Part shown: one piece after another, positions 1-64,000 of the stretch | How positions within the stretch are numbered: position 1 is the stretch's first letter | Layout: the number at the start of each line of letters is the position of its first letter | From: a virus | DNA length: 64,000 nt | Direction: 5' to 3' (one strand) | IMG/VR virus record: IMGVR_UViG_3300029554_000010 | Span: 8,938 to 72,937 of that record | Notes under the pieces: model-generated | The model's database searches: none | Told to the model about the DNA's origin: nothing | The model's input: only the letters and a program-made list of their open reading frames with translations | Position numbers and translations under genes: made by a program

Positions 1-149
1 AGATAAAACCGACTGGTATTACATCAGAATTGCCGGAAAGTACTTTGGCTTTGCTTCCGCGAAATATATTTGCAAAGTGTGATAAATGTGATATAATAAG
101 TGTACCATAATTCAACTCCTCCCCAGAGTTTGAACAGGGACTCAAAAAA

Positions 150-197
150 GAGAGATGGTCTGTTTTTATTTCTTGACAGATCATCTCTCTTGTTTTA
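150..197 (-). terminator. hairpin AGAGAGATG...CATCTCTCT followed by a T-run on the minus strand, downstream of the response regulator gene
   Basis: 9-bp inverted repeat read directly; on the minus strand it is followed by TTTTTT. Confidence 0.4.
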
Positions 198-902
198 CTT
201 AATAATATATTCCAAATATTGATTTTTAATATCCGCATATCCATTCTTACGAATCAGTACTTTATCCCCGGAAAACATCGTAAAATCAGAATCCAGCTTT
301 TGCACATAATCCATGTTTACAACAAACGACTTATGGCAACGCAAAAAACGCTTATCAAGGTATGGTTCAACCGACTTTAAAGCTTCATACATATTGTGTA
401 TAATCCCGTTCGTGCAATGTACAAAGACCTGCTTATCCCGTGCCTCGAGGTACTCTATTTTATTCAATGGAATCCTTATGATGCAATCTCTGTGCCTGAT
501 TGTGAGCATCTTGTGTTTCATATCACTCAAGGTATTGTCAATCATAGAAAACATTCTTCCGTGTTCATTTCCCTTGATGATATAATGCGTAAACTCAACG
601 TCCAACGCATCAAAAACGAAATCCTTGTGAGCTGTCCAGAAAGCAATTTCGCCCTTATATCCACACTTTCGGAGTTCTTTGGCAATATCTACGCCATTTT
701 CGTTTTTAAGTACTACATCCAAAACAATCATATCAAACCATTTTCCATCCTTGACATCATCTATCAAGGGCTTTCCACTGAAATAACCGTCTATCGTATA
801 ATTCCGGTCACCGTTTTGCCTTAAAAACGGTTCGATTCGATGTTTAAAATACTCAACCTGTAGTTCACAATCGTCACAAATAGCGATTTTCATAGTAATC
901 AC
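195..902 (-). CDS. LytTR/AgrA-family response regulator (receiver domain plus LytTR DNA-binding domain)
   Basis: N-terminal receiver motifs (IAICDD, MIVLDV, KLRK) and a C-terminal LytTR-like region (RIPLNKIEYLEARDKQVFVHC...HKSFVVN). Confidence 0.8.
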   Translation of the reverse strand: MITMKIAICDDCELQVEYFKHRIEPFLRQNGDRNYTIDGYFSGKPLIDDVKDGKWFDMIVLDVVLKNENGVDIAKELRKCGYKGEIAFWTAHKDFVFDALDVEFTHYIIKGNEHGRMFSMIDNTLSDMKHKMLTIRHRDCIIRIPLNKIEYLEARDKQVFVHCTNGIIHNMYEALKSVEPYLDKRFLRCHKSFVVNMDYVQKLDSDFTMFSGDKVLIRKNGYADIKNQYLEYIIK

Positions 903-1105
903 CTTCCGTTTATCGCTTACACTTCAACTTTCATCAGATTATCCTCATCTAAGTAATTAATTATGGTAATATAGTAGCACCGAAACGAAAATGTGTAAAT
1001 AGTTCAGCGAAATTTCGAAAAAATTCGACATCTTAATACGTTGGTACAGCCTGCCAGATTGCTCTGGGGAGGAACGTGATCGTGAATGCAGGTTTTACCA
1101 TAAAA

Positions 1106-1133
1106 AGAGCCGGGGAGTAAAATCCTCGGCTCT
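1106..1133. terminator. stem-loop AGAGCCG...CGGCTCT, a probable intrinsic terminator for the minus-strand gene 1149-1976
   Basis: 7-bp inverted repeat flanked by A-run and T-run. Confidence 0.45.
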
Positions 1134-1148
1134 TTGCTTTACAATGAA

Positions 1149-1976
1149 TTATTTTTGATATGAAATTAAGTCTGTAGTATATTCGTTACCATATTCTGCT
1201 AATGGACGAATCGTTAATGCGAAATCTATGTTTGACACATCGGAAATTCCGTTTGCTGCAAGAAAATCATTTGTAGGAGTTAGGGTCACAAGAGTTTTAC
1301 AACCATCTAATAAATACTGATTGAATATTTCATAACTATCTGACATTGTAAAATCGTTATAAGTCTCAGAAGTTACATCGTATGCGAAATACTGTCCAGT
1401 AGTGTTTGTGATACAAAATGTGAAGCTGTTACCCTCTGAGGAAATGAAATCGACACTAATGCCGTTCTGGTTATACAAATTCTGTGCACCTCCAAATACA
1501 GGAGAGGAAACCACAGTAGTTCCAGTTACGTCAGCGTGAATCTGACCGCTGTCAAAAGCCTTGAAGCTCTTTGCATTGTCGTAAGCCCACAAGAGAACGT
1601 CGAAGCTATCTACTTCGTTCATCTGGTAGTCTTTGAAGAAATCTTTGTTTTCCCATGTATCTATCAGCTCCAAAGTAGAATTCGCTTTCTTTCCGGGTGC
1701 TACATCAGAGGAGTTTATGCCATACTGATCGCCGCCTGCCATAATACCGTTTATGGCATAAGCATAAGGAGCTATGCCTAAATTCAAATTAGAATTGTTT
1801 TCGATATACAGTCCTATAGTGCCTGTGGACGGGGAATCGGTTAATCCTTTTGTTTCAACATGAATGCCGTTCTCTTCGTATAACACAAAATCTTCCGCAA
1901 AAACATTGGATGGCATGGATACAAGTAAAATACTTGACAGCCCAATACTGGCTAAAAACTTTGCTTTCTTTCTCAT
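1149..1976 (-). CDS. secreted protein of unknown function (signal peptide)
   Basis: N-terminus MRKKAKFLASIGLSSILLVSMPSNVFA is a typical Sec signal; 275 aa ORF with an RBS-like AGGAGG upstream on the minus strand. Confidence 0.6.
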   Translation of the reverse strand: MRKKAKFLASIGLSSILLVSMPSNVFAEDFVLYEENGIHVETKGLTDSPSTGTIGLYIENNSNLNLGIAPYAYAINGIMAGGDQYGINSSDVAPGKKANSTLELIDTWENKDFFKDYQMNEVDSFDVLLWAYDNAKSFKAFDSGQIHADVTGTTVVSSPVFGGAQNLYNQNGISVDFISSEGNSFTFCITNTTGQYFAYDVTSETYNDFTMSDSYEIFNQYLLDGCKTLVTLTPTNDFLAANGISDVSNIDFALTIRPLAEYGNEYTTDLISYQK

Positions 1977-2162
1977 AAAAAATTCCTCCTTAGTAAAATT
2001 TGCATATATTATACCGCAAGATTCAACAATATCATAGTCAAAACCGAAATATTTTTCACATTTTTATCCATTCAAAATGCAGTTTTATCGTTTTGCCCGA
2101 TTAATTTGCACAAAAAGTGGTATAACTAAATACATAAATTATAGACTAAAGAGGTATATATT

Positions 2163-2504
2163 ATGAGGAAGATTGAGAAATTGCTGATCGCAGCAGGAGT
2201 AATTCTCTTTGCCAACTACATAATCCACTTGCCAATGTGCGTGAAAGACTATGCCAATAAGGATTTTGGTATATACTCAACCCAAACTATGCACAAGCAT
2301 TCAACGCTTACTATGAGCACGGTTTTGAAACCGGCGTCTAAATCTACGCTCAAATTCTACATTTCACCGCACAAATCAGATTTTATCTTTGACTACACAA
2401 ATAATTTCTATGCGATCATAAATATTCCAGTCTATCTCTGGCAGTTTGCAAGGGCGAATATTAATCCATGTGTCCTGTTTTCATTGGACTTACGGAAAAT
2501 ATGA
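2163..2504 (+). CDS. hypothetical small membrane protein
   Basis: RBS AGAGG 8 nt upstream; hydrophobic N-terminal segment. Confidence 0.4.
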   Translation: MRKIEKLLIAAGVILFANYIIHLPMCVKDYANKDFGIYSTQTMHKHSTLTMSTVLKPASKSTLKFYISPHKSDFIFDYTNNFYAIINIPVYLWQFARANINPCVLFSLDLRKI

Positions 2505-2696
2505 TAAAGATAAATGTTCGAATGCATATTTTTCACTGTCCAGACATATACTGTAGTAAAGTTTCAATTGGGAGGGTTATTTATGGATTATAAGAAAGAG
2601 ATTATTGAATTATTAGATAAGGTAAAATTAGAAAGTACTTTAAAAAGAGTATACAAGTTGCTGGTATACTTATATTTAAGAGAAGAGTAGCCTAAA

Positions 2697-2729
2697 ATGC
2701 CGCATCTACAGTTAAAGCAGATGCGGCAT
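2697..2729. terminator. bidirectional intrinsic terminator (ATGCCGCATCT-loop-AGATGCGGCAT) between convergent genes
   Basis: perfect 11-bp inverted repeat read directly. Confidence 0.55.
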
Positions 2730-2734
2730 AATAA

Positions 2735-3427
2735 TTATTCTGTTTTTAAATCATCTGGCGATGCGGAGAAATAATATTCGAATTCGGAACTGTCATAATC
2801 GCTGCCTAACATTGAATTTATTTTGTCCGCAATAGATGTTCCTAATTCCTCTCCGAATTCAGCGTCTTCAACTTTTGTTCTTTTATATTCTGTAAAAATG
2901 TTTCCCCAGTCGTCTTGTGTGCCTGCATAGTAAATCTGGATGAGATCGCCGTCTTCTTTAGGATTTAAGTAAGATAAGGTTTTATCTGTTACGTTTATCA
3001 TACTTTTAGGAAAAAATACTTTTTGAACATCACAGGAATTAAAAGCAGCATCATATATTTCAGTAATTCCTTCTTGAAAAATAACTGATTCAACATGAGA
3101 ACTTCCAATTCCGATCTGGAAATCTGATAAATCTGTTGCGTAGTCTGTTCCGTCAATATTGTATGATGGAAGAATTTCTAAAATTTTGCACTTGCCATCA
3201 TAACCGTGCAATTTCACAGAGTTTCCCTCTATATCATAATCAAAATCACCGATTACACCGTACTTTTCAGAATCATCCTTTTGAACTACAACGCCAGTCA
3301 CGCCACCTGCATAAGTTGGAGTAGAAACTCCTAAAATTGCAAAAGTACAAAATGCAATTAATAGCTTTTTCTTCATAGACATTTCCTCCTTGGTATTAGT
3401 TGATTTTATTATATCACTATAAATCAA
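2735..3427 (-). CDS. secreted or lipoprotein-like protein of unknown function
   Basis: N-terminus MKKKLLIAFCTFAILGVSTPTYAGG looks like a signal peptide; acidic C-terminus. Confidence 0.6.
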   Translation of the reverse strand: MIYSDIIKSTNTKEEMSMKKKLLIAFCTFAILGVSTPTYAGGVTGVVVQKDDSEKYGVIGDFDYDIEGNSVKLHGYDGKCKILEILPSYNIDGTDYATDLSDFQIGIGSSHVESVIFQEGITEIYDAAFNSCDVQKVFFPKSMINVTDKTLSYLNPKEDGDLIQIYYAGTQDDWGNIFTEYKRTKVEDAEFGEELGTSIADKINSMLGSDYDSSEFEYYFSASPDDLKTE

Positions 3428-3484
3428 AACAACAAAGCAGAATATAAAAAAGACCAGAGTTTTTTATTCTCTGGCCTTTCTTTT

Positions 3485-3847
3485 TTAATTGTTTTCCAAT
3501 TCTGTTAGGATTTCTTGGAGTTGCTTCCAATGTTCATCACTGAGCTTTGCGAACTTTACAAGAATTTTCTTAGCAAAGTCATTATCCCCGGTCATTACCG
3601 AATCAACGATAGCCTGCGCATCACTATCGTCGCTTTGGAACATATCTCCGATTCCGTTTACGAGCCAGTCATAATTGACTTTGTAGCTGGCACATATTAG
3701 TTTGATGTTCTTTTCGGATAGATCACGTTGACCGTTTTCAATCATGGACAATGCCGCTTGTTTAATTGCGAGTGTCTCTGCGAAGTCTTTCTGATTCTTT
3801 CCTAATTGTTTACGAAGAATCGAAACTCTTTCATTTATTGTTTCCAA
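3485..3847 (-). CDS. XRE-family HTH transcriptional repressor (phage CI-like)
   Basis: HTH segment QKDFAETLAIKQAALSMIENGQR; transcribed divergently from the early genes across an operator-containing intergenic region. Confidence 0.8.
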   Translation of the reverse strand: METINERVSILRKQLGKNQKDFAETLAIKQAALSMIENGQRDLSEKNIKLICASYKVNYDWLVNGIGDMFQSDDSDAQAIVDSVMTGDNDFAKKILVKFAKLSDEHWKQLQEILTELENN

Positions 3848-3874
3848 TGCTTGTCCCTCCTTTCAATATTATAA

Positions 3875-3965
3875 TATCACTAGAGTGATAAAAAGTCAAC
3901 AAAAATGTAATATCATGCTTGACAAAATATTACTCTAGTGATATATTATAATCACACAAGTGATA
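3875..3965. promoter_or_regulatory. immunity-region operators: three 16-bp palindromes (TATCAC-N4-GTGATA type) overlapping a TTGACA-17-TATATT promoter
   Basis: O1 3875-3890 TATCACTAGAGTGATA, O2 3928-3943 TATTACTCTAGTGATA, O3 3950-3965 AATCACACAAGTGATA; -35 TTGACA at 3919-3924, -10 TATATT at 3942-3947. Confidence 0.55.
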
Positions 3966-3983
3966 CAGAAAGGAGTGAGAGGA

Positions 3984-4145
3984 ATGACAGGTGATAGACG
4001 AGAAGCGTTTAGAAAAATGGTAGAACGTTTTAATAATCTGCCAGAGAAAAAGCAAGATCAAATGCTCTGGTATGGAAAAGCAATCATTGATATAGAGGAA
4101 AGCGAATCCAGTAAAAAAGAACCTGCAACAGTAAAAAGTGATTAA
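3984..4145 (+). CDS. small early protein, Cro-like by position
   Basis: first gene transcribed rightward from the operator region; RBS AAAGGAG; small basic protein. Confidence 0.4.
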   Translation: MTGDRREAFRKMVERFNNLPEKKQDQMLWYGKAIIDIEESESSKKEPATVKSD

Positions 4146-4152
4146 GAAAGGA

Positions 4153-4971
4153 GTGATAAGCACGAACCAGTTAGTACATATTGGAAATTCAGACATTTCC
4201 ATAAAAGAGTATAACGGTCAGCGAGTTGTAACGTTCAAAGATATTGACATGGTACACGGTAGACCAGACGGAACAGCAAGCAGAAATTTTAGAACCAACA
4301 GAGAGCGTTTCATAGAGGGTGAAGATTTCTTCCGAGTAAGCGCCGACGAAATTCGTCGCACCAAAATTTTTGACATTCCAGACAAGGCAACTTCTGATTA
4401 CGCCCTTATGACAGAACAAGGATATCTGATGTTAGTAAAGTCTTTTACAGACAATTTAGCATGGGATGTTCAGAGACAGCTTGTGAATGGATATTTCAAA
4501 ACCAGAGAAAAAGTAAAAAGGGCATTATCACCAGAACTTCAAATGTTGCAGGGACTACTTTCACAAATGGTAGAGAAAGAACTTGCTGATAAAGAAAGAG
4601 ACCGGCAGATTTTGCTTGCCAAAGAAACAGCAGATAAAGCTGTTGCGACTACAGAGAATATCAAAGAAGCAGTTAAACCGGTGTTCGATAACTGGCGTTC
4701 AGAAATCAATTTGAAATTCAATCGCATACAAAAATGTGCAGGAGCAGAGTTCAGAATGCTGAGAACAGAAATGTATCAAGAATTGGAACGCAGAGCAGGA
4801 TGTGATTTGAGTACTAGGCTGAGGAACAAACGCAACCGTATGCAAGAAAAAGGGTGTACGAAGACAACGATTAATGCACTCAATAAAATGGATATCATTG
4901 ACGATGATAAAAAGTTGCGTGAGATTTTCTCAAAGATCGTAACTGAATACGAAATTAAATATTGTGCGTAG
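4153..4971 (+). CDS. phage antirepressor, ORF6N / KilA-C type
   Basis: N-terminal region TNQLVHIGNSDISIKEYNGQRVVTFKDIDMVHGRPDG...NFRTNRERFIEGEDFF resembles the ORF6N domain; GTG start after an RBS (an alternative start is 4138). Confidence 0.65.
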   Translation: MISTNQLVHIGNSDISIKEYNGQRVVTFKDIDMVHGRPDGTASRNFRTNRERFIEGEDFFRVSADEIRRTKIFDIPDKATSDYALMTEQGYLMLVKSFTDNLAWDVQRQLVNGYFKTREKVKRALSPELQMLQGLLSQMVEKELADKERDRQILLAKETADKAVATTENIKEAVKPVFDNWRSEINLKFNRIQKCAGAEFRMLRTEMYQELERRAGCDLSTRLRNKRNRMQEKGCTKTTINALNKMDIIDDDKKLREIFSKIVTEYEIKYCA

Positions 4972-5150
4972 AAAGGAAGTGAACAATATGTCAGATTTTG
5001 ACAAAGGCTACATCCTTGGAAAAGTAGAAAGCCTTTCTTCTGATAAGAAAGAAAGTTCTTAACTGGAAAGGAGGAAATTAAATGGATTTGTACGATGTAG
5101 CACTTTTGTTTTCGATTGCAGCAATTATTCTAAATATAATTACTTTTTTC

Positions 5151-5708
5151 CTAAATCGAAAGTAAGTCCTTGCTTTCTTTCGGTACTTGAAGTACACAGA
5201 TTTTATTTCTTTTGTTTGTAATGATTTTTAACGTAATAAAATCGTTACTTAATTTAACATTGGCAGGAATATCAAACAGGACAATTTCAAATATCCCTTG
5301 CGATGGTTGTAAAGAGATTGGAAAATCTGCACTAAATATTCTTTCGGTGATAGGAATATCTGTTTCATTGTACTTCGGGTGATAACGTTCAGCAACCCAT
5401 CTGTGAGTTAGAACACATGGATATGAAGTACGGCAATGACCTAAAAGCAAAGAAATTCTGGTAATGATTATGGCTGAAGATGAATTGTTCTGAAGAATTA
5501 AACCTAGTTTGATAGACTGTTCGTTTTCCACATTTAAAGTGCACAGTGTTTCCAATGAAACAGAAATATTTGTTCGTTTGCTCCAAAGCGAATGGATGAA
5601 TTGAAATAGAGAAAGAACAAATCCTGCGATTGCAATAACGGTTGTAAGCAAAGACTTATTTTCTGCAACAAATTTAACAATGGTGCTCAACATAATTAAA
5701 ACCTCCAT
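5151..5708 (-). CDS. membrane-anchored protein of unknown function (N-terminal TM helix)
   Basis: N-terminal hydrophobic stretch TVIAIAGFVLSLFQFIHSLW; lone reverse-strand gene inside the early region. Confidence 0.55.
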   Translation of the reverse strand: MEVLIMLSTIVKFVAENKSLLTTVIAIAGFVLSLFQFIHSLWSKRTNISVSLETLCTLNVENEQSIKLGLILQNNSSSAIIITRISLLLGHCRTSYPCVLTHRWVAERYHPKYNETDIPITERIFSADFPISLQPSQGIFEIVLFDIPANVKLSNDFITLKIITNKRNKICVLQVPKESKDLLSI

Positions 5709-5743
5709 TTTTTTAATTAGAGTATACCACAGAAAGGAATGAT

Positions 5744-5944
5744 ATGGTGGAAGAAACTAATGCATTACTCAAGCAGATTTTGGAAGAACTTAAAGCCATT
5801 CGAGAAGAAGTTGCACCTACGAGAACGAAAAAAGTAACGCACACGGCAAATATTGACGGGAAGACAATTACCGAATGCGTTACCGATGGAATTCAAAACG
5901 CTTTATACGGGAAACGAGCGTTTAATCCGAAAGATTCTGAATAG
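5744..5944 (+). CDS. hypothetical small protein
   Basis: preceded by the repeated motif TATACCACAGAAAGGAA, which contains an RBS. Confidence 0.35.
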   Translation: MVEETNALLKQILEELKAIREEVAPTRTKKVTHTANIDGKTITECVTDGIQNALYGKRAFNPKDSE

Positions 5945-6098
5945 CAAAATCATATGCACGTTTTAAATATTGAATTTCGTCATTTGACATAGAAGTATTT
6001 CCAGCCAATGGAGCTTCTCTTCTGTCAAGAACGTATTCATTTAATTTAGACTTTGCATAAGTAATTGCTAAATCATGAACTATTTGTTCTTTATCCAT
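5922..6098 (-). CDS. hypothetical small protein (start MDKEQIVH)
   Basis: minus-strand RBS GGGAGGTG before the ATG; convergent with 5744-5944. Confidence 0.35.
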   Translation of the reverse strand: MDKEQIVHDLAITYAKSKLNEYVLDRREAPLAGNTSMSNDEIQYLKRAYDFAIQNLSD

Positions 6099-6147
6099 AA
6101 TACACACCTCCCTTCGAGGGAGATTATACCACAGAAAGGAAGTCAGT

Positions 6148-6297
6148 ATGAAAAAAGAAGAAATAAATGAGTTTATGAATATGACATTACAGGAGAAAAA
6201 AGACAAAATTATTGAAATAATTCGCGAGATTCCAGAAGATTCTCCGATTCACAAGGAACTGTACGAAACACTGAAAAGAGAAATGGAGGGAAAATAG
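6148..6297 (+). CDS. hypothetical small protein
   Basis: second copy of TATACCACAGAAAGGAAG immediately upstream; 49 aa. Confidence 0.35.
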   Translation: MKKEEINEFMNMTLQEKKDKIIEIIREIPEDSPIHKELYETLKREMEGK

Positions 6298-6298
6298 A

Positions 6299-6580
6299 AT
6301 GATCAAATGTGAAGGCGGGAAAGTTGAATTAGAAGAAGATGCAAATAAGTTGCTTTCTGAATTAACCGCGATATGCAGGGGACTAAGAGTTTTCCTTGTG
6401 AAAGAAGGATATTCCAAGGAAAAAGCCGATGAACTTGTTTCTGAATCAGCTCAGATGGGGTTGTGGACAGACGAAAAAATACAAGAAGAACTTGACAGAT
6501 TAAGGACAGAAACGCTTAGAACGTTTGCGGAATTAATACTGGGGAGAAAGATTTTTGAAGGAGGAAAAGAGAATGATTAA
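6299..6580 (+). CDS. hypothetical protein, paralog A (MIKCEGGKVELEE...)
   Basis: shares an N-terminal MIKC start and a ...EEL motif (LWTDEKIQEELDRL in this ORF vs FWTEEELTKENNKL in 6555-6965) with the next ORF. Confidence 0.5.
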   Translation: MIKCEGGKVELEEDANKLLSELTAICRGLRVFLVKEGYSKEKADELVSESAQMGLWTDEKIQEELDRLRTETLRTFAELILGRKIFEGGKEND

Positions 6581-6965
6581 ATGCAATAAAAAAGGAGAAA
6601 TTACTTTTAAAGGAAATGTCCCGGATATTATGACTGATTTATCCATGATTGCAAGAACAACGCGAGAATTCTTCATGGAAAGAGGAATGTCAAAAGATGA
6701 AGCCGAAGAAGGAATTAAACATGCGGTAGAACTTGGATTCTGGACAGAAGAAGAGCTTACTAAAGAAAATAATAAATTGGTCAAGGAACTTATGAACTAC
6801 GAACTAGAAACTCTCGAAGAGAAATTTGATTTTCTGGCAGGGAGACTTACAGCTCTGGAAGCGGTTTTAAATGCTGACGATAGCACATTCATTGATAAAA
6901 AGTATGTAGCTGCGATCATGGGGATTAAATATTTCGAAGGGGATTCCGATAAGAAAGAAGAGTGA
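6555..6965 (+). CDS. hypothetical protein, paralog B (MIKCNKKGEITFK...)
   Basis: tandem paralog of 6299-6580; extra C-terminal coiled-coil segment. Confidence 0.5.
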   Translation: MKEEKRMIKCNKKGEITFKGNVPDIMTDLSMIARTTREFFMERGMSKDEAEEGIKHAVELGFWTEEELTKENNKLVKELMNYELETLEEKFDFLAGRLTALEAVLNADDSTFIDKKYVAAIMGIKYFEGDSDKKEE

Positions 6966-7029
6966 AACGCCCCGGAGGTGACGCAACACCTACCGGAGCA
7001 CGTATCTAACTTAATTAGGGTAAGTTAAA

Positions 7030-7068
7030 TACAGGATAAGTATAGCACACCTTCCTGTATTTGAAAAG
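7030..7068 (+). terminator. hairpin AATACAGGA...TCCTGTATT followed by T-rich sequence
   Basis: inverted repeat read directly, after the stop of 6555-6965. Confidence 0.4.
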
Positions 7069-7095
7069 AAAATTTATACCAGGAGGGCATTTTTT

Positions 7096-7257
7096 ATGTC
7101 TAAAATCACAAAACACACCGAAAACGTAACTAAAAACCAGAGTCTTGCAAGCGAAATCATCGCAGATCAGGTGGCAAAAACAAAACGTCTGGAAGTCGCA
7201 GTTGTAGCACTATCAGTAGCTTTGCTTGCAACAGCAACAACAAAAAGAAAGAAGTGA
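7096..7257 (+). CDS. small protein with a C-terminal TM helix
   Basis: 53 aa; RBS AGGAGGG; hydrophobic C-terminus. Confidence 0.35.
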   Translation: MSKITKHTENVTKNQSLASEIIADQVAKTKRLEVAVVALSVALLATATTKRKK

Positions 7258-7451
7258 GGGATATGAGAAAAAGAATGTATTTTATCGGAGTGATGGCACA
7301 GGTTGGAACATTTGCCACGATTGCATTATTGCTCTGGTGGATGACGAAAATGGATGTACTTAAGCTGTTCTGCATAAGTGCAATGGTATCTTCAATGGTA
7401 TCCCTTCCTATTTTAATGCAGATAGAAAGGTGGGTAAACGGAGTTGAATAA
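7254..7451 (+). CDS. small membrane protein
   Basis: two hydrophobic segments in 65 aa; overlapping start and stop with its neighbours. Confidence 0.4.
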   Translation: MRDMRKRMYFIGVMAQVGTFATIALLLWWMTKMDVLKLFCISAMVSSMVSLPILMQIERWVNGVE

Positions 7452-8061
7452 ACTTTTAGAAAACAATCAGGTAACACTGGTTGGAGAAATTAAAACAGAA
7501 TTTGAATTTAGCCATGAAGTATATGGTGAAAAATTTTACCGATTCGAACTTAGCGTAGAACGATTTAGTGGAACGAAAGATGTTCTTCCGGTTGTAGTTT
7601 CTGAGAGACTCATTGATGTGAATCAGAACTATACAGGAGAAATGATGGAAATTCAAGGGCAGTTTAGATCGTTCAATAAGCACGAAGAAAATCACAGTAG
7701 ATTGCTTCTTTTTGTGTTCGCAAGAGAAGCAAAATTCATGGACAAAGACGCACTTCCAGTTAATCAGATTCTTCTGGATGGTTTTACTTGCAAGAAACCA
7801 GTATACAGAACAACACCTAATGGAAGAGAGATTGCAGATGTACTTCTGGCGGTAAATAGATCATACGGCATATCTGATTACATACCATGCATCTGCTGGG
7901 GCAGAAATGCAAGATACATGGGAACCTGCGGAACTGGCACACATATTATTTTACAGGGAAGAATCCAGAGCAGAGAGTACAACAAAAAAGTCGGAAATCA
8001 GGTCGAGAAGAAAACAGCCTATGAAGTGTCGGCTTATTGGGTGGAGGATAAGGAAGAATGA
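7444..8061 (+). CDS. divergent SSB-like OB-fold protein (two OB-like halves)
   Basis: N-terminus NQVTLVGEI and ...HIILQGRIQSREYNKKVGNQV...TAYEV resemble SSB-type OB folds; only weak similarity. Confidence 0.4.
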   Translation: MNKLLENNQVTLVGEIKTEFEFSHEVYGEKFYRFELSVERFSGTKDVLPVVVSERLIDVNQNYTGEMMEIQGQFRSFNKHEENHSRLLLFVFAREAKFMDKDALPVNQILLDGFTCKKPVYRTTPNGREIADVLLAVNRSYGISDYIPCICWGRNARYMGTCGTGTHIILQGRIQSREYNKKVGNQVEKKTAYEVSAYWVEDKEE

Positions 8062-10034
8062 AAACAGTAGAATTGAAACAGCTTAACATTGAAAACTACA
8101 AGAAGTTTGAGTCTGCGGAGTATCAGTTTGCACCACGAACGATGGTGTCCGGTAGGAACCGTCAGGGTAAAACAACGTTGATGGACGCATATTTTGATAC
8201 ACTGACCGGAAAGCTTGCAGACGGTACATCTCCGAATAATGTCAGAAGAAAAGAAGACGGAGAAGAAGTTGAGGGTGTCGTATCAAGAGAACTCACACTT
8301 CTGATTGATGGAGAGGAAACCGTGATCCGTAAGGAAACGAAGAAAGGTAAATCTTCCAGTACCACAAAATATCAGGTTGATGGGTTTGATTACAACCAGA
8401 CGAAGTATAAGGAATTTTTAAAAGGAATATCAGACTCAGAAACCATTATGATGTGTAGTAATGCCAGAGTATTCCTTAATGAACTTCGAAAATCAACAGC
8501 AAGTGCCAGAGTAATGCTTGAAAAGATGGCAGGGTTCAATGCGGATAAAGTATTACAGGACAATCCAGAAGTTTCGGAAATCATCAAGAATCATTCTGTC
8601 GAGGAAGTTGTGAAAAAACTCAATAGAGACAAAAAAGACTTCCAGAAGAAAATTGATGCCAAAAAGGTTGAAATTGATACCGTAAAGAAACAGGGAACAC
8701 CAGATTTTACCATTCTTGAAGAAAAGAAGAATGCCGTGCTGGATAAACTGAATGGTCTTCTTGAAAAAGAAAAGCTGCTAAATGAAACCAATAAAGCATA
8801 TGACGAGCTCTGCTACGAGATTACAGGTCTCAAGAAATCCAGAGATGCGATCATTTCAAATGCAGCAGAAGCATTACAGGAAGAAAAGAGAAAAATCGTT
8901 TCCTTATTAAGTGACAGGCGATTCAAGCAGAAACATGAAGAAGAAAATCTCCGAATTCTGGGAAATTTCCTTGCGACCGCTGAGAAACCAGAACGAATTC
9001 AGCAGAGAATTACGGTTTTGCAGGAGAAATATAAACAGACGTATGCGTCCACATTTGATGAAACAGCTTTAAATGCAATACAGAATGAAAAATTTGATCC
9101 TGAATCAGCTATTTGCCCGACCTGCGGACAGGCACTTCCGGAGGAACAGGTTGAACGTCTTAAAACTGAATTTGAACAGAAGAAACAGGAAAGAATCCAT
9201 GCAGAGTTTGCGAAAAAAGAGCAGTTTAAAGCAGACAAACAGCAGAAACTTAAAGACATTACAGAAGAAGGCAATTCCGAAGTAGCCAGAAGAAAAGAAG
9301 TTGAGGAAAAGCGCAAAGACATCGAATCGCAGATTGAGCAGACAAAGAAAAATATTTCCACTCTGGCATCTGAGATTGCGCAGAAAAATCAGGAATTAGA
9401 GAAGCTTCCGGCAGAGCCAGATATGTCTGGAAATGAAGAGTATCAGGCAGTTGTAGCAGAAATCCAGAAGAAACAGGAACAGCTTGACGGACTGACTAAT
9501 AATTCTGAGGAAAATGCAGCAGTTCAGGCAGAAAGAATGTCTGCTGAAAAGGAACTTACAGGAATCGAAATAAAAATTGAGATGGCAAAACAGGCAGTTC
9601 AGAAACAGACAGAAACACTTGAACAGCTGAACACAGAACAGAAAGAGTTAGGTCAGGAAGATTCCGATATTCAGCAGAAACTTGACATGTTGAAAGAATT
9701 TTCCATCAAAAAAAATCAGGCACTGGCAGAAGCTATCAATCCACTTTTCAAGCATTTTCAGTTTCAGTTTTTGGACTATACGCAGGACGGTGAACCGGTG
9801 GAAGTTTGCAAGATGATTTGTGACGGAATCGGATATTTTGATGGATTGAATCACTCTGATCAGATTCTATGCAATATTGACCTCGTGACTGGATTGCAGG
9901 AGCTGAACGGACTGAATCTTCCAATTTGGGTTGACGATGCGGAATCCGTGAATGAAGAACGATTCCCAAAGATGGAACAGCAGGTTATTTACTTGAAAGT
10001 ATCTGACAATGAGTTGACAGTGGGGGGATTTTAA
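8058..10034 (+). CDS. SbcC/Rad50/RecN-like ATPase with a long coiled coil and CxxC hook
   Basis: N-terminal Walker A GRNRQGKTT; extensive E/K/Q-rich coiled coil; CPTCGQALPEEQ zinc-hook-like motif; C-terminal Walker B-like IWVDDAES. Confidence 0.75.
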   Translation: MKTVELKQLNIENYKKFESAEYQFAPRTMVSGRNRQGKTTLMDAYFDTLTGKLADGTSPNNVRRKEDGEEVEGVVSRELTLLIDGEETVIRKETKKGKSSSTTKYQVDGFDYNQTKYKEFLKGISDSETIMMCSNARVFLNELRKSTASARVMLEKMAGFNADKVLQDNPEVSEIIKNHSVEEVVKKLNRDKKDFQKKIDAKKVEIDTVKKQGTPDFTILEEKKNAVLDKLNGLLEKEKLLNETNKAYDELCYEITGLKKSRDAIISNAAEALQEEKRKIVSLLSDRRFKQKHEEENLRILGNFLATAEKPERIQQRITVLQEKYKQTYASTFDETALNAIQNEKFDPESAICPTCGQALPEEQVERLKTEFEQKKQERIHAEFAKKEQFKADKQQKLKDITEEGNSEVARRKEVEEKRKDIESQIEQTKKNISTLASEIAQKNQELEKLPAEPDMSGNEEYQAVVAEIQKKQEQLDGLTNNSEENAAVQAERMSAEKELTGIEIKIEMAKQAVQKQTETLEQLNTEQKELGQEDSDIQQKLDMLKEFSIKKNQALAEAINPLFKHFQFQFLDYTQDGEPVEVCKMICDGIGYFDGLNHSDQILCNIDLVTGLQELNGLNLPIWVDDAESVNEERFPKMEQQVIYLKVSDNELTVGGF

Positions 10035-10035
10035 C

Positions 10036-10266
10036 ATGACATACAATATTCCAGAAGCTATCAAGGCACAGGAAAAGTTCTGTGATAAGAACGAATATCC
10101 GTGTTTTGCACCGGATGATGGTATCTGTTGGGATTGCCACCAGAACATCTATTCCGAAAATGGAATAACCAGATACGGTAGAAAAACACATGGTATTTCG
10201 GCGGAAAGTGCCGGAAATCATCTGATTACAGGATGCCCGTTTTGCAGTAGAAGCTATTGTGATTAA
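10036..10266 (+). CDS. small Cys-rich protein (CxxC, CWDCH and CPFC motifs)
   Basis: multiple Cys pairs in 76 aa; translationally coupled to the ATPase gene. Confidence 0.45.
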   Translation: MTYNIPEAIKAQEKFCDKNEYPCFAPDDGICWDCHQNIYSENGITRYGRKTHGISAESAGNHLITGCPFCSRSYCD

Positions 10267-10617
10267 TTGATAAAAGTGAACTGCAATAGATTGGCTGGGC
10301 GGTGAAGCGTAGCGCGGCGCAGGGCAATGGAAGAGCAGAGAACAGAATTGCTATGGAACTGTTTAGAAGAGCCGAGAACAGCGAAGGAATAGTACAGATG
10401 TGAGTAGCAAAGAAACGCGGGGGAAATGAAATGCAGTGAGAGGCCCGGTAAGGCGAAGCATTGGAAAAGCATTGGAAAGCAGAGCATTGGAAGAGCTGGG
10501 ATAAGTGAAGTGATGGAGAAGTGCTGACAGGCAACGTAGAGCATAGGCAAAGTGGAGTGGCGAGAGGTCATGCAGTCTGATGTAAAACAATAATTCATAA
10601 AAAGGAGAAAAATTGAG
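10267..10617 (+). repeat. purine-rich (G+A) non-coding spacer with internal short repeats (GCATTGGAA x3, GGCGAAGC)
   Basis: about 350 bp with almost no pyrimidine runs on the plus strand; no plausible ORF; words GCGAAGCGTAG, CAGAATTGCT and ATAGGCAAAG recur at 11215-11340. Confidence 0.5.
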
Positions 10618-11214
10618 ATGAAAGAAATGAGAGTTAGATTAACATTTTTAGAGGAAGTTCTGGGAACCGCAAATGCAGAAAAAGATATTCACGAGAAATT
10701 CATTGCATCAAAAGCACCAGATGCACCTTCCAGAGAACAGGAAGTTGAAGCTTTAGGAATTGAAGAAGTTGTCGAAAAAGGTCGAACAGTATTTCCGAAA
10801 GATGATAACGGCAATCCGTTCCTTTGGGACTACCAGATCAGAGGATTCTTTAAGTCAGCTGCACAGGCCAGTTCCTATATCGGTGGAGCAAAGAAACTTG
10901 CAGCTTATAAGAAAAAAATTGACTTACTGGTATTTGTAAACGAACGCAAAATTCCGTTTGTTCTTCCAGAAGGTACAGAACTTTCTGATTGTCAGAGACC
11001 ACTGAGAGCGCAGACAGCACAGGGCGAAAGAATTTCTTTGGCAGACAGCGAAACTGTGCCGGCAGGATCAACAGTGGAATTTACAGTCAAGGTACTTGAT
11101 GATTCACTTATGAAGTATGTAATTGACTGGCTTGATTATGGAGAGTTTAACGGCATTGGTCAGTGGCGAAACTCAGGCAAAGGCCGTTTCAAATGGACTG
11201 AAATCACAAAATAA
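10618..11214 (+). CDS. hypothetical protein in the recombination module
   Basis: 198 aa ORF with strong RBS AAAGGAGAAAAATTGAG; no family recognised. Confidence 0.55.
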   Translation: MKEMRVRLTFLEEVLGTANAEKDIHEKFIASKAPDAPSREQEVEALGIEEVVEKGRTVFPKDDNGNPFLWDYQIRGFFKSAAQASSYIGGAKKLAAYKKKIDLLVFVNERKIPFVLPEGTELSDCQRPLRAQTAQGERISLADSETVPAGSTVEFTVKVLDDSLMKYVIDWLDYGEFNGIGQWRNSGKGRFKWTEITK

Positions 11215-11357
11215 GCTACGGCATGGCTGAATGTAGTTATGATAGGCAAAGCAAAGGCGCAGAATTGCTGGGTAATGATTTGCTTCGGCGAAGCGTAGAA
11301 CTGAACAGAAATGCAAACAAAAAATAAGTTAATTAATATAAGAAAAGGAGAATTAAA

Positions 11358-12290
11358 ATGGCAAGCAAAACGCAGGTAACAACAGTAGGAGAACAGCAGG
11401 CAGCAGTTGTGATTAACAATCAGTTTATTGACGGATTGACAAAACAGCTTGAAGAAAAATGTAAATATGGTCTTTCTTTTCCAAAAGACTACAATCTCAG
11501 CAATGCACTTATGGGGGCATATCTGGTTCTCAAGGAAACGAAAGACAGGAATAACAAACCAATTCTGGAATCTTGTAGTCAGATTAGCATCGCAAATAGT
11601 CTTATGAACATGGCAACACTAGGGCTTTCAGTACAAAAAAAACAGGGGTATTTCATCGCTTACAGCGGTCAATGCCAGTTCCAGAGATCATATTTCGGAA
11701 ATATGACGATTGCCAGAAGATACGGAATGAAAGATATTCACGCAGAGATCATCTACCAAGGAGATAAATTTAAATATCATATTGAAGACGGAAATAAGGT
11801 TCTGGATTCTCACGAACAGGATTTCATGAACATTGATAATGAAAAAATCCTTGGCGCATACGCAGTTGTGCTGATGGAAGATGGGGCGAAGCATTTGGAA
11901 GTAATGAACATCAAACAGATTAAGCAAGCTTGGTCACAGGGCTTCGGATACAAGGAAAATGGAAATGGCACACACCAGAAATTCACTGATCAGATGGCAA
12001 AGAAAACCGTTATCAATCGCGCCTTAAAGCAGATCATCAACACTCATGGTGATGCTTTCGTACAGGAAGCGGACGATGATACAGAAACAGTTTCAAGAGA
12101 TGACGCTTTTGCAGCTGATGTTGCATATGAAATCGAACAGCACGCCAACAAAGAGGAATTTGTGCCAGTAATCGAGGAACAGCCTAAACAGCCGACAGTT
12201 GCAGAAGCCGTAAAAACTGCCGAGAAAGAGCCAGCTCCGGCAGCAGTTGTCGAGCCAGAGATTCCGGATTTTATGAAACAGGAGGAATAA
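11358..12290 (+). CDS. recT: RecT-family single-strand annealing recombinase
   Basis: characteristic RecT core (GLSFPKDYNLSNALMGAY..., QGYFIAYSGQCQFQRSYFGNMTIARRYG) and an acidic C-terminal tail. Confidence 0.8.
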   Translation: MASKTQVTTVGEQQAAVVINNQFIDGLTKQLEEKCKYGLSFPKDYNLSNALMGAYLVLKETKDRNNKPILESCSQISIANSLMNMATLGLSVQKKQGYFIAYSGQCQFQRSYFGNMTIARRYGMKDIHAEIIYQGDKFKYHIEDGNKVLDSHEQDFMNIDNEKILGAYAVVLMEDGAKHLEVMNIKQIKQAWSQGFGYKENGNGTHQKFTDQMAKKTVINRALKQIINTHGDAFVQEADDDTETVSRDDAFAADVAYEIEQHANKEEFVPVIEEQPKQPTVAEAVKTAEKEPAPAAVVEPEIPDFMKQEE

Positions 12291-12302
12291 CGAGGTGATA
12301 GC

Positions 12303-12695
12303 ATGATCGGGACGTTAGAAGAAGTCATGAAGGATATGAAATATGGCGTACTTGATTTCACAAAGGACGGTAAATGCAGTGGTTGTGGACAATGTTGTAG
12401 CAACTACTTGCCAATATCCAGTAAAGAAATTAAACGTTACGTAAAGAAGCATCATATCACTGAACAGAAGCATAATTATCCTTCAGTTGTGGCATTTGAC
12501 CTTACTTGCCCGTTCCTGGATGATTCCAAGGCAAAAGAAAAATGTCTTATATATCAAGTGAGACCTGAGATATGCAGAGATTTTGTCTGCAACAATCAGA
12601 ACGGGGCAATCAAAAACAAGAAACTTATGCATAAGAAGTACGCAGCAGTAGATATGCGAGAAATATTTTTTGGAGGCAACGGGAATGAACAATAA
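12303..12695 (+). CDS. YkgJ-like zinc/iron-chelating domain protein (CxxCxxCC)
   Basis: motif CSGCGQCCSNYLP plus downstream CPF...C. Confidence 0.5.
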   Translation: MIGTLEEVMKDMKYGVLDFTKDGKCSGCGQCCSNYLPISSKEIKRYVKKHHITEQKHNYPSVVAFDLTCPFLDDSKAKEKCLIYQVRPEICRDFVCNNQNGAIKNKKLMHKKYAAVDMREIFFGGNGNEQ

Positions 12696-13290
12696 AGAAA
12701 TTTTACAGAAAGCAAAGGAACTGGTTGAACTTCTGGAAAAGCAGGAAGAAGCTGGCAAGGTTGAGTTGTCAATGCTGAAACGAGGAGATGTGTTCCAGAC
12801 CACTGGGAAGCGTAAATACAAGGTTCTGGAACAGTATGGAGATACAACGAAAAATATTTCGCTTGATCTGGTGAAAGAAAATGTAGAGTTTGGTGATACC
12901 TCAGATTACAAAACATCAAAGGTAAAGAAACTGTGTGACATTGAAATTCTGAAGGACTTCGAAAAAGAATTCGGGGCAGAAAATATCGAAACACACACAG
13001 CAGATATTATCACTGCGGATGGACAGAAATTGGGGACTGTTGATTGTAAAATTCGACCGATTACGTTTGATGAAGCACGAGAATACACAGATATTACACC
13101 GAACAATGACCTGAACGACTGGTATTGGACATTATCGCCATGGTCAACAAAAGAACGTGGATGGAAGAAAGCCTTGGTCGTTGTTTCCCCTTCGGGCTGT
13201 ATCGTCAGCAACCATTGCAACTACGGATTTGGTGTTCGCCCAGTTTGTATCTTAAAATCTAATATCTTTGTATCTAAGGTGGAGGAATGA
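12685..13290 (+). CDS. hypothetical protein, paralog 1 (C-terminal WYWTLSPWS...VVSPSG...GVRPV motif)
   Basis: C-terminal 60 aa closely match the next ORF; RBS GGAGG before ATG 12685. Confidence 0.55.
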   Translation: MNNKEILQKAKELVELLEKQEEAGKVELSMLKRGDVFQTTGKRKYKVLEQYGDTTKNISLDLVKENVEFGDTSDYKTSKVKKLCDIEILKDFEKEFGAENIETHTADIITADGQKLGTVDCKIRPITFDEAREYTDITPNNDLNDWYWTLSPWSTKERGWKKALVVVSPSGCIVSNHCNYGFGVRPVCILKSNIFVSKVEE

Positions 13291-13892
13291 TTATGAAGAA
13301 AAATCTGAAATATTTTGAGGATGAATTATCCAGATTAAGTAAAGAGTTCGCAGAATTCAAGAAAAAGCACATCGGAAAGCCGGAAATCGGAAAAGCTATT
13401 GAACTTGCTGGTATGGAATGGCTGATTCTGGATAAGACAGAAAAAGGATATTTTGCCATTTTGAATGGATTTGATGGAAAAGAAAGAACATTTGATTCAG
13501 CTTCAAATAACTGGATTTCAAGTAAACTGAGAAATGAGTTAAACACTCGTTTTCTTAAAAAAATTACGGACGAGCTTGGAGAAGATGCAGTTATTGAGTT
13601 TGATCGAGATTTACTTTCTATGGACGGACAGACAGAATATGGACATTGTAAAGATAGGATTTCACTTTTGACTGTGGATGAGTACCGAAAATATCGTAAA
13701 TTACTGCCGAACATGCCGAAATGGTGGTGGCTGATTACGCCATGGAGCACACCAGTAAATGATTACAATTCAACGCTTGCCGTTGTTTCGCCTTCTGGCT
13801 TTGTCCTCAACTATGACTACGACTTCAGTCTCGGTGTTCGCCCGGTTTGTATCTATTCTTCTTCAATCTTTGAATCAGGAAATGATGATTGA
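13287..13892 (+). CDS. hypothetical protein, paralog 2 (C-terminal WWWLITPWS...VVSPSG...GVRPV motif)
   Basis: tandem paralog of the previous ORF; overlapping start and stop. Confidence 0.55.
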   Translation: MIMKKNLKYFEDELSRLSKEFAEFKKKHIGKPEIGKAIELAGMEWLILDKTEKGYFAILNGFDGKERTFDSASNNWISSKLRNELNTRFLKKITDELGEDAVIEFDRDLLSMDGQTEYGHCKDRISLLTVDEYRKYRKLLPNMPKWWWLITPWSTPVNDYNSTLAVVSPSGFVLNYDYDFSLGVRPVCIYSSSIFESGNDD

Positions 13893-13954
13893 TGGCAAAT
13901 GAAGATTTAAAGGTAATTCCATAGTCTGGATTTGTATATTGAAAGGAGAATGAA

Positions 13955-14308
13955 GTGAGATTAGTAAGTCAGAATGGGGAATTTGATGTCCCTTATGAAA
14001 TCGCAGCATTAAGCAGAACTGGAAATATCATAAGAGCATATGTGCCGATAGTTGGTGAGAAAGGAATAATTATGGCTCAGTATTTAACAGAAGAAAAAGC
14101 CATAAAAGCTATGGAAATGTTGCACAACACATATACAGGAGCATTCTTCGCACAGAATATAGAAGTTCCAGAAGATATCGAAAAGAAATTTATGAATATG
14201 GCAGCAACAAAAGGTTTTGGAATTATTAAAACTGCTATTGATAGTTCTGATATAAAATTCGAACCGGCAAACATTGTGTTTAGATTCCCGGAGGATGATG
14301 AAGTATGA
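13955..14308 (+). CDS. hypothetical protein
   Basis: RBS GAAAGGAG; 117 aa. Confidence 0.45.
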   Translation: MRLVSQNGEFDVPYEIAALSRTGNIIRAYVPIVGEKGIIMAQYLTEEKAIKAMEMLHNTYTGAFFAQNIEVPEDIEKKFMNMAATKGFGIIKTAIDSSDIKFEPANIVFRFPEDDEV

Positions 14309-14508
14309 AGAGAGTAGACAGCAAAAAGGACTGGGAACAGATAATAACCATTGAACTTACGTTGAGGGAACTCAAATTAATACGAGACAGCATGTGCAAA
14401 GTAAGCTATGCGGAGTTAGAGAGTCTAAATAGAGGGAAGGACATACCATATGCCTATTCCGATTTAGAAAAAGCCATAGATGAAGTTGAAAATATCTTAG
14501 AAGCATAA
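14305..14508 (+). CDS. hypothetical small protein
   Basis: start overlaps the upstream stop (ATGA). Confidence 0.4.
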   Translation: MKRVDSKKDWEQIITIELTLRELKLIRDSMCKVSYAELESLNRGKDIPYAYSDLEKAIDEVENILEA

Positions 14509-14545
14509 ATGCAATGTACAGAAAGCGAGGTGATGTCATTTGTTC

Positions 14546-15307
14546 ATGCGAGTAATTTCAACAGGAAGCACCAAAGGAAATTGTTACGCTTTGCAGTCAA
14601 GTACAGGCGAGATTGTTCTTCTTGACTGCGGATGCAACTACAAGAAAATCCTTAGAGGGATTGACTACCAGATAAGCAATGTTGAAGCTGTACTTCTTTC
14701 ACATGGGCACGGAGATCATACCGAAGCATTCAAAGAAATAATGGATGCAGGTATTCAGATTTACACCAATGACGAGACAGTTGAGGACATGAACATCCGA
14801 ACAGGCGAATTGATGAAAGGTGTTCCAGAAAGGCATCCATTTAGAGTTGGTTCGTTTAACGTGATTCCATTTGAATTGCCACATACAACATACGATAAGG
14901 AAGCAAATCAGCTTGTGCCTTGCTCGAACTACGGATATCTGGTGGAGCATAAGGAAATGGGGAAGCTTCTGTATATGACTGATTTTGAGTACAGTAAATA
15001 TAATTTCCAGAAAATGAGCATACATCATATGGTAATTGAATGCAACTACTGTGAAGAATTGGTGGACAGGTCAGAAGCCAACTACAGCCATAGATTGAAA
15101 GGGCATTGTTCTTTGCCAACTTGTAAGCGATTCATTAAGCAAAATCGCACAGAATCGCTTCGAACGGTAACACTTGTACATTTAAGCGGTCAGGCATCAG
15201 ATGCCCGTAAAATACAAAAAGAAATACAGGAAGTCGCAGGAGACAATGTTATGGTTCAGATTGGACGGGCTGGACTGGAAGTTAATTTGAATTTGTGCCC
15301 ATTTTGA
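14546..15307 (+). CDS. metallo-beta-lactamase-fold hydrolase
   Basis: motif LLSHGHGDH (HxHxDH) and downstream His; MBL proteins commonly accompany phage RecT modules. Confidence 0.7.
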   Translation: MRVISTGSTKGNCYALQSSTGEIVLLDCGCNYKKILRGIDYQISNVEAVLLSHGHGDHTEAFKEIMDAGIQIYTNDETVEDMNIRTGELMKGVPERHPFRVGSFNVIPFELPHTTYDKEANQLVPCSNYGYLVEHKEMGKLLYMTDFEYSKYNFQKMSIHHMVIECNYCEELVDRSEANYSHRLKGHCSLPTCKRFIKQNRTESLRTVTLVHLSGQASDARKIQKEIQEVAGDNVMVQIGRAGLEVNLNLCPF

Positions 15308-15318
15308 AAGGAGATAGG

Positions 15319-15588
15319 ATGATAAATTTAAAAAATTGGAAAGAGGTTACGAAAGGGCTTTACAGATATGTTGTTTCATCAAATGTTGCATACGAAATTC
15401 ACGTCAAATATTGGGACATGGACACAGACATTTTAAGTACGAATGCAAGTCTGTACATTGTTGGTGATTGGCGTTCGAGAGATGGAAAAAACACAAGAGA
15501 AAGAGAGTGCTTACTTGAATCTGCGCCTGTCATGGCTTGCTTAGCCAAAGCAGAAGAAGATAATATTGAAAATAATGTCGAATCTTAG
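15319..15588 (+). CDS. hypothetical protein
   Basis: RBS AAAGGAG before the ATG at 15319. Confidence 0.4.
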   Translation: MINLKNWKEVTKGLYRYVVSSNVAYEIHVKYWDMDTDILSTNASLYIVGDWRSRDGKNTRERECLLESAPVMACLAKAEEDNIENNVES

Positions 15589-15704
15589 AGGAGATAAGCC
15601 ATGAACGAATTAACTGATTGTAGCAAATGTAGATTCCGTAATTGCTGTACGTTAGCATGGGATTACGGTTCACTTTACTGTAACGATTATGAGGAGGAAG
15701 ATAC

Positions 15705-16079
15705 ATGGAACATTTCTTAGAATCACTTAAAAAATTAAAGAAGCCGTCAACTCACAGTAATCCAGAGAAAGTTGACCCATTGTTCTGTCGGTACAACAAG
15801 GGCTGGAATGATGCAATCGAAAAGGTTGAGAAACTGATTAATTCCTATAGCTTATCGGATATGTGGATTCCAGTAGACGTGAAACTGCCTCCGGAACCAA
15901 AACCTAATCATATTTTTAAAGGAGACATATATTTGATTGCTACCGAAAAAGGAACAATTCCATTCAGAGCAATGTGGAATGGAGAATATTTTACAGACGG
16001 TTTCGAAAAATTGAAAGTAATTGCATGGATGCCTTTGCCAGCTATGCCAGAACCGTACAAGGAGAACAAACATGAATAA
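15705..16079 (+). CDS. DUF551-like phage protein (C-terminal WMPLP..PEPYKE)
   Basis: the C-terminal motif IAWMPLPAMPEPYKE recurs in ORF 20613-20939. Confidence 0.5.
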   Translation: MEHFLESLKKLKKPSTHSNPEKVDPLFCRYNKGWNDAIEKVEKLINSYSLSDMWIPVDVKLPPEPKPNHIFKGDIYLIATEKGTIPFRAMWNGEYFTDGFEKLKVIAWMPLPAMPEPYKENKHE

Positions 16080-16494
16080 AGTAATTTTGATCGGACGTTT
16101 GGCAAAAGACCCAGACATCCGAATGGGAACAAACAATATAACAATTGCCAGATACACACTTGCAGTTGAGAGACAGTATCGCAAAAACAATGAACGCACA
16201 TCAGACTTCATAAATTGTGTTGCACTTGGAAAGAATGGTGAGTTTGCCGAAAAATATCTGTATAAAGGAATGAAGATTGCAGTTATCGGAACTTGGCAGA
16301 CTGGAAATTACACTGACAAGGACGGAAAGAAAGTATACACAAATGATTGCCTTGTGGAAACACATGAGTTTGCAGAAAGCAAGAAGAACCAGCCAGAAGA
16401 ACAGTCGCAACCACCAGTTCCAAGTCCAGAACAGGACACAAGTGGATTCATGGATATGCCGTCAATTATGGATGACGAACTTCCGTTTAATTAA
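16072..16494 (+). CDS. ssb: single-stranded DNA-binding protein
   Basis: canonical SSB N-terminus MNKVILIGRLAKDPD with an OB fold and the acidic tail DDELPF. Confidence 0.85.
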   Translation: MNKVILIGRLAKDPDIRMGTNNITIARYTLAVERQYRKNNERTSDFINCVALGKNGEFAEKYLYKGMKIAVIGTWQTGNYTDKDGKKVYTNDCLVETHEFAESKKNQPEEQSQPPVPSPEQDTSGFMDMPSIMDDELPFN

Positions 16495-16507
16495 GGAGTG
16501 ATGCTGG

Positions 16508-17086
16508 GTGGACTACAGAAAGGTTTTCGCCATAAAGCAAGAGCGAGAAAACAGAATACAAAAGATATGTCCAAACATTCCGAATTCTAGTGGCATATAT
16601 GCTTTTTACAGGGTGGATGAAACTGGGATTAGGCGCAGTTACGTGGGACAAGCACTCAGGCTTCGCGAGAGATGTGCGAGCCATTTAGGCGAATATGACC
16701 ACATAGCATTAAGCCTTAAAAAGCATAAGTTTTACAGCGAAAGCAATCCTACTGGTTGGAAACTTGCATACAGAACTTGCCCTAAAAGCGAGCTTGACCA
16801 AAAAGAAATTGAAACGATCAAGGCTTTTGCAGATAAAGGCTTCCAGATGTACAACATTACAGCTGGCGGACAATCAACCGGTAAGCAAGTAACAGGGCAG
16901 TACAAACCGCCTAAGACATACAGACAGGGTATACAGCAAGGCAAAATTACCCTTGCAAGAGAATTAAAACATATCATTGATACTCACTTAGATGTATCAA
17001 TCAAACCAGAGAAATCAAACAACAAGGTGTCTATAAAGGCACTTGAGAAATTCAATAATCTTCTTGATGAAGAATCTTACAAATGA
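16508..17086 (+). CDS. GIY-YIG nuclease domain protein, possibly a homing endonuclease
   Basis: SGIYAFYRV...YVGQA matches the GIY-YIG motif; GTG start. Confidence 0.65.
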   Translation: MDYRKVFAIKQERENRIQKICPNIPNSSGIYAFYRVDETGIRRSYVGQALRLRERCASHLGEYDHIALSLKKHKFYSESNPTGWKLAYRTCPKSELDQKEIETIKAFADKGFQMYNITAGGQSTGKQVTGQYKPPKTYRQGIQQGKITLARELKHIIDTHLDVSIKPEKSNNKVSIKALEKFNNLLDEESYK

Positions 17087-17228
17087 TAAAGCTGCCGGTT
17101 CTGGCAGACAAAATCCCAAATAATTACAACTAAATATGCGCACGCCCTCTGGGTTTGGACTGATTCATGCAACTTCCTTGGCATATGAGCGCGATCTGAA
17201 CCCAGAGGTTAAAAGAAATGAGGTAACT

Positions 17229-17498
17229 ATGGTAAGTAAATATAACACCGAAAGAAAGTATCTCGAGGGACAAGAGAACAGAAAAGAAATTTATCTGTTT
17301 CTTATCAGATATTTTACAAAATATGGATACGCACCGTCATTTAAAGAAATTTCCGAAAGCCTTGGCATATCAAAAGCGACTGTGCAACGACATATGAGGC
17401 AGCTCGAACTTGATGGCTTGATTGCTGCTGCGCATCCGAATACTCCGCGAGCGTTTCACCTTGTTGGATATGAATATCAAAAGGTGGCAGAACTATGA
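17229..17498 (+). CDS. LexA-N-terminal-like winged-helix DNA-binding protein
   Basis: YGYAPSFKEISESLGISKATVQRHMRQLELDGLI resembles the LexA DNA-binding domain; no peptidase domain. Confidence 0.5.
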   Translation: MVSKYNTERKYLEGQENRKEIYLFLIRYFTKYGYAPSFKEISESLGISKATVQRHMRQLELDGLIAAAHPNTPRAFHLVGYEYQKVAEL

Positions 17499-17746
17499 GA
17501 ATATACAGTGTTTTCGAGAATGAACAATGGATTGGCGATATGACCGCTGATGATATTTCACAAATGCTGAAATGCTCCAGACAAGAAGTTTTGAATGCGG
17601 TTTCATCTGCAAGACTGATTAACGAAAAATACGCAGTTGTCTATGATGGCGATAATACCGTGACCGGAAATACACCATTAGACAGAAAACTCTTGAAAGA
17701 ATTTGTCTTAATCACAAGCCAGCTGAAAGGATTGGTGAGAGCATGA
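17495..17746 (+). CDS. hypothetical protein
   Basis: coupled ORF, 83 aa. Confidence 0.4.
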   Translation: MRIYSVFENEQWIGDMTADDISQMLKCSRQEVLNAVSSARLINEKYAVVYDGDNTVTGNTPLDRKLLKEFVLITSQLKGLVRA

Positions 17747-18198
17747 ACAGGGCAGAGAGAAGAAGGCAGCAGAAAGCAGTTGAGAAAACACGCTTAAATG
17801 CACCATATAATTTCAAAAATTTCAGTTTGGAGCAAATTTCAAAAGCAGCAGGGGCAAGAGTAGAATCTCTGAAATTGTACTTAAAACAGCGTGAAGATGA
17901 AATGCGCAAGGAAATATCGGAAGAACTGATTTCAGAATCACAAAAAAAGCTTTGGAAAGCAGAGGATTATATCGCAGTTGCAAATGTTCTTATCAGTTTG
18001 TTTGCAATTAAGAAAACATGGGGATTTACAAAATCCAATCAGAGATTCTTAGAAAACCTAAACTCTGCCAAAGAACACATTGAAGAAGTTGGAATTGAAA
18101 AAGCATACCAGGAAGCAAAAGAAACAATGGGAATTAAACTTGAATTTGATTCCATAAATATAAATAAAGAATTTGGATTTGGAGAAAGTGAGGACTAA
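17743..18198 (+). CDS. hypothetical protein
   Basis: coupled ORF, 151 aa. Confidence 0.4.
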   Translation: MNRAERRRQQKAVEKTRLNAPYNFKNFSLEQISKAAGARVESLKLYLKQREDEMRKEISEELISESQKKLWKAEDYIAVANVLISLFAIKKTWGFTKSNQRFLENLNSAKEHIEEVGIEKAYQEAKETMGIKLEFDSININKEFGFGESED

Positions 18199-18200
18199 TC

Positions 18201-18542
18201 ATGACAGAGAATTGCAATGAATGCAGCATTGCGTGGATTCGCGGTGGTGAGTACGCAGAAGTATCAGCGCATAACGGCAGTAAGATGAAAGGAAGAGTCC
18301 TGAAGCTTGCAGAACAGCATCCAGAAGATGTGAAGATTCTGGTCACAAACAAAGATGGTTCCATATTTGCCCATGTCCCAGTTAAGTACGTGAAATTACG
18401 AGCACCAAGAGAATTGACCGAAGAGCAGAGAACAGAACTGATCGAACGTGGAAAGAATATGTCCAGAAATAAATCAACTGATTGTGAAGAAACGTCAGAT
18501 TTCGATTCTGGTGATGATAACGAGGAAATGTTCACATTTTGA
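18201..18542 (+). CDS. hypothetical protein
   Basis: 113 aa ORF. Confidence 0.4.
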   Translation: MTENCNECSIAWIRGGEYAEVSAHNGSKMKGRVLKLAEQHPEDVKILVTNKDGSIFAHVPVKYVKLRAPRELTEEQRTELIERGKNMSRNKSTDCEETSDFDSGDDNEEMFTF

Positions 18543-18564
18543 TGAAAGGCGGTTTTAGATAAAA

Positions 18565-18792
18565 ATGAGCAAAGTAAAATCTTATGGTTTAAAAGCCTAC
18601 GTATCCAATGCATTTGACCTATGTGTTGGAAAAAGAATCAAATACGCAGAATGTGGTGAGGACGGAATAGAACATATCTATGAAGTAAAACAGATGTTTC
18701 CATTTTGCGTTTTACTGGAAGATATTTTCGATCACACAAGAATTTGCCCTTGTTATAGCAAATTAAGTTTGATGTTAAGAGGGATTGAATAA
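18565..18792 (+). CDS. hypothetical small protein
   Basis: 75 aa ORF. Confidence 0.35.
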   Translation: MSKVKSYGLKAYVSNAFDLCVGKRIKYAECGEDGIEHIYEVKQMFPFCVLLEDIFDHTRICPCYSKLSLMLRGIE

Positions 18793-18821
18793 AAATCTGG
18801 TTAAGAAGATGGGAGTATAGG

Positions 18822-19712
18822 ATGGATTTAGAACAAAAAGCAATTGAGAGAATTCGACTTGCGTCTGATCTCTCGTTGAAACATTATAACAAACCACTTG
18901 TATGTGAGTATTCCGGTGGAAAGGATTCAGATGTACTTCTGGAATTGTTCAGAATATCTGGAATTCCGTTTGAGGTTCATAATTCACATACCACTGTTGA
19001 CGCGCCGCAGACAGTAAGGCATATCAAAAATGTGTTTTCAGAATTGGCAGACAATGGTATCAAATGCGAGATCGACTATCATGTACAGGAAAACGGAAAC
19101 CGTCTTACAATGTGGAATCTCATTCCCAGAAAGCTAATGCCACCGACCAGAATTGTTCGGTATTGCTGTTCAGAACTGAAAGAAGGTGGGAATCCTAACA
19201 GAATGATCGCAACAGGCGTTAGATGGTCTGAAAGCAGTAAGAGAAGCAACAGAAGCCCATTTGAAGTATTAGGGCAGACGGCAAGTAAAAGCATAGGTGT
19301 TTCTGATGAAAAAATGCTTATCACTGACAATGATAATACTAGAAGATTATTTGAAAATTGCCAAATGAAAGCAAAAACAGTAGTCAATCCGATAATTGAT
19401 TGGACAGATCAAAATATCTGGCAGTTCATTGGTGAGAAAGACATTCAGGTATGCGAACTGTATCAATACGGATATGATCGATTAGGCTGTTTGGGTTGTC
19501 CACTTGCATCAAAGAAGCAGAGGGAAAAGGAAATGTATGATTTTCCAAAGCACAAGCAAGCCTACATTCGTTCCTTTGACAGAATGCTTCAGGAGCGAAA
19601 GCAGCGCGGAAAAGATACAAAGTGGAGTTGTGGAGAAGAAGTTTATCTATGGTGGATGCAAGACAACAATATCGTTAGTCAGATGGAATTATCTGATTTT
19701 ATTGAGTATTAA
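18822..19712 (+). CDS. phosphoadenosine-phosphosulfate-reductase-family protein (PP-loop ATPase)
   Basis: PP-loop motif EYSGGKDSDVL; family often found in phage DNA-modification and anti-restriction contexts. Confidence 0.7.
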   Translation: MDLEQKAIERIRLASDLSLKHYNKPLVCEYSGGKDSDVLLELFRISGIPFEVHNSHTTVDAPQTVRHIKNVFSELADNGIKCEIDYHVQENGNRLTMWNLIPRKLMPPTRIVRYCCSELKEGGNPNRMIATGVRWSESSKRSNRSPFEVLGQTASKSIGVSDEKMLITDNDNTRRLFENCQMKAKTVVNPIIDWTDQNIWQFIGEKDIQVCELYQYGYDRLGCLGCPLASKKQREKEMYDFPKHKQAYIRSFDRMLQERKQRGKDTKWSCGEEVYLWWMQDNNIVSQMELSDFIEY

Positions 19713-19774
19713 AATCATGTACTAACTGCACAATAGCGTGTCAGTTGCTTACATGGGGAAAGTGATGATGGAAA

Positions 19775-20017
19775 ATGAGAAAGAATAATTACACTTCATT
19801 TTTAAAAATCAAGCCAAAGAAAGTAGAGAGATACATCCGTTGCAGAAAATGTGGCGGAAACATGGAATGGAGCAGGGACTTTCCACCACAAATTAAATGC
19901 CCGAAGTGCGGATATACTGTATATCCAAAACCTTATGAGCCAGATTGTACCAAACTGCCAGAAACATGGGAAGAATATTTTGAATTATATAAGAAAGTGA
20001 GGATGAAAAATGGATAA
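19775..20017 (+). CDS. small zinc-ribbon protein
   Basis: CRKCGG...CPKCGY. Confidence 0.45.
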   Translation: MRKNNYTSFLKIKPKKVERYIRCRKCGGNMEWSRDFPPQIKCPKCGYTVYPKPYEPDCTKLPETWEEYFELYKKVRMKNG

Positions 20018-20210
20018 ATTAAAACCTTGTCCGTTTTGCGGAGAAGAGGCGCGAATTTTTACCGATGATGAAATGGGATATTTAGGTAATGCTCAGTATC
20101 TTGTAAAATGCGGTAACTGTCTTTGCGGTACAGGACATTATAACAATCCCGAATATGCAATAGAAGCATGGAATAAAAGAGCGAAAGATAAGGAGGACGC
20201 GAAATGTTAA
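20010..20210 (+). CDS. Lar-family restriction-alleviation-like protein
   Basis: LKPCPFCGEEARIF...VKCGNC...AIEAWNKRA pattern typical of the Lar family. Confidence 0.55.
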   Translation: MDKLKPCPFCGEEARIFTDDEMGYLGNAQYLVKCGNCLCGTGHYNNPEYAIEAWNKRAKDKEDAKC

Positions 20211-20437
20211 TTAGAAGTCAGGATAAAACAATTTTATTAAACTTTAGCAATTTGACTGTAGTTTATATTGCGAAAAATGACAAGGATTTTGTTATTTCAA
20301 GCCTAGAGAACGAAAACAGATATAGACTTGGTGGATACTCCTCAGAAGCAAAAGCCATGAAAGTACTGGATATGATTCAGGAAGCCTATGTAAATGGACA
20401 TATTGATTATCAGATGCCAGAAGATAGTGAGGTGTAA
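20204..20437 (+). CDS. hypothetical protein
   Basis: 77 aa ORF. Confidence 0.4.
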   Translation: MLIRSQDKTILLNFSNLTVVYIAKNDKDFVISSLENENRYRLGGYSSEAKAMKVLDMIQEAYVNGHIDYQMPEDSEV

Positions 20438-20612
20438 GTATGAACAAGACCAATATTGGCTCTTTGAAACATGGAGATGTTTTCCAATATAAATGCGAAA
20501 TGTATAGAGCTGGACATGTAATCGAAAATACAGATGGATATGTTTCTTGCACAAATATCAAAACACGCAAAGTTGAAAGGATTTACATAGATACAGAAGT
20601 GGAGGTGGAAGT

Positions 20613-20939
20613 ATGAGCCATATCAAAGACAGATTATCGGATTATCATGATTTCATGAAGAAACTTGCGGATGGCCACCAGATGGTTTTAGCAAGTGATG
20701 TTCTGGAAATGATAGAGCAGCTTCAAGATGATCTGGAACAGGACGAGAAAGAAAATGGTTGGATTCCAGTCAGTGATAGATTACCGGAAGACGGAACATA
20801 TATCACTACTTTAGACGGAGAGCTTGTCGGACAGGAAGAACCATTCACGGGAATGTGCGGTATCGAAAATGGAAAATGGGATGATGAAGACTGTGTTATT
20901 GCCTGGATGCCACTTCCAGAACCATATAAGGAGGACTAA
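20613..20939 (+). CDS. DUF551-like phage protein (second copy, C-terminal IAWMPLPEPYKED)
   Basis: same C-terminal motif as 15705-16079. Confidence 0.5.
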   Translation: MSHIKDRLSDYHDFMKKLADGHQMVLASDVLEMIEQLQDDLEQDEKENGWIPVSDRLPEDGTYITTLDGELVGQEEPFTGMCGIENGKWDDEDCVIAWMPLPEPYKED

Positions 20940-21206
20940 ATGGGATATTGCAAATTAGAGTGTCCGGACGGTGAAACAGAGTGCTGCATCTGCTGTACTA
21001 AGAATGATTCTTGCCAGTGCAAATGTGATGATATGGACAGTTATGAATATGCAGAAGATTGCGAAGATTATGTTGAGGAGGATGAGCCATGATTACATTT
21101 TTATTAGGACTTGCGATTGGAGGAATCATATTTGGGTTGGTCGGTCTTGGATGCATAGCGATTATGTACGATAAGCACCACCCAGACGATTAGAAAGGAG
21201 AACGGT

Positions 21207-21521
21207 ATGCTGACAAGGAATAAAAAGTTGAAAGACTACGGTATTCCGGCAGAGGACATAGAAAAACTGAATACGATGCTGAAAGACTTCCCGGCAGAGT
21301 ACGGATACCTGCTTTCCAGTGCTGCCTTGTCAGCTTGCCCGAAAAACACGGTGATAGCGGATATGGTTATCGAAAATATCCTACACCGGAAAAGCTACAG
21401 GAAAATCAGCAGAGAAAGATATATCCCGATGAATCCGAAGGACTTTTACGGATACAGGCGCAAGACCGTCGCTGTACTGTATGAGAGGATGCGGTTGTTG
21501 GGAGTGTGGGAGGAAAAATAA
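21207..21521 (+). CDS. hypothetical protein
   Basis: 104 aa ORF. Confidence 0.4.
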   Translation: MLTRNKKLKDYGIPAEDIEKLNTMLKDFPAEYGYLLSSAALSACPKNTVIADMVIENILHRKSYRKISRERYIPMNPKDFYGYRRKTVAVLYERMRLLGVWEEK

Positions 21522-21902
21522 ATGAAAGAATATAAATGTCCAAAGTGCAATAGTAAAAACCTTTTTGTCAAGAAAGTTGGGAATAATACGGGATTGTATT
21601 GCGGGGATTGCGGTGCATGGATTAAATGGGTCGGGAAAAATGAGCTGAGAGCGTTTGAATATTTAACTAAGCAGAAACACGTAGACGATGCTAATAGCAA
21701 ACAAGACGATATTGCAAGCATCATTTATAGCACTCTCGATCATATGTATTGCGATAATTGCAGATTCAATAGCGAAATTAAAGAAAGTGATAATGGTGAA
21801 TGGAACTGTGATGAATGCCACAGAAAATATAATGGATGGGGAATTTCCATGCAGGAAAGTAATAAAATTGCAAAAGAAATTTTAAAACAGTTAGGAGAAT
21901 AG
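21522..21902 (+). CDS. double zinc-ribbon protein
   Basis: CPKCNS...CGDCGAW and CDNC...CDECH. Confidence 0.45.
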   Translation: MKEYKCPKCNSKNLFVKKVGNNTGLYCGDCGAWIKWVGKNELRAFEYLTKQKHVDDANSKQDDIASIIYSTLDHMYCDNCRFNSEIKESDNGEWNCDECHRKYNGWGISMQESNKIAKEILKQLGE

Positions 21903-21905
21903 AAT

Positions 21906-22145
21906 ATGAGCAGACTGATTGATGCAGACAAAATAATTGACTCTCTTGGAAATTCGGATATGGATTTTGCAATAGGTGCAGTTATTGACGAACAGCCGAC
22001 AGTTTTTGATGTGGACAAGGTTATTAGTGAATTGAAAAGAGATAAATTCGTTGAATCCGAATGTATCTTATCTGATGTACATCAAGGATACAATGCTGGA
22101 CTGAACAGAGCAATAGAAATCGTGAAAGGCGGTGGAGTTGAATGA
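21906..22145 (+). CDS. hypothetical protein
   Basis: 79 aa ORF. Confidence 0.4.
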   Translation: MSRLIDADKIIDSLGNSDMDFAIGAVIDEQPTVFDVDKVISELKRDKFVESECILSDVHQGYNAGLNRAIEIVKGGGVE

Positions 22146-22570
22146 GAGAAATTCTTTTCAAGGCAAAGCGGATTGATAACGGTGAATGGATTGAGGGAAG
22201 CCTCATAGATTTAGATATTGACAGCGGATATTGTTATATTGTTCCGCCGTATAAAAAAGCAAGTATATTGCCAATCAACTTTTTGATAACAGGCAGAATG
22301 GAATTGGTTGCTTCAGAAACTCTCTGTCAGTTCACAGGTCTTTATGACAAGAACGGGAAGAAAATTTGGGAAAATGACATTCTGATGGCTCATTTGGATG
22401 AATCTTGCCCAGAAGATGCGACATATGAAACCGTTGAATGGGGCGTTGCTGGATTTGTAACACACGAAGCCGGTAGCACGGAGAGAGAACACTTTGATGA
22501 GTTTGATCTGGAACATTTTGAAGTTGTTGGAAACATTTTCGACAATAAAGAATTATTACGGGAGGAATGA
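22142..22570 (+). CDS. YopX-family phage protein
   Basis: N-terminus MREILFKAKRIDNGEWIEGSLI is typical of YopX. Confidence 0.6.
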   Translation: MREILFKAKRIDNGEWIEGSLIDLDIDSGYCYIVPPYKKASILPINFLITGRMELVASETLCQFTGLYDKNGKKIWENDILMAHLDESCPEDATYETVEWGVAGFVTHEAGSTEREHFDEFDLEHFEVVGNIFDNKELLREE

Positions 22571-22829
22571 GATGAGTAAATCAGTATTAGTGATAAATAC
22601 GCCAAAATATTGTGCTTTATGCGTTTTACGCAGTGGAGTGCATCACCCGTTCTGTAGGGTAAACAATAGAGATATTACAGATTTGAGTATTAGACCTGAT
22701 TGGTGTCCGCTTATGGATTTGCCAGAGAAAGACAATGGAGATTATCCATCTAATACATTTGATGCAGGATTTGCAGAGGGCTGGAATCAGTGTATTGATG
22801 AGATTACAGGAGGAAATGCAGATGATTGA
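22571..22829 (+). CDS. hypothetical Cys-containing protein
   Basis: probable real start MSKSVLVIN. Confidence 0.35.
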
Positions 22830-23226
22830 TTTAAGAAATACATGTGTTCTGGTTAGAACAAAAGAGGAAAACGAAATGCTTCTTAAAGAAGCTGAAAAAC
22901 AGGGATTCCAATGGCCTACAAAAAACCATTGCAGACCATTACCAAAACAACATTTTCCAGACATCTTAAAATTTTATGAAGATAAAGATGTTACCCGCGA
23001 AGCACATATTGGCCCAGACTCAACTTTCTACGAAGCATCAGAACTCCTCGGGACAAAAGAAATGACAGCAAGAGAGTTTATTGAGCGGATTGCAGATGTA
23101 AGCAATTGTTGCGAACGTGAATGTATAGGATGTGTGTTGGACAACAGGAATAATAGTGCAACATGGATTTGTGCAATACACGTAATTTTGAAGCTGGCAG
23201 TTGAGAAGTTAAAAGAGGTGAAGTAG
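22819..23226 (+). CDS. hypothetical protein
   Basis: probable start MIDLRNTCVLV. Confidence 0.4.
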   Translation, partial: QMIDLRNTCVLVRTKEENEMLLKEAEKQGFQWPTKNHCRPLPKQHFPDILKFYEDKDVTREAHIGPDSTFYEASELLGTKEMTAREFIERIADVSNCCERECIGCVLDNRNNSATWICAIHVILKLAVEKLKEVK

Positions 23227-23598
23227 ATGGATAGATGGACTGAAAGATTTAATAGCGATGGCGAAAAAGCTATTGCAATACATGACGGAAGTGATTTTCT
23301 GGATACTTGTTTCGAGGGAGAAAGAGAATATGATGTAATGAATGCACTCGCTGAATATGAAGATTTAGAAGAACAGGGCTTGCTTGTGAGATTGCCGTGT
23401 CCTATCGGCACAACTGTATGGGATATATGCGGAATGGACATTCGGGAAAATGTGGTAAGCGGACTTGAATATGACAAAGGCGCTAAATGGTTTTTATGGG
23501 CAAATGAGGACGAGTGTCTTGGAGAGTTAAATGTTTTGGTATTCCTCACCCGTGAAGAAGTTGAGAAGAAGTTGAAGAAACTCAAAAATGAAATTTAA
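23227..23598 (+). CDS. hypothetical protein
   Basis: 123 aa ORF. Confidence 0.4.
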   Translation: MDRWTERFNSDGEKAIAIHDGSDFLDTCFEGEREYDVMNALAEYEDLEEQGLLVRLPCPIGTTVWDICGMDIRENVVSGLEYDKGAKWFLWANEDECLGELNVLVFLTREEVEKKLKKLKNEI

Positions 23599-23806
23599 AG
23601 AATTTGTAAACTGGTGCAATGAAAGAGCATTTGATGGATGCTGGGGAATGTTAGAAGCAATAGCGTGTATTAATTTAATAAATGAGATTATGAAAATCCA
23701 ATTTTGGAAAAGAGAAAAAATCTGGAAAGAAAATTATGAGCAACAGGTATTGGAAGAGATTATTAATCCGATAGAGAAGAAGTTGGAGGAGATGAAGAAT
23801 GGCTGA
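23588..23806 (+). CDS. hypothetical protein
   Basis: 72 aa ORF. Confidence 0.35.
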   Translation: MKFKEFVNWCNERAFDGCWGMLEAIACINLINEIMKIQFWKREKIWKENYEQQVLEEIINPIEKKLEEMKNG

Positions 23807-23967
23807 ATATGTTAAAAAGTCAGATGTAATAAAAATCATGGAAAATAATTCTCACATGATAGAGGTATTTGGAGTTAAGAAGAAAATGATTGACGGATTC
23901 GCAATGGGTTGTGATTTCACAGATCTGGAAACTGTCAGTATTGAGGAGGACGATAAGGAGGATTAAC

Positions 23968-24282
23968 ATGAAACCAGAAGAAGCAAAAGACATATTATCC
24001 GATATGAGAGACTAGCATTTATGTTTCCTTGAAAGTTCTGAAAACAAAGATGAATGGCAGAAAAAATATCTCAAGGAAGCATGGGCGTGTGATTCCGGAG
24101 CAAAAGCATTGGAAAAACAGATTCCATGCAAACCTGAAGAATATGTTCCAGATTTTCCGTACAATATATTTTCCACTCAAAAATGTGCGAAATGCGGAAC
24201 ACCTGTTATTGGTAAAAAAATAAGCAAGTACTGTTTTGAATGCGGGCAGAAAATTGACTGGAGCGAAGAAAATGACATATAA
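23968..24282 (+). pseudogene. zinc-ribbon protein reading frame interrupted by an in-frame TAG at 24013-24015
   Basis: MKPEEAKDILSDMRD-TAG-HLCFLESSENKDEWQKKYLKEAW...CAKCGTPVIGKKISKYCFECGQKIDWSEEND is continuous in one frame; no start codon between the TAG and the zinc-ribbon part. Confidence 0.3.
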
Positions 24283-24529
24283 CATTGACGAAAGCGTTAT
24301 TGCTAGAAGTGTTGACCATTACGGAGAAGAAATTCAGGCAACCGTCTGCATGGAGGAATGTGCGGAACTTATACAAGCAATCAGTGAGGAAAAACGTGGA
24401 AAATCGACCGTGATAACATGATAAAAGAAATTGCAGATGTGTTGATCTGCATCGAAATGCTAAAGCAAATGTATATGATTTCCGAAGATAAAATTAATAA
24501 GTGGATTGAGAAGAAACAAGCGAAATAAG
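24272..24529 (+). pseudogene. MazG-like NTP-pyrophosphohydrolase split by a frameshift near 24400-24420
   Basis: N-terminal part ...EECAELIQAISEEKRGK ends at 24421; C-terminal part MIKEIADVLICIEMLKQMY continues in another frame from 24419. Confidence 0.35.
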
Positions 24530-24547
24530 CAGAAAGGATGGAAAAGA

Positions 24548-25669
24548 ATGAATAAGAAAGAAATCGCAGAAATTAAGAAACAGTTTACTCCAGTCAATTG
24601 CACAATCACACGCATTTGTGGTTGTTATGTGGACGCAGAAAAGAACAAGAAAACCAAAATTAAGGAAGCATTCCTGTCTCTTCCAGAGGAAGAAATGTTT
24701 AAGTATTTTGACATTTTCAAGAAAACCATGTCTGGCAGACTTGGAAAAAACCTTATGAACCTTGATTTTCCATTATCACAGGAAAAAGAGGGTGGAACAC
24801 AGGAATTTCTTATGCGGATTAGAGCAAGTAAGCTTAAAAATGACGAACTTTTGGACGAGTTCTACGACAAAGTGATTGAAAATTACGATTATCACGAAAA
24901 TTACTACATAGTTCTCATTCATGCAGTATATGACATTCCAGGAAAAGTTTCTGATGGAACCGAAATGCATGATGCATCAGAAGAAATTTATGAACACATT
25001 CTGTGCAGCATTTGTCCAGTAAATCTTTCAAAGGCTGGGCTTAGCTATGATGTGGCTGAAAATAACATCAAAGACAGAATTCGTGATTGGGTAGTCTCAA
25101 GACCAGAAACAGGATTCTTATTTCCTGTATTCAATGGCAGAAGCACTGATATTCATGAAACCTTGTATTTCAACAAAAACATAAAGAATATTCATCCCGA
25201 CTTCATTGAAAACGTTCTTGGCGCACCAATTCCCCGTACACCCGGCAACGAGATCAATGTCTTTTCAGATTTTATTATGGACAATTTCGAAGGAAATACA
25301 ACATTCAATTTCGCGGAAAGTCTGGTTGAATCTTTGCAGGAAGTAAGAGAACAGAAGAAAGACAGCCCGGAGATGGTAACCGTGTCATGTGATGAAATGG
25401 AACAGATTTTTGGATATTGCGGAGTTCCAGACGAGAAGTTGTCGGATTTCAAAGAAAACTGGGAAATGTATTTCAGCAATGAACCCGTTGCTCTTGACAA
25501 TATTCATAATTCAAAAACTGCAAAAATTGTAACACCAGATGCAACAATCTGCATCCAGCCAGATAAAATTGCTCTGATTGAACTGAAAGAAATAAACGGT
25601 GTTCCATCTCTTGTAATTCCGGTAAATGGAGAACTGAAAATCAATGGAATGGAAGTTAAATTAAAATAA
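24548..25669 (+). CDS. DUF4317-like protein
   Basis: N-terminus MNKKEIAEIKKQFTPVNCTITRICGCYVD matches what I recall of DUF4317 proteins of Clostridia. Confidence 0.45.
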   Translation: MNKKEIAEIKKQFTPVNCTITRICGCYVDAEKNKKTKIKEAFLSLPEEEMFKYFDIFKKTMSGRLGKNLMNLDFPLSQEKEGGTQEFLMRIRASKLKNDELLDEFYDKVIENYDYHENYYIVLIHAVYDIPGKVSDGTEMHDASEEIYEHILCSICPVNLSKAGLSYDVAENNIKDRIRDWVVSRPETGFLFPVFNGRSTDIHETLYFNKNIKNIHPDFIENVLGAPIPRTPGNEINVFSDFIMDNFEGNTTFNFAESLVESLQEVREQKKDSPEMVTVSCDEMEQIFGYCGVPDEKLSDFKENWEMYFSNEPVALDNIHNSKTAKIVTPDATICIQPDKIALIELKEINGVPSLVIPVNGELKINGMEVKLK

Positions 25670-25675
25670 ACACTT

Positions 25676-26623
25676 TTGAAAAACCAGGAATTGGAGAAAG
25701 GAATTTTAGAATTGGCACAGAAACGAATGTTTACGATGAAAATTGTTGACAGTGACGCATTTTTGGATATGCCGGCAACAACGCAATGCTTATATTTCCA
25801 TTTGAATATGAGGGCTGACGATGATGGATTTATTGGAAACCCAAAAAGGATAATGAAAATCACAGGAGCAAGCGAAGATGATCTGCGATTATTGATTGCA
25901 AAAAGGTTTGTTCTTACGTTTGAAGACGGTGTAATAGTAATCAAACACTGGCGAATGCATAACACATTGTCAAGAGATAGATACACGGAAACTTCATATA
26001 TTGACGAAAAGAGGATGTTGCTTTTAAAAGAGAATGGAAGCTATTCATTAGCAAGCGGAAATGTTATTGACGATACCAAATTAATAGAGCGTTCAAACCG
26101 TCAGACGCACAATAGACGCAACAAAGACGCAACAAAGACGCACGCAGAGAAAGATATAGGTTTAGATAAAGATATAGATATAGATAAAGAGAAAGATAAT
26201 AAATTAATAGTATCTAAAGATACTATTTGTCAGACTGATGTCCGACGCGTCATCGAAGAATGGAACAAATTACAGGAAGTTGGCATCAATCCAATACGCG
26301 ATATTAAACCATCATCAAAAAGATGTCAGTTACTCAAAGGGCGAATCCGTGAATACGGAATTGATGAAGTCCTTAGTGCAATCAACAACGTTCGCTACAG
26401 TGATTTTCTGCGAGGAGAGAATAACCGCGGATGGATGATAACATTTGACTGGTTCGTAAAGCCGAATAATTTTACAAAAGTTTTGGAAGGAAACTACAAT
26501 GTTATAAAAGGAGGCGACATCAAGCATGGAACCGGTAGAACAGCTCAAGCGCATGTCAAACCGCTTATCCCATTCGATCAATGCGGAGGAAGCAAAATCT
26601 CAGATACTCCATTTGCAGACTGA
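25676..26623 (+). CDS. phage replisome organizer (N-terminal domain)
   Basis: DAFLDMPATTQCLYFHLNMRADDDGFIGNPKRI...LIAKRFV...HW; the exact start is uncertain (TTG 25676 or ATG 25727). Confidence 0.65.
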   Translation: MKNQELEKGILELAQKRMFTMKIVDSDAFLDMPATTQCLYFHLNMRADDDGFIGNPKRIMKITGASEDDLRLLIAKRFVLTFEDGVIVIKHWRMHNTLSRDRYTETSYIDEKRMLLLKENGSYSLASGNVIDDTKLIERSNRQTHNRRNKDATKTHAEKDIGLDKDIDIDKEKDNKLIVSKDTICQTDVRRVIEEWNKLQEVGINPIRDIKPSSKRCQLLKGRIREYGIDEVLSAINNVRYSDFLRGENNRGWMITFDWFVKPNNFTKVLEGNYNVIKGGDIKHGTGRTAQAHVKPLIPFDQCGGSKISDTPFAD

Positions 26624-27383
26624 TTGTCCTGATTGTGGTGGTTCTGGTTGGATATGGTCAAGGGACGATAATGGCGTTCCATATTGTGAAGAATGCCATT
26701 GCGGAATCAGAAAGAAGATGATTTTGCAGAACCAGCTGCAATTTGCTGAAATGCCGGATATGTACAAGGAATGCAGATTTTCAAATATGAAAAGCAGCGT
26801 GTATCAACTTCCAGAAAGTAAGGAAATATTCATACAGGCGGCAAAAGCTGTTAAATATTGGCTCGAAAATATCCAACAGATGCAGAAACAGGGAATTGGG
26901 CTGTACATATATTCAAATACTAAAGGTTCTGGAAAGACAAGGCTTGTATGTAGCATGGCAAATGAGATGATAGAAAAACATCAGAAATCGGTAAAATTCA
27001 CAACATCCCTAAAAATTCTTGATGAGATAAAGTCAACATGGGGAGAACGAGGAAAAAACGCAGAGAATAAGCTGATTAGTGATTTGACTTACGCGGATAT
27101 TTTGATTATTGACGATTTTGGTGCGGAATCTGGGAAAGATTGGATTAATGAAAAATTCTACGGAATCATCAATGGTCGGTATGTGGACAAGAAAACCACA
27201 ATTTTCACCAGTAATTATCCTATTTCCCGATTGAAATATGATGACCACATTACGAACAGAATTTTAGAGCGATCATTGGAAATCCCTTTTCCTGAAGAAT
27301 CAGTCAGGGAACACATAGCGGATGCAATGAAACAGGAACTTATCAAAAAGATTCAAGGCGGTGAAAATGGAAAACAAGCGTAA
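26526..27383 (+). CDS. DnaC/IstB-like AAA+ helicase loader
   Basis: Walker A SNTKGSGKT, Walker B ILIIDDFGAE, N-terminal zinc-ribbon CPDCGGSG. Confidence 0.75.
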   Translation: MEPVEQLKRMSNRLSHSINAEEAKSQILHLQTDCPDCGGSGWIWSRDDNGVPYCEECHCGIRKKMILQNQLQFAEMPDMYKECRFSNMKSSVYQLPESKEIFIQAAKAVKYWLENIQQMQKQGIGLYIYSNTKGSGKTRLVCSMANEMIEKHQKSVKFTTSLKILDEIKSTWGERGKNAENKLISDLTYADILIIDDFGAESGKDWINEKFYGIINGRYVDKKTTIFTSNYPISRLKYDDHITNRILERSLEIPFPEESVREHIADAMKQELIKKIQGGENGKQA

Positions 27384-27621
27384 ACCGTGGATAAAATTGA
27401 CGCCACAAGAAATTCAGAATTTGACTAATCGTCAATGCGCAGACTGCAAGTTCTATCCGAAATCAAACGGCACATCAGGGAAAATGCAACCGTGCGATTA
27501 TATTTTTATGGTCGGCCATAGTCGAGGATGCGACCCAAGAGATTGCGTAAAAGAAGGCAAATTTGAATATGCAGCAACAAAGAAAAGGAGAAAAGTATGG
27601 AGGGCAAAGACGAAAAGTTAG
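27361..27621 (+). CDS. hypothetical Cys-containing protein
   Basis: 86 aa ORF. Confidence 0.35.
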   Translation: MKMENKRKPWIKLTPQEIQNLTNRQCADCKFYPKSNGTSGKMQPCDYIFMVGHSRGCDPRDCVKEGKFEYAATKKRRKVWRAKTKS

Positions 27622-27742
27622 ATATCACGCCAGAACTGGTGCTTATATGTAGGAAAGTAATACGACAATACGCAAAGCAAATTGGTAGGCATGATTGCCA
27701 CAAATGCGTCATATATGCAGAATGCGAGCATGACTTTGTCAG

Positions 27743-27991
27743 ATGCCCGGAATTATGGAAGGACATCAGCCTATGAGAAGAATCAGCGAAATGTACAAGC
27801 GTTCGGGCGGTACGAACTATGAACATCAATGCTTTGAATGTAGGATGTTTAAAAACGTTAAAAGATGCAAATGCTTAAATTACGAACTGGATGCTGACTG
27901 GAATCCGAATTGGACAGCCTGCAAATTTTTTACAAAAGATGAAATAGAAGAAATAAAAGGACAGATGAATATTTTTGATTTTGTGAAATGA
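27743..27991 (+). CDS. hypothetical Cys-rich protein
   Basis: 82 aa ORF. Confidence 0.4.
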   Translation: MPGIMEGHQPMRRISEMYKRSGGTNYEHQCFECRMFKNVKRCKCLNYELDADWNPNWTACKFFTKDEIEEIKGQMNIFDFVK

Positions 27992-28174
27992 GAGGTGAGC
28001 ATATGGCAATTGTTACGATTGATGGAAAAGAAATTGACATCGAACAAATTGAACTGCCAGAAGAAATTATTAAAATCATAATTGAATGCTTAGGTTGACC
28101 GCAAAAATATTGTAGTGTAAAATGTGTCGTAACATGATATGTGCGGCACATTTCTACACAAAGGAGGAATAGTC

Positions 28175-29539
28175 ATGGAATGTGTTGCGTATTTGCGTGT
28201 ATCAACAGAAAAACAGGCCGAAGAGGGAAATGGATTAGACAGTCAGAAAAGAGATATTGAAAATTATTGCAGAAAAAATCAATTGATTATATCTGATTGG
28301 TACGAGGATGATGGCTTCACAGGTTCGAATATGAATCGTCCAGCATTGCAACGCTTAATTAATGATTGCTCAAAGAAAAAATTAAAATGTGTTGTAGCGT
28401 TTAAACTAGATCGATTATCAAGAAGCATGGTCGATGGAATATACTTAATTGAACGTGTATTCATACCTAATGGGGTGGATTTTAGATGCGTGCATGATAG
28501 TGTAAGCTACGACAGCCCAATGGAGCAAGCGTACACTCAGATGATGGCAGTGTTTGCGCAACTTGACAAAAATACTATGTTGCTTAGAATGCGTGGCGGT
28601 ATGCTGGAGCGAGTGAAACAGGGATATTGGATGGGAGGTGGCAACACCCCGTATTGCTATAGATATAGCAAAGAAGACGGAATCTTAGTTCCCATACCAG
28701 AGCGCAAAGAAATGGCTTTGCGAGCTATGAATTTGTATATATCCGGTTATTCTGATGTTCGAATACAGAAATTGATAGGATTTAAAAGCGAGTTTGTTAC
28801 ACGACAGGTTCTTACCAGTCCTGTAAATATTGGCATGATTCCGTATAAAGGAAAACTATATAAGGGAAGACATGAACCAATTTTCGATATTAAAGTATTC
28901 GAATTAGCCCAGGAATTAAGAAAAACTCGTAAGCAAAGTAAAAGCTTCTGCGTTAATCACGAGAATCAGCTCTTGACGGGGCTGTGCTATTGCGGAGTGT
29001 GCGGATGCAAGATGAGATATCAGAAGTGGACTCATGGGAAGCATAAAATTTATTGCTATTCAAGGGATAACGGCATGTCGTACTTACCAAATTACAATCC
29101 GAATTGCAGCAATTCGCTTGAGTGGGCAGAAGATATTGAAAAGCAGGTTGAAGATGAGATTTTAAAGATTTCCCTCAATTTATCATCGCATAAGCCAAAA
29201 GAAAGAGAAAGCTGTCTGGACATTTTGAGTAAACAACTCCAAAAAGAGAAAACGAAGCTAAAACGTCTGTATACTCTTTATGCTGAGGGAAATGATACGG
29301 TTCTGGAGATGATAAAAGAAACGGAATCCGGCATAGATGAACTAAAAATAAAAATACAGAACGAGATGAAGAACCCGGATAACTCACAGAAGAAAGAATT
29401 TGTATACGATAATATAAAAAAGCTTGCCGATGTGTGGGAACACATTGACAAGCAAAACAAAAACCGTATATTAAAAACTATAATATCAAAAATAATTATA
29501 GTCAATGGAAATATTGAAATACAGTTAAAAAAATTTTAG
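28175..29539 (+). CDS. large serine recombinase (serine integrase type)
   Basis: N-terminal resolvase catalytic domain (AYLRVSTEKQ, DRLSRS), recombinase domain and a Cys-rich zinc ribbon (CYCGVCGCKM), plus a C-terminal coiled coil. Confidence 0.85.
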   Translation: MECVAYLRVSTEKQAEEGNGLDSQKRDIENYCRKNQLIISDWYEDDGFTGSNMNRPALQRLINDCSKKKLKCVVAFKLDRLSRSMVDGIYLIERVFIPNGVDFRCVHDSVSYDSPMEQAYTQMMAVFAQLDKNTMLLRMRGGMLERVKQGYWMGGGNTPYCYRYSKEDGILVPIPERKEMALRAMNLYISGYSDVRIQKLIGFKSEFVTRQVLTSPVNIGMIPYKGKLYKGRHEPIFDIKVFELAQELRKTRKQSKSFCVNHENQLLTGLCYCGVCGCKMRYQKWTHGKHKIYCYSRDNGMSYLPNYNPNCSNSLEWAEDIEKQVEDEILKISLNLSSHKPKERESCLDILSKQLQKEKTKLKRLYTLYAEGNDTVLEMIKETESGIDELKIKIQNEMKNPDNSQKKEFVYDNIKKLADVWEHIDKQNKNRILKTIISKIIIVNGNIEIQLKKF

Positions 29540-29624
29540 CATAAACTATATGCCATCGGAGTCGCATTATGTAAGTGCTAATAATGCCGCACGTATCATG
29601 TTAATAAATAACAGGAGGGTAACG

Positions 29625-30302
29625 ATGATCTCACAAGGAATTAGTCATACCGCATATGATGTAATGAGAGAATACATGATTATAGGAGCAGAACTGGACG
29701 GAAAATATCAGATACCGATGTTAGATAGATACACAGGGCATCCGGGCGAAGATACTGTGGATTTCAAGGATAGCTTCAGTCCAAAGATTAAGAACCACCG
29801 CAAACTGACGGTGAATTTTTATATCCACGACTACGAATTTGAAAAAATTTGGAATAATCCAGACAGATACCTGGAACATTTAAAATGTTTCCATAGCGTG
29901 ATAGGCCCTGACTTTTCTATGGCAGTGGGAGAGAATGGAATGCCATTTGCAATGAATATCTATCAGAAGTACCGTAATCATGCATTGTCTCATTATCTCA
30001 GCATGAACGGAATTAAAGTTATTCCGAACGTAAGCATACCGCCAGAGTATTGCTATGACTGGGCTTTTGATGGTGTGCCAAAAAGAAGCACCGTAGCATG
30101 TTGCACCAATGGAAGAATTAAATCCAGAGCATCCAGAGAAGAATTCTGTATAGGCTTTAAAGAAATGGAAAGGCGCATAGAGCCACTGCGAGTTATCGTT
30201 GTAGGGAAAATACCACCTGAACTCAATACGGACGTGGACATCATCAATTTCAAGACCAGAAGTCAGAAGATCAAGGATAAGGAGGGAAAATATGGGGTAT
30301 AG
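29625..30302 (+). CDS. DUF4417-like protein
   Basis: RBS AGGAGGG before the ATG; family assignment from memory of the motif FYIHDYEF...W and is uncertain. Confidence 0.4.
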   Translation: MISQGISHTAYDVMREYMIIGAELDGKYQIPMLDRYTGHPGEDTVDFKDSFSPKIKNHRKLTVNFYIHDYEFEKIWNNPDRYLEHLKCFHSVIGPDFSMAVGENGMPFAMNIYQKYRNHALSHYLSMNGIKVIPNVSIPPEYCYDWAFDGVPKRSTVACCTNGRIKSRASREEFCIGFKEMERRIEPLRVIVVGKIPPELNTDVDIINFKTRSQKIKDKEGKYGV

Positions 30303-30518
30303 TACTGGAAACTCATTGAGAAAGAAATCGAAGACCAAAAAACAGGAAGAACGAGAACAGAGGATGAAAAGTGGAACCGCAATAAAGAAGAAAAGAAGCA
30401 CTGGTAAAGTAGATCATCTAAATAAATTGAAATAATTTTACATTTTCCACAGTCCCAAAATAGATGCTATAAAAATATTTGTACAAAATTACAAATAAAT
30501 AAAAATTATAAAACGACC

Positions 30519-30584
30519 CGTATCCATGGAAAAATGATTTTTTTCGTTCAAAATCCATGCTTCGGGTCTTTTTGAATGTCTGTG
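30519..30584 (+). terminator. long hairpin GACCCG...CGGGTC followed by TTTTT
   Basis: read directly; lies in the non-coding stretch after the DUF4417 gene. Confidence 0.35.
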
Positions 30585-30798
30585 AAAATTAGCACTCGTG
30601 AGACTTCATAGTAAAGCGATAATGCATCAAGGAATATATCCGCGGCAAAACATGCTGCCATCCGATGCACACGATCATACTATAAACATTGTAATTAATT
30701 GCATAATTGCGTCTAAAATCAATTCGAACGGCATAAGCCTATACTTTATCGGGTGACGATACAAAACGGCTTAAAAATCAAAATACAGCGTTAAAACA

Positions 30799-31140
30799 TT
30801 ATAAAGCAGCATGCCGGGATATAATATAATAACCCAATGCCATTATAAAGCCTGTAAACGTGCCTAAAATCAATTTTATATATACAGTTGATAAAATACA
30901 CATGCAAACATATAAACGGTTGCAAAACGTCAAATAAGCGCTTACAAGGATAACGAAACCGGCAAGAACTGCATAAGCTGGACGGACTGCCAGAAAAACA
31001 GCGTGTAAAAATGGTTCGCAAATAAGACCGCCCGAAGCGATCCGGAATAGATGCAGCCGTAGACCTGGACAGAAACCAATCCGGCATTTATCCACATTGA
31101 CATATATAAACATAATACGCCCGTTATATTTTGCCGTCAA
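30799..31140 (-). CDS. possible small polytopic membrane protein
   Basis: strongly hydrophobic 113-aa ORF in an otherwise ORF-poor 0.9 kb region; could be spurious. Confidence 0.25.
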   Translation of the reverse strand: MTAKYNGRIMFIYVNVDKCRIGFCPGLRLHLFRIASGGLICEPFLHAVFLAVRPAYAVLAGFVILVSAYLTFCNRLYVCMCILSTVYIKLILGTFTGFIMALGYYIISRHAAL

Positions 31141-31316
31141 TCCTTTTAATTGATTGCGTAAAACTTCCTAGAAATGATTTTATAGCCATATCCGGTAAAA
31201 TGTACCATGAAGCAATTAAAAGCCGTTAAAAGGCAAATATAACAAAGCAACGCAAAGAAAACCGTTTCGCACGTCGTGAGCGTGCCGATGGCCTAAAGCC
31301 GTAAAGCGGTAAAAAA

Positions 31317-31694
31317 TTAATTATAAATACTATCAAAAGCGGGTTTGTATTCCGGATGTAACAGCACAAAGTCAACAACTTTGTTATATGCCCGGCTGCC
31401 GTCCTTCGTTTCATGATATTCTAAGTTGAAAATATCATGCAACTTTTTCACCAGCTCATAAAAAGCACAAGCTTTTTCTTTTTCTTTTCGGTCATAGACT
31501 TTTATGCACATCGCATGATAATTGCATTCTACAACAAGGCTTTTGTGTCTGGATAACTTAGACCGGCACCAATACATAAGATCATGTTCACCTATTTCAA
31601 AATCAAACACATACCCGGTAAGACCGTACATATATTTTGATTCTGTATATTTTAAGTTGTATTTTTTAGCGAAAGATATAACTGTTTTATTCAT
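31317..31694 (-). CDS. hypothetical protein
   Basis: minus-strand RBS GGAGGG before MNKTVISFAKKY. Confidence 0.45.
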   Translation of the reverse strand: MNKTVISFAKKYNLKYTESKYMYGLTGYVFDFEIGEHDLMYWCRSKLSRHKSLVVECNYHAMCIKVYDRKEKEKACAFYELVKKLHDIFNLEYHETKDGSRAYNKVVDFVLLHPEYKPAFDSIYN

Positions 31695-31752
31695 TTTTAG
31701 GCCCTCCAATTTAGGAAAACAGGCGGGAAAGCCCCGCCTGGAATTGTTTTAT

Positions 31753-31956
31753 TTAGTTCAAACAAGCGTTTATTTTTTCTTTCAGATGCGGGAACGCTTC
31801 ACAAATTTCTTGCACGCTGTCGGCGTAATAATCACCAACTATTTTGCCAAAAATTCTTATATTACCAGAATAAAAACAGCCAAGATCATTAAACCAAATA
31901 TCGAGCCCGGTTGCCTGTTCTTTTTTATCGTTGTACCACATGTCTATTTTGATCAT
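31753..31956 (-). CDS. hypothetical small protein
   Basis: 67 aa; a terminator-like GGCGGG..CCCGCC hairpin lies between it and the next gene. Confidence 0.4.
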   Translation of the reverse strand: MIKIDMWYNDKKEQATGLDIWFNDLGCFYSGNIRIFGKIVGDYYADSVQEICEAFPHLKEKINACLN

Positions 31957-32298
31957 TGTATAGCCCTCCTTTTTATGCTGCCATTAAAATAATTTTTATA
32001 ACATTTTCTTCCCAATCAAAGAAAGTATAATAATTATGCTCAAAATAATACTTTTCTTTTTCCAGATCATTTTTTTGAATCTGGGAACATATTTACAAGT
32101 GTTTTTGTCATTTCTGCGACTTTCTGGCGTTCTGACATTGTTAGCGCCTCCCCGTTAATATCCAACTAAAATATAATGAGCAATCAACAAAAATGGGAAA
32201 GAAGCAACCGCAAAGCCTAACAAGTAGGTTTTTACGGCATGAATAACTTTTCTTCGGTGGATTGCTTGCCACTGGGAATAGGTATATTTTTTCACGGT

Positions 32299-32694
32299 TC
32301 ATACCTCCATTTTTTTGTGTGCTTCGTCAAAATCTTCTTCGAGATTGTCCAGCACTTCAGAAATTGCGGAGCCTAATAAGTAACATCTAATAGAAACGTC
32401 AATAGATTCGAAATTATCATTCAGCCACCAGTCACACACTTGTTTTTTGCAATCAAATTCGCTAACCATTTCGTTAACAAGTTCTTTGTTACTGTTTACG
32501 TAGTTTTCAGCTGCGGCACGATTAAAGGTATAACTTCCGCTTGCATTACCAGTCACGTTGTCTTCTGTCCAAAGTTCATCATTCAATTTTTCTTCCAGTT
32601 CTTCCAGACTGTCAAAATCTTCGAAATTAATTTCACTGTCAATATAGTTTTTAACGTCTTCTTTTACTGCTTCCATGTAATTATATTTTGTCAT
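32299..32694 (-). CDS. highly acidic hypothetical protein
   Basis: 131 aa, D/E-rich. Confidence 0.45.
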   Translation of the reverse strand: MTKYNYMEAVKEDVKNYIDSEINFEDFDSLEELEEKLNDELWTEDNVTGNASGSYTFNRAAAENYVNSNKELVNEMVSEFDCKKQVCDWWLNDNFESIDVSIRCYLLGSAISEVLDNLEEDFDEAHKKMEV

Positions 32695-32913
32695 TGTTTT
32701 TTACCTTTGCCCCTGCTATAATGGGGCTACCTTTCATTTTTTTGTTGGGTGCCGGTTGTTTGTCTTGGTAGGATTGCAACCGGCTTTTTTATTTAGTCAT
32801 CCGCGAACTAGAATTTTTCAATTAATCGGATCCGGTATCTTATGTTTGAGTGGTTCAGGCGGTCCGGTTGTTTGTTTCTTGTGTTCCCTTCGTTGATATT
32901 ATAATACTACATA

Positions 32914-33337
32914 TAAGGCACAAAAGCAATATACATACTATACAAATATAAGGCACAGAATAAGAACATAAATTGTATAAAATGTATAAGGCACAAAAAT
33001 AGAAATATAACACTTCCTATTATATGTTAAGAAAAGAAAATAATACTTGAAAATAAGGCACAAAATATATATAATATAAATAACATAATATAAGGAGGGG
33101 AAACAATGCCAGAAGAAAGAAAGACAACAGATGCACAAAGAAAAGCTATATATAATTACGATGAAAAATTTGAGCGTGTCAATTGTAGATTCAAAATAGG
33201 CACAAAAGAAGCAATAACAAAAGCAGGATATAAAAGCATAAACGATTTTATCAAATTAGCTGTTGCAGAAAAATTGGAACGTGAAAAGAAAATACTTGAA
33301 TAAGGCACAAAATACTATTGACATATAAGGCACAAAA
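32914..33337 (+). repeat. iteron-like array: six direct copies of TAAGGCACA(A/G)AA flanking a small gene
   Basis: copies at 32914, 32949, 32987, 33054, 33301 and 33326, all in the same orientation and embedded in AT-rich DNA. Confidence 0.6.
33106..33303 (+). CDS. small putative DNA-binding protein bracketed by the iteron-like repeats
   Basis: 65 aa basic protein; RBS AAGGAGGGG. Confidence 0.45.
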   Translation: MPEERKTTDAQRKAIYNYDEKFERVNCRFKIGTKEAITKAGYKSINDFIKLAVAEKLEREKKILE

Positions 33338-33597
33338 CATTATAATTATAGTTGTAAGGAAGCAAAAACCTTATAGGCTATAGAAAGGAGAAAATATGGA
33401 AGATATGAAAGAATTTGTAGCATATGCAAGAAAACTTTTAAGAGTCATTAACAAGATCGAAAAATATCTTGAAAATGGCGAATCCGAAAAAGCTCTTGAG
33501 TTGGTCAGAGAGTTAAAAGAGGACACACAAAAAGACATCGAAGCATAAAACAAACGGGGCGAGCAATCGCCCCAAACAATAAAGGGAGGGTAAAAAA

Positions 33598-33921
33598 ATG
33601 AAAATGTATAAATTCAGAGGTTTTGGAGAAAAAGACACGCAGCATTTTAACGAATTACTTAGAAAAATCGGTGAAAGAATCAACAACGACACCGAGATCA
33701 TAGAAAAAGCGAAAGAAGTAAACAAAAAATATTTCCAGAAATTGCAGGAAATCGCAAGTAATCTGGAAAATGCAGAATTTGCCGGGAATCAAATTAAACG
33801 GCTCAACGATAGCACCGGCCGCTATATGTATATTAAAAATATCAAAGATGAAGAAGAAAAAATAGAATATGATGCAGAAATAGACCTTCTTACATGGTCA
33901 TTTACTTTACTAGAAATTTAA
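33598..33921 (+). CDS. hypothetical protein
   Basis: RBS AAGGGAGGG; 107 aa. Confidence 0.45.
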   Translation: MKMYKFRGFGEKDTQHFNELLRKIGERINNDTEIIEKAKEVNKKYFQKLQEIASNLENAEFAGNQIKRLNDSTGRYMYIKNIKDEEEKIEYDAEIDLLTWSFTLLEI

Positions 33922-33929
33922 CAAAAATA

Positions 33930-33959
33930 AGCCCTTTGGCAAATTCCAAGGGGCTTTTA
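33930..33959 (+). terminator. intrinsic terminator AGCCCTTTGG-loop-CCAAGGGGCT plus TTTT
   Basis: 10-bp stem followed by a T-run directly after the stop codon. Confidence 0.55.
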
Positions 33960-34591
33960 TAATGCTTTTTTGTGGCGGCTTTTAGGACAGGTGCAGAACT
34001 GCCGCCGAAGTCCTGACATAATTATTCATAGCACAACCCAGATAAAAAGTCAACGACATTTTTTACTTGACTTTTACGAATCGTTCTGTTATGTTCGATA
34101 TAACGAAGCCGACGGAACTCAGGAAGGGCAGGGCTGACAAAGCGGATCGTAACTAAATGCGAAAAAAATATAGCCAGATCATGCCGGATCAGATGCCGGA
34201 AGGTCTGGCTTTTTGTGTGTTCAAAATGCCCTATTATAATATTATATATATTAATATTATGGATTATGAATATCTATAATTATAGTTATTCCCTGTCCCT
34301 TCCTAGATTCCAGAGCTGAGTTGATTAATATAATATTGTATATAGTATATATAATATACATAGATATAGTATATGCTGTTATATGAGATTGACTAAAAGT
34401 TTTAAATTAATAGTTGACAGAATAACAACTTGTATGTTAATACTGTTAATAGAGATACAGATACAGACCGAAAGCGAGAACGAACCGCTGGAGGACTGAA
34501 CCGGTTAGCGACTGGACAACGAACCAGAGCCGACCGGCTTTTTTTATTTATAATGATTTAATAGATTAACGTTATAAAGTGAGGTGATACA

Positions 34592-35287
34592 GTGCAGAAT
34601 ACAAACAACGGCGTGTTAGATACGTTTAAACAGGACACAAAGAAATACTTAGATATATTTTGCGCTGAATATGGTATTGAAGACCTTATGAAAGCACCTC
34701 AGAACACATTTGAGTCAGCTCTTAGTTATGCAGGGGATCATGTATTTCTGAAGCCTGAAAACGTAACGCTCAAGTACAACAGACAGACTATATTAGATTG
34801 CGATAATGCAGAACTGATCAATTACATACTCGACTATTATATATTTATATGTGGCGTATATAACAAGGAGTCAAATATACAAGGGTTTGCTAAATATATT
34901 AAGATTAGTGAACAGACTATGTATAACTGGGTAAATGGAGAATATAAGACAAAGATATATATAGATACAGACGGCAATGTTATTAAGGATATACAGGAGT
35001 GGAAGTTGAATAAGAGAGGGGAGTATAGGGAAATAGCAAGCACAGCACACCTTGACCTAATCAAAAAATTAAATGCGAATGACGAACACTCACTTGCAAA
35101 CATTGGAATCAGTGATAAGAATAACACAGGTGTGGCAATGAAACTCAATTCTAAATTCGGATGGAACGCACCAAACGGACGGAGCGCAGAAGAGAACAAC
35201 GGAAAGCCAAAGCAGACAGCACAACAGATCGCGGACAAGTACAAGGACGTGTTGGAGCTTCCGGAGATGGAAAAGCCGGAGCTATAA
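34592..35287 (+). CDS. hypothetical protein
   Basis: 231 aa ORF with a GTG start after RBS GTGAGGTGA. Confidence 0.45.
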   Translation: MQNTNNGVLDTFKQDTKKYLDIFCAEYGIEDLMKAPQNTFESALSYAGDHVFLKPENVTLKYNRQTILDCDNAELINYILDYYIFICGVYNKESNIQGFAKYIKISEQTMYNWVNGEYKTKIYIDTDGNVIKDIQEWKLNKRGEYREIASTAHLDLIKKLNANDEHSLANIGISDKNNTGVAMKLNSKFGWNAPNGRSAEENNGKPKQTAQQIADKYKDVLELPEMEKPEL

Positions 35288-35592
35288 CAATATGTTGTAC
35301 TTTCTGGGACTAGCGCACAATATATAGTAACGTTCAATGTTCTTTTAGGGTGTACCCTAAGTATACATCGGCATAACAACGATTTTTTGTGCAATATGAC
35401 AATAAAACGCGAGTAATATTCCTTGATCGCTGCCGCAGACCGAACGAATAACAGCGTTAAGGCCAGAGCAGCGGGAACCCATAGGGAAAAGGGCTACCCG
35501 GTCAGCGTTACCAGGAACAGACCCGGGAGGGGGTATATATACAGACCCACATCGGCCTAGTGAGTCCTCCGAGTTCCCGAAAAAATAAAAAA

Positions 35593-35613
35593 GCCCCGTC
35601 AATGTGACGGGGC
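35593..35613 (-). terminator. hairpin GCCCCGTCAATGTGACGGGGC flanked by an A-run and a T-run
   Basis: 8-bp stem; positioned to serve the minus-strand XRE gene. Confidence 0.5.
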
Positions 35614-35634
35614 AAGTAAAAAAAAGAAGAGCCA

Positions 35635-35868
35635 TTACGACTCTTCTCTAACATCATCAATATTAAATTTGACAATTACATCTGGTATGGCTTCAACCAC
35701 TATTTGGCATCCGAGGAAATCCAGAATAGTAATCAACTCATTAGCAGAAAGCGTTCCTCTGGAAAACTTATTTGCCAAAGCTTGTGGAGAAGTTCCAAGA
35801 TGTTCGGCAACTTGAACATTTGTTATTTTCTTCAGCTTCATGATTTGCTTAACTTTTTGAGATACCAT
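35635..35868 (-). CDS. XRE-family HTH regulator
   Basis: HTH segment ITNVQVAEHLGTSPQALANKFSRG. Confidence 0.65.
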   Translation of the reverse strand: MVSQKVKQIMKLKKITNVQVAEHLGTSPQALANKFSRGTLSANELITILDFLGCQIVVEAIPDVIVKFNIDDVREES

Positions 35869-36005
35869 GACAACACCTCCTATCTACATAATAAACGCAA
35901 ATGTTATAAAAATCAAATAAAATTCACTTAAACGTGTATTTTACTATTGATATAGCACACACTATGGTGTATAATTAAACCATAAAGAAACAGGAGCGTG
36001 TATAT

Positions 36006-36596
36006 ATGAAGGTAGGATATGTAAGGGTTTCAACAGTTGACCAGAACGAAGCAAGACAGATGGAAGCATTGAGAGAAGAGGGAGTTGATAGTATTTACAT
36101 GGATAAGAAATCCGGCAAAGACTTCAACCGTCCTGAGTACCAGAAGATGATTGCTTCTCTTCAAAAAGGTGATGTACTGGTAGTTCATTCGATTGACCGA
36201 CTTGGAAGAAACTATGAAGAGATTATTACTGAATGGAGAAAAATCACAAAAGAGATTGAAGCAGATATTATTGTACAAGATATGCCATTGCTCAATACTT
36301 CACAGAACAAGGATTTGACGGGAACCCTGATAGCAGATATTGTTTTGCAGCTTCTTTCATATGTAGCACAAAGAGAAAGGGAAAATATCCGTCAGCGTCA
36401 GAAAGAAGGTATTGCAATTGCAAAGGCTCAAGGCAAATATAAAGGACGTGCAAAGAAAGAGATTGACAAAAAACTTTTTGAAGATACTAAAGCCAGATGG
36501 CAGAATGGTGAGATTACAAAAATTCAATTTGCTGAGATCATTGGAGTTTCCAGGGGAACATTATACAAAATCTTAGGGGAGGAAAAGGATGATTGA
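36006..36596 (+). CDS. small serine recombinase, resolvase/invertase (Hin/Gin-like) with a C-terminal HTH
   Basis: MKVGYVRVSTVDQN catalytic serine motif, SIDRLGRN, C-terminal HTH IGVSRGTLYKIL. Confidence 0.8.
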   Translation: MKVGYVRVSTVDQNEARQMEALREEGVDSIYMDKKSGKDFNRPEYQKMIASLQKGDVLVVHSIDRLGRNYEEIITEWRKITKEIEADIIVQDMPLLNTSQNKDLTGTLIADIVLQLLSYVAQRERENIRQRQKEGIAIAKAQGKYKGRAKKEIDKKLFEDTKARWQNGEITKIQFAEIIGVSRGTLYKILGEEKDD

Positions 36597-37056
36597 TTTT
36601 GCAAACAAGGCTATTACTACAAAAAGTGATTTAGAATCGGAACAGTTGCTTAAAAAAGCTGTGGCACAAGGGTTTGGATTACCAAAAGGCGAAAAAGCTT
36701 TAATTACTAACAGATTCTTTAGATTTATCGGAAGTCCATATAAGCAGATTTTAATTCCATCAACGATAAGCCATGCAGAATTTGACCAGGCTATTTCTTA
36801 CACGGATTTGTTTGGTGATCCTGAAACGGAATTAAGAAAAATTGTTGATTCAGCTACAAGATGGTGCAGAGCTTATGGATATGAGCATTTAAGCATATTT
36901 GCAAATGAGGGAATAGATAAATTTTCTGGCAAAGGACTTGCGAAAACTTCAGAAGGCATTATCCAGCGTGTTGATGTTGATGTAATGAAACCAAGAAAGA
37001 TTACTATTGCCGAGTTGGAAAAACAGCTTGGATGCCCGATTGAGATTGTTAGTTAA
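36589..37056 (+). CDS. hypothetical protein
   Basis: coupled to the invertase (ATGA overlap). Confidence 0.45.
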   Translation: MIDFANKAITTKSDLESEQLLKKAVAQGFGLPKGEKALITNRFFRFIGSPYKQILIPSTISHAEFDQAISYTDLFGDPETELRKIVDSATRWCRAYGYEHLSIFANEGIDKFSGKGLAKTSEGIIQRVDVDVMKPRKITIAELEKQLGCPIEIVS

Positions 37057-37069
37057 GGACACTGCTTAT

Positions 37070-37218
37070 GAGAAATAATAAACCCGAAGGCGAATCAATC
37101 AGAATCCGGTTGCCGTACCAGCTAGAACGAAAACTCATAGTTGAGAAGAACCGAACCGGTAAAAGCGTGTCGCAGATCACAAGGGAAGCACTGACAGAAT
37201 ATTTTCGGAGAAGGTAGG
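37070..37218 (+). CDS. small ribbon-helix-helix-like protein
   Basis: 49 aa; IRIRLPYQLERKLIVEKNRTGKSVSQITREALTEYF fits an RHH pattern. Confidence 0.4.
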
Positions 37219-37221
37219 CAA

Positions 37222-37674
37222 ATGTCGATACTTGAAAAATTTTTTAAAAATAAAAAAGGCGGTTTGGCCGTACAGGATGAAAGCCAGAATCTTTCAGATA
37301 AGATTATCTTAAATAACGAGATTGATATAATAAGCCACAATGAATCCGTTCTGGAAGACGGTAGGTTATACGACACATCAAAAGCAGAAAAGGTTTTTAG
37401 TGATCCAACAAGCGTAAATTGTATTTGTTTTGGTAGATCAAGATGCAGGACTTATTTTTTGACAAAAAACGGAAGATGGTTTTCTGCTGATGAAGATACG
37501 GAACGTGTTAGTGGTAAAATTTCTGAGGGCGAGCGAATATGCATTCAGGATATAAAAGTATTTACTACATATAGCAATCTTCGTATAGAGGGAAGATATA
37601 CAGTTAAAGACTTGATTGGGAAAAACAATTATGAATTGTACAAGAAATATTTTGGGGAGGTAGAGGAAGCATGA
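37222..37674 (+). CDS. hypothetical protein
   Basis: 150 aa ORF. Confidence 0.45.
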   Translation: MSILEKFFKNKKGGLAVQDESQNLSDKIILNNEIDIISHNESVLEDGRLYDTSKAEKVFSDPTSVNCICFGRSRCRTYFLTKNGRWFSADEDTERVSGKISEGERICIQDIKVFTTYSNLRIEGRYTVKDLIGKNNYELYKKYFGEVEEA

Positions 37675-38054
37675 GACCTTATTATATTTTTGCTATTGAC
37701 GGAAAGACAGTGATGTCGTATGAAAAACCATATTTCGAAACAGCTAAAGGCGGTTATATCTTCGTGAATAAAGACGGAGACATAAAGTTTGTTCTTCCTG
37801 AAACACCAAAAGAAGAGCCAAAGCAAGTTCTTCCAGACGAACCAATTGACGTGGCGTCCATGCTGATTAATGCAACGATAACTGTTGAACCTAGCAAATC
37901 CGGTATATTGTCACCGTTGCATGATAAAGAACCGCAGACCTTTGCAAAGTACGACATAAATCAGCTTCGAGAAATTGCAGAACATCTTCTGGTGTACTGC
38001 GAAGCACAGGAAAGGGGATGCGTAGATGCCTGTTGTGAGAATTGTGAACCCTAG
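37671..38054 (+). CDS. hypothetical protein
   Basis: 127 aa; C-terminal Cys cluster CVDACCENC. Confidence 0.45.
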   Translation: MRPYYIFAIDGKTVMSYEKPYFETAKGGYIFVNKDGDIKFVLPETPKEEPKQVLPDEPIDVASMLINATITVEPSKSGILSPLHDKEPQTFAKYDINQLREIAEHLLVYCEAQERGCVDACCENCEP

Positions 38055-38409
38055 TCCGTATGATTGGAGAGGGACGCAGTGTTTTATTGATGGGAATAAA
38101 GTCCCAAGAGTAAAGTCTGTTGATTTCCATGTTGCTGTTGATGAGATTCCGACATTTGTATTTGAGATGATGGCAGAGCCGGATATTGAAATGGAGTGTC
38201 TGGCACAAATCAGTTTCACTTCTCAATCAATTACTGATGCAATTTCAGTTTTAAGGCATGAACTGTTACAACACGGGGAAATTTACCACGGCTTCAAAGC
38301 AAGCCTAAAATCGGCCTTAGAGCATTACAATTACTGTGGATTACCATTTGAGCCGGAAGAAGAAATCGCAGAGAAGATACTTAATTTCATGATTGGAGAG
38401 GAACAATGA
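38026..38409 (+). CDS. hypothetical protein
   Basis: 127 aa ORF. Confidence 0.45.
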   Translation: MPVVRIVNPSPYDWRGTQCFIDGNKVPRVKSVDFHVAVDEIPTFVFEMMAEPDIEMECLAQISFTSQSITDAISVLRHELLQHGEIYHGFKASLKSALEHYNYCGLPFEPEEEIAEKILNFMIGEEQ

Positions 38410-38579
38410 GATTACCATTAACCATTATCGCAGTAGCAATTAATATTCTGATATTTACTACATTAGCTGCATTTTTAATGAGCCGGAATTACAAAGGCAA
38501 TCAATTTTCCACAGCATTCTTCTTGCTGATGGAAGCAGGAATGATACTTAATACAGTTTTGATTTGCACAGCGAGGTAA
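38406..38579 (+). CDS. small membrane protein
   Basis: 57 aa with two hydrophobic segments. Confidence 0.3.
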   Translation: MRLPLTIIAVAINILIFTTLAAFLMSRNYKGNQFSTAFFLLMEAGMILNTVLICTAR

Positions 38580-38873
38580 AAATATGCTTTTAGCATTTCC
38601 AATGCAGATTATCCTGTTCATTATCGAAGAACGGGTTAATCATATAAGCAATGCGAAAGGATACGCTTGTCCCGTAGTGAAGCGGTACGCAAGCAAACGA
38701 TCGAGACATCCGATTTAGCAAACATGACTCTACAAAAAAGAGAACAACTTAGTTATTTAAATGCTGAATTCTCCACATAAGTTGTGTTGCAATTGTAGAG
38801 CACATAATAAAAATATTATCACACACTCAATTCTTTCTCCTGCTTTTGTAATGGTGCGGAGTGGGAGAAAGAT

Positions 38874-38948
38874 TCTAGGGCTATCGCCAAAAGGTAAGGT
38901 AACGGACTTTGATTCCGTCATGTGTGGGTTCGAATCCCACTAGCCCAG
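38874..38948 (+). tRNA. tRNA-like, anticodon TTG (Gln), with an atypical D-arm
   Basis: perfect anticodon stem ACGGA/TCCGT with loop CTTTGAT, T-arm GTGGG-TTCGAAT-CCCAC, acceptor AGGGCTA/TAGCCCA with an A-A pair at 1:72. Confidence 0.35.
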
Positions 38949-39182
38949 CTTGCTAGGTTGCGCATGTACCTGGCAATGGTTTATTTTACATAGACCCTCC
39001 GACGAAAACCCATCTAGCTCAACGGAGCTGATTAAAGGGGCTTCAAATGTCCCGGATGGGAATCATCGTAAAAACGATGTACTCTATTTAGCCATGACCT
39101 TTGTTGCGGCTGGTGGCAAAGAACCGCAACAGTAGAAGCAAATCAACTCAAAATCTGCAATCCGGGAGACTGCTTCTACTCA

Positions 39183-39255
39183 GGAAATTTAGTTCAGCGG
39201 TTAGAACGCCCGGCTCATAACCGGGAAGCCCTGAGTTCGAATCTCAGAATTTCCA
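39183..39255 (+). tRNA. tRNA-Met (CAT anticodon; elongator Met or Ile2-lysidine type)
   Basis: acceptor GGAAATT/AATTTCC, D-arm GTTC-AGCGGTTA-GAAC, anticodon arm CCCGG-CTCATAA-CCGGG, T-arm CTGAG-TTCGAAT-CTCAG; 3' CCA not encoded. Confidence 0.7.
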
Positions 39256-39786
39256 TTTCTTCCGTATGCTACCCATCCGTTTTATGGGCAGAAAAAACTT
39301 TCGGATGAGCGTATGTGAATCAGAATGAGCAAAGGTATGTAACGGCATAGGCTTGTGCTTGATCTGATTTCCCGTCCGATAAATGTTTCTTAGTTTCAAT
39401 AAGCCATCACAAGCGCGCATTGATGGCAGGGAGTTTTCAAGAAGCATAAAGTTAAAAGGCATAATAATATCCGAAACAACTCCGTGGAGCATACCACGGT
39501 TACCAAAAAGCCGTCAGGTTGGCAAAAATACGATAGTCCAAGTTATGAAAAATTGCCTAGTGGAAAGCATAACACGAAAAAATCATTGCTAACCCGGAAC
39601 AATCTCCGGGTTCTGGGGGAATAATACCATAAGGGGCAGAGGGCTGATTAACAGTACCAGAGCGGTTCAACTCCGCATTCTCCCATTATCCAATCTGTAA
39701 ATATTGGATATGAGGAAGCTGTCCGAGATGTAAGAAACAGTCGGCTTGTGGATTGCCGGTACAAATACGCTGAAAATCCACACAAG

Positions 39787-39856
39787 GCAGGGTAGAGAAG
39801 CGGAATCTCGCAAGGTTCATATCCTTGAGAACGGCGGTTCAAATCCGTCTCCTGCA
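39787..39856 (+). tRNA. tRNA-like, anticodon CAT, with an imperfect acceptor stem
   Basis: D-arm GAGA-AGCGGAA-TCTC, anticodon arm CAAGG-TTCATAT-CCTTG, T-arm GGCGG-TTCAAAT-CCGTC; mismatch at the top of the acceptor stem. Confidence 0.35.
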
Positions 39857-39974
39857 ATTAATTTGGTCGGAATTATGCTGTCTGTATACAGGCGGTCTAT
39901 GATTCGGCTGAATTTATCTCATGAGAAAAGGTTATTGCTTATCCTGTTGTCTGGTGTCCGGACCGAAAAGCATG

Positions 39975-40047
39975 ATGGAATGTAGATCAGTGGTAGAGCA
40001 ATGGCCTTGTAAGCTATGTGTCGCAGGTTCGATTCCTGCCTTTCCGA
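39975..40047 (+). tRNA. tRNA-like with a TGT anticodon loop and T-arm GCAGG-TTCGATT-CCTGC; acceptor stem not resolvable by eye
   Basis: D-arm-like GATCAGTGGTAGAGC, anticodon arm ATGGC-CTTGTAA-GCTAT. Confidence 0.25.
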
Positions 40048-40388
40048 TTCCATATAGTGGCGGAATACGTAGACGCTATTGTGGTAGCATAGGTTTGAAC
40101 CCACAACTTAGGTGACCTTAGCCGGCGGCATGAGAGTAAAAGGGTGGAAATCCCCTCCTATATGGACGTTTGATGCATTGAGTGATAATGCTCTGATTGA
40201 AAAGTGGCGGAACTATTGACAGTGATGAATCTGATACAATAGAAAGGCAGACGCAGAGGATAGTACATCGTAATGGGGTGAGCATGTGTCTTTGGACATG
40301 GGATGTACATGGAAGTTCGAATCTTCCCTTTTCAACTCCTACGAATTGCCATCGTAGGAATAAATTACTCCTAAGGTATAGTTTGGTT

Positions 40389-40440
40389 TCCAGTACTCCA
40401 CGTTGGGTGGCTAGTTACGGTTCAAGTCCGTGTACTGGAA
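40389..40440 (+). ncRNA. armless tRNA-like mini-structure (acceptor, D-like and T-arms only) followed by a T-run
   Basis: perfect 7-bp acceptor TCCAGTA/TACTGGA, CCAC-GTTGG-GTGG hairpin, T-arm TACGG-TTCAAGT-CCGTG, then ATTTTTGTTT. Confidence 0.3.
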
Positions 40441-40462
40441 TTTTTGTTTAGAGAGGTGGATT

Positions 40463-40612
40463 ATGGAAGAAAAAGATTATTGTTGTACATGTAAATGGTA
40501 CGCGACATACGAAGGCGTTTGCTGTAATGGTGACAGTGAAAATTGCGCAGATTTTAGATGTCTTGATGATAGCTGTGAATGTTGGGAGGGAGTAAAGAAT
40601 GAAAATTCATGA
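40463..40612 (+). CDS. small Cys-rich protein
   Basis: CCTCKWY...CCNGDSENCADFRCLDDSCECW. Confidence 0.4.
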   Translation: MEEKDYCCTCKWYATYEGVCCNGDSENCADFRCLDDSCECWEGVKNENS

Positions 40613-40874
40613 AGTGATACGTCTGAGAAATGTATACGGTGGAGAAACAACTCTTAATGACCTTGTAAATCTAATACAAGGAAATAAAATTTATAGATGC
40701 CCGAAGTGCGGTGGAAGTGGAACTACTATCAAAAGAGTAAATCGTGCACAATACTGGGAGTGTTGCGATGATTACAAAGAAATAAAAGTCACTTGCGACT
40801 TATGTAACGGTGAGGGATACACCGAGAAAATATACAAGCCTAGAATGGTACAGGATGGATGGAAATGCGAATAG
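40599..40874 (+). CDS. small protein with DnaJ-type zinc-finger repeats (CxxCxGxG)
   Basis: CPKCGGSGT and CDLCNGEGY. Confidence 0.45.
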   Translation: MKIHEVIRLRNVYGGETTLNDLVNLIQGNKIYRCPKCGGSGTTIKRVNRAQYWECCDDYKEIKVTCDLCNGEGYTEKIYKPRMVQDGWKCE

Positions 40875-41026
40875 CAGGTAAAGAAATCAACGATGAATGT
40901 TCCAAGTGCGGAAATATTCTCGAATGCGAGTTGTTTCGTCAAGGACATGGAATAAAACAGGAACGTGAGAATGTAGCGAAGATGATTGAGTGCCAGATGA
41001 AACATAGGGAAGACAGGGAGAAATGA
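40865..41026 (+). CDS. small zinc-ribbon protein
   Basis: 53 aa; CSKCGNILECE. Confidence 0.3.
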   Translation: MRIAGKEINDECSKCGNILECELFRQGHGIKQERENVAKMIECQMKHREDREK

Positions 41027-41030
41027 GATT

Positions 41031-41315
41031 ATGGAAAATGATTTATTGTTACGAGATAAACGTAAATGTCCACTTTGTGGAGGAACGGTAATCAATACAG
41101 GAGTGGATATCTTTGGCGGCGACGTAGATGCTGCAGGTTTGAGAACTGATGCAGAATGGATTTGTACAAACTGCAAAACTGAATTTAATAGTGAATTTTG
41201 TCTCGAATCTGATAGGATTAAGACGATTTATAACGCAAAGGTCACATTACTTGATAAAAAAGATTGTCAACCTAACTTTCTTGGAGAGTCAAGCACTAAT
41301 AGAGGAATGTGGTGA
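41031..41315 (+). CDS. small zinc-ribbon protein
   Basis: CPLCGG...CTNCK. Confidence 0.4.
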   Translation: MENDLLLRDKRKCPLCGGTVINTGVDIFGGDVDAAGLRTDAEWICTNCKTEFNSEFCLESDRIKTIYNAKVTLLDKKDCQPNFLGESSTNRGMW

Positions 41316-41321
41316 TATAAA

Positions 41322-41531
41322 ATGATTAAAATTTTAGTTCCTGGAACATTAAAAAGAATAAATTGCGGAAAATGCGGAGCAGTGTTGCAGTACGATGAAA
41401 AAGAAGATGTTAAAGAAGAATGCATAGAAAAAATGTTTTCTACAAATATGCCATCTGGACGTGGACGTAAGCAGAAATATATCATATGCCCACAGTGCAA
41501 GAATAAAATAGTTACGTGGTCTACAAGATAG
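41322..41531 (+). CDS. small zinc-ribbon protein
   Basis: CGKCGA...CPQCKN. Confidence 0.4.
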   Translation: MIKILVPGTLKRINCGKCGAVLQYDEKEDVKEECIEKMFSTNMPSGRGRKQKYIICPQCKNKIVTWSTR

Positions 41532-41782
41532 GAGAAGATGCCATGATTAAGAAACTCTGCAATCTCTATATAAGACACAAGACAAAAAATCTCACAAGGA
41601 TTCCATTGTTCACAATGACTTTTGACTGGAAGAAGTTTCAGAAAGACGGGAAGAAAGGAAGTTGCTTGCTGTATGTCCTTCATCCAGACATCGCAAATGA
41701 TTTAGTTTTGCGTAAGAAATTGTGTGAATGCGTGGACTATATCCGTGATAACTATGATATGGAAACGTTTACCAAAATCTAA
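41516..41782 (+). CDS. hypothetical protein
   Basis: 88 aa ORF. Confidence 0.35.
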   Translation: MVYKIGEDAMIKKLCNLYIRHKTKNLTRIPLFTMTFDWKKFQKDGKKGSCLLYVLHPDIANDLVLRKKLCECVDYIRDNYDMETFTKI

Positions 41783-41793
41783 GGGAGGCAGTT

Positions 41794-42042
41794 ATGAGAA
41801 TTGAAGACATGGCAACATGGACAGTAGATCAGCTGAAAGAAAAAGTTGTTCGTCTGGCTGATGAGAGCGAAGCAAAGCAACATGAAATTCTTGACAAAAA
41901 CGAGAAAATCAATGAGCTTCAGACGGAACTGGATAAAATGTGTGATTATAGCAATGATTTAAAAAGGCAGCTGAATAAAAATGCAGATATGCCATTTTAC
42001 GACGAATCCGCAGAAATCGCAAAATACCGCAGACAGCATTAG
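41794..42042 (+). CDS. small coiled-coil protein
   Basis: 82 aa with heptad-like charged repeats. Confidence 0.35.
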   Translation: MRIEDMATWTVDQLKEKVVRLADESEAKQHEILDKNEKINELQTELDKMCDYSNDLKRQLNKNADMPFYDESAEIAKYRRQH

Positions 42043-42136
42043 GACGATTGCATTACGATCAATCAATTAGGAACTGCACTTGATGTAATTATTGACCGAT
42101 ATGCAAATCTTAGAAAGATTCATGGGGTGAGTTGAT

Positions 42137-42436
42137 ATGGGCGAAAAAGACGAAAAACAGTACTTTCTTAAAAAGCCAGATGGTGAGTACTGTCCGATTA
42201 CCGAAATAGCAAACGTTCCAGAACACATACCACCTGATTATAATGACGATTTACCGAATTTCAGTGAATACGAATCATTCACTATAAATTTTAAAATGAA
42301 TTCAAATACTAAGAAAAGATTATTCTGGACAATATTTGCACCGGATAAAATAAATCGAAATAATTTTAGAAAAAATCATGGAATTCCGATGATACGCAGA
42401 GTTGCAGGACGAAAAGGAGTAAGAAAATATAGATGA
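42137..42436 (+). CDS. hypothetical protein
   Basis: 99 aa ORF. Confidence 0.4.
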   Translation: MGEKDEKQYFLKKPDGEYCPITEIANVPEHIPPDYNDDLPNFSEYESFTINFKMNSNTKKRLFWTIFAPDKINRNNFRKNHGIPMIRRVAGRKGVRKYR

Positions 42437-42666
42437 GCATTAAATCAGCATTTGAATCTGAGGGGATAGATTTCTCTCAGGTAATGAATTCACCAGAGCC
42501 GTGGGACGGACGGGCATTAATAAAGAACATCAATGGCAAACTGTGGTATTGCTGTCCTTTTTGCGAGAAGAAAGCACTTCTAATTAGCCCAGAGACGAAG
42601 ATTCAGCATCTTAAATTGAAATGCAAGGGTAGTAACTGCAAGAAAGAGTTTGAGGTGAATGTATGA
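42433..42666 (+). CDS. small zinc-ribbon protein
   Basis: CCPFCEKK...CKGSNCKK. Confidence 0.4.
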   Translation: MSIKSAFESEGIDFSQVMNSPEPWDGRALIKNINGKLWYCCPFCEKKALLISPETKIQHLKLKCKGSNCKKEFEVNV

Positions 42667-42977
42667 AAAAATATGGTGTAGTGAACTATCCAATTAAGAT
42701 TATTGATGAAAAAATCATTAATGCACTAGCTGACATTGAAGTACATCATGAAGAAGGCAGACGGATTATTTGGGTAGAATGCGTCGTGAATTACACTGAT
42801 CTTCCGCAGGAATGCATTCTTGAAATTGGATATCTTAAAAGAAAATTCAAACTCATGCATACGGAATTTGTTGCATCAGAATCAGGTATTTATAAGTTGA
42901 AATTTATGTTTGAACGAGTAGAAGATATAAATAAAAAAGACGAGTGGTGGGATTCACTTAGAAGCATTGTGAGGTGA
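42663..42977 (+). CDS. hypothetical protein
   Basis: 104 aa ORF. Confidence 0.4.
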   Translation: MKKYGVVNYPIKIIDEKIINALADIEVHHEEGRRIIWVECVVNYTDLPQECILEIGYLKRKFKLMHTEFVASESGIYKLKFMFERVEDINKKDEWWDSLRSIVR

Positions 42978-42981
42978 ATGT

Positions 42982-43146
42982 ATGAATCCAGTATTTATAT
43001 TTCTAGTGATATGTGGAGCAGTGGCAGTATGGTTTCTGCTTTACAAATTATTTCAGCCACTAGGTAAATTATTGAATCACATTGGCAGAAATGCTATTGA
43101 TGAGTTAAATAAAGACGAAAGTCAAAACAAGGAGGACAAAGAATGA
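42982..43146 (+). CDS. small membrane protein
   Basis: 54 aa with one TM segment. Confidence 0.3.
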   Translation: MNPVFIFLVICGAVAVWFLLYKLFQPLGKLLNHIGRNAIDELNKDESQNKEDKE

Positions 43147-44096
43147 AGAAAGGACTTTTAGGTGGAATCGGATTAGCTGTTGCAATCATTGCAGGACTTA
43201 TATGCGTTGCAAAGTGTAGTGTAAGGGTTCCAGCCGGTTACATTGCGGTCGAGTACAAAATGAACGGGGGAATCTCCAAGAATGTACTTACGCAGGGATG
43301 GCATTTGATTTCACCTACAGTAAAAACTTCGCTGTATTCTGTTGGAATCGAACAGTCTTATCTTACATCTGAAGATAAAGGCGATTCTCCAAAAGACGAA
43401 AGTTTTAAGACACCAACAGCAGATGGCAAATCTCTTTTAGTTGATTTGGAATTTTCGTATAAATTCGATCAGAGCAGAGTAACTGATGTATTTACTCAGT
43501 TCAAAGGGCAATCCGGGGAATCTGTGAAAAATACCTTTATTAAGCCGAAAATGAAAGCATGGACGCAGGAAGTAACAGCGAAGTATCCAGTAACAGATGT
43601 TTTTGGTGATAAGCGCCAGGAACTGAATGAAGCACTTGACGAATATCTTAAACGGAAGTTTGAACCATACGGAATCATTATTGATACAGTAAACTTTACT
43701 TCTATTTCCACTGATGATGAAACACAAGCTGCAATCCAAAAGAAAGTAAATGCACAGCAAGAGCTTGAATTGGCCAATATTGAAGCTAAAACAGCCAAAG
43801 TACAAGCCGATAAAGATAAAGAAGTTGCACTGATTGCTGCTGAACAGGAAAAAGAAAAAGCAGCTATTCAGGCGGAACAAGCCAAAATTGATGCGGAAGG
43901 CAAAGCCGAAGCTATTAAGATTAAAGCAGAAGCCGAAGCGGAAGCAAACAGAAAGATTGCAGAATCGCTTACCCCTGAACTAATTGAAAAGCAGAAAATT
44001 GATAAATGGAATGGCGAAGTTCCGAAGATTCAGGGAAGTAACACTTCTACAATCGTAGATACAAGAGATATGACAGCCAATGAGAATGCTGAATAA
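43143..44096 (+). CDS. SPFH/band-7 domain membrane protein
   Basis: N-terminal TM helix, SPFH-like core, C-terminal A/E/K-rich coiled coil. Confidence 0.65.
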   Translation: MKKGLLGGIGLAVAIIAGLICVAKCSVRVPAGYIAVEYKMNGGISKNVLTQGWHLISPTVKTSLYSVGIEQSYLTSEDKGDSPKDESFKTPTADGKSLLVDLEFSYKFDQSRVTDVFTQFKGQSGESVKNTFIKPKMKAWTQEVTAKYPVTDVFGDKRQELNEALDEYLKRKFEPYGIIIDTVNFTSISTDDETQAAIQKKVNAQQELELANIEAKTAKVQADKDKEVALIAAEQEKEKAAIQAEQAKIDAEGKAEAIKIKAEAEAEANRKIAESLTPELIEKQKIDKWNGEVPKIQGSNTSTIVDTRDMTANENAE

Positions 44097-44170
44097 TAAA
44101 TAAATCAGTCAGAGAGCCACATGAGAGCCAGACTAAATCCTAAGAAGAAAGGAGGCCTGGCTCTATTTTT

Positions 44171-45907
44171 ATGCAAAAATTCACAGAAGGCTCGCTTGAA
44201 TGGTATCGGGCAATTTTAAATCAAATCATTAATGATGATATGACAGTCTGTCAAAATCAGAAGGACTGCCTTGATTTACTTTTGAATATGAATATTGACC
44301 TTCCTTTCAAGGATAATCCAGATGCACGGAATATGGCAATGAAAGTCAGTCGGTACGCTCACAATGAAGCTGCGAAACAGGCAGCAGTTACAGGAAGTGG
44401 TTCATTTGACGATTTATACTGGCAGTATTTATTGATGGAAGCACAGAACTATCAGGTTGACAGTGGGCTTCTTTACCTTGAAAAGAACCGAATCCCGAAA
44501 GAACGATTCTATGAACCACGAAGAAATGTGTTCTTACAACATAACATCATAGGTTCACTACAAGACCTGATGGATGACAAATTAGATATATTTGCATTAA
44601 GCGTACCTCCGGGTTGTGGAAAGAGTACTCTGGAAGATTTCTTTTTATCATTGGTAGGTGGATGGTTCCCGAATGACTTTAACCTGTCTTCGGCACACAG
44701 TAGCATTCTGACACGTTCCCTTTATGATGGTGTTCTGGAAATTATCAATGATCCCGTGGAATACACGTGGCATGAGATATTCCCTAACATAGAAATTCAA
44801 GGAACAAATGCAAAGGAAACTACAGTCAATCTCGAAAGAAACGGACGATTTAAGACATGGACATTTCGTTCTATTGATGGTTCTTTGACTGGCGCCACTA
44901 GATGCAATAGATTTCTTACTGCCGATGACCTTGTGTCTGGCATTGAAGAAGCTTTGAATAAAAACCGACTTGATACCTTATGGACAAAAGTGGTAAATGA
45001 CTTGCGTTCCCGTAGACTTGAGGGATGCAAAGAGTTTTATATTGCCACCAGATGGTCAGTACATGACCCTATCGGAAAACTGCAACAACTATATGCCGGA
45101 AACCCACGGGCAAGATTTATTGCAGTGCCGGCTCTTGATGAGAACGGCAAAAGTAATTTCCTATTTACGGTAAATGGATTCTCAGAGAAATATTTCAATG
45201 ATGCTAAAGAATCCATGGATGAAATTTCTTACAACTGTCTTTATCAGCAACAGCCGGTAGAACGTGAGGGATTATTATTACCACCGGATAAATTAAAACG
45301 ATTCTTTTTCAGTAAAGAAGACGTGCCGGATGAATGCGTGGATGAATACATCATCATTCCAGATAAAGATGCAGATGCAATATGGGCGGTATGTGATACA
45401 AAAGATAAAGGAACCGACTTCGAATCATTACCGATTGCATACCAATACGGAGATAAATTTTTCTTTCCTGATGTGGTGTTTGATGACACTACAGACTATG
45501 ACATTTTGGATAGAAAGACAGCAGATATTTTGATAAGACATAACCCACATAAGATTCGTTTTGAATCAAATAATGTCGGAAACCGCGTGGCACACAATAT
45601 CCAGAAAATGATTACTGGAAAGTGCCGAGCTGAAATTGAGACAAAACCAACATCAGCAAATAAAGAAACAAAGATTCTTGTAAATTCGGACTATATAGCA
45701 AAACATTTTTATTTTCTGCATCCAAGTCAGTACAAAGCAAAGTCTGATTACGGATTATTTATGGCTAACGTAACTACGTACACCACTAGGGCAAAAGTAC
45801 CACATGATGACGGAATCGATTCTTTGGCTATGATGGCTGAGTACGTACAAAATCCATTAGGTGGTAAAGCAACGGCAATGCAGAATCCATTTTGGGGAAG
45901 GAGATAG
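44171..45907 (+). CDS. terL: terminase large subunit
   Basis: Walker A LSVPPGCGKST, ATPase and nuclease-like halves; sits upstream of the portal gene. Confidence 0.8.
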   Translation: MQKFTEGSLEWYRAILNQIINDDMTVCQNQKDCLDLLLNMNIDLPFKDNPDARNMAMKVSRYAHNEAAKQAAVTGSGSFDDLYWQYLLMEAQNYQVDSGLLYLEKNRIPKERFYEPRRNVFLQHNIIGSLQDLMDDKLDIFALSVPPGCGKSTLEDFFLSLVGGWFPNDFNLSSAHSSILTRSLYDGVLEIINDPVEYTWHEIFPNIEIQGTNAKETTVNLERNGRFKTWTFRSIDGSLTGATRCNRFLTADDLVSGIEEALNKNRLDTLWTKVVNDLRSRRLEGCKEFYIATRWSVHDPIGKLQQLYAGNPRARFIAVPALDENGKSNFLFTVNGFSEKYFNDAKESMDEISYNCLYQQQPVEREGLLLPPDKLKRFFFSKEDVPDECVDEYIIIPDKDADAIWAVCDTKDKGTDFESLPIAYQYGDKFFFPDVVFDDTTDYDILDRKTADILIRHNPHKIRFESNNVGNRVAHNIQKMITGKCRAEIETKPTSANKETKILVNSDYIAKHFYFLHPSQYKAKSDYGLFMANVTTYTTRAKVPHDDGIDSLAMMAEYVQNPLGGKATAMQNPFWGRR

Positions 45908-45908
45908 T

Positions 45909-46331
45909 ATGGATATAAAGGAATATTTGAATCAAATTCAACGATACGAAAAAGTTATAAATAACAAACTGGAAGAAATTGAGCACTTAAAATTGCTTGC
46001 CACCAGTATTAGTGCTTCGGCATATGGCATTGAACGCGTTCAGACTTCAGGAAGCCAAGATAAAATAGGCGATACCATAGCAAAACTGGTGGACGCACAG
46101 CGTGAACTGGCTGATGATGTGGTAGAACTTATAGAGAAAAAACAGAAACTTATAGATGTTATAGAATCCGTGAAAAATCCCCAATATTATGATTTTTTGT
46201 ACAAACGATACATAGAGGGAAAAAAGCTAACTGTTATTGCAGATGAAATGGAATACAGCGAAGAATATATTAAACAATTCCATGGAAGAGCCGTGAATTA
46301 CGTAAAAGAAATGCTTAATTTTAAAAGTTAG
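45909..46331 (+). CDS. sigma-70 region-4-like HTH protein, a putative late transcription regulator
   Basis: C-terminus YDFLYKRYIEGKKLTVIADEMEYSEEYIKQFHGRAV resembles sigma region 4. Confidence 0.5.
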   Translation: MDIKEYLNQIQRYEKVINNKLEEIEHLKLLATSISASAYGIERVQTSGSQDKIGDTIAKLVDAQRELADDVVELIEKKQKLIDVIESVKNPQYYDFLYKRYIEGKKLTVIADEMEYSEEYIKQFHGRAVNYVKEMLNFKS

Positions 46332-46354
46332 CACCTTTTCTTACTGAATATAAC
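46332..46354 (+). promoter_or_regulatory. conserved 23-nt box CACCTTTTCTTACTGAATATAAC, copy 1
   Basis: identical 23-mer at 56358-56380; both copies begin right after a stop codon and precede a terminator-like hairpin and a structural gene. Confidence 0.5.
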
Positions 46355-46392
46355 TTTTCAGTTATGTATAATATATGATGAAAATGTATGAA

Positions 46393-46420
46393 GCATCGGG
46401 TAAAAACTCGGTGCTTTTTT
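46393..46420 (+). terminator. hairpin GCATCGGG-TAAAAA-CTCGGTGC plus TTTTTT
   Basis: 8-bp stem including two G-U pairs, then a T-run, 25 nt before the portal RBS. Confidence 0.5.
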
Positions 46421-46445
46421 CATGCCTAAAAAGGAGGTACGGGCA

Positions 46446-47924
46446 GTGGCAAGAAATAAGATGAATTATATTGACCTCTGCCATGGTGAATTTGGTAGAA
46501 AGGTAGCATATACCGGAGTAAGTAAAATTACACCAGAAAATGTACTGAAAGTGATTGCTGATACAATCGGCGTTCACAATAGAAATAGGACAATAATTGA
46601 TTATCTGTATAGATACTACAAAGGCGATCAGCCAGTTCTTTACAGAGAAAAACTTGTGCGTCCTGAAATTAACAATCGAGTGTGCGAGAATCACGCACTT
46701 GAAGTTGTACGCTTCAAAGCATCTCAGACTTATGGCGAACCAATTCAGTTTGTTTGTAAGAAAAAGAACGCTACAAAAGAAAGCAACGCACAGGTAGACC
46801 TGTTCAATGATTACCTGGATGAAGCAAATGCAGAAGCCAGAAACATTGAGTTAGGAACATATCAAAGTGCAGTAGGAACTGCATACAAGTGCATTCTTCG
46901 TGAAGAAGATTGGACAGCAGATTCAGACATTCCGCCATTTAGAATTTTTATTCCGTATCCTGGAGATTGCTATATTGTTTATTCTAAAGGCACCGGAAAA
47001 CCACTGATGTCGGTTCAGATATTAAAAGACGAAGATGACCAACAGTATTATCAGTGCTATTCAAAAAACCAGTATTTCATTGTGCAGAATGGAAAGATTA
47101 AAAAAGCCGGTCTGAATGGCTTCGGAAACATTCCAATTATTGAATATCCAAACAATCATGACAGATTATCTGATGTTGAAATAGCAATCACAATGTTCGA
47201 TACAATCAATAACATGCAGTCAAACAGAATGGATGGAGTTGAACAGTTTGTTCAAGCCTTTATGAAATTCAAGAACTGTGAGATTGACGAGAACGAATTC
47301 CTCAAGATGGTAAAACTTGGCGCTATATCTGTTAAAGATACCAGCAATGGATGCCAGTCGGATGTTGAACTGATGACTGCTGAACTGAATCAGTCAGAAA
47401 GCCAAGTTGCTAAAGATGATATTTACAGTAATATGCTGATTGTTGAAGGAATGCCAGATAGACAACAAAACACTGGCGGAGATACCGGTCAAGCCGTATA
47501 TCTCCGCAATGGTTGGGACTTTGCAGAGCGTAGAGCCAAATTGGATGAACCTTTTATCCGTGAAGCTGAGAAAGCATCTGCCAGAATAATACTTAACATT
47601 ATAAGAAATACTACTGGTGATATAAAACTTTCGACAAGAGATTTTGATGTAAAAATTACCAGAAACCCAACGGATAACATGCTTGTTAAAGCACAGGCCC
47701 TCGATTATCTGGTTAAGAATAAAATACATCCGCTCATTGCACTTATTACTTGTGGATTATTTAGTGATCCGCAGAAAGTATACGAAATGAGTTTTCCGTA
47801 CATGCAGTCATTGTATAAGAATCCAGAAGAGGAAACGCAGAAAGCACAAGAATTGATTGACAATTTTAGCCAGAAATCAGTTCAAAATCAATCAGCAATA
47901 ATTTCTTCCACTGACGAAGAATAA
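46446..47924 (+). CDS. portal protein
   Basis: about 490 aa, positioned after the terminase; the start is GTG 46446 or ATG 46461 after RBS AAAGGAGG. Confidence 0.75.
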   Translation: MARNKMNYIDLCHGEFGRKVAYTGVSKITPENVLKVIADTIGVHNRNRTIIDYLYRYYKGDQPVLYREKLVRPEINNRVCENHALEVVRFKASQTYGEPIQFVCKKKNATKESNAQVDLFNDYLDEANAEARNIELGTYQSAVGTAYKCILREEDWTADSDIPPFRIFIPYPGDCYIVYSKGTGKPLMSVQILKDEDDQQYYQCYSKNQYFIVQNGKIKKAGLNGFGNIPIIEYPNNHDRLSDVEIAITMFDTINNMQSNRMDGVEQFVQAFMKFKNCEIDENEFLKMVKLGAISVKDTSNGCQSDVELMTAELNQSESQVAKDDIYSNMLIVEGMPDRQQNTGGDTGQAVYLRNGWDFAERRAKLDEPFIREAEKASARIILNIIRNTTGDIKLSTRDFDVKITRNPTDNMLVKAQALDYLVKNKIHPLIALITCGLFSDPQKVYEMSFPYMQSLYKNPEEETQKAQELIDNFSQKSVQNQSAIISSTDEE

Positions 47925-48083
47925 ACGTTTTTACATTAATTATTTAAGGAATCTTGGGAAACTAAGATTTCTTTTTTAATACTCAAAAATATTGCAACAG
48001 CCCGTGAGCGTAAATCGGGTGCAGGTCATATGCGGAGCGAACCGTGTGAAAAAAGTGTGATGATCTGGAAGAAAGGAGATTTC

Positions 48084-48728
48084 ATGACAAGAGAACAGGC
48101 AAAACAAGTACTTATCGGTATGGGAATTGAGGAACCGTCTGATGAACAGGTGACCAAATATCTTGATTCCGTCACAGGAGAAGTAAAAAAGGAAAAAGAC
48201 AAAAACACTTCCCTTAAAGAAAAAGCTGATAAGGCAGAAGCACTGCAAAAAGAACTTGATGAGCTGAAACAGCAAAACATGACTGATGCAGAAAAAGCAG
48301 AACTTGAACGTCAGAAAGAAAAAGCTGCAAACGAGAAAAGAATTTCTGACCTTGAATCCGCACTTGCAACTTCCCAGAGAGAAGCACTGACAGGAAAAAT
48401 CACTTCTATTTTTGCTAACGCAGGAATGCAAGGTGATGCCTACGTAAGAGCAATCAAAGCGTTTTCAAATATGGATGCCGAAGATGCGCTCAAAGAAGCT
48501 CAGGCTTTTGTTGATGGAATTTCCGAGGTAAATAAAACAACTCTCGATACTGCCAAGGCAGCTTGGGAAAAGGAAGTACTTGAAAATACTCCAAACCCAG
48601 GCGGTGGAACCAATGGCGGCAAAAAGGAAGAAAAGAGTAAAGCAGAAGAATATTTCGAAAAATACTTACCTTCCAAAGGAGCAGAAAGCAAAACAATCGG
48701 CACAAATGCCCCGGTTGATTATTTATAA
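48084..48728 (+). CDS. scaffolding protein
   Basis: alpha-helical E/K/A-rich coiled coil between the portal and capsid genes. Confidence 0.6.
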   Translation: MTREQAKQVLIGMGIEEPSDEQVTKYLDSVTGEVKKEKDKNTSLKEKADKAEALQKELDELKQQNMTDAEKAELERQKEKAANEKRISDLESALATSQREALTGKITSIFANAGMQGDAYVRAIKAFSNMDAEDALKEAQAFVDGISEVNKTTLDTAKAAWEKEVLENTPNPGGGTNGGKKEEKSKAEEYFEKYLPSKGAESKTIGTNAPVDYL

Positions 48729-48745
48729 GAAAAGGAGATTAAATT

Positions 48746-49090
48746 ATGGCTTTTATGAAAACCGAGCAGTATAAGTCCACACCTAATATCCTTGAATCTG
48801 AGGTGGGATTAGTACTCAAAACTTACACAGCAGAACAGACAAATGCTGAAACAGTTGGAACTAAGAAAATTATCAAAGCAGGTTCTGTATATCCGACAAA
48901 TGCAACAGGCGCAATCGGCATTGTGTTTGAAGATGTTGATATGACAGATGATGCTAAAAGACCGATTTCTGTGATTGTTGCAGGTCGTGTTCTTGAAAAA
49001 AGACTCCCAGTAACAGTTGATGAAACAGCAAAAACTGAACTTGAGAAATCAGGAATCGTTTTTGTAACTACAGAAGACCCAGTATTTTAA
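48746..49090 (+). CDS. hypothetical head-associated protein
   Basis: 114 aa, located between the scaffold and capsid genes. Confidence 0.4.
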   Translation: MAFMKTEQYKSTPNILESEVGLVLKTYTAEQTNAETVGTKKIIKAGSVYPTNATGAIGIVFEDVDMTDDAKRPISVIVAGRVLEKRLPVTVDETAKTELEKSGIVFVTTEDPVF

Positions 49091-49103
49091 GGAGGTATGA
49101 CAG

Positions 49104-50138
49104 ATGCCATATAATGTTTTAGATACTATCACAGAAGAAGAGAGACTTAAGTTTTCCCAAAATTTTCCAGTACCGAGTGCTGGCATTCTGGACGTAATTT
49201 TTCCAAATGTAAAAACCCAGTTCTGGAAAGCAGAATATTACAGATTGATGAGTGGGCAGAACCTTCCTAAAGTAGCTTATGTTCATGCCCTTGATACAGA
49301 AGCACATATCAGTTCCAGACCTGGATTCGAAAAAGTAATGACTGAAAAATTCCTGATTAAGGAGAAAAGCAATCTGTCTGAAAAATTACAGGAAGCTATC
49401 GAAAATGGTGTCCCGGACGATGAATCTCTTACAAAATATGTTTTTGATGATGCAACAAGACTTTTCAAGAACGTATTTGAAAGAACAAAAGTTATGAAAG
49501 GTCAAATTCTTTCCACCGGCAAACTCAATATTAATGAGAACAGGGTGAAAATGGAAGTTGATTTTGGCGTTCCCGCTGATGCAAAAGTAGATCTTTCTGA
49601 CTGGTCTAAGCCTGTTGCTGACATCATGGGAGATATTCAGAAAATGGTAGCAGTTGCAGAAGATAAAGGATATGTAGTTAACAGAGCCGTTACTTCTAAG
49701 AAAATGATTGGATACATGAGAAACAACGAAGCAATGCAGACAGCAGTTTTAGGCGCGGCTAATAAGCGTCTTCTGACCAAACAGGAACTTGCAAATCTTC
49801 TCATGCAGGAATTTGACATTGAAGTTGCCACATGCGAAGGAAAATTCAATTACGATAAAGCAGATGGAACTCTTGGAGTTTCCAGATACTTCAAAGAAAA
49901 CGTATTCACTCTTTATGCAGCAGAAGCAGATGGATCCTTCGGCGCAGGTCTGTGGGGACCAACACCGGACGAAAATGCTTACAAAGCATTTATCGAACAG
50001 GAAAATCGTTCCTTTGTTACTTTATCCATGTGGGCTACACCAGACCCAGTTGCTACATGGACTAAAGCATCTGGTTTATTTATTCCAGTAGCTTCAAAAT
50101 CCAATGGTGGTCTTATCATTGGTACAAAGGGGGAATAA
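49104..50138 (+). CDS. major capsid protein
   Basis: 344 aa following the scaffold; position and size; family not confirmed. Confidence 0.6.
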   Translation: MPYNVLDTITEEERLKFSQNFPVPSAGILDVIFPNVKTQFWKAEYYRLMSGQNLPKVAYVHALDTEAHISSRPGFEKVMTEKFLIKEKSNLSEKLQEAIENGVPDDESLTKYVFDDATRLFKNVFERTKVMKGQILSTGKLNINENRVKMEVDFGVPADAKVDLSDWSKPVADIMGDIQKMVAVAEDKGYVVNRAVTSKKMIGYMRNNEAMQTAVLGAANKRLLTKQELANLLMQEFDIEVATCEGKFNYDKADGTLGVSRYFKENVFTLYAAEADGSFGAGLWGPTPDENAYKAFIEQENRSFVTLSMWATPDPVATWTKASGLFIPVASKSNGGLIIGTKGE

Positions 50139-50228
50139 ACGGGCATAGTCTTGATGAGAACAGCCAGTCACCATCTGTAGCGAGTGCAGATAATGTACCA
50201 ACACACAAGTATACAGAAAGTGAGCTGT

Positions 50229-50334
50229 CTAATATGACTGTACCACAGTTAAGACAGCTCGCAAGTGATAATGGCTATGCCCTGACAGCAACTAATAAGG
50301 CTGGTATCATTTCTGAAATATTATCTCAGCAGTA
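50229..50334 (+). CDS. small Rho-N/HeH (SAP-like) motif protein
   Basis: MTVPQLRQLASDNGYALTATNKAGIISEIL; may start earlier at TTG 50152. Confidence 0.35.
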
Positions 50335-50358
50335 ACGCAGAAAGAGGCGGTGAATTAA

Positions 50359-50685
50359 ATGAATGAAGAACTTATGGAAGAATTATCACTTTATTTAGCA
50401 GATAATCCAGAATCTGAGTCCATACTCACTCTTTCTGTAAATCGGGCAATTCGTTCATTTAAAAATAAGCGAAATTACCCCTCTAGTTACACTGATGATA
50501 AAATCAAAAACGACATGAAAAAATGCTATGATTGTATTTTTGACTTGGCGCTTTACTTTCTGGTTAAACAGGGGGCAGAGTTCCAAGGATCACATTCTGA
50601 ATCTTCTGTAAATAGAAGTTGGGAATCTGAAACCGAAATTTATATTAATCATGGTGTTTTTCCTTTTGCTGGAAGTTTGAGTTAA
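50359..50685 (+). CDS. head-tail connector, gp6-like
   Basis: size, position and N-terminal pattern EELSLYLADNPESESILTLSVNRAIRSF. Confidence 0.5.
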   Translation: MNEELMEELSLYLADNPESESILTLSVNRAIRSFKNKRNYPSSYTDDKIKNDMKKCYDCIFDLALYFLVKQGAEFQGSHSESSVNRSWESETEIYINHGVFPFAGSLS

Positions 50686-50795
50686 AAAAGATGGGATGGA
50701 ACGCAATGTGTTTTTCCTCCCGGTACATTGCAGGGTTGCTCATTAAAGTAGGGAAAGAGCAAAAATCTTATAGGGAGTGAAAGAAAGGAAAAGCG

Positions 50796-51107
50796 ATGGG
50801 ATGTGAACATGAGTGCTTTAACAATCACCGCTTCGAAGAAATTGAAAAAAGTATTCATGATATGCAGGAAAAGCAGTCTGAAAGGCACAAAGAATTTTAT
50901 TCAAGAATTAATAAGCTCGAACAGAAGACCGCCCTGTATAGCAATGACTTAGATCATATTAAAGAAACAGTCGATGAAATGAACAACAATTTAAAAATCC
51001 TCATGGCAGTCCCTGGCAAACGTTATGACACCATTATTGTATGCATTATAACGGCAGTCGTGGGAGCAGTTGTAGGATTTATGTTGAGCGGTGTATTTCC
51101 TATGTAA
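50796..51107 (+). CDS. XhlA-like protein (coiled coil plus C-terminal TM helix)
   Basis: central coiled coil and the C-terminal hydrophobic helix IIVCIITAVVGAVVGFMLSGVF. Confidence 0.5.
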   Translation: MGCEHECFNNHRFEEIEKSIHDMQEKQSERHKEFYSRINKLEQKTALYSNDLDHIKETVDEMNNNLKILMAVPGKRYDTIIVCIITAVVGAVVGFMLSGVFPM

Positions 51108-51146
51108 CAAATTGATTCCACTTGTAAGGGAGGACGGTGGAGTTAT

Positions 51147-51401
51147 ATGAATTATGCAGATTTTTCAGAAGATGAAAGAAAATTTTACTTGCAAGAAGCA
51201 GGTTTTAATTCACGCGAAGAAAAATTATTTCGATTACGGGCTTATGGCGAAAAGACATTATGGGAAGCATCTGAATTAATGGAGTACAGCCCCAGAACCA
51301 TAGACCGAATCAATAAAAAAATAAAACAGAAAATTACCAAAGTTGCCCCGATGTACATTCGGGGCTTTTCTTTGCATAATGGCGGAAATGTGGCGAAATA
51401 G
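51147..51401 (+). CDS. sigma-70 region-4-like HTH protein
   Basis: RLRAYGEKTLWEASELMEYSPRTIDRINKKIKQKI. Confidence 0.5.
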   Translation: MNYADFSEDERKFYLQEAGFNSREEKLFRLRAYGEKTLWEASELMEYSPRTIDRINKKIKQKITKVAPMYIRGFSLHNGGNVAK

Positions 51402-51556
51402 TGACGTTCAAATACAGTGTTCCTTTCTATATAATATAATCATAGGAGAAAACGTAATGATTATATTAAGAAACCCTTACGAGGGTATATGGGAAAAGCA
51501 TCGTTCTATAGATGATATGGATATGATTCTTGAATCCCGGACAGGAGGAACAGATT

Positions 51557-52066
51557 ATGGCAGGTTATCCGTATTATCCGCAACAGCCAATGATGAGCAA
51601 CCCTTACGGACAAATACAGCCGTATCAAGACAGGTTGGCACAATTACAGAATAACTATCAACAGGCAATGCCATATGGACAAATGCAGATGCAGCAGCCT
51701 GTACAACAAATGCAGCAAATGCCGATGCTTCAAGGGCAGATGGTTGATGGCATTGATACTGTAAAAGCAAAGGACGTTGATATGTCTGGCAACCCTGTTT
51801 ACTATCCAAAGACAGATGGAACAGAAATATATAAAAAGCAATTACAGGCAGACGGAAGAAGCAGGATTTTTGTTTACCGACTTGCAAATCCAGACGAACA
51901 GCAGCAACCGAAGCAGGAAGAAAAACAGATTGACATTGAGTCCATGTTTAACCAGCTTCGGAACGATGTTTGTTCTGAGATTTCCGGAATCAAAGATATG
52001 TTCCCGACATTTATGTCAGGAACATCGGAAGCTGCAAAACAGCAGAACGGAGGTAAGCAGAGATGA
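51557..52066 (+). CDS. Gln/Pro/Met-rich low-complexity protein
   Basis: YPYYPQQPMMSNPYGQIQPYQ...QMQMQQPVQQMQQMPMLQGQM. Confidence 0.5.
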   Translation: MAGYPYYPQQPMMSNPYGQIQPYQDRLAQLQNNYQQAMPYGQMQMQQPVQQMQQMPMLQGQMVDGIDTVKAKDVDMSGNPVYYPKTDGTEIYKKQLQADGRSRIFVYRLANPDEQQQPKQEEKQIDIESMFNQLRNDVCSEISGIKDMFPTFMSGTSEAAKQQNGGKQR

Positions 52067-52308
52067 ATTTCAACCCAAACGCCATGATGAAAAAGCAACT
52101 TGAGAAAATGATTTCTCAGAGGTTCGGAAGTGTGGATAACATGATGAACGATATGAGCAAATTTGCAGGAAACAATCCAACATTGAAAAATGCCTTGGAT
52201 TTATATAAAAAAGGTGATGCAGACCAGCTACATCAAATACAACAAAATGTATTCAATGAAAAACATTTATCTCCAGATGGAATTATCCAGAAATTCCTTG
52301 GATTATAA
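52063..52308 (+). CDS. hypothetical protein
   Basis: 81 aa, coupled to its neighbours. Confidence 0.4.
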   Translation: MNFNPNAMMKKQLEKMISQRFGSVDNMMNDMSKFAGNNPTLKNALDLYKKGDADQLHQIQQNVFNEKHLSPDGIIQKFLGL

Positions 52309-52404
52309 CACTTCCCCATAATTGGGTGATTAAAAATCGCTACAATTTGGGACGACAGCCGCGGATGTCTCCTATTGTAAATAATATTTAAGGAGACTAA
52401 AAAC

Positions 52405-53217
52405 ATGATGAATGGTTCTAATTACAGTCTTAGCGACATTGCTGCTGCTACAGGCTCTAATAACCGTGCCAATGACATGTGGGGCGGTGATGGATTTTCA
52501 CTTATCTGGCTTGTCTTGATCTTTGCTATCTTCGGATGGGGAGGTTTTGGCGGCTGGGGCGGCGGCTTCGGTGGCAATGGTGGAAACGGTGCGAACGGTG
52601 CCGGTTTCCAAGGATGGGCTACCCGTTCAGATATTAATGAGGAATTCGCCCTTAATGATATTCAGAATGGTATCAGAGGTATTCAGCAGGGTATCTGTGA
52701 CAGCACATATTCTCTTAACAATACCATGCAGAGTGGCTTTAATGGCATGAATGTCGGAATGCTTCAAGGCTTCAACGGCGTTCAGCAGGCTATCAATGCT
52801 GATACTGTAGCCGGTATGCAGAATACCAACGCATTACAGTCTCAGTTAGCTCAGTGTTGCTGCGACAACAGGGAAGCTATCCAGGGTATCAACTACAACC
52901 TGGCAACCAACACTTGTGCTCTCCAGAACACAATGAACAACAACACCAGAGACCTTATCGAAAACCAGAACAGCAATGCTAGAGCAATACTTGACTTTAT
53001 GGTAAATGATAAGATTGCAACGTTACAGGCTGAGAACTCTGATCTGAAACGTGCTGCATCTCAGGATCGTCAGTCTGCATTACTTACAACTGCTATGGCT
53101 TCTCAGACTCAGCAGTTAATCAATGCAATCAATCCGGCAGCTATCCCGGCCTACGTTGTTCCAAATCCAAACACCTACTACGGTGGATGCAACGGATATG
53201 GAAACGGTTGCTGCTAA
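52405..53217 (+). CDS. Gly/Asn/Gln-rich protein with a TM helix and Cys clusters
   Basis: SLIWLVLIFAIFGWGGFGGWGGGFGGNGGNG..., internal CCCD and C-terminal GGCNGYGNGCC. Confidence 0.5.
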   Translation: MMNGSNYSLSDIAAATGSNNRANDMWGGDGFSLIWLVLIFAIFGWGGFGGWGGGFGGNGGNGANGAGFQGWATRSDINEEFALNDIQNGIRGIQQGICDSTYSLNNTMQSGFNGMNVGMLQGFNGVQQAINADTVAGMQNTNALQSQLAQCCCDNREAIQGINYNLATNTCALQNTMNNNTRDLIENQNSNARAILDFMVNDKIATLQAENSDLKRAASQDRQSALLTTAMASQTQQLINAINPAAIPAYVVPNPNTYYGGCNGYGNGCC

Positions 53218-53294
53218 GTAACTCGCCCTTAGAGGTTGACTAATTCTAAGAGGTGGGTTGCGGCTCACCTCTTATTTGATTGAGAGGTAGAAAT

Positions 53295-53720
53295 ATGAGT
53301 TGTAAAAATGTTTGTAAGCTCTGCAACCATCTTGTGATAAGCCAGTCTGTCGCATTCACTGGTGGGAATCTTGTGGTTACACTCCCGGCAGGCAGTTATT
53401 CCAATGGAGAAAAGTATTGCATTGTTATCGCACAAAGCATACCAGAAGCCACTACGATTACTGCCCCGGTAATGATTCAGATAGGAACAGGAACAACTTT
53501 GTATCCGCTAGAGAATCGTTGCTGTGCACAGGTTACAGCTTGTGGCGTAAGAACTAGAACAAAATACGCAACCAGAGTAGCTACAAGTGCAACTGGTGGA
53601 GTATTCAAGATGCTAGGAAACCCGGCTTGTAGTCCGAGTAATAATTTAACTGCAATTAATGGTACAGCCCCAACAACAGACACACCTGTTACACAGGCTG
53701 TTAGAAAGGGGGCACTGTAA
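53295..53720 (+). CDS. Cys-containing Thr/Ala-rich hypothetical protein
   Basis: MSCKNVCKLCNHLV... ; start at the internal ATG 53295. Confidence 0.45.
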   Translation: MSCKNVCKLCNHLVISQSVAFTGGNLVVTLPAGSYSNGEKYCIVIAQSIPEATTITAPVMIQIGTGTTLYPLENRCCAQVTACGVRTRTKYATRVATSATGGVFKMLGNPACSPSNNLTAINGTAPTTDTPVTQAVRKGAL

Positions 53721-54346
53721 TGCATAAAGTTGCAATGGAAATGGGAAAATGGGCTATGGAAAAAGCCAAAACACATGGCTTCGACAATCTCAGTGCTCAA
53801 GACTGGGACGATCTGAAAGACTGCATGGAAGCTGTAAAGTGTGCGATTTGTGCAGATAAAGATTACAGAATCGTAGAAGCTATGGACGAATGCGAGCAGG
53901 AAGAGAAGTATCTTGGACGCATGGGATATGACAGATATCGTTATGCAAACGGCAGATTTGCACCAAAAGGCAGAGGAAGCCGTATGGGATACAATCCGTA
54001 TCTGTACATGGAAGATAATGACTGGATGGAAGAGTATCTGAACAATCCAGATTTCGAACGTAATATGTACCGCATGGGATATCATCCAGATCGTAGTGAT
54101 ATGAGGATGGATGGAATGAACCATAAGCAGTCCAGATATGGCGAAAGCTATGACAGATACAGCGAGAACCGCAGACATTACCATGATTCCAACGATACAG
54201 AATCTAAGAGAAAAATGGACGATTCCATGAAAGAGTACACATCTGACATTATCCGCAATCTTACTGAGATGTGGTCTGATGCAGATGCGACCCTTAGGCA
54301 GTCGATGAAAACCGACTTAACTCGTCTGATACAGCAGATGAATTAA
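53720..54346 (+). CDS. Tyr/Arg/Met-rich protein with RMGY repeats
   Basis: GRMGYDRYRY, SRMGYNPYLY, YRMGYHPDRSDMRMDGM. Confidence 0.5.
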   Translation: MHKVAMEMGKWAMEKAKTHGFDNLSAQDWDDLKDCMEAVKCAICADKDYRIVEAMDECEQEEKYLGRMGYDRYRYANGRFAPKGRGSRMGYNPYLYMEDNDWMEEYLNNPDFERNMYRMGYHPDRSDMRMDGMNHKQSRYGESYDRYSENRRHYHDSNDTESKRKMDDSMKEYTSDIIRNLTEMWSDADATLRQSMKTDLTRLIQQMN

Positions 54347-54415
54347 CAAATAAGAATTAAATTTAGTCCTTGTTGCAGAAATGTGACAGGGACTTTTTAA
54401 TTATGGAGATTGATT

Positions 54416-54742
54416 ATGGAAAAATGTAAAATAAATATTCTTGGGACAGAGTATACGATTGAACCAAGAAATTTAAAAGATGAAAATTACGATGGTTTTA
54501 CAGACAACACCAACAAACTAATAGTCATACGTTCCGATAATCAGAATAATGTTGGAGATTTTGATTTCTTGCAGAAAAAGCAATTGAGACATGAAATCAT
54601 TCATGCATTCTTGTCTGAAAGCGGATTACAGTGTAATTGGCAACATATGGAACAATTTGGGCATGACGAAACTACTGTTGACTGGTTTGCAATTCAATCT
54701 CCAAAGATTTTTGAAGTATTCAAAGGACTTGATTTAATATGA
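54416..54742 (+). CDS. HExxH zinc-metallopeptidase-like protein
   Basis: motif LRHEIIHAFL. Confidence 0.45.
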   Translation: MEKCKINILGTEYTIEPRNLKDENYDGFTDNTNKLIVIRSDNQNNVGDFDFLQKKQLRHEIIHAFLSESGLQCNWQHMEQFGHDETTVDWFAIQSPKIFEVFKGLDLI

Positions 54743-54760
54743 AAAGGATGGTGATAAACC

Positions 54761-55147
54761 ATGCTAAGACAATTCTATATGAACGGAGACCTATGGAGGG
54801 TACAGTTCGTATCTCCGCACGACAGCGTGTTAATTGACCGCACAGGCGAAAGAACTCTTGCGGTATCGGATTATTCAACAATGACAATTTCGATTGCAAA
54901 TAATCTGCGTGGGGAACTTCTGAACCGTGTGTTTATCCATGAGTTAGGGCATTGTGTGATGTTCAGTTATGGTTTATTGCCAAAACTTCACCGTATGGTC
55001 AAGAAACAGTATTGGGTGGATGCAGAGGAATTTGTGTGTAATATGCTTGCCGATTACGGATGCTTTGTAATTGGCGTTGCAAAAGATGTTTTAGGAAACC
55101 AATTTACTTATGTGTCCCCTGTTGGAGTAGAAAAAATGATTGCATAA
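54761..55147 (+). CDS. HExxH metallopeptidase-like protein (ImmA/IrrE-like pattern)
   Basis: motif RVFIHELGHCVM. Confidence 0.5.
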   Translation: MLRQFYMNGDLWRVQFVSPHDSVLIDRTGERTLAVSDYSTMTISIANNLRGELLNRVFIHELGHCVMFSYGLLPKLHRMVKKQYWVDAEEFVCNMLADYGCFVIGVAKDVLGNQFTYVSPVGVEKMIA

Positions 55148-55210
55148 ATGAAAACCCTATTTTGCCAACTGTAAATGATGATGGTGTACTTATTTTTTAG
55201 GAGGTAGTTC

Positions 55211-55386
55211 ATGGCAGAATCAATTTTAAAAATCCATACTCAAAACGGAGATATTCCAGTTGGGTATCCAGGCTTAGCAGACAAGCCTATCTCAGATAAA
55301 ACTTTGAGTAAAGAGGGAGCATTTGCCGACTCCAAAGCCGTAGGGGATAAATTTAAAGAAGTAAAGGCAGAAACTGAAATAAAATA
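55211..55386 (+). CDS. small hypothetical protein
   Basis: RBS AGGAGG; 58 aa. Confidence 0.35.
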
Positions 55387-55447
55387 AACAATCAACCATT
55401 TAGGAGAGAGCAGAAATGTTCTCCTTTTTTGCATTGGAGAAAGTATT

Positions 55448-55834
55448 ATGAGAGGATTAAAAAGACAGAAACAGACCGTGTACTGGTCAAGAGTAACCGA
55501 AACACTTGAGGGAATAGATACCGTACCGACATACAGTCAACCGCAAAGCTTTAAGTTTTCTGTATCATCTACCGCGGGAACACCAGAAGAATTGTCCGCT
55601 GGTATTGTTCCGGATTACGACAGATACATTACTTCCTTTGACCGTTCTTTCCATCCGCAAGAGGGAGATGTATTTTGGATTGATACTGTGCCACAGGTTG
55701 ACGCACTGGGAAATCTGGTTCTGGAAGATGGTATTCCTACAACGCCGCCAGATTACCGTTTGAAGAAAATCCTTGATACGCAAAGAGGAAATCTGGCTAG
55801 ATATGGAATTAAAAAGATAGGTGCAGAAGAATGA
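55448..55834 (+). CDS. head-tail joining/adaptor-like protein
   Basis: size and position only. Confidence 0.4.
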   Translation: MRGLKRQKQTVYWSRVTETLEGIDTVPTYSQPQSFKFSVSSTAGTPEELSAGIVPDYDRYITSFDRSFHPQEGDVFWIDTVPQVDALGNLVLEDGIPTTPPDYRLKKILDTQRGNLARYGIKKIGAEE

Positions 55835-56349
55835 ACGGACGAGTAATCAAATGCAATCTGAGCCAAAAATCTATTGGAAACGCAATCAAAGAATTGAAAG
55901 CATATCAAAACAGTCTTCGCGATAAAAATGAAGTATTTCTTAAAAGGCTTTGCGAATTGGGAATTCCTGTCATAGACGAAAATATTATGTTGGCACAAGG
56001 AGATTCTGACAGGAACCACAATACCTACATCAAAATCAACAGGTTCGGAAATTACGCGCAGGCAACTCTTGTGTGCGAAGGCTCTGGACTTTTGTTCATA
56101 GAATTCGGTGCTGGTATTTCGTACAACACTCCGGCAGGAACAAGCCCCCATCCAAAAGGAGAAGAATTCGGATATACCATTGGTTCCTACGGACAGGGCA
56201 AAGGAAAAAACGAATCGTGGGTATATGTGGCAGATTCTGGCGAATGGGTGCGTTCTTACGGTACAGAGGCTACAATGCCCGTTTACAAAGCGAGCGTAGA
56301 AATTATGCAGAATATCCGTAGAATCGCAAAAGAAGTATTTTCTGCATAA
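55831..56349 (+). CDS. hypothetical structural protein
   Basis: 172 aa, coupled to the preceding gene. Confidence 0.4.
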   Translation: MNGRVIKCNLSQKSIGNAIKELKAYQNSLRDKNEVFLKRLCELGIPVIDENIMLAQGDSDRNHNTYIKINRFGNYAQATLVCEGSGLLFIEFGAGISYNTPAGTSPHPKGEEFGYTIGSYGQGKGKNESWVYVADSGEWVRSYGTEATMPVYKASVEIMQNIRRIAKEVFSA

Positions 56350-56357
56350 AAACATAT

Positions 56358-56380
56358 CACCTTTTCTTACTGAATATAAC
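56358..56380 (+). promoter_or_regulatory. conserved 23-nt box CACCTTTTCTTACTGAATATAAC, copy 2
   Basis: identical to 46332-46354. Confidence 0.5.
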
Positions 56381-56411
56381 GTCTGTTTTATGTATACTGT
56401 AAAATATAAAA

Positions 56412-56440
56412 GCATCTACCGGAATGGTGGGTGCTTTTTC
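56412..56440 (+). terminator. hairpin GCATCTACC-GGAAT-GGTGGGTGC plus TTTTT
   Basis: 9-bp stem with G-U pairs, followed by a T-run. Confidence 0.5.
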
Positions 56441-56467
56441 TATGCTCAAAACAAGGTGGTGACAGAG

Positions 56468-56869
56468 ATGCCAGATGTAGTGAAAAATCCAGTTTCGGAT
56501 GTATTTGAACGATGGAAAGCAACTATTGAACCCGTTGTAGGAAAAGGGAACTTTTCTAATGACGAAAGTCAGACGGTAGCTTCAAACAAAAGGGTTTACG
56601 CACGTTTGTTCTTACTTGGAAATCCAACATCACGTGGCAATCTTGAGGGAGATGAGTGCGCGACAACGCCATCTTTCCAATCAGAATCCTATGCGACTGG
56701 TTCAAAAGCTTCTTCAAAAGCATATGAAATTGACGATGCCAGTCACAAGGCTATGGTTGGCATGGGGTTCCGTAGGATATACGGGCCCGTAAGACAAAAT
56801 AATGCTGATAACAGCATAAAACGTGTTGTTAGCAGATATAGCCGGATATATACTGGCACATTACTCTAG
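56468..56869 (+). CDS. hypothetical structural protein
   Basis: RBS AAGGTGG before ATG 56468. Confidence 0.45.
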   Translation: MPDVVKNPVSDVFERWKATIEPVVGKGNFSNDESQTVASNKRVYARLFLLGNPTSRGNLEGDECATTPSFQSESYATGSKASSKAYEIDDASHKAMVGMGFRRIYGPVRQNNADNSIKRVVSRYSRIYTGTLL

Positions 56870-56887
56870 GAAAGGAGTGAGAAAAAC

Positions 56888-57181
56888 ATGGAACAGATTA
56901 TGAATTACGTGAAACCGGAACTTCTTATTGTCGCGGTTGTACTGTACTTTATCGGAATGGGAATCAAAAAATCCGAAGTCATACCGGACAAATATATCCC
57001 GGCAATCCTTGGTGCTTTAGGCATTCTGATTTGTGGAATTTATGTTATTGCTACATGCGCTATATCTGGCGCACAGGAAATCGCAATGGCAATTTTTACC
57101 GCAATCACACAGGGAATCCTCGTTGCAGGACTTAGTAATTATGTAAATCAGATTGTAAAGCAGGCAAGCAAAGAAGACTAG
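56888..57181 (+). CDS. holin-like small membrane protein (2-3 TM segments)
   Basis: LLIVAVVLYFIGMGI, ILGALGILICGIYVIATCAI, AIFTAITQGILVAGL and a charged C-terminus. Confidence 0.45.
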   Translation: MEQIMNYVKPELLIVAVVLYFIGMGIKKSEVIPDKYIPAILGALGILICGIYVIATCAISGAQEIAMAIFTAITQGILVAGLSNYVNQIVKQASKED

Positions 57182-57221
57182 AAGGAGGTGATCCTTTTAT
57201 CTCCCGGTACAGGGTTACGTA

Positions 57222-57248
57222 CTAGAACCAGAGCCGTTAAGGCTCTTT
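57222..57248 (+). terminator. hairpin AGAGCCGTTAAGGCTCT plus TTTTTT
   Basis: read directly. Confidence 0.5.
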
Positions 57249-57291
57249 TTTATTGCAACAAATTATAGCCGAAAGGCAGAAAGGAGCCAAA

Positions 57292-57771
57292 ATGGCACGA
57301 TTAACTACACTTGGTGTGAAATTTTCATATGCCGTTGAAACCGTGAAAGGTACAAAACCTGCCAAATTCACACAGCTGGAAGAAGCCTCTTCCATCGGCG
57401 GTATTTCTCTTGACACAGAACAGATTGATGTTTCTGCACTGGAAGATTATCTGACTCAGTATGCAGCTGGTAGACAGGATACAGGTGGTACATGGGAAAT
57501 TGAATTCATCATGGATCCAGACAAATCTGTTAAACAGATTAAAAAACTGTACGAAGATTCTAAGACTGCAAAAACTACAGGACTGGCAACCTGGTTCCAG
57601 GTGTCATTCCCGGATATGTCCGACGCATTCTTTGTTATTGCAGAATGCGGTCGCGAAATTCCAATGCCAGAAATTGCACAGAACGAAGCAGCAACCATGT
57701 CTATTTCTCTTATCATCAATACATATAAGGGACTGGATACCAAAATTGAGCCGACAGCGGCTGCTGAATAA
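57292..57771 (+). CDS. major tail protein
   Basis: about 160 aa directly upstream of the chaperone and tape-measure genes; start MARLTTLGVKF. Confidence 0.55.
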   Translation: MARLTTLGVKFSYAVETVKGTKPAKFTQLEEASSIGGISLDTEQIDVSALEDYLTQYAAGRQDTGGTWEIEFIMDPDKSVKQIKKLYEDSKTAKTTGLATWFQVSFPDMSDAFFVIAECGREIPMPEIAQNEAATMSISLIINTYKGLDTKIEPTAAAE

Positions 57772-57795
57772 GATGTAAAACAGGGAGGATAATTC

Positions 57796-58215
57796 ATGTT
57801 TAGTTTCTCAGTAAATGATAAAACATACAAAGTAAAATTCGGATACGGAGTGCTTACTCAGTCGGACATTCTTACACAGGTGTCTTCTATGGGGGCAATC
57901 AATAATCCGAAAGATATGATTAAAATGCTTCCAGAACTGATTCTGGCAGGACTGCAAAGAAAACACAAAGATGAATTTGGATATGAAACCGAAGAAGAAA
58001 AGAAAATTGCATACGATAAAGTGTGCGATCTTCTGGACGACTACGAAGATGAATCCACAGAGGAAAATCCTCATAATGGATTTACTCTATTTGAAAAAGC
58101 GAGTAAGGAGCTTGAGAAGAACGGTTTTTTATCCGGCATGCTGAAAGCGATGGAAGAAGCCGAGAAGAATCAGAAAGTAACCAAAATGCCACAGGATCAC
58201 AAGAAGAAGAGCTGA
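57796..58215 (+). CDS. tail assembly chaperone (G-like)
   Basis: position before the tape-measure gene; contains the slippery heptamer T_TTT_TTA at 58125-58131. Confidence 0.55.
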   Translation: MFSFSVNDKTYKVKFGYGVLTQSDILTQVSSMGAINNPKDMIKMLPELILAGLQRKHKDEFGYETEEEKKIAYDKVCDLLDDYEDESTEENPHNGFTLFEKASKELEKNGFLSGMLKAMEEAEKNQKVTKMPQDHKKKS

Positions 58216-58619
58216 GCTTTCCTGAGGTAGTCCATAAAAAACTACTTCCACTTTATTTGTCTATTGGCGTTTCTGAGGAAAAGTTTTGGGATTCCACACC
58301 GTATGATTTAGAACCATACATGGAAGCCTACAAATTAAAACAAAAAATGGCCGATTCGCAAGCATGGCAGTTCAACATGTACACGATGTGTGCAGTTCAG
58401 ACTGCAGTTGCAAATGTGCTTATTGGCAAAAAGTCAAAGGCTGAATACCTTAAAGAACCATTTTCGCAAACAGCCGAAAAGCAAAAGCAAGAGGATGAAG
58501 AGAATCTTTCTGAAACAGAAAAGAAACGGCAACGTGACAGGTTGCTCATGACATTGCAACTCATGCAAGCAAATTTTGAGCTGAATCATGGTAATAATGA
58601 CGAGGGCAGGCAGGATTAA
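58116..58619 (+). CDS. tail assembly chaperone -1 frame extension (GT-like), reached by programmed frameshifting
   Basis: the -1 frame is open from 58116 and overlaps the 3' end of 57796-58215; the track's stand-alone ORF 58257-58619 uses a TTG. Confidence 0.5.
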   Translation, partial: EERFFIRHAESDGRSREESESNQNATGSQEEELSFPEVVHKKLLPLYLSIGVSEEKFWDSTPYDLEPYMEAYKLKQKMADSQAWQFNMYTMCAVQTAVANVLIGKKSKAEYLKEPFSQTAEKQKQEDEENLSETEKKRQRDRLLMTLQLMQANFELNHGNNDEGRQD

Positions 58620-58665
58620 AAGTCTTGTCTGCCCTTTATTTTTTTGATTAAAAGGAGGTGCTTTA

Positions 58666-60240
58666 ATGGCCGATAATACCATAGATACCCTCAATATACA
58701 AATAGAGAGTAGCACAACTCAGGCGGTGCGGTCTATTAATAACCTTGTAAAAAAATTAGATACATTAAACACTGCTTTTGGAAATCTTGACATAAGCCGG
58801 TTAAATAATTTTTCCAATTCTTTAAAAAGTTTAGGTAGCGTGAATTTTAAAGCAAATGGATTGAATGCGGCTATAAACGCTATCAATCGTCTTGGAAAAT
58901 CTGATTTCAGTCAGTTTGATACAGGGAAATTAGGCGAAATTCTTACCGAGATGCAGAAACTTGATGCTATTCCAGATGTTTCTCCGAGCGTTAGCCGGTT
59001 CACAACCGCTATAGCTAAACTTGCCGGTACAGGACAGTATATCGGCAATGTATCAAAGGAACTTCCGAATCTTGCGACAGGTTTAAATAATGCGGCTACT
59101 AAATTAGGCTCTATGAGCGAAGTATCAGCATCCACCAATGCTTTTATTACTTCTCTTGGAAAATTAGCTAGTGCAGGAGATAAAACCGGAAAGACTGCAA
59201 GTCAATTATCGACTCTCGCGCAAGAGGTTTTAAAGTTTTTTGACGTAATGAAAAGCGTACCAGATATCAGTTCGAGCACAATAAGAATGACAGAAGCTCT
59301 TGCAGTATTAGCATCGTCTGGAAGCAAAGTAGGGCGTGCCACAAGTAGCGTTTCGAATTCATTTAACACGCTTTCTTCGTTAGGTTCAAAAGCAAGTACT
59401 GTAATTAATGGGCTGACAAATGCTTTTCAAAAATTTGCTTCAAAAGCTATTTCTTTAGGCGGAAAAGCCGTATCTGCAATCGCAGGTATTGGAAATGCAT
59501 CTTCTGAAGCTGGTGAAAAAATAAGAAGATTGTCAAATCCTCTGAGTTCGGTAACGAATAAGTTGAGTGCTCTTTACGCCAAAGGTTTTCTCGCAAAAAG
59601 AGCATTAGATGTTCTGGCATCGCCAGTAGAATCCGCAATGAACTATGTAGAGACTCTGAACTATTTCAACTCTGCGTTCAATCAGGTGGCAGAAGGAATC
59701 AACACTAATGAATGGAAGAAAAGTGGTATAAAATCTGCTGAAGCATATGCAAATTCATTCCAAGAAAGAGCAAAACAGCTTTCACAGAAACTGACAGGAT
59801 TCGAAATTTCAGATACTGGCGAACTGACTAGAACCAATACCGCCAGTCTTGGACTTGACCCAGAAAAGACAATGCAGTATCAGGCAACATTTGCGCAGAT
59901 GGCATCATCTATGGGAGATACATCAGAGACTGCATTAAAGTTGTCTAATGTACTCACTATGATTGGCGCAGACCTTGCATCTGTAAGAAATATGAACTTT
60001 GAAGATGTATGGCAGGACATGGCATCTGGCTTGACCGGTATGAGCCGCGCTATGGATAAGTACGGCATCAATATCCGTAATGCCAACATGCAACAGGAAC
60101 TATATAATCTTGGAATTAATACCAGCATATCGAATTTGTCTCAGGCAGATAAAACGATTCTAAGAACGATTATCTTGCTGAACAACTCTAAGTATGCGTG
60201 GGCTGATTTGTCAGAAACGATAAATAGGTCAGTAGCGTGA
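58666..60240 (+). CDS. tape measure protein, N-terminal segment
   Basis: long alpha-helical A/S/L/N-rich protein in the canonical tape-measure position. Confidence 0.6.
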   Translation: MADNTIDTLNIQIESSTTQAVRSINNLVKKLDTLNTAFGNLDISRLNNFSNSLKSLGSVNFKANGLNAAINAINRLGKSDFSQFDTGKLGEILTEMQKLDAIPDVSPSVSRFTTAIAKLAGTGQYIGNVSKELPNLATGLNNAATKLGSMSEVSASTNAFITSLGKLASAGDKTGKTASQLSTLAQEVLKFFDVMKSVPDISSSTIRMTEALAVLASSGSKVGRATSSVSNSFNTLSSLGSKASTVINGLTNAFQKFASKAISLGGKAVSAIAGIGNASSEAGEKIRRLSNPLSSVTNKLSALYAKGFLAKRALDVLASPVESAMNYVETLNYFNSAFNQVAEGINTNEWKKSGIKSAEAYANSFQERAKQLSQKLTGFEISDTGELTRTNTASLGLDPEKTMQYQATFAQMASSMGDTSETALKLSNVLTMIGADLASVRNMNFEDVWQDMASGLTGMSRAMDKYGINIRNANMQQELYNLGINTSISNLSQADKTILRTIILLNNSKYAWADLSETINRSVA

Positions 60241-60491
60241 TAAATGCGTAGCTACTGGCAAGTCGCTCATATCGAAACCGTCAAGTAGGATATGAGTTAT
60301 TAGTGATGAAATAAGCTGGAAAGCCGTTTGCAACGGTAATCAGAGAGTGAAGGCTATGATTAAAAGTATAGTCAACCGCAACGCGTAGGAAGTGAAACTG
60401 TAGTTGAGATACTACAGAATATAATCTTCCCAAGAGGCATCACTATCGGACGGTACAGGTGCAGAGCCTGTGGTAAAAAGGTACGCTGGAC
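60241..60491 (+). other. ~250-nt untranslated interruption between the two tape-measure reading frames
   Basis: stop codons in all three forward frames; an in-frame TAA lies 15 nt before the ATG at 60492; ...SETINR before the gap resembles ...SLTITNR after it. Confidence 0.5.
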
Positions 60492-63400
60492 ATGCATTGT
60501 AATAATGCAGAAGTGAGGATAAAAAGCCTTACGATAACAAATCGAAATCAACCGGCAAATCAGATTCGTATGCTTCAATCTAACTTTGCATCCCTTGGTA
60601 GAACAATAGGTTCCTTATTCATTCCTATACTGCAAACAGTACTTCCATATATCAATGCAATAGTAATCGCAATACAAAGAATGTTCGCTTATATTGCAAA
60701 ACTTCTTGGAATCAAACTGTCTAACTTTGTATCATCTACTGGCGGTATTTCTGTAGATACAAGTAACATTGCGGATGATATGGATAATGCCAGTGATTCT
60801 ATTGATACTGCAAATAAGAATGCCAAAAAACTCAAAAAAACATTGTCAGTTCTTTCATTTGATGAACTGAATCAGCTTAATGACAATTCTGATTCTGGTA
60901 GTACAAGTAATCCATCTTCTGGCTCTGGAAAAGGCGGTTTGGGGCATATCGGAGCACTTGATGCAGCTTTGGACGATGCTTTGTCTGCATATCAAAAAGC
61001 ATGGGACGAAGCATTCAAGAAAATGTCCAACAGGGCAAATGAAATGGCAGATGCCATTGTAAATGCCTTTAAGAGAAAAGACTGGAAAGGTCTTGGAAAA
61101 ATCATGGCTGATGGCATTAACTGGGGAATGCAAAAGCTTTATGATTTCATTAACTGGAATAACGTAGGCCCTTACATCACTAAATTCACCAGTGCGTTCA
61201 CCCAGACTTTCAACAGCCTTGTTGATAATATCAACTGGGATTTGATGGGACGTACCGTTGGAGCTGGTATTAATACAATAGTTAATACAGCCAATCAGTT
61301 ACTTGAGGGAACGAATTTCAAAAACCTTGGCAAGAAATTTGCAGAAGGCATCATGGGGCTTTCTCGTGAAGTTGACTGGACTAATCTTGGAAATTTGATT
61401 GGTAATAACTTTATGAAGAGCTGGCACATTTTCTATGGTTTTGTTTCAAATCTTAAATATGACGAAATCGGAATTAATATCGGAAATGCCCTTAATGGTA
61501 TATTTGAGAAAATTAATTTCACAGAAATTGCTAGTGCATTAACAACTGGAATAAACGGCGCATTTACAGCACTTGCAAGCTTCACAGCAACATTCAATTG
61601 GGATGACTTCACTAAAAATCTTGGCGATGGGATTTCCAAATTTATATCCGATATGCACTGGAAAGAGAATGGAAAGGCTCTCGGAGACTTTCTTAGCCAT
61701 TTATGCGATGCCCTGATAGATGCATTAACTCCTAATACATTCAGAAAGCTTGGAGAAGGCATTGGCGATTTTATCGGGCAACTTCCATGGGGAAAATTAC
61801 TTGCAACAGCCGCTAAATTGCTCATAAGCGGATTTGGCGAAGCAATGTCTGGACTGTGGGAAAGCGGATTGTCCGGAAAGATCACAGCCGGTCTTACAAC
61901 AGCTTTTGTTGCTGTAAAAATCGCAGATATCACAGGAATCGGAACACTTGTCGGAAAACTTATCGGTCATATCGGTGATAAAATCATGGCAAAAGAAAGT
62001 GCTGATATTATTGCCGAAAAATTATCCAGTATTCTTGGACAAGGAACATCCGAAGCAACACAAGTTCTTGACGGACTGGGCGAAGCGGCAGGAACATCTG
62101 GTGGGAAATTCGCTTCACTGGCAAAAGAGTTGGGACCATTGGTAGGTACAGCGGGATTAATTGTTGGTGTAGGTGCAGCGGCGGTTTATGCAACTTCTAA
62201 AATTGCCGGTATGGTAGAAAGTATGCAAGGCGGCAATGGAGTAGGAACCACATTTGGCAATACCATGGATAATTTCATTCAGACATTACAACAACGTGGC
62301 GACATAATATCTGGTTCTGCAACGGAAATTTGGAACTTGAAAGAATCTCTCGAAAAAGAAGGAATGACAGCAGAAGAGCAATCTGCGGCAACTCAGAAGA
62401 TAATTGACAAACTCGGAGAAATGGGAGTGACATCAGATCAGGCAGAACAGGCATTTTCTTCTTTGTATCAGCAAGGACTTATCACGGATGATATGTTTGA
62501 TATTCTATCAGAATCTATCAAAACATTAGGTGATAAATCAACGAATATGGCAGGTAGTCTCAATCTTAGCAAATACTCTGTTGATGAGTTGGCAGAAGTC
62601 CTTCCGAAGTTAACTACTCAGTTGGGATTAAATTCTGACCAACAGACTCAACTTAATACCGCATTATACGATATGCCTAATGCAAGTGGTACAGCTCAGG
62701 GAGCTTATGAAAACATCATGGCAACCGCAAAAGAAATGGGATTGAATACGGAATCTGTTGCAAAGATTTTTGCAGAAACATTCCCCGATGCAGTTCAGAC
62801 CGCAAAAGAATCTGTGTCTAAGCAAACATCAGAAATTAGATGGAATACCACCAGAGATTTCAATGATGCGGCAGGTGCGGTAACAAAAGCTACTGGTCAG
62901 ATGAAGAGTACTGCCATGAGCGATTATGAGGCAATTCATTCAAAAGCCACCGAATCTTCTCAGGGAGTCGCTACGGCAACTGTAACGCAATGGGGAAGTT
63001 CTGCAAGAGAGGTTTCCAAGAACCTTGATTCAATGAAGCAAGCAGCCAACTTGAAACTGGGAGAAATGCAGAAAACTGTAGAATCCCATTTTTCATCACA
63101 GTATAATACTATGACAAATAAATGGGAAAAAGCAGCAGAGCGTATCACCGGAAGGGGGCAGATTGTTGATTCTTTAGATTCTACACTTAGCAGAAAAGTT
63201 CCGTCTATGTCAAAATATTTCGATCAACTTTCAGGTAATATTTCAAAGAGTCTGAGTAGATTACATAGTGTCGGAGCAAATGCCGCAACCAGCCTGTATA
63301 ATGGAATGAAATCCGTGAGAATGCCTACGCTTTCGTATTATATTTCTCAGTGGAAAACACATAGCCTTGGGAACGGTGGTACCAGTTCAACCCCTGTCTA

Positions 63401-63752
63401 TAGTCCGAACTGGTACGCTAAAGGTGGTTTGTTCAAAAATGCATCTGTCATTGGTGTAGGCGAAGCAGGACAGGAAGCCGTTCTTCCTTTGGAAAATCGT
63501 AAAGCCATGAAATCCATTGCCGACAGTATCATGTCTGGATATGACGGCAACATGGGACTTACGAAAGATGAGATCATGGAAGCTGTTGAGCGTGGTGTAG
63601 TTACTGCTTTGATGAACAATGGTGGCTTTGGCGGTTCTTCGCCGGAGTACATCATGAACAGCATCAAAGTGAACGAGCGTGAACTGGCGCGAATTGTCAC
63701 AAAGGCTCAGAACAACACAGATTACCGCATGAATCCGTCCCCGGCATATTGA
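60492..63752 (+). CDS. tape measure protein, C-terminal segment
   Basis: 1086 aa; begins NQPANQIRMLQSNFASLGRTIGSLFIPIL, with long G/A/S/T-rich helical repeats. Confidence 0.7.
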   Translation: MHCNNAEVRIKSLTITNRNQPANQIRMLQSNFASLGRTIGSLFIPILQTVLPYINAIVIAIQRMFAYIAKLLGIKLSNFVSSTGGISVDTSNIADDMDNASDSIDTANKNAKKLKKTLSVLSFDELNQLNDNSDSGSTSNPSSGSGKGGLGHIGALDAALDDALSAYQKAWDEAFKKMSNRANEMADAIVNAFKRKDWKGLGKIMADGINWGMQKLYDFINWNNVGPYITKFTSAFTQTFNSLVDNINWDLMGRTVGAGINTIVNTANQLLEGTNFKNLGKKFAEGIMGLSREVDWTNLGNLIGNNFMKSWHIFYGFVSNLKYDEIGINIGNALNGIFEKINFTEIASALTTGINGAFTALASFTATFNWDDFTKNLGDGISKFISDMHWKENGKALGDFLSHLCDALIDALTPNTFRKLGEGIGDFIGQLPWGKLLATAAKLLISGFGEAMSGLWESGLSGKITAGLTTAFVAVKIADITGIGTLVGKLIGHIGDKIMAKESADIIAEKLSSILGQGTSEATQVLDGLGEAAGTSGGKFASLAKELGPLVGTAGLIVGVGAAAVYATSKIAGMVESMQGGNGVGTTFGNTMDNFIQTLQQRGDIISGSATEIWNLKESLEKEGMTAEEQSAATQKIIDKLGEMGVTSDQAEQAFSSLYQQGLITDDMFDILSESIKTLGDKSTNMAGSLNLSKYSVDELAEVLPKLTTQLGLNSDQQTQLNTALYDMPNASGTAQGAYENIMATAKEMGLNTESVAKIFAETFPDAVQTAKESVSKQTSEIRWNTTRDFNDAAGAVTKATGQMKSTAMSDYEAIHSKATESSQGVATATVTQWGSSAREVSKNLDSMKQAANLKLGEMQKTVESHFSSQYNTMTNKWEKAAERITGRGQIVDSLDSTLSRKVPSMSKYFDQLSGNISKSLSRLHSVGANAATSLYNGMKSVRMPTLSYYISQWKTHSLGNGGTSSTPVYSPNWYAKGGLFKNASVIGVGEAGQEAVLPLENRKAMKSIADSIMSGYDGNMGLTKDEIMEAVERGVVTALMNNGGFGGSSPEYIMNSIKVNERELARIVTKAQNNTDYRMNPSPAY

Positions 63753-63808
63753 TTTTTGCGGTAGAATTTGATATACTAAACGAGAAATAGTTATTACATT
63801 TGTTGAAG

Positions 63809-63870
63809 AGAGCACACTAAAGATGAAACGAGGGAAAAGCCTCACGATTCTTTTGTGTGCTCTTTTTTTG
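63809..63870 (+). terminator. intrinsic terminator AGAGCACAC-loop-GTGTGCTCT plus TTTTTTT
   Basis: 9-bp stem with a 37-nt loop, followed by a 7-T run after the tape-measure stop. Confidence 0.55.
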
Positions 63871-64000
63871 TTTGGTAAAACCAACAGGCTAACCCGACGG
63901 GGGACAAGTGCAATTCCATGATGCACCTGCCTGTTGTTTTTATAAATCATGGATCTGTGGCTACAAGGCAGTCACACATTAACGACATGGAGGTTATCTA

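Follow-up and report, generated by a model that had tools for sequence, protein, structure and literature searches.

In this 64-kb window (the whole stretch of phage DNA that was analysed), six short direct repeats flank a gene for a 65-aa ribbon-helix-helix (RHH) protein and most likely serve as sites to which that protein binds; it would use them to shut off its own gene together with two swappable gene sets. The locus as a whole is quite probably a self-contained hub for the control of transcription in a temperate Lachnospiraceae phage, where an RHH autorepressor would control accessory genes by a burst of expression followed by shut-off. A preliminary description of this DNA had offered an autoregulated regulator with arrayed binding sites as one of its readings, and it is this reading that is supported here, by operators that lie within promoter spacers, by the predicted RHH fold of the protein, by the conservation of the array and by the covariation of the repeat with the β-strand of the protein.

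A motif search of the window and of related phages, of the kind that the preliminary description had proposed, identified six exact matches to TAAGGCACARAA on the + strand of the window, at positions 32914, 32949, 32987, 33054, 33301 and 33326, with no further match in the whole 64 kb, as well as an array that recurs in related loci. Since chance would yield a mean of only 0.03 matches, and none of 100 dinucleotide-preserving shuffles reached six, the number and coordinates of the six same-orientation 12-nt copies described earlier are borne out, as is the small gene at 33106-33303 (+ strand), an ORF of 65 aa with a net charge of about +4. The true conserved block is somewhat longer, at about 15 nt, (A)TATAAGGCACAAAA, and successive copies are separated by 35, 38, 67, 247 and 25 bp, forming single asymmetric sites dispersed 25-67 bp apart on each side of the gene. 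When the region from 32700 to 34600 was compared by BLAST with annotated phage and plasmid collections, a single, irrelevant short match was returned, and Rfam families scanned across 30-37 kb yielded two matches at chance level and no others.

Three of the six copies lie between the hexamers of σA-type promoter sequences, and the two best promoter matches within 5 kb, P1 and P2, each hold a copy in their spacer. P1 (TTGAAA-17-TATAAT, 33047-33075, + strand, an 11/12 match) precedes the RHH gene and contains copy 4 (33054-33065, + strand), and P2 (a perfect TTGACA-17-TATAAT, 33318-33346, + strand, 12/12) stands before the downstream cargo and contains copy 6 (33326-33337, + strand). In a survey of promoter geometry across 70 distinct related regions, equivalents of P1 with identical geometry and a match of at least 9/12 were present in 66 of 68 distinct relatives, mostly as TTGACA-17-TATAAT, and P2, in the form TTGACA-17-TATAxT, occurred at the identical offset in 60 of 64. 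Copy 1 (TAAGGCACAAAA, 32914-32925, an exact + strand match) lies inside the 17-nt spacer of a putative leftward promoter, P_L (32901-32929, - strand), which has its -35 element TTGCTT at 32929-32924 and its -10 element TATTAT at 32906-32901, and which faces the block of genes at 32694-31317. As read from the sequence, P_L in the window is an 8/12 match, weaker than P1 and P2, which counts against our preferred reading. Its general form, TTG(C/T)TT-17-TAT(A/T)(G/A)T, scores 8/12 or better in 62 of the 66 regions and 9/12 or better in 23, copy 1 keeps its setting in a minus-strand promoter in 58 of 66, and the CAA that gives the TTG of the P_L -35 element is conserved beyond the motif itself. 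A rightward "P0" using the TATAAT at 32900 was rejected, because no -35 element fits it, while the minus strand has a promoter with 17-nt spacing that is kept in relatives. All six sites share one orientation although P_L is divergent, a feature that is unexplained and counts against our preferred reading.

For copies 2, 3 and 5, no promoter with a consistent geometry was found among the surveyed relatives. Copies 2 (TAAGGCACAGAA, 32949-32960) and 3 (32987-32998), both exact matches on the + strand, are auxiliary sites, copy 2 having no promoter of its own; the distance between copies 1 and 2 is fixed at 35-38 bp in relatives, and in some of these copy 3 is preceded, at a distance of 12 nt, by an inverted half-copy, TTGTGC. 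Copy 5 (33301-33312, + strand, exact match) is located just 5' of the P2 -35 element and 25 bp upstream of copy 6, a spacing held at 24-26 bp in 62 of 62 regions, and it opens with the three bases of the RHH stop codon, an overlap kept in 65 of 68 regions. A degenerate seventh copy at 33196, within the ORF (ATAGGCACAAAA), matches conserved G-T-K codons and was rejected as an operator; it is probably incidental, because these codons differ at synonymous sites in many relatives.

Measured from the start codon, the array recurs at about -190, -155, -118, -51, +196 and +221 in 80 viral and 8 genomic loci, and the placement of copies within promoter spacers is repeated in some 70 distinct relatives among Lachnospiraceae/Clostridia phages and prophages. 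The columns of the motif are at least 90% conserved (for copy 1, across 62 distinct relatives), whereas the DNA between the copies drifts. Among 2.9 million viral contigs, the 20-mer composite at P2 has 109 occurrences, spread over no more than 97 viral stretches, and all but three of these occurrences (106 of 109) adjoin this RHH gene; 527 of the 548 copies of AAGGCACAA in 833 kb fall inside the cassette. At least 100 loci on viral contigs, most of them from metagenome studies of the human gut, have the cassette. Relatives also sit within bacterial contigs 131-226 kb long, an indication that these are integrated prophages.

The 65-aa protein is predicted to be a DNA-binding repressor with the RHH (MetJ/Arc/CopG) fold of β-strand, helix and helix, the predicted strand covering about residues 23-29 (ERVNCRF) and the predicted helices residues 9-21, 33-39 and 45-64. 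The protein itself had no match in Pfam, NCBIfam or the PDB sequences, and 38 diverse relatives gave only single marginal matches, to Arc, RHH_1 and PSK_trans_fac (E about 0.005). Its strand covaries with the repeats: distant homologues with a K(V/I)LTRF strand carry ATATAACGCTAC in an unchanged layout, those with KVLVRF carry a palindrome of the same half-site as the ATATAACGCTAC group (ATAACG), and the strands NILVRF and NLSIRV pair with TAGGTATATACCTA and ATATAGCATGTTATAT, respectively. The window contains none of the repeats of these other subfamilies, and AAGGCACA does not occur in L090-L099, K(V/I)LTRF loci that were the only ones checked for it. Across the five subfamilies, residues 24, 26 and 28 differ and so do the repeats, and the two that share K-L-R share the half-site. 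Judged qualitatively, β-strand and operator thus appear to change together, as they do for RHH repressors, whose DNA specificity is set by side chains of the strand. Since only five subfamilies enter into this covariation and entire phages diverge as units, another factor encoded nearby might conceivably recognise the sites; and one locus, L089, has an identical β-strand yet lacks nearby sites, which also counts against our preferred reading.

In the mechanism that we propose, where DNA binding and its stoichiometry as well as repression and its timing are inferred, the RHH repressor would act through the three sites in the 17-bp spacers of the σA-type promoters, where the bound protein would block RNA polymerase. 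P1 would transcribe the repressor gene itself, P2, directly past the repressor stop codon, a variable accessory operon, and the weaker P_L a second variable set of small genes leftward, with copies 2, 3 and 5 adding cooperativity or raising the local concentration of repressor. Upon entry into a repressor-free cell all three promoters would fire, and as repressor builds up they would be shut; in the lysogen, the autoregulated P1 would then hold the cargo low.

The genes on both sides of the array are variable among relatives. Downstream, neither the first P2 cargo gene (33396-33548, + strand, 50 aa, cluster C13) nor the second (33598-33921, + strand, 107 aa) has a family match; the latter is absent from the closest relatives, L001-L003, and has a terminator-like hairpin on its 3' side, at about 33932-33972. 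The leftward block (31317-32694, - strand) consists of small genes of 131, about 46-53, 67 and 130 aa, again with no family matches, and is presumably driven by P_L. Its first gene varies among relatives at a fixed start offset, and 11 loci carry the 131-aa gene of the window, starting at -357 to -360 on the strand opposite to the array. The stretch that separates the leftward gene from the array contains two strong hairpins (32700-32795, + strand, fold z-score -4.8), which would belong to the 5' leader of RNA made from P_L and are terminator-like on the + strand.

Family searches found no recognisable anti-defence gene in the window's own cargo, AcrIC5 and Cas5b-like genes included, which counts against our preferred reading, and comparison with the PDB gave no meaningful match, the 50-aa protein matching only designed PPR repeats, probably through its composition. 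Most cargo clusters of the relatives have no Pfam or PHROG match. A homologue of AcrIC5 (Pfam E 4.7e-20, PDB 7YHR E 1.4e-8), and hence a candidate Acr, is present in only 10 of the 80 viral loci, always downstream and co-oriented, and in three of the relatives (L024, L028 and L033) it directly follows the same C13 gene that comes first in the P2 cargo here. Other relatives carry a Cas5b-like gene (C55, E 6.4e-19 with an NCBIfam score under the family cutoff, and no match among PDB sequences; 4-5 relatives), an ORF6N/ANT antirepressor (E 4e-27; 3-5 relatives) or, as variant cargo, HicAB, a complete pair in itself. Cargo of this kind in relatives suggests that the protein is most likely a regulator of the Aca, Reg576 or Arc type, and the cargo of the window may itself have an anti-defence role.

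The preliminary description had favoured a different interpretation of the repeats, taking them for iterons that belong to a plasmid-like locus for replication or partition, in a phage-plasmid maintenance module or secondary origin. That the repeats form such an origin, bound by the small protein or another initiator and with unwinding of the AT-rich DNA at 34.2-34.45 kb, is in our judgement extremely improbable. The direct repeats do sit in AT-rich DNA, with one consensus DnaA box 1.8 kb off and, 0.9 kb downstream, a palindromic stretch that is likewise AT-rich, but Pfam and PHROG scans of the window and of the relatives' cargo revealed no adjacent Rep-type initiator, the neighbours being the 65-aa RHH protein and small variable ORFs, and the phage already has a DnaD-like/DnaC-like replication module at 25.7-27.4 kb, 6-7 kb from the array. 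Iterons typically form a regular head-to-tail array of units of about 20-22 bp, whereas the unequal gaps here do not make up a regularly phased tandem, and three of the copies are placed precisely in promoter spacers. The DnaA box at 31088 is indeed present, as a single copy that falls within a minus-strand ORF, but was rejected as a sign of an origin, since such boxes show no clustering and a density at the level of chance (12 matches to the relaxed pattern TTWTNCACA against 10.4 expected). Likewise, the AT-rich palindromic stretch at 34200-34450 exists but is common to the closest relatives only; it is not co-conserved with the array, from which it is separated by cargo of variable length, and it was therefore rejected as a partner of the repeats. 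The GC-skew check that had been suggested for the locus gave no cumulative extremum, and no turning point besides the local strand switch of the genes.

A partition module, with the RHH protein as a centromere binder of the ParG, ParR or ω type, the repeats as both centromere and operator, and the phage as a plasmid prophage, would account for a predicted small RHH protein with repeats, to which it would bind, in its own promoter P1; it is nonetheless highly unlikely. The repeats of ω (pSM19035), ParR and ParG are contiguous tandem units of 7-11 bp, unlike the dispersed sites described here, and these proteins work with a ParA or ParM NTPase, for which no gene was found in the cassette, among those larger ORFs of the window that were annotated (a further 16 kb or so of the phage lie outside it) or in the cargo of about 70 distinct relatives, where the neighbours on both sides are variable. 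In addition, the phage encodes a large serine recombinase, which, together with the relatives found inside bacterial contigs, suggests integration. Because nothing at the locus suggests either a phage-plasmid or a second origin, we removed this lead as false. A type II toxin-antitoxin system, with the RHH protein as antitoxin, the repeats as its autoregulatory operator and the downstream small proteins as toxin, also has very little probability: the downstream genes are under a separate consensus promoter, differ among relatives, are missing altogether in L001-L003 and have no match to a toxin family, the predicted fold has no C-terminal toxin-binding extension past helix 2, and the HicAB of the variant is already a complete pair. 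Comparably improbable is recognition of the repeats by the packaging machinery (pac/cos, small terminase), or by some other phage or host factor, rather than by the adjacent RHH protein. Small terminases often recognise direct repeats in arrays, and a conserved gene of about 200-230 aa that follows the cargo has weak small-terminase similarity (GP3_package, 26 bits, below cutoff), but its distance from the array varies from about 0.65 to 1.8 kb and TerL lies 6-11 kb further on, while the sites are locked to the promoter hexamers and to the RHH gene, its stop codon included, and the motif changes with the RHH β-strand.

The reading that we prefer, of an RHH repressor acting at promoter spacers, can be set beside known regulators, and by analogy with these the 65-aa protein most likely regulates early accessory or anti-defence genes in an Aca-, Reg576- or Arc-like manner. 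Reg576 of the Bacillus conjugative plasmid p576 is an RHH repressor of establishment genes (PMC6294495, PMC8708921), and is likened to the predicted repressor here by design rather than by direct sequence comparison, no sequence relationship having come to light. Both would be small RHH autorepressors of Firmicutes mobile elements, using asymmetric direct-orientation motifs at several strong promoters, with a number of sites that differs per promoter; a burst and shut-off on entry is proposed for both; and Reg576 targets counter host defences (ArdC), which are paralleled here by the AcrIC5 and Cas5 homologues of relatives. The Reg576 operators, however, are pairs of TTATCCC heptamers 2 bp apart that bind two dimers and are placed either ahead of the -35 element or close to the ribosome-binding site, whereas the sites here are single, of 12-15 bp, and lie inside the -35/-10 spacer at distances of 25-67 bp, in a phage rather than a plasmid.

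A second regulator for comparison is Aca14, an RHH-type anti-CRISPR-associated regulator from Pasteurella multocida (bioRxiv 10.64898/2026.07.27.740549). It and the predicted RHH protein here are both 65-66 aa long and have a helix on the N-terminal side of the β-strand. Aca14 represses its own and a neighbouring promoter via sites between or over the hexamers, as is predicted here, and its operons include acr genes alongside a phage-borne homologue of Cas5, of which there are homologues in our relatives' cargo. Using an Aca14 sequence rebuilt from the supplementary table with one base restored, hhalign gave a probability of 62.7% (E 7e-5, 45 columns) and pairwise BLASTP was not significant, so that homology is not established. 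Aca14 also differs in having one AT-rich inverted repeat over the -10 element, where we find six asymmetric same-orientation sites, and in ending its operon, whereas the regulator here has its own promoter upstream of the cargo, in an arrangement of three promoters, one of them divergent; and its hosts are Proteobacteria instead of gut Clostridia.

Most RHH operators are adjacent repeats that are bound cooperatively, and the dispersed single asymmetric sites of this locus depart from them, which counts against our preferred reading. An operator between -35 and -10 is found for the RHH repressor of Arc/Mnt in the immI region of phage P22, where, as here, the repressor gene comes first in the transcript of a strong promoter and a divergent promoter lies within the control region. 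P22 Arc limits a downstream antirepressor to an early burst, much as we propose for the cargo of this locus, which in 3-5 relatives includes ORF6N/ANT. The Arc operator, in contrast, consists of one near-palindrome of 21 bp to which a tetramer binds, the Pfam Arc family gives no significant match here, and most of the cargo is something other than an antirepressor. PMC6294495, cited above for Reg576, likewise discusses Arc.

An autoregulated RHH repressor is in itself unsurprising, and the useful part is the module, which combines a compact, easily recognised regulator and its operators with fast-swapping small genes on both flanks, and which has a different operator design, with single asymmetric spacer sites in one direction at fixed spacings of 35-38 and 25 bp. 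To our knowledge, very few anti-defence genes are known for gut Clostridia phages. As RHH-type Aca regulators, too, were first reported only in July 2026 (bioRxiv 10.64898/2026.07.27.740549), the cassette could serve as bait for new ones. We suggest tentatively, and with slightly more doubt than conviction, that it represents a new RHH-type, Aca-like family of gut Lachnospiraceae/Clostridia phages, which controls a bidirectional, hypervariable anti-defence island via dispersed single sites, all in one orientation, in the spacers of three promoters. If this is true, the cassette (RHH gene plus TTGACA-N2-TAAGGCACAAAA-N3-TATAAT) would provide a guilt-by-association anchor, and the 50-aa, 107-aa and leftward genes, together with dozens of clusters from relatives, would become candidate anti-CRISPR or anti-defence genes against type I-B, type I-C and other defences of gut Firmicutes.

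Six exact copies of the 12-nt motif TAAGGCACARAA lie within 32900-33345, every one of them on the plus strand (32914, 32949, 32987, 33054, 33301 and 33326), and they bracket an ORF of 65 aa (33106-33303) that has the ribosome-binding site GGAGG. No further exact match occurs elsewhere in the 64 kb, and dinucleotide-preserving shuffles gave a mean of 0.03 matches, with six reached in 0/100; the six-copy array noted in the preliminary description is therefore real and far above chance. With two mismatches allowed, the remaining window is at background (20 matches against 16.6 expected). The best two σ70/σA-type promoter matches within the surrounding 5 kb each contain one copy in their 17-nt spacer. 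P1, the promoter of the 65-aa gene (TTGAAA at 33047, TATAAT at 33075, plus strand, 11/12 match), holds copy 4 and has the start codon 31 nt downstream, while P2, the promoter of the accessory genes that follow (TTGACA at 33318, TATAAT at 33346, plus strand, 12/12 match), starts 15 nt past the stop codon and holds copy 6. A putative, weak leftward promoter, P_L (TTGCTT at 32929..32924, TATTAT at 32906..32901, minus strand), is oriented toward a divergent small-gene block (32694..31317) and has copy 1 in its 17-nt spacer; all six copies nevertheless share one orientation although P_L is divergent. The stop codon of the 65-aa gene forms the start of copy 5.

This arrangement is conserved. We found 248 close homologues of the 65-aa protein and retrieved 80 viral loci and 8 from Lachnospiraceae/Clostridia genome bins, with protein identities of 58-100%. 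In nearly all loci AAGGCACA recurs in the orientation of the gene, near -190, -155, -118, -51, +196 and +221 relative to the start codon, and an alignment of 62 distinct regions has motif columns at least 90% conserved and variable DNA between copies. Across 70 distinct regions surveyed, P1 was found with fixed geometry at 9/12 or better in 66/68, P2 with fixed geometry in 60/64 and P_L at 8/12 or better in 62/66, and no consistent promoter was found at copies 2, 3 or 5. Upstream copies are 35-38 bp apart in 110/113 gaps, copies 5 and 6 are separated by 24-26 bp in 62/62, and the first three bases of copy 5 are the stop codon in 65/68. A survey of 2.9 million viral contigs places the 20-mer TTGACATATAAGGCACAAAA in just 97 stretches, and 106 of its 109 matches adjoin the RHH (ribbon-helix-helix) gene. 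Since 527 of 548 copies of AAGGCACAA in 833 kb of flanking DNA fall within the cassette of gene, repeats and promoters, the regulon is local. One relative, L089, has the same β-strand as the window family without nearby sites. Locus L192 (minus strand, ~3685) has an orphan TTGACAtaTAAGGCACAAAA promoter ahead of an unrelated gene, followed after 37 bp by another copy of the motif, and no RHH gene in its 10 kb; the promoter may be under trans control by a co-resident phage or be a remnant.

The 65-aa protein itself yielded no Pfam, NCBIfam or PDB sequence match, and one public source labels a homologue 'RHH protein, copG family'. Its AlphaFold2 model (63-sequence alignment, pLDDT 87.8) places helices at 9-21, 33-39 and 45-64, with an extended stretch over 22-31 after the first of them. 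An exhaustive profile search for the family gave 382 representatives, and in distant members the predicted β-strand differs, while their loci retain the layout with an altered repeat. In the window family, the strand ER(V/I)NCR(F/L) accompanies (A)TATAAGGCACAAAA in six direct copies, three within promoter spacers. Loci L090-L099 combine K(V/I)LTRF with four upstream copies of ATATAACGCTAC at intervals of 35-45 bp, of which the last falls between TTGACA and TATAAT; KVLVRF in L100 goes with ATAACGATAGCGTTAT, a palindrome within a TTGACA…TATAAT promoter; NILVRF in L101-L102 with two copies of the palindromic TAGGTATATACCTA; and NLSIRV in L104 with three upstream copies of ATATAGCATGTTATAT. In known RHH complexes, such as that of Arc (Q9, N11, R13), alternate strand residues face the DNA. 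By the same alternation, at positions 24, 26 and 28, R-N-R pairs with AAGGCACAAA, K-L-R with ATAACG in L090-L099 and L100 alike, N-L-R with GGTATATACC and N-S-R with TAGCATGTTA. The window contains none of the motifs of the other subfamilies, and L090-L099, the only loci checked for AAGGCACA, lack it. This covariation of repeat and β-strand is the strongest indirect evidence that the adjacent protein reads the repeats.

Downstream of P2, relatives carry differing sets of small genes (none in L001-L003), followed by a conserved gene of ~200-230 aa; the first leftward gene varies in identity among relatives and has a fixed start offset. Most of this cargo is without annotation, and no known function could be assigned to the window's 50-aa and 107-aa cargo genes or its leftward genes. 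An AcrIC5 homologue (Pfam E 4.7e-20; PDB 7YHR, E 1.4e-8) is found in 10/80 loci, always downstream and co-oriented, and in 3 of these 10 it lies directly 3' of the homologue of the window's 50-aa gene. L011-L015 carry, ~1.55 kb 3' of the RHH gene, a divergent phage-borne Cas5b-like gene (229 aa; TIGR01895 E 6.4e-19, short of the family cutoff; a weak match to Pfam Cas_Cas5d), whose product may be a decoy or anti-CRISPR component. Further cargo includes an ORF6N/ANT antirepressor in a few loci and, in ~39, another protein whose RHH domain resembles Arc/HicB. The P0037 variant (L203-L206) has a hicA-hicB toxin-antitoxin pair (6527-7195) separating the P1 promoter-operator from the RHH gene, so that this operator would govern a single operon of three genes.

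The window comes from a temperate, siphovirus-like phage, with the array between its early and late regions. Early genes encode an antirepressor (4138), SSB, an SbcC-like protein, RecT, a DnaD-like initiator (25676) and DnaC-like loader (26526) for replication, a large serine recombinase (28139) and DUF4417 (29550); late genes encode TerL (44171), portal, major capsid and tape-measure proteins. The preliminary description had read the repeats as iterons of an origin or phage-plasmid module. That reading fails on several counts: Pfam and PHROG scans of the window and of the relatives' cargo revealed no Rep gene, the copies are irregularly spaced and sit in promoters, DnaA boxes occur at chance density, the AT-rich region is not co-conserved, and the phage has its own replication module. 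Cumulative GC skew, proposed as a check, shows a steady rise from 4 kb onwards, interrupted just by a slight dip at the gene strand switch at 31-33 kb. A partition locus fares no better, as no NTPase gene was found in the cassette, among the larger ORFs scanned in the 64 kb (beyond which the phage extends for another ~16 kb) or in the cargo of about 70 distinct relatives, and the signs are of integration, namely a serine recombinase and relatives within bacterial contigs of 131-226 kb.

Reading the RHH gene as half of a toxin-antitoxin pair fails on its downstream neighbours, which differ between relatives, have a promoter of their own and are in some cases missing. The repeats are unlikely to serve as packaging sites, since they lie at no fixed distance from the putative small-terminase gene and their sequence changes in step with the RHH strand. 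The gene in question (cluster C0, 34592-35287, plus strand, 231 aa) follows the cargo in most relatives; its sole similarity is a sub-threshold one to P22 gp3 small terminase (26.1 bits against a cutoff of 29.4), and it has an HTH-like stretch. In the window it lies ~9 kb from TerL, and the genes between include those for an XRE regulator and a DNA invertase, so that the small-terminase label is uncertain.

Several neighbouring elements were also observed. Between cassette and structural genes lies a divergent pair (35635-36596): the minus strand encodes an XRE/DUF6471 HTH regulator (35635-35868), and the plus strand a DNA invertase or small serine recombinase (36006-36596; Resolvase E 2.5e-31). 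Just upstream of gene 34592, an ORF-less promoter-to-terminator unit of ~100 nt (34446-34548, plus strand; promoter-like TTGACA at 34414, terminator 34526-34541) folds much better than shuffled sequence (z = -5.5). No Rfam family matches this unit, which may be a small RNA or else a leader that contains a terminator and controls the downstream gene. A second ORF-less unit (34067-34216, plus strand) runs from TTGACT-17-TATGTT (extended TG) to a terminator at 34195-34209, giving a ~110-nt transcript with a fold z-score of only -1.7; L006 and L012-L015, which have different flanks, share its 3' part (34172-34218) at 91% identity. A hydrophobic 113-aa ORF with a TTG start (30799-31140, minus strand) overlaps the 'DnaA box' at 31088 and is a candidate gene for a small membrane protein, at the distal end of the leftward block. 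The early region also encodes a 296-aa PAPS-reductase-domain protein (18822-19712, plus strand), and Figure S10 of a preprint includes a PAPS-reductase-type gene in operons regulated by Aca (anti-CRISPR-associated) proteins (bioRxiv 10.64898/2026.07.27.740549). Between the operator array and the leftward gene's start, two strong plus-strand hairpins with T-runs (32700-32795, z = -4.8) would form a structured 5' leader of ~200 nt in the leftward transcript; some Aca operons are reported to have structured, regulator-bound 5' leaders (bioRxiv 10.64898/2026.07.27.740549).

The other reading in the preliminary description, an autoregulated regulator with arrayed binding sites, is supported by the sites in promoter spacers, the predicted RHH fold, the conserved array and the covariation. 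RHH dimers on the spacer sites would keep RNA polymerase out; P1, through autoregulation, would determine how much repressor is made; and P2 and P_L would be active on entry and later shut off. The same logic has been shown experimentally for Reg576, the RHH repressor of Bacillus plasmid p576, for Aca proteins, and for Arc, which controls the antirepressor of phage P22. At several promoters of plasmid establishment genes, Reg576 recognises pairs of heptamers in direct orientation (PMC6294495). Aca proteins act as repressors of anti-CRISPR operons, and RHH-type Aca14 represses the operon that encodes it as well as a neighbour with genes for AcrIF6 and a Cas5f homologue (bioRxiv 10.64898/2026.07.27.740549), an arrangement paralleled by the Cas5b-like gene of L011-L015. 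The Aca14 sequence, reconstructed from a supplementary table by putting back one base, matched the RHH-family profile over the N-terminal helix, strand and helix A (62.7% probability, E 7e-5) and was not significant by pairwise BLASTP, so that homology is possible but unproven. The locus is most probably an RHH autorepressor hub, of interest mainly as an anchor for anti-defence gene discovery in gut Firmicutes phages.

Follow-up and report, generated by a model that had tools for sequence, protein, structure and literature searches.

The tRNA array of this phage ends in a compact RNA module that folds like a tRNA without its anticodon arm. As a whole, the array consists of four ordinary tRNAs lacking an encoded CCA and four structured RNAs that keep the acceptor/T-arm minihelix of tRNA and are unable to decode. 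The terminal module is a genuine structured RNA of the + strand and represents a conserved RNA family that is absent from Rfam, in effect tRNA minus the anticodon arm. With regard to its function, position and likeness to known systems point, with somewhat less than an even chance in our estimation, to a tRNA-mimicking punctuation and terminator element analogous to the t-elements of plant mitochondria.

Composition of the tRNA array

Within the window, i.e. the whole stretch of 64 kb that was analyzed, the array occupies positions 38720-40460 (+). It is part of a long train of + strand genes, and the packaging and structural genes follow shortly downstream. An earlier note on this DNA had counted seven T-arm motifs, and this count was borne out by seven GTTCRANT T-loop motifs on the + strand (38928, 39235, 39665, 39837, 40027, 40315, and 40420), the positions given before being T-arm starts a few bases upstream. 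The total number of T-loop motifs over the window was not above chance (25 vs. 23.8 expected). Their clustering, on the other hand, was extreme, with 7 of the 12 + strand matches inside 1.5 kb or 2.3% of the window (binomial estimate ~3e-9). When a T-stem was required as well, eight of the nine T-arm-like hairpins on the + strand of the 64 kb were located inside the array, and the acceptor + T-arm geometry scan found no T-arm hairpin with a matching acceptor stem elsewhere in the 64 kb. An eighth T-arm-like site at 39042, overlooked by the earlier note, is part of the element at 39009-39060 (element 2, see below).

Only one clean cloverleaf had been recognized previously, but four tRNAs were called by ARAGORN (default settings) and the Rfam tRNA model alike, at 50-74 bits. 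None of the four encodes its CCA.

38877..38949, + strand: tRNA-Gln(UUG), ordinary, without encoded CCA (ARAGORN; Rfam tRNA 57.6 bits)
39183..39255, + strand: tRNA-Met(CAU), ordinary, without encoded CCA (ARAGORN; Rfam tRNA 74 bits)
39786..39857, + strand: CAU-anticodon tRNA, ordinary cloverleaf with a 1-72 mismatch (ARAGORN; Rfam tRNA 49.9 bits)
39976..40047, + strand: tRNA-Thr(UGU) (ARAGORN; Rfam tRNA 55.4 bits; scaffold comparison)

The CAU tRNA at 39786..39857 is either a second tRNA-Met or of the Ile2 type. The scaffold of tRNA-Thr(UGU) bears different anticodon arms among relatives, and on the scaffold of the last tRNA this arm is hypervariable, with Thr, Ile, Ala, Cys, Met, and Val versions as well as 6-nt loops.

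Beyond these four tRNAs, the Rfam tRNA model gave no match at its gathering threshold (29 bits), and ARAGORN at default settings called none of the four remaining elements. The anticodon arm (5-bp stem, 7-nt loop) is missing or defective in all four, and the former statement that the other array members have perfect anticodon arms fails for three non-tRNA elements. Most of the members described as non-canonical turned out to be ordinary tRNAs, although unusual, decayed, and mimic kinds each do occur. Neither are all elements ordinary high-scoring tRNAs, as three of the seven sites are not tRNAs, nor does conserved structure end with tRNA-Met, as the non-tRNA elements are structurally conserved. 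No long ORF crosses the latter, and all of them lie in the + strand gene train. A tmRNA was not found by ARAGORN at default settings, and the sole Rfam tmRNA match (8.4 bits) fell on a T-arm fragment elsewhere. A permuted tmRNA was rejected, being predicted by ARAGORN only at -ps80/-ps90 and without Rfam support. ROOL (RF03087) and GOLLD gave no match in the window.

Phage background and sampled relatives

The DNA stems from an uncultured human-gut Clostridia siphophage of roughly 80 kb. The idea of a phage tRNA cluster is supported by the genes for terminase, SPP1-type portal, and capsid, all of which lie downstream of the array, and by the relatives, all of which originate from human-gut viral contigs. 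A cultured close relative was not found; the nearest was Clostridium phage Maintenon with a terminase identity of 41%. The long ORFs of the window read normally with the standard code, and comparison of the flanking genes with PHROGs yielded no useful function assignment. Two serine recombinases are encoded upstream of the terminal module, at distances of 3.8 and 11 kb. On the other side, the array is followed directly by a small gene.

40463..40612, + strand: first downstream ORF, 49-aa Cys-rich protein (translation; start codon 24 nt past the module stem)

This ORF is the first of a packed + strand gene train, in which the ORFs 3' of the array are closely spaced up to the terminase at 44171. 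Promoter-like sites downstream were no more frequent than by chance (sigma-70 consensus; the promoters of the host group may differ).

The sampled relatives belong to one phage group, and one large virome data set supplied most of them. Since the first 140 loci were retrieved with the terminal module itself as the query, the near-invariance of the module in these loci is partly by construction. Loci were later re-sampled in two ways, via element 2 and via the invariant positions of the module only.

Structure and conservation of the terminal module

40389..40439, + strand: terminal tRNA-like module (model match 86.9 bits, exactly one copy in the window; A3 alignment; RNAalifold)
40441..40445, + strand: U-tract directly 3' of the closing stem of the module (columns 56-58 invariant in A3)

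The last array element had been described as a perfect 7-bp stem with a T-arm, no anticodon arm, and a T-run, which is what was found at 40389-40445 (8-9 bp if the flanking U-A pairs are counted). The module folds into a three-way junction whose helices are the acceptor-like stem, a short hairpin with the loop GUUGG, and a T-arm that carries UUCAAGU in its loop. Its outer stem comprises a U-A pair and the 7-bp acceptor-like helix (40390-40396 with 40432-40438) and is followed by a single U. Next come the inner stem CCAC/GUGG with the loop GUUGG, the junction CUAGUU (5-6 nt across the family), which occupies the place of the anticodon arm, and the 4-bp T-arm ACGG-UUCAAGU-CCGU, whose loop is closed by an invariant G-C. 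An A is located at the discriminator position.

As in tRNA, the 7-bp acceptor stem stacks directly on a T-arm whose UUCRANY loop has a G-C closing pair, and the T-arm abuts the 3' acceptor strand throughout the family. The tRNA-like invariants are the UUCAAGU T-loop with its G-C closure, the GG in the other loop, and the single U after the acceptor. In total, the first two acceptor pairs, both loops, and the junction-proximal U are invariant, and every stem covaries. The stem opens with C-G and C-G, unlike the usual G1-C72. Because the GG loop has only 5 nt and one G is altered in three loci, the analogy to the tRNA elbow is tentative, and for the complementarity of D-loop and T-loop (UUGG with UCAA) the rare loop variants showed no covariation.

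In the family alignment A3, 99.5% of the cells were paired, compared to 85% in shuffles and 26-51% in slid registers. Compensatory changes occurred at 9 of 16 pairs, and the observed value was reached by none of 500 shuffles. The family comprises three stem types, across which the loops are invariant while the interior stems carry compensatory changes at five of eight pairs. RNAalifold predicted the same structure independently, and the folding energy amounted to about -20 kcal/mol. When only the invariant positions were prescribed and the stems could take any sequence, the search yielded 241 instances in 31 cores, and every one of these was paired. Among the single-sided changes in A3, we counted ~23 cells with G.U on the + strand vs. 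one with C.A, which suggests that the RNA is made from the + strand. The module had no Rfam tRNA match at E <= 10 and was not called by ARAGORN at default settings. With its strong covariation and invariant loops, this family fits the tRNA-mimic RNAs or processing signals that had been proposed among the options for the array.

Outside the closer relatives, the family model detected no homolog in the distant relatives L146 and L147, the latter of which carries a different armless element. A distant relative, MT835477, has kept the outer stem and the U-rich tail, but the interior of its stem is a plain loop, which indicates that stem and U-tract are the functional base of the module. The scan of 185,579 representative bacterial genomes detected neither a whole nor a split copy and so lent no support to an attP site or a host tRNA fragment.

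The position of the module is equally constant. At least four U are found within the first 8 nt past the stem in 207 of 207 instances, and the module is always the last element of its array (in none of the 207 does a tRNA follow within 1.5 kb). In about 80% of instances, the end of the preceding called tRNA is 46-69 nt away, and in about 186 of 207 the downstream ORF begins 22-27 nt past the stem. The gene 3' of the module most often encodes the same small Cys-rich protein. However, in at least 25 instances this gene is different or absent, with the module and its upstream context unchanged, and the module therefore goes with the array and not with the gene. Homology blocks of relatives begin and end exactly at the module edges, which indicates that it behaves as a discrete unit. 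A full ROOL RNA was found in the array of one relative only, L013, 230 nt before the module.

Further structured elements of the array

39009..39060, + strand: element 2, a second anticodon-arm-less three-way junction (acceptor + T-arm geometry scan)
39615..39685, + strand: tRNA-Tyr-derived element (column-for-column alignment with the tRNA-Tyr(GUA) of relatives, flanking hairpins shared)
40240..40335, + strand: aberrant 96-nt tRNA-like element (ARAGORN only at -ps90, anticodon undefined)

Element 2 is built from a 7-bp stem CCCAUCU/GGAUGGG, a hairpin AGCUC-AACG-GAGCU, a 7-nt junction GAUUAAA, and a hairpin GGGGC-UUCAAAU-GUCCC. It folds on its own (z = -3.7), and about 180 loci carry it. Of the cells in alignment A5, 98.4% were paired, with compensatory changes at 7 of 17 pairs; RNAalifold returned the same fold, and the same substitutions appeared in an alignment built without a pairing filter. 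Its match to tRNA is confined to the acceptor/T-arm geometry, as C-G closes the loop, in which positions 1-2 vary. Rfam gave no match for element 2, neither at the gathering threshold nor at E <= 10.

The element at 39615..39685 is, judging by its alignment, a deletion derivative of tRNA-Tyr with a wrecked core. An acceptor stem of 8 bp (GGGGGAAU/AUUCUCCC) and a T-arm of 4 bp are still present, but a deletion has removed the long variable arm, and of the anticodon loop only GAUUAAC without U33 is left. The T-stem is one compensatory pair apart from that of tRNA-Tyr. About 27 loci carry the derivative in nearly identical form, and it had no Rfam tRNA match at E <= 10. A suppressor tRNA at 39617-39685 (ARAGORN "tRNA-Stop(tta)", at -ps80 only) was rejected, as U33 is lacking, the D and anticodon stems are broken, the element derives from tRNA-Tyr, and the long ORFs conform to the standard code. 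The earlier idea of decayed tRNAs thus holds for the destroyed core of this element but not for its acceptor/T minihelix, which is still maintained.

The 96-nt element occupies the slot of the last tRNA of relatives and was found in about 29 loci. An imperfect acceptor (UAGAAAG/CUUUUCA) and a T-arm (GGAAG-UUCGAAU-CUUCC) surround a core with a perfect 7-bp stem GUACAUC/GAUGUAC, which encloses a hairpin CAUGU-(8 nt)-ACAUG. Where tRNA has its anticodon arm, this element has an over-long arm with an 8-nt loop. The Rfam tRNA model scored 15.8 bits over 40299-40335, with a cut-off of 29. Among relatives, L080 has a double compensatory change in the T-stem; further changes are G.U to A-U in the acceptor and C-G to U.G in the inner hairpin. 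A frameshift-type tRNA with an 8-nt loop at 40257-40336 was unsupported in view of the imperfect acceptor, the missing D-arm, and the 15.8 bits. Both the Tyr derivative and the 96-nt element have the acceptor/T-arm arrangement of tRNA, imperfect at the acceptor in the latter, and both have kept these arms through compensatory changes while their cores are broken.

Conserved hairpins were also found between the elements.

39103..39130, + strand: conserved hairpin GUUGCGG...CCGCAAC in the Gln-Met spacer (stem covariation between lineages)
39131..39180, + strand: leader hairpin AGUAGAAGCA...UGCUUCUACU (10-bp stem; ends 2 nt before tRNA-Met)
40337..40359, + strand: post-tRNA hairpin, 8 bp, 7-nt loop AUUGCCA (folds in all contexts tried)

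Stem variants of the spacer hairpin are UUGCGA/UCGCAA, UUACGG/CCGUAA, UUGCAG/CUGCAA, and UUGUGG/CCACAA; its 5' flank CUUUG and loop CAAAG, noticed by eye, could form a pseudoknot. The 10-bp hairpin before tRNA-Met, which had been reported to start at 39132, is real and starts one base earlier, and its outer stem shows compensatory changes in relatives, e.g., AGCAGAGG/CCUCUGCU and GUGCCAAG/CUUGGUAU. The post-tRNA hairpin covaries as well (CCAGUGA/UCACUGG, CCAAUGA/UCAUUGG, CCUACGA/UCGUAGG, CCGGUAA/UUACCGG, and CUGGCAA/UUGCCAG), with the loop A-N-U-G-C-M-A kept between loci. In some types, this hairpin and the terminal module have stem sequence in common. A riboswitch-like switch that pairs the two was rejected, as four types fold as two independent domains.

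Possible functions of the terminal module

As a punctuation and terminator element, the module would fold during transcription of the array, and its closing stem and U-tract would pause or partly terminate transcription at the array end. Owing to its tRNA-like shape, the module would attract the host enzymes responsible for maturation of the CCA-less tRNAs upstream, with RNase P cutting on the 5' side of the module and RNase Z past the discriminator-like A. Both cuts together would detach the tRNA array from the downstream mRNA. This mRNA has no room for a promoter of its own, because the ribosome-binding site and start codon follow only ~10-25 nt further on; a promoter inside or just before the module may have escaped detection. 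A ~50-nt mini-tRNA, possibly CCA-tagged, might be released as a by-product or serve a second function. The three further elements (39009-39060, 39615-39685, and 40240-40335) would likewise punctuate the array from within, and one or more of these was recruited from a real tRNA gene.

Related cases are known from the literature. The RNase Z of Firmicutes is specific for CCA-less precursors and, if these have a long leader, acts after RNase P (PMC1874595). Non-canonical tRNA-like t-elements guide RNase P and RNase Z to the cuts from which mRNA ends arise (PMC1920247), and a tRNA-like Y RNA module whose acceptor stem has 7 bp is a substrate of RNase P and receives CCA (PMC4201824). However, a punctuation role alone need not hold both loops invariant across stem types, which hints at an additional specific partner. 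MT835477, for its part, does without the tRNA-like interior, and this counts against the punctuation model.

Alternatively, the module would act in trans, as a stable ~50-nt mini-tRNA that binds or titrates a host factor recognizing tRNA, e.g., a defence nuclease or toxin that targets tRNA and docks on the acceptor or elbow, a modification enzyme, the CCA-adding enzyme, or the ribosome. We consider this unlikely, if by no means far-fetched, and it can coexist with punctuation. The invariant loops, the U, and the first acceptor pairs amount to more constraint than a processing site or terminator needs, and the hypervariable anticodon arm of the neighboring last tRNA is the signature expected under pressure from anticodon nucleases. 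Nucleases of the anticodon arm exist, one of them directed against tRNA-Thr(UGU) (PMC12445682, PMC10264068), and the module would be safe from them as it has no such arm. Moreover, tRNA-mimicking Y RNAs are modified and processed as tRNA is (PMC4201824). However, the module never occurs away from the 3' end of the array and is always followed by the U-tract and an ORF, which argues for a role in cis, and in one relative it is replaced by a plain hairpin. Rather unlikely is also the "amputated tRNA", a trans decoy or competitive inhibitor of tRNA-directed immunity or toxins docking on the tRNA body and, as such, a putative anti-defence factor. It would be ~50 nt long and matured by RNase P, RNase Z, and the CCA-adding enzyme, and its partner tRNA would swap the anticodon arm among relatives, thereby escaping anticodon-arm nucleases.

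A plain intrinsic terminator of the tRNA operon, with the tRNA-like interior as baggage from a former tRNA, would account for the 8-9-bp stem followed at once by 4-7 U in all instances, for the same stem with a plain loop in MT835477, and for the fact that the family model also picks ordinary sites with hairpin and U-tract (window positions 32748-32791 and post-tRNA hairpins). Yet baggage would decay, whereas here the interior stems are compensated and the loops invariant, and a full stop would sever the packed downstream genes, which start 24 nt on with no detectable promoter; we judge it improbable. A cis-regulatory leader of the downstream ORF, acting on ribosome access or sensing a tRNA-binding factor, has little probability: the ribosome-binding site and start codon do lie 10-25 nt past the stem in about 90% of instances, mostly before the same small Cys-rich protein, but the ribosome-binding site is outside the module, folding of four types revealed no alternative pairing, and the module is unchanged in the at least 25 instances with another or no downstream gene. 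That the non-canonical elements are functionless, either decaying tRNA pseudogenes or chance hairpins, is very improbable. The element at 39615-39685 demonstrably comes from tRNA-Tyr, with the variable arm and the anticodon loop lost, and the diversity of this element and of that at 40240-40335 is low, so that selection on the two is weakly tested. However, both hold their T-stems by compensatory changes, T-arm hairpins with a matching acceptor are confined to the array within the 64 kb, and for the module and element 2 decay or chance is refuted by strong covariation and invariant loops. Extremely improbable, finally, is a site acting at the DNA level, such as a recombination or attachment site, a packaging signal, or a mosaic joint with protein-bound inverted repeats. 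The attP of serine integrases is a ~50-bp site with terminal inverted repeats, which the module recalls in its roughly 50-bp size and its own terminal repeats; in addition, two serine recombinases are encoded upstream, homology of relatives breaks exactly at the module edges, and two metagenome contigs terminate inside it. Against this, there are three nested helices instead of one dyad, the excess of G.U on the + strand (about 23 vs. 1) can be understood only if the site acts as RNA, 3.8 kb separate the module from the nearest recombinase gene, and assembly breaks are expected anyway where a conserved block borders variable sequence.

Significance and comparison with known systems

In annotations of phage tRNA arrays, one usually finds a list of tRNAs, and the spacers count as "junk". 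In the present array, spacers and array end harbor at least two covariation-supported RNA families absent from Rfam and two tRNA-derived elements, all of which keep the tRNA minihelix and none the decoding parts. For annotators, the module model helps with elements that are missed by tRNA finders or mis-called as suppressor or "undetermined" tRNAs. If punctuation is indeed the role of the module, phages would share a trick of plant mitochondria and of some eukaryotic transcripts, with tRNA mimics as cut marks at which host tRNA enzymes divide a long transcript, and this would explain how tRNAs can be embedded within a late operon. A role in trans, if true, would add a new RNA-level player to the conflict of phages and bacterial defence over tRNA, and the "amputated tRNA" would be a new class of RNA-based anti-defence factor.

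Like an intrinsic terminator, the module has a stable stem and an immediate U-tract at the end of a stable-RNA operon. It differs in being a three-way junction of 35 nt and not a hairpin with a 3-8-nt loop, in its inner arms under selection and its invariant loops, and in downstream genes that apparently need read-through; the terminator scanner, which follows a simple hairpin consensus, gave no call because the structure is branched. Small stable non-tRNA RNAs are also present in the tRNA cluster of T4, where the species 1 and species 2 RNAs are co-transcribed with tRNAs and matured by the tRNA-processing machinery. To our knowledge, their function has remained unclear. They are longer (120-140 nt), unrelated in sequence, and encoded by a phage of a proteobacterial host, and they are neither anticodon-arm-less junctions nor fixed to an array end. 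In eukaryotes, mascRNA (MALAT1/MEN-beta) and the vtRNAs of murine gammaherpesvirus 68 are tRNA-like modules in longer transcripts, from which RNase P and/or RNase Z separate functional RNAs, the CCA-tagged product not being used for decoding. These systems are nuclear or Pol III-dependent, keep a reduced anticodon arm, and are unrelated to the module in sequence.

The t-elements (Forner et al. 2007, PMC1920247) share with the array non-canonical tRNA-like folds, a conserved T-arm motif, and an acceptor-like stem, a combination found in the non-tRNA elements described here. They also sit in polycistronic transcripts beside real tRNAs and mRNAs, as is assumed for the phage transcript. For t-elements, cuts by RNase P and RNase Z that make mRNA 5' or 3' ends were proposed and partly shown, and after excision the element may persist as a stable RNA and acquire non-encoded C residues (PMC1920247). 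However, t-elements are organellar, heterogeneous relics without a U-tract and not tied to the end of a tRNA array, whereas the phage module is one sequence family with invariant loops, for which cleavage is only predicted. The bacterial Y RNA YrlA (Chen et al. 2014, PMC4201824) likewise mimics the tRNA body with acceptor-like, D-like, and T-arm parts, has the anticodon position replaced by something else, and is phage-encoded in some copies. It differs by a Ro60-binding helix and its location next to the rsr gene, while the module measures only ~51 nt, ends in a U-tract, and has no second helix domain, and no Ro60 gene was noticed in the window; in the array, the Rfam Y RNA model gave no match at the gathering threshold or at E <= 10. 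With attP sites, the module agrees in size and outer inverted repeat and disagrees in its three nested helices, its strand-specific G.U, and the 3.8 and 11 kb to the recombinases. ROOL and GOLLD (PMC12286853; RF03087) share the habitat of the module, the tRNA islands of phages and prophages, but are large (about 580-800 nt) and cage-forming, the module being a separate 51-nt element. The elements described here are now linked to these still unexplained ROOL-bearing tRNA islands.

The tRNA array and its genomic setting

The stretch belongs to a phage encoding two serine recombinases, a terminase, an SPP1-type portal and a major capsid protein. Its closest cultured relative is Clostridium phage Maintenon, which is not a close one (terminase identity 41%), and the other matches are exclusively unannotated human-faecal virome contigs; related contigs usually measure 75-83 kb. 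More distant portal relatives were found in MAGs of Lachnospiraceae and Ca. Scybalousia. The host is probably a member of Lachnospiraceae or Oscillospirales. The region 38720-40460 lacks long ORFs and is bordered by short plus-strand ORFs. ORFs are tightly packed from 40463 to the terminase at 44171, and no recognisable promoter for these genes was detected downstream of the array. Near the end of the window, an int-alpA RNA motif (RF02996, 52 bits) is located at 63882-63952 (+), unrelated to the tRNA array.

The seven T-loop motifs that the earlier note had described for this array are real. Across the entire window, the number of motif copies does not exceed expectation (25 vs. 23.8 expected); the motif is clustered, with 7 of the 12 plus-strand copies inside 1.5 kb. 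When a T-stem was required as well, eight of the nine plus-strand hairpins of the 64 kb fell into the array stretch. The statement that only one site gives a clean cloverleaf was wrong, as ARAGORN and Rfam concur on four of the seven as ordinary tRNAs, which score 50-74 bits in Rfam and in no case encode CCA. A geometry scan revealed an eighth T-arm-like site, overlooked before and referred to here as element 2. The array is thus composed of the following features:

38877-38949 (+), tRNA-Gln (ARAGORN, Rfam)
39009-39060 (+), element 2, an anticodon-arm-less three-way junction
39183-39255 (+), tRNA-Met (ARAGORN, Rfam)
39615-39685 (+), tRNA-Tyr-like element
39786-39857 (+), second CAU tRNA (ARAGORN, Rfam)
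39976-40047 (+), tRNA-Thr (ARAGORN, Rfam)
40240-40335 (+), aberrant element in the last tRNA slot
40389-40439 (+), terminal element, an anticodon-arm-less tRNA-like RNA, followed by a U-tract at 40441-40445

The remaining three of the seven sites received no tRNA call. ARAGORN lists them, with forced structures, only once its thresholds are lowered to 70-90% of normal, and a permissive Rfam scan assigned 15.8 bits to 40299-40335 and no match to the other two. None of the four non-tRNA elements matches a family of Rfam 15.

Covariation of the terminal element

The exact 49-nt core of the terminal element is present in 42 viral contigs. When the region was compared with those loci by BLAST, the start of homology recurred at 40384 and its stop at 40444 (seven loci), so that the element can be regarded as a discrete block of a mosaic array. 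The independent metagenome contigs L095 and L132 stop at the same base within the module (...GUACUGG), most likely as assembly-graph breaks at a conserved block with variable flanks.

Approximately 140 loci were gathered by scans freeing stems or loops alternately and by one metagenome scan. Here, all single-site stem changes resulted in G.U on the plus strand, and one pair went from U-A to C-G. Since these loci had been retrieved by the terminal element itself, the arrays were re-sampled via an unrelated anchor, element 2. The window-type sequence occurred in 1 of the 95 new loci obtained this way; at this position, most of them carried divergent homologs whose stems differed and whose loops were identical.

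In the resulting family alignment of 36 distinct sequences, 99.5% of the cells are paired and compensatory double changes occur at 9 of 16 pairs (103 cells). The observed covariation was reached by none of 500 shuffles, and slid registers paired in just 26-51%. The major stem types number only three (A, B and C), so many of the compensatory cells go back to few events. RNAalifold predicted the identical three-way junction, and a scan that fixed the invariant positions and left all stems free returned 241 instances with 31 cores, all of them paired. The invariant parts are:

the loops GUUGG and UUCAAGU
the G-C pair closing the UUCAAGU loop
the single U following the first stem
the first two C-G pairs and the U-A pair preceding them
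the U-tract

By count, approximately 23 cells of the alignment are G.U on the plus strand vs. one C.A, an asymmetry which fixes the strand as plus and argues for an RNA rather than a DNA site. With the family model, each locus, like the window, gave exactly one terminal element; E-values of the models built for this analysis are rough, and the sampling covers one phage group, mostly from a single virome data set.

Position at the end of the array

The context of the element was surveyed in 207 instances. It was the last member of the array in all of them, with no called tRNA within 1.5 kb downstream, and its stem was always followed by at least four U. In around 80% of the instances, the 3' end of a called tRNA is 46-69 nt upstream; in the remainder, including the window, this slot is taken by an aberrant element. 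In approximately 90%, the distance from the stem to the following start codon is 22-27 nt. The downstream gene, mostly a small Cys-rich protein, has been exchanged in 25 or more instances and the identity of the upstream tRNA differs widely, so the element is tied to the array end and not to a given neighbour. In most relatives, the ORF directly 3' of the module is a conserved 49-aa Cys-rich one (MEEKDYCCTCKWYATYEGVCCNGDSENCADFRCLDDSCECWEGVKNENS; 40463-40612 (+) in the window), for which no PHROG match was found.

A hairpin of 7-9 bp is always present between the last tRNA and the terminal element (40337-40359 in the window, with an equivalent in all loci); its stem covaries, while the 7-nt loop A-N-U-G-C-M-A is kept. 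In types A and C, this stem opens with UUCCAGU or UUCCGGU, as does the outer stem of the module, and the hairpin might have arisen from the module by loss of the interior, or might be a partner site. The GenBank relative MT835477.1 (84.7 kb) has a hairpin-only version at its array end (4000-4042), in which the outer stem UUCCGGUGG/CCACUGGAA encloses a plain 17-nt A/U loop and is followed by a U-rich tail.

Other non-tRNA elements and spacer hairpins

Element 2 has the topology of the terminal element, a 7-bp stem enclosing two hairpins and a 7-nt junction. It is found between tRNA-Gln and tRNA-Met in approximately 180 loci, a wider spread than that of the terminal module, and compensatory changes affect 7 of the 17 pairs; the search pattern pre-selected for pairing, and an unfiltered spacer alignment gave the same substitutions. 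Conserved are the junction GAYUAAA and the loops AACG and CAAA. Since the family as a whole does not keep a T-loop in the second hairpin, element 2 is less tRNA-like than the window copy suggests.

The element at 39615-39685 matches tRNA-Tyr(GUA) of relatives in a column-by-column alignment. It is missing the long variable arm and a normal anticodon loop, the acceptor stem is kept, the T-stem shows a compensatory pair change, and the element is nearly unchanged in around 27 loci. The element at 40240-40335 fills the last tRNA slot in approximately 29 loci; a double compensatory change occurs in its T-stem in one of them (L080), and changes in the acceptor and inner hairpin likewise preserve pairing, at low diversity. 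Mere decay is among the less likely readings of the non-tRNA elements.

The hairpin noted earlier just 5' of tRNA-Met covaries in relatives, and the rest of the Gln-Met spacer contains further covarying hairpins. One of them, GUUGCGG...CCGCAAC at 39098-39130 (+), is conserved across Gln-Met spacer lineages; CUUUG in the 5' flank is complementary to the loop sequence CAAAG, and an H-type pseudoknot could form. Leader hairpins precede each tRNA or tRNA-like element (38840-38873, 39131-39180, 39593-39613 and ~39740-39783); their 3' strands stop 2-4 nt ahead of the tRNA 5' end and their stems covary between lineages. They may serve as processing, insulation or recombination joints. The direct repeat AGTGGCGGAA (40056-40065 and 40203-40212) brackets a 147-nt block missing from one relative (L051), where the sequence after the second repeat directly follows tRNA-Thr. 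This suggests cassette gain or loss via recombination at short post-tRNA repeats.

Variation of tRNAs in related arrays

The tRNA-Thr scaffold (YGGAAUGUAGCUCAGUGGUAGAGCA...CGCAGGUUCGAUUCCUGCCWUUCCGA) differs in its anticodon arm between relatives (among them L004, L154, L157, L164, L166, L169, L195 and L201), with the anticodons Thr(UGU), Ile(UAU), Ala(UGC), Cys(GCA), Cys(ACA), Met(CAU) and Val(UAC). It also occurs with 6-nt loops, reported by ARAGORN as '???(ac)' or '???(aa)'. A second scaffold carries CCA (Trp), UCA (opal suppressor) or UGA. The pattern resembles an exchange or fast diversification of anticodon arms, which nucleases directed at the anticodon arm may have driven.

Some tRNAs of the loci have an insertion of approximately 45 nt in the anticodon/variable region, an example being GGCAAGG...CCUUGCC in L237. 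They appear as Rfam tRNA matches of 114-121 nt (46-48 bits) without an ARAGORN call in the following loci:

L001, 1570-1690
L032, 3765-3879
L035, 5469-5583
L044, 1095-1208
L003, 11133-11246, minus strand
L009, 6645-6759, minus strand
L020, 2996-3110, minus strand

A different armless element was observed in L147, a distant relative from a Ca. Scybalousia MAG (portal 67% identical). Located between tRNA-Ser and tRNA-Gln (~4153-4193), it reads UAGACAG-(11 nt)-CAAGG-UUCGAUU-CCUUG-UCUGUCUA and consists of acceptor and T-arm with no further arm. The related array L013 contains a full-length ROOL RNA (RF03087, 378 bits; 9925-10481) directly 5' of tRNA-Ser(UGA), with around 230 nt between it and the terminal module; no ROOL is present in the window.

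Possible function and comparison with known systems

Tentatively, our analysis favors the terminal element as a tRNA-mimicking processing mark combined with a pause site or partial terminator at the array end. The array would be transcribed within a long plus-strand transcript, and RNase P and RNase Z would treat the element like the adjoining CCA-less tRNAs, the features for such handling being a tRNA-like acceptor/T minihelix, elbow-like loops and a discriminator-like A. RNase Z of Firmicutes is specific for CCA-less precursors (PMC1874595). Processing at this point would detach the tRNA block from the downstream message, while stem and U-tract might pause or partly terminate transcription.

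The invariance of both loops suggests an additional specific partner. A role in trans as mimic or decoy, which is compatible with a processing mark, appears rather unlikely, though attractive given the hypervariable anticodon arm of the adjacent tRNA scaffold (PMC12445682, PMC10264068). A plain terminator would account for stem and U-tract and is less likely. The close spacing to the next start codon could fit a leader of the downstream ORF, again less likely for an element found with exchanged downstream genes, and a DNA site is less likely in view of the strand asymmetry.

A tRNA mimic as processing mark, or a tRNA-like module, is a kind already known; new are this family, its constant position as the last member of phage tRNA arrays and its being fused to a U-tract. 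Within one literature collection, full-text searching turned up no account of tRNA-like RNAs lacking the anticodon arm in phage tRNA arrays, a negative that does not prove absence. T4 species 1/2 RNAs, mascRNA and herpesvirus vtRNAs are further systems for comparison. The logic proposed here is the same as that of plant mitochondrial t-elements (PMC1920247), and the handling would resemble the RNase P/CCA processing of the Y-RNA tRNA-like module (PMC4201824). Finally, the terminal element shares its habitat, the tRNA island, with ROOL and GOLLD, which are known from such islands (PMC12286853).

Follow-up and report, generated by a model that had tools for sequence, protein, structure and literature searches.

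Two predicted Ltr-controlled late promoters, each followed by a terminator-like leader hairpin, in a phage genome

Two copies of a cassette of ~100 bases, one before the head genes and the other before the tail genes, were found in a 64,000-nucleotide stretch of DNA from a human-gut phage (positions 8,938 to 72,937 of IMG/VR record IMGVR_UViG_3300029554_000010), hereafter referred to as the window. The copies are best read, with a probability of roughly 0.65, as two late promoters controlled by Ltr, the product of the gene preceding the first of them, with each promoter carrying an intrinsic terminator in its leader. In this assignment the binding of Ltr, the transcription starts, and the termination events are predicted from the sequence. 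The order of elements in the cassette is phased repeats, 12 nt, a -10 hexamer, 13-20 nt, a 9-bp hairpin, five or six T residues, YATGC, a Shine-Dalgarno (SD) sequence, and a gene. Coordinates are provided in Table 1.

Table 1. Positions in the window of the two cassettes and of the adjoining genes, with regulatory roles as predicted.
Feature	Position	Strand	Remarks
terL	44171-45907	+	upstream of ltr
ltr	45909-46331	+	140 aa; DUF1492 (LtrB-type) late transcriptional regulator; 1 nt past the TerL stop
Site 1 box	46330-46354	+	pentamers AGCAC 46330-34, CTTAC 46340-44, ATAAC 46350-54; putative Ltr site
Site 1 hexamer at -35 position	46344-46349	+	CTGAAT; 3/6 match to TTGACA; between the two proximal repeats
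Site 1 -10	46367-46372	+	TATAAT; same in 62/62 close relatives; TG at 46365-66
Site 1 hairpin	46393-46414	+	9 bp; U46396·G46411 and G46399·U46408; loop 46402-05
Site 1 T6 tract	46415-46420	+	completes the intrinsic-terminator-like signal
Site 1 CATGCC	46421-46426	+	motif directly past the T-run
Portal gene with SD	46433-47924	+	SPP1-type; PF05133, 237 bits; SD GGAGG 46433-37
Site 2 box	56356-56380	+	pentamers ATCAC/CTTAC/ATAAC; predicted counterpart of the site 1 box
Site 2 -10	56393-56398	+	TATACT; offset as in site 1
Site 2 hairpin	56412-56434	+	9 bp with U·G pairs; loop GGAAU
Site 2 T5 tract and CTATGC	56435-39 and 56440-45	+	
Gene after site 2 with SD	56455-56869	+	SD GGTGG 56455-59; ATG 56468; 133 aa

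Results

The 23-mer CACCTTTTCTTACTGAATATAAC is present in exact form on the + strand at positions 46332-46354 and 56358-56380, and these are its only copies in the window. A third copy with three or fewer mismatches was not found anywhere in the window, nor was a third cassette revealed by scans of the window with the core, the hairpin, or the model. The 23-mer had no match in 100 dinucleotide-preserving shuffles, and none is expected by chance. Among the matches listed, lineage A contigs displayed two site types only. An initial annotation placed each copy directly after a stop codon. This holds for copy 1, which adjoins the ltr stop codon (TAG 46329-31), and fails for copy 2, which begins 8 nt past TAA 56347-49, the stop of ORF 55831-56349. 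Two minus-strand ORFs that run over the sites (46362-46694 and 55753-56415) were judged spurious; synonymous third-position changes between lineages indicate that it is the + strand that codes upstream of site 2.

The short repeats of the box, AGCAC/CTTAC/ATAAC, are helically phased with a 10-bp period. In lineage A, to which the window belongs, the pentamers have only the final AC in common, and their direct-repeat nature is clear only by comparison with relatives, in which GATAC three times or CATAC twice occupies the same register. The comparison set was composed of 13 cassettes from nine related IMG/VR lineages, with 62 close relatives considered separately. Throughout the 13 cassettes the last two pentamers are located at -27 to -23 and -17 to -13 from TATAAT, TATACT, or TAAAAT, the -10 hexamer always lies 12 nt past the last repeat, and the T-run contains five or six residues. 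In the nine lineages it is the sequence of the repeats that shifts with the lineage of the regulator while the spacing, the -10, and the hairpin stay constant. Both sites of a single genome carry the box peculiar to its lineage (contigs _083517 and _073620, for example), and a second site with a lineage-specific box was also observed in L407 and L409. In L414 the promoter and the hairpin of site 2 are missing together, and the site 2 leader of lineage B contains two tandem terminator-like hairpins. Sequence changes among the 62 close relatives affect the spacer and the loop and spare the box core, the -10, and the stem.

The similar TTATGTATA segment noted earlier downstream of each box is real and corresponds to the -10 region, with both hexamers positioned 35 nt from the start of the box. 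The TG that precedes the site 1 hexamer is one base too near for a canonical extended -10. The hexamer at the -35 position is separated from the -10 by 17 bp; its equivalent is CTGAAA (4/6) in several relatives and CAAAAA in L248. The -35 is weak, and is so designated because it is not kept in all lineages. Given these elements, transcription would be expected to start near 46379-46380 at site 1 and 56405-56406 at site 2. In many lineages the interval from the -10 to the hairpin contains candidate promoter-proximal pause elements resembling TGTAAAAT or TAAAGT, which are absent from L425, L428, and L432; the leaders are AT-rich, and chance matches are likely. A start inside the hairpin, which would yield late RNAs devoid of the 5' arm, was considered because many lineages carry another -10-like element 1-7 nt ahead of the hairpin. 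It was discarded: the element is missing in the same three lineages and is probably fortuitous.

As first annotated, a hairpin with G-U pairs, a T-run, and a ribosome-binding site follow at both sites. The minimum free energy is -18.9 kcal/mol with flanks at site 1 (z = -5.2) and -17.6 kcal/mol at site 2 (z = -5.3), and the hairpins alone amount to -11.5 and -12.8 kcal/mol, respectively. With their 9-bp stems, loops of 4-5 nt, and ensuing T6 or T5, both have the form of an intrinsic terminator. The pairing is maintained by covariation. Specifically, 98.3% of cells are paired versus 86.7% in shuffles, none of 500 shuffles was as good, and sliding reduces the paired cells to 30-59%. Compensatory double changes occur at three hairpin pairs in the window lineages and at six of the 12 pairs in distant ltr loci. 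The conserved U·G pairs imply that the hairpin acts as + strand RNA. Together, the hairpin and T-run probably form an intrinsic terminator in the 5' leader, with termination itself predicted from this architecture. The RNA of the box folds no better than shuffled sequence (z = -0.40 and +0.69). No Rfam family was matched at its gathering score, and only sub-threshold matches to terminator-bearing sRNA or leader models were obtained. One of these, the Streptococcus sRNA SSRC10, matched by a distant locus, is chromosomal and adjoins a calcium transporter gene, and was dismissed.

Most lineages, and remote DUF1492 phages too, retain the CATGCC directly past the T-run. It is not a general terminator tail in this phage, for YATGC follows only one of ~28 other terminator-like sites in the window. 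Nor was it retained as an upstream start codon or small reading frame: it is in frame in the window and out of frame in L248, L261, and NatCom_3870, and an early stop is encountered at site 2. A pairing of CAUGC with an upstream GUAUG, suggested by the site 1 fold, received no supporting co-variation from the variants. The portal gene itself likely starts at GTG 46446, which is preferred given that in L248 and L261 the ATG at 46422 does not share the frame of the start.

The gene ltr closes a 12-kb unit without + strand terminators and is preceded by terL and followed by the portal and head genes. Its product scores 28.8 bits against Pfam PF07374 (DUF1492; cut-off 21.5) and matches phrog_36 with E = 2e-20. 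An AlphaFold2 (AF2) model (pLDDT 81) is characterized by a long N-terminal helical hairpin and a C-terminal helix-turn-helix (HTH) motif resembling sigma region 4. The best Foldseek matches to this model were ECF sigma factors and sigma region 4, none of them significant, and no Q protein appeared among its PDB matches; a PDB sequence profile search with Ltr returned nothing relevant. Weak matches to Q families were recorded (PF06530, E = 0.0045, 17.3 bits against a cut-off of 26; phrog_79, E = 4e-5), and these cover only the sigma-4-like HTH. Two sigma region-4-like proteins had been proposed from the initial reading. Against TIGR02937 both remain sub-threshold (22.1 bits for Ltr and 26.7 bits for the other, versus 42.9); the first passes as DUF1492, and its likeness to region 4 is limited to the C-terminal part. 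Nothing connects the second, ORF 51147-51401, to the box, and with no BLASTP similarity to Ltr it was rejected as a paralogue. Ltr was likewise rejected as an alternative sigma factor, inasmuch as only region 4 is resembled and the -10, TATAAT, is of the sigma-A type.

The gene that follows site 2, annotated at first as a tail-region gene, merits that description only approximately. Its product has no family match, and next come a Hol44-type holin-like gene (56888-57181) and the major tail gene (57253), with genes for chaperones and the tape measure further along. From 34.2 kb to site 1 no + strand terminator-like hairpin was found, and four additional hairpins of terminator-like form are located within the late block, at 47948, 51345, 54366, and 57230. 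A prophage host scan of the genome contigs gave three distant matches only, in Faecalibacterium and Ruminococcaceae MAGs.

The arrangement extends to remote phages. In 14 of the 17 distant ltr loci scanned, the ltr stop, TATAAT, 18-27 nt, a strong hairpin with a T-run, and an SD sequence follow in that order, and DUF1492 phages with the cassette order include those of Streptococcus, Gardnerella, and Erysipelothrix as well as gut Heliusvirales. The order is likewise present in the sequences of 80alpha and phiFL2A. The remote phage NatCom_3870 has two cassettes as well, with a nearly identical hairpin at 15641-15694. When a covariance model (R1) trained on distant loci alone was run over the 64 kb, the two window sites ranked first at 32.5 and 26.6 bits. 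The model also scores two ordinary terminators (33923 and 54359) at 22-24 bits, and hence this type of hairpin is not exclusive to Ltr promoters.

Discussion

RinA, ArpU, LtrB, and LtrC activate late operons through short direct repeats located right after the respective regulator genes (PMC3753634, PMC3152322, PMC13123087). The site 1 box, spanning about -49 to -25, is taken as the probable Ltr-binding site because it is immediately distal to the ltr stop, like the published Ltr sites (PMC3753634). The initial proposal, in which the upstream sigma region-4-like protein acts at a late promoter or activator site, gains support from the DUF1492 regulator, the phased repeats, the fixed -10, and the co-variation of box and regulator.

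In the mechanism favored here, Ltr would be produced from the last gene of the ~12-kb terminator-free transcription unit. Its HTH would contact the 10-bp-phased pentamers around the weak -35 position and would aid the host sigma-A RNA polymerase at the near-consensus -10. Transcription would begin ~7 nt past the -10, near 46379 and 56405, and within 7-14 nt of its start the polymerase would meet the stable 9-bp hairpin and U5-6. At site 1 these elements closely precede the ribosome-binding site of the portal gene, and at site 2 that of the tail-module genes. The terminator would block read-through from the preceding operon, and the head and tail genes would therefore depend on Ltr. Polymerases from the Ltr promoter may pass the terminator through simple leakiness; a more economical possibility is that Ltr remains with the polymerase, or modifies it, in the manner of lambda Q. 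The alternative raised at the outset, a terminator/antiterminator switch, found no support as an RNA mechanism of the riboswitch kind: the hairpin lies ~3-19 nt past the predicted start, the box RNA is unstructured, and there is no conserved alternative pairing. Control of read-through, if any, must then be based on protein or on the polymerase.

A sharper form of this last step makes Q-like antitermination the main control, and we regard it as possible though rather doubtful. TATAAT would fire without Ltr to give a terminated RNA of ~40 nt, and Ltr would join the early elongation complex at the phased repeats, whereupon the polymerase would resist the leader and downstream terminators. The layout is that of lambda Q/PR'/tR' (regulator gene, DNA site within the promoter, near-consensus -10, terminator, first late gene), over 12 lineages as well as remote phages preserve its order, the leader leaves no room for an RNA antiterminator, and both the paired terminators of lineage B site 2 and the four additional hairpins in the late block are in keeping with it. 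In published reporters, read-through from Pcad was blocked without Ltr and expression was high with it (PMC3753634). In phiFL2A, whose regulator is ArpU, the published 5' end, G14705 (PMC3753634), lies upstream of a -13.4 kcal/mol hairpin with T5 (14764-14788) before terS, the sole strong terminator-like hairpin found there. The profile matches to Q families count in the same direction, but they are sub-threshold and confined to the HTH, and the Foldseek search produced no Q. Furthermore, the weak -35, CAAAAA in L248, points to activator dependence, processive antitermination would make a second loading site 10 kb downstream unnecessary, candidate -10-like pause elements exist in several lineages but not all, and the 80alpha start maps past the terminator (PMC3152322). 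Indeed, RLM-RACE placed the RinA-dependent start of 80alpha and phi11 downstream of a terminator-like hairpin (PMC3152322), such that the order of binding site, terminator, and start is documented in one relative from the super-family.

If the window followed that order, the hairpin would end the upstream operon, the late start would lie past the T-run near YATGCC, Ltr would act from ~70-90 bp upstream, and TATAAT would not be the late promoter. The RinA-dependent 5'-PPP end 23-24 nt before terS, past the hairpin and >155 bp from the RinA site (PMC3152322), and the conserved YATGCC exactly past the T-run are what can be said for this arrangement, which we consider quite improbable here. The gap from the T-run to the SD is just 12-15 nt, the GC-rich 3' arm of the hairpin occupies the position upstream of YATGCC where a -10-like sequence is lacking, TATAAT is kept at a fixed spacing from the repeats in all lineages, and the phiFL2A 5' end is upstream of its hairpin. 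The upstream mRNA would also carry the box at its 3' end, with the terminator next, and the box could in principle work as RNA in read-through transcripts, either as a nut/put-like recruitment site or a 3'-UTR element, rather than as a DNA operator. Its shuffle-level structure and the lack of an Rfam match speak against such a role, and pentamers phased at 10 bp and held at a fixed distance from the -10 follow the logic of the DNA helix; very little weight is accordingly given to it. Least credible of all is a repeat without regulatory function, whether a recombination or mobile cassette, as proposed for the T4 PeSLs, or a recent functionless duplication. Presence or absence of site 2 (L414) and the near-same hairpin in NatCom_3870, which hints at cassette exchange, would fit. 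The box, the -10, the stem base, and the T-run are kept, however, while the spacers and the stem interior diverge with compensation, the placement after ltr and before late gene blocks is constant, and the PeSL stem-loop is upstream of the promoter (PMC4122927), which is the opposite order.

The preferred reading, two Ltr-controlled promoters with leader terminators, describes a type of switch that is already known; what is unusual is the placement of the terminator after the promoter. A terminator after its own promoter is wasteful unless overridden. The cassettes share with other Ltr late promoters (Ferrer 2011, Quiles-Puchalt 2013; Phi13 P23, 2026) an adjoining upstream gene for a small regulator (~15 kDa), short direct repeats that run from the regulator stop codon and are cognate-specific, a sigma-A-type -10, a terminator within the same intergenic region, and, as predicted here, control of morphogenesis and lysis genes. 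They differ in that the repeats, at about -49 to -25, overlap the -35, whereas those of Phi13 extend from -107 to -42 and those of 80alpha lie >155 bp upstream. Additionally, ltr is located between terL and the portal gene rather than before terS, two cassettes 10 kb apart replace the single late promoter proposed for 80alpha, and the terminator is clearly past the predicted -10 and of a sequence type kept across remote phages, a feature not described in the literature.

As in lambda Q/PR'/tR', the preceding operon ends with the regulator gene, the DNA site of the regulator is inside the late promoter, an intrinsic terminator separates the promoter from the first late gene, and further terminators are found within the late block. 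In contrast to the lambda system, Ltr shows no detectable homology to Q and the -35 is weak; the terminator lies ~15-45 nt from the predicted start versus 194 nt in lambda, and a second cassette lies 10 kb downstream. T4 MotA/AsiA middle promoters and class II activators are similar in that an activator box replaces or overlaps the -35 and a consensus sigma-70/sigma-A -10 is kept; they differ in the single MotA box compared with phased direct repeats, in the AsiA partner, of which no counterpart is known here, and in the sigma-4-like HTH of the present regulator. The phage-encoded late activator Alt of TP901-1 recognizes imperfect direct repeats that extend from -76 to -32 ahead of terS (cited in PMC13123087), but it belongs to an unrelated protein family, and a leader terminator is not reported for this system. 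The T4 PeSLs (PMC4122927) are short, repeated, intergenic units of promoter and stem-loop in a phage genome. Their stem-loops are upstream of early sigma-70 promoters, whereas in all 13 cassettes the hairpin is past the -10, and they occur in many copies in hyperplastic regions as proposed drivers of recombination (PMC4122927).

Late-gene switches of temperate phages set the timing of DNA packaging and host lysis, and those of Gram-positive phages also govern how virulence islands are transduced. Members of the Ltr super-family occur widely. The window presents a compact and doubly represented form of such a switch, in which the predicted binding site, -10, terminator, and ribosome site are contained within ~100 nt, and the cassette order spans phages of human-gut Clostridia to those of Streptococcus, Erysipelothrix, and Gardnerella. 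The succession of ltr stop, phased repeats, TATAAT, hairpin with T-run, YATGCC, and SD offers an annotation signature for the starts of late operons in uncultured gut phages. Whether Ltr acts on initiation only or also on termination is directly testable with a minimal template. We put forward tentatively, as an idea more apt to fail than to hold, that in Gram-positive phages the DUF1492/LtrB proteins act as promoter-loaded antiterminators of the lambda Q type rather than as plain activators, and that this may extend to the entire RinA/ArpU/Ltr super-family. The hairpin, U-run, and YAUGCC after the late -10 may then be a regulated terminator, and the short leader RNA its "off" product. Such antitermination, if true, would explain why the RinA site and the mapped start are separated by >155 bp and an intervening terminator, and why the phiFL2A "start" falls beside a tRNA gene, 2-4 nt past it and upstream of the terminator.

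The duplicated box and its setting

The phage region that holds the two copies of the 23-mer CACCTTTTCTTACTGAATATAAC is low in GC (about 38%), and nearly all of it is read from the + strand. The 23-mer occurs exactly twice in the window, where no third copy was found at up to three mismatches; 100 dinucleotide-preserving shuffles gave no match. The duplication reported in the initial annotation is thus real. It had also been stated that each copy directly follows a stop codon, which is correct for copy 1, adjoining a TAG, and incorrect for copy 2, which begins 8 nt past a TAA.

Features of the window, in window coordinates
Feature	Position	Strand	Remarks
Serine recombinase gene	28139-29539
Gene-poor stretch	30300-34300		Just 3' of recombinase gene; GC-skew change; four + strand terminator-like hairpins (31408, 32751, 33931, 34173)
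Four tRNA genes	38877-40047	+	Within the long terminator-free unit closed by ltr
SPFH protein			5' of site 1
TerL	44171-45907		5' of site 1
ltr, 140-aa regulator	45909-46331		5' of site 1; Pfam DUF1492, phrog_36
Box, copy 1	46332-46354	+	Site 1
TATAAT	46367-72		Site 1
YATGC(C)	46421-46426		Site 1
SPP1-type portal, head decoration, major capsid protein			3' of site 1
Terminator-like hairpin	47948	+	Terminator scan
XhlA-like gene	50796-51107	+	Annotated 'hemolysin' (phrog_937)
84-aa sigma-region-4-like ORF	51147-51401	+	TIGR02937, 26.7 bits, sub-threshold
Terminator-like hairpin	51345-51365	+	Terminator scan; GC-rich, within 3' end of 84-aa ORF
TTCAAA-17-TATAAT	51407-51435		Promoter-like, just 3' of 84-aa ORF
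Terminator-like hairpin	54366	+	Terminator scan
Box, copy 2	56358-56380	+	Site 2
TATACT	56393-98		Site 2
YATGC(C)	56440-56445		Site 2
133-aa gene of unknown function			First gene 3' of site 2
Hol44-family holin-like gene	56888-57181	+	PF16079, 99 bits; 3' of 133-aa gene
Terminator-like hairpin	57230		Consensus scan
Major tail protein, chaperones			3' of holin-like gene
Tape measure, two ORFs	58666-60240; 60492-63752	+	3' of holin-like gene; ~250-nt gap; both match phrog_28918 and phrog_1535
int-alpA RNA (Rfam RF02996)	63882-63952	+	52.2 bits vs gathering score 35.8; directly 3' of tape-measure ORF; terminal hairpin also in terminator scan (63895-63936)

Alignment of the intergenic regions at site 1 (before the portal gene) and site 2 (before the tail-region gene) reveals a mosaic of conserved blocks between diverged spacers. 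The box is followed by TTATGTATA, part of a -10 hexamer located at both sites 35 nt from the box start, and by AAGCATC ... GGTGCTTTTT, the basal part of a hairpin that remains paired in its interior despite sequence differences there between the sites. YATGC comes next, and then an A-rich stretch, a Shine-Dalgarno sequence, and the start codon.

On the + strand, the terminator scan detected no terminator-like hairpin from 34.2 kb up to site 1, and ltr is thus the last gene of a long unit ending at the site 1 hairpin. From site 1 on, it gave the hairpins of both sites and three between them; with that from the consensus scan, there are six between 46 and 58 kb. The gene-poor stretch may mark a boundary between modules or represent a lysogeny/early switch region. 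The Hol44-family and XhlA-like genes lie within the structural block, not in a terminal lysis cassette. Genes for tRNAs are also found in or after the ltr control region of related systems (locus L185; phiFL2A, tRNA-Arg; phiRM10, tRNA-Asn).

The cassette in related lineages

IMG/VR relatives were gathered by the regulator, by DNA patterns, and by the gene 3' of site 2. The box core, the -10, and the stem do not vary among 62 close relatives, whose substitutions are located in the spacer that separates the box from the -10, in the hairpin loop, and ahead of the Shine-Dalgarno sequence. More distant lineages, with regulators 44-64% identical to the window protein, or 47-52% by tblastn, keep the architecture and change the box. 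It reads GATAC-N5-TATAC-N5-GATAC in lineage B (including GenBank MT838118), has three GATAC pentamers in lineage C, and is CATAC-N5-CATAC in lineages D, L248, L249, L258, and L261. In register with these, the window's box is AGCAC-N5-CTTAC-N5-ATAAC. The last two pentamers occupy positions -27 to -23 and -17 to -13 from the first base of the -10 in all 13 tabulated cassettes, the hexamer being TATAAT (8), TATACT (3), or TAAAAT (2). Between them, at the -35 position, lies CTGAAT, CTGAAA, or CTGAAC in 12 of the 13 and CAAAAA in lineage L248; the -35 is thus weak and not conserved. In each genome that yielded both sites, the two share their lineage-specific pentamers (contig _083517, loci L260 and L407; contig _073620, L298 and L409; the window's own lineage A; lineage B). 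Site 2 is wholly absent from lineage L414, promoter and hairpin together. In RNA folding, the box region does not exceed shuffled sequences in structure (z = -0.40 and +0.69). The helical phasing, the fixed spacing to the -10, and the co-variation with the regulator point to the box as the DNA operator of a promoter, and on these grounds the first interpretation in the initial annotation, a late promoter or activator site, holds.

In 18 distinct sequences, drawn from all lineages and from both sites, the 10-pair helix of the hairpin is paired in 98.3% of cells. Shuffles averaged 86.7%, with 0 of 500 reaching the observed value, and slid partners gave 30-59%. Three pairs are changed on both sides, in 19 cells. 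Note that a U·G at the fourth pair and a G·U further in are conserved, which fits the + strand RNA and not its complement. The stems comprise 8-10 bp (-10 to -14 kcal/mol), often with a GNRA loop and always followed by T5-6; with flanks, the window hairpins reach -18.9 and -17.6 kcal/mol (z = -5.2 and -5.3). No Rfam family matched the window elements at its gathering score, the sub-threshold matches being models of terminator-carrying sRNAs or leaders. The hairpin begins 10-23 nt past the -10, or about +3 to +16 from the predicted start, so that upstream RNA for antiterminator formation is unavailable. In the lineage B site 2 leader (L100 / L075 / L116), the tail genes are preceded by a further C-rich hairpin, CCCCCCTGCTTTAGCTGTGGGG, as well as by a second hairpin of terminator-like form, GCGTTTACCTTTCGGGGTAGGCGC + T6.

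YATGC(C) lies 1-3 nt after the T-run. It is kept in very distant DUF1492 phages (loci L417-L419, L425, L428, L431), as far as those of Streptococcus and Gardnerella, but is absent in lineage B; among about 28 other terminator-like sites of the window, only one has it. It is not used consistently as a start codon or uORF, and it lacks a co-varying partner.

The regulator and its distant relatives

Ltr, the ltr product, passes the Pfam DUF1492 model (28.8 vs 21.5 bits) and matches phrog_36, 'transcriptional regulator' (E 2e-20); its resemblance to both sigma-70 region 4 and Q-type antiterminators stays below threshold. An AlphaFold2 model (10-sequence alignment, mean pLDDT 81) predicts that residues 3-39 and 46-86 form a long helical hairpin at the N terminus, followed by a C-terminal domain of three helices. 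Foldseek matches the model chiefly to PDB entries of ECF sigma factors or of sigma region 4 on its own (rmsd 2-4.5 Å over 55-74 residues); none of the matches is significant (best E 0.04), and none is a Q protein. A profile search of PDB sequences gave nothing relevant. The 84-aa ORF has no BLASTP similarity to Ltr.

A tblastn search of GenBank phages yielded 34 records 24-44% identical to the regulator. The 17 ltr loci scanned include Heliusvirales gut phages, Streptococcus Javan prophages, Gardnerella vB_Gva_AB1, Erysipelothrix phi1605, three MAG contigs, and 80alpha; 14 have a same-strand terminator-like hairpin within 260 nt after the ltr stop. The eight loci that combine a TATAAT or TATACT within the first 140 nt with the conserved GC(C/T)...GGGC hairpin have that hairpin starting 9-25 nt past the hexamer, with a Shine-Dalgarno sequence after it. 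Common to many is the hairpin GCCTTGnGGGAGnAATCCCnCAGGGC, T4-6, and CTATGCCC, with double changes in 6 of 12 pairs. A covariance model built from nine distant sequences only ranks the two window sites first in the 64 kb (32.5 bits, E 1e-7; 26.6 bits, E 7e-6). The next two matches, terminators of the ordinary kind after genes, score 23.9 and 22.6 bits and have no promoter before them; much of the score is thus generic terminator signal, and homology is suggested but not proven.

Ruminococcus phage NatCom_3870 (L433) has a second cassette before TerL (15641-15694, 36.5 bits with the covariance model), with TATAAT 6 nt upstream of the hairpin; the window phage is thus not alone in having two cassettes. 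Its hairpin and tail, AGCATCGGTTAGAAATAATCGGTGCT + TTTCTTATGCCC, are almost identical to those of window site 1, whereas identity between the two regulators is only 34% by tblastn (residues 1-132), which suggests exchange or deep conservation of the cassette.

Comparison with published systems and proposed mechanism

Among the late transcriptional regulators of Gram-positive phages, DUF1492 makes up family III (LtrB). Each of RinA, ArpU, LtrB, and LtrC has been found both necessary and sufficient to express terS, and absent Pcad read-through led to the inference of a terminator within the same intergenic region (PMC3753634; PMC3152322; Phi13, PMC13123087). The window box fits the literature description of Ltr-dependent late promoter sites, of which one per phage has been proposed.

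In 80alpha, an unexplained gap of >155 bp separates the RinA site from the mapped start. The order there is rinA stop, TGGCAGT x2, TAAAAT 9 nt later, a leader of about 85 nt, the hairpin GGGTTGGCTGATTATAGCCAATCC + T6, and the published start G, 24 nt before terS. In phiFL2A (L436), the arpU stop is followed by TTGGCGG x3 (14031-14059), TGcTAATAT (14078-86), the tRNA-Arg gene (14629-14703), the published '+1' G14705, a -13.4 kcal/mol hairpin + T5 (14764-14788), a Shine-Dalgarno sequence, and the terS ATG (14823). This ArpU-dependent start, 118 bp before terS, lies 5' of the hairpin and 2-4 nt past the tRNA, and was obtained by RACE without discrimination of 5' triphosphates; G14705 is therefore probably a tRNA-processing product. 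Whatever the origin of that 5' end, the RNA that depends on ArpU passes through a terminator-like hairpin on its way to terS.

We infer all functional steps from sequence comparison, and assign a probability of about 0.65 to the overall reading of a promoter with a leader terminator. In the mechanism with the most support, Ltr would bind the phased pentamers flanking the weak -35, allowing sigma-A polymerase to use the consensus -10. The geometry is class II or MotA-like, here with a sigma-4-like DNA-binding domain. Transcription would start about 7 nt 3' of the -10 and meet an intrinsic terminator almost at once. Polymerases coming from the upstream unit certainly encounter that terminator, which would insulate the head and tail genes from them, and polymerases starting at the cassette would meet it too. 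Every lineage keeps the order of promoter then terminator, both sites show it, and so do remote phages; in contrast, T4 PeSL cassettes have the expected order, stem-loop then promoter.

Crossing of the terminator could reflect a leaky terminator behind a very strong promoter, or Ltr could also suppress termination, as lambda Q does at tR'. The cassette layout, the two tandem leader terminators at site 2 of lineage B, the four further terminator-like hairpins within the late block, and the published reporter behavior would all suit such antitermination. It is rendered rather unlikely, however, by the lack of Q homology in Ltr, the weak -35, the existence of a second cassette, and an 80alpha start that lies past the terminator.

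Within the promoter and leader-terminator reading, the window element differs from published Ltr promoters in being duplicated, in an operator that overlaps the -35, and in its conserved leader terminator, a feature 3' of the promoter that is not described in the literature on Ltr-dependent late promoters. Functionally, to judge from its sequence, it belongs with these promoters, a known kind.
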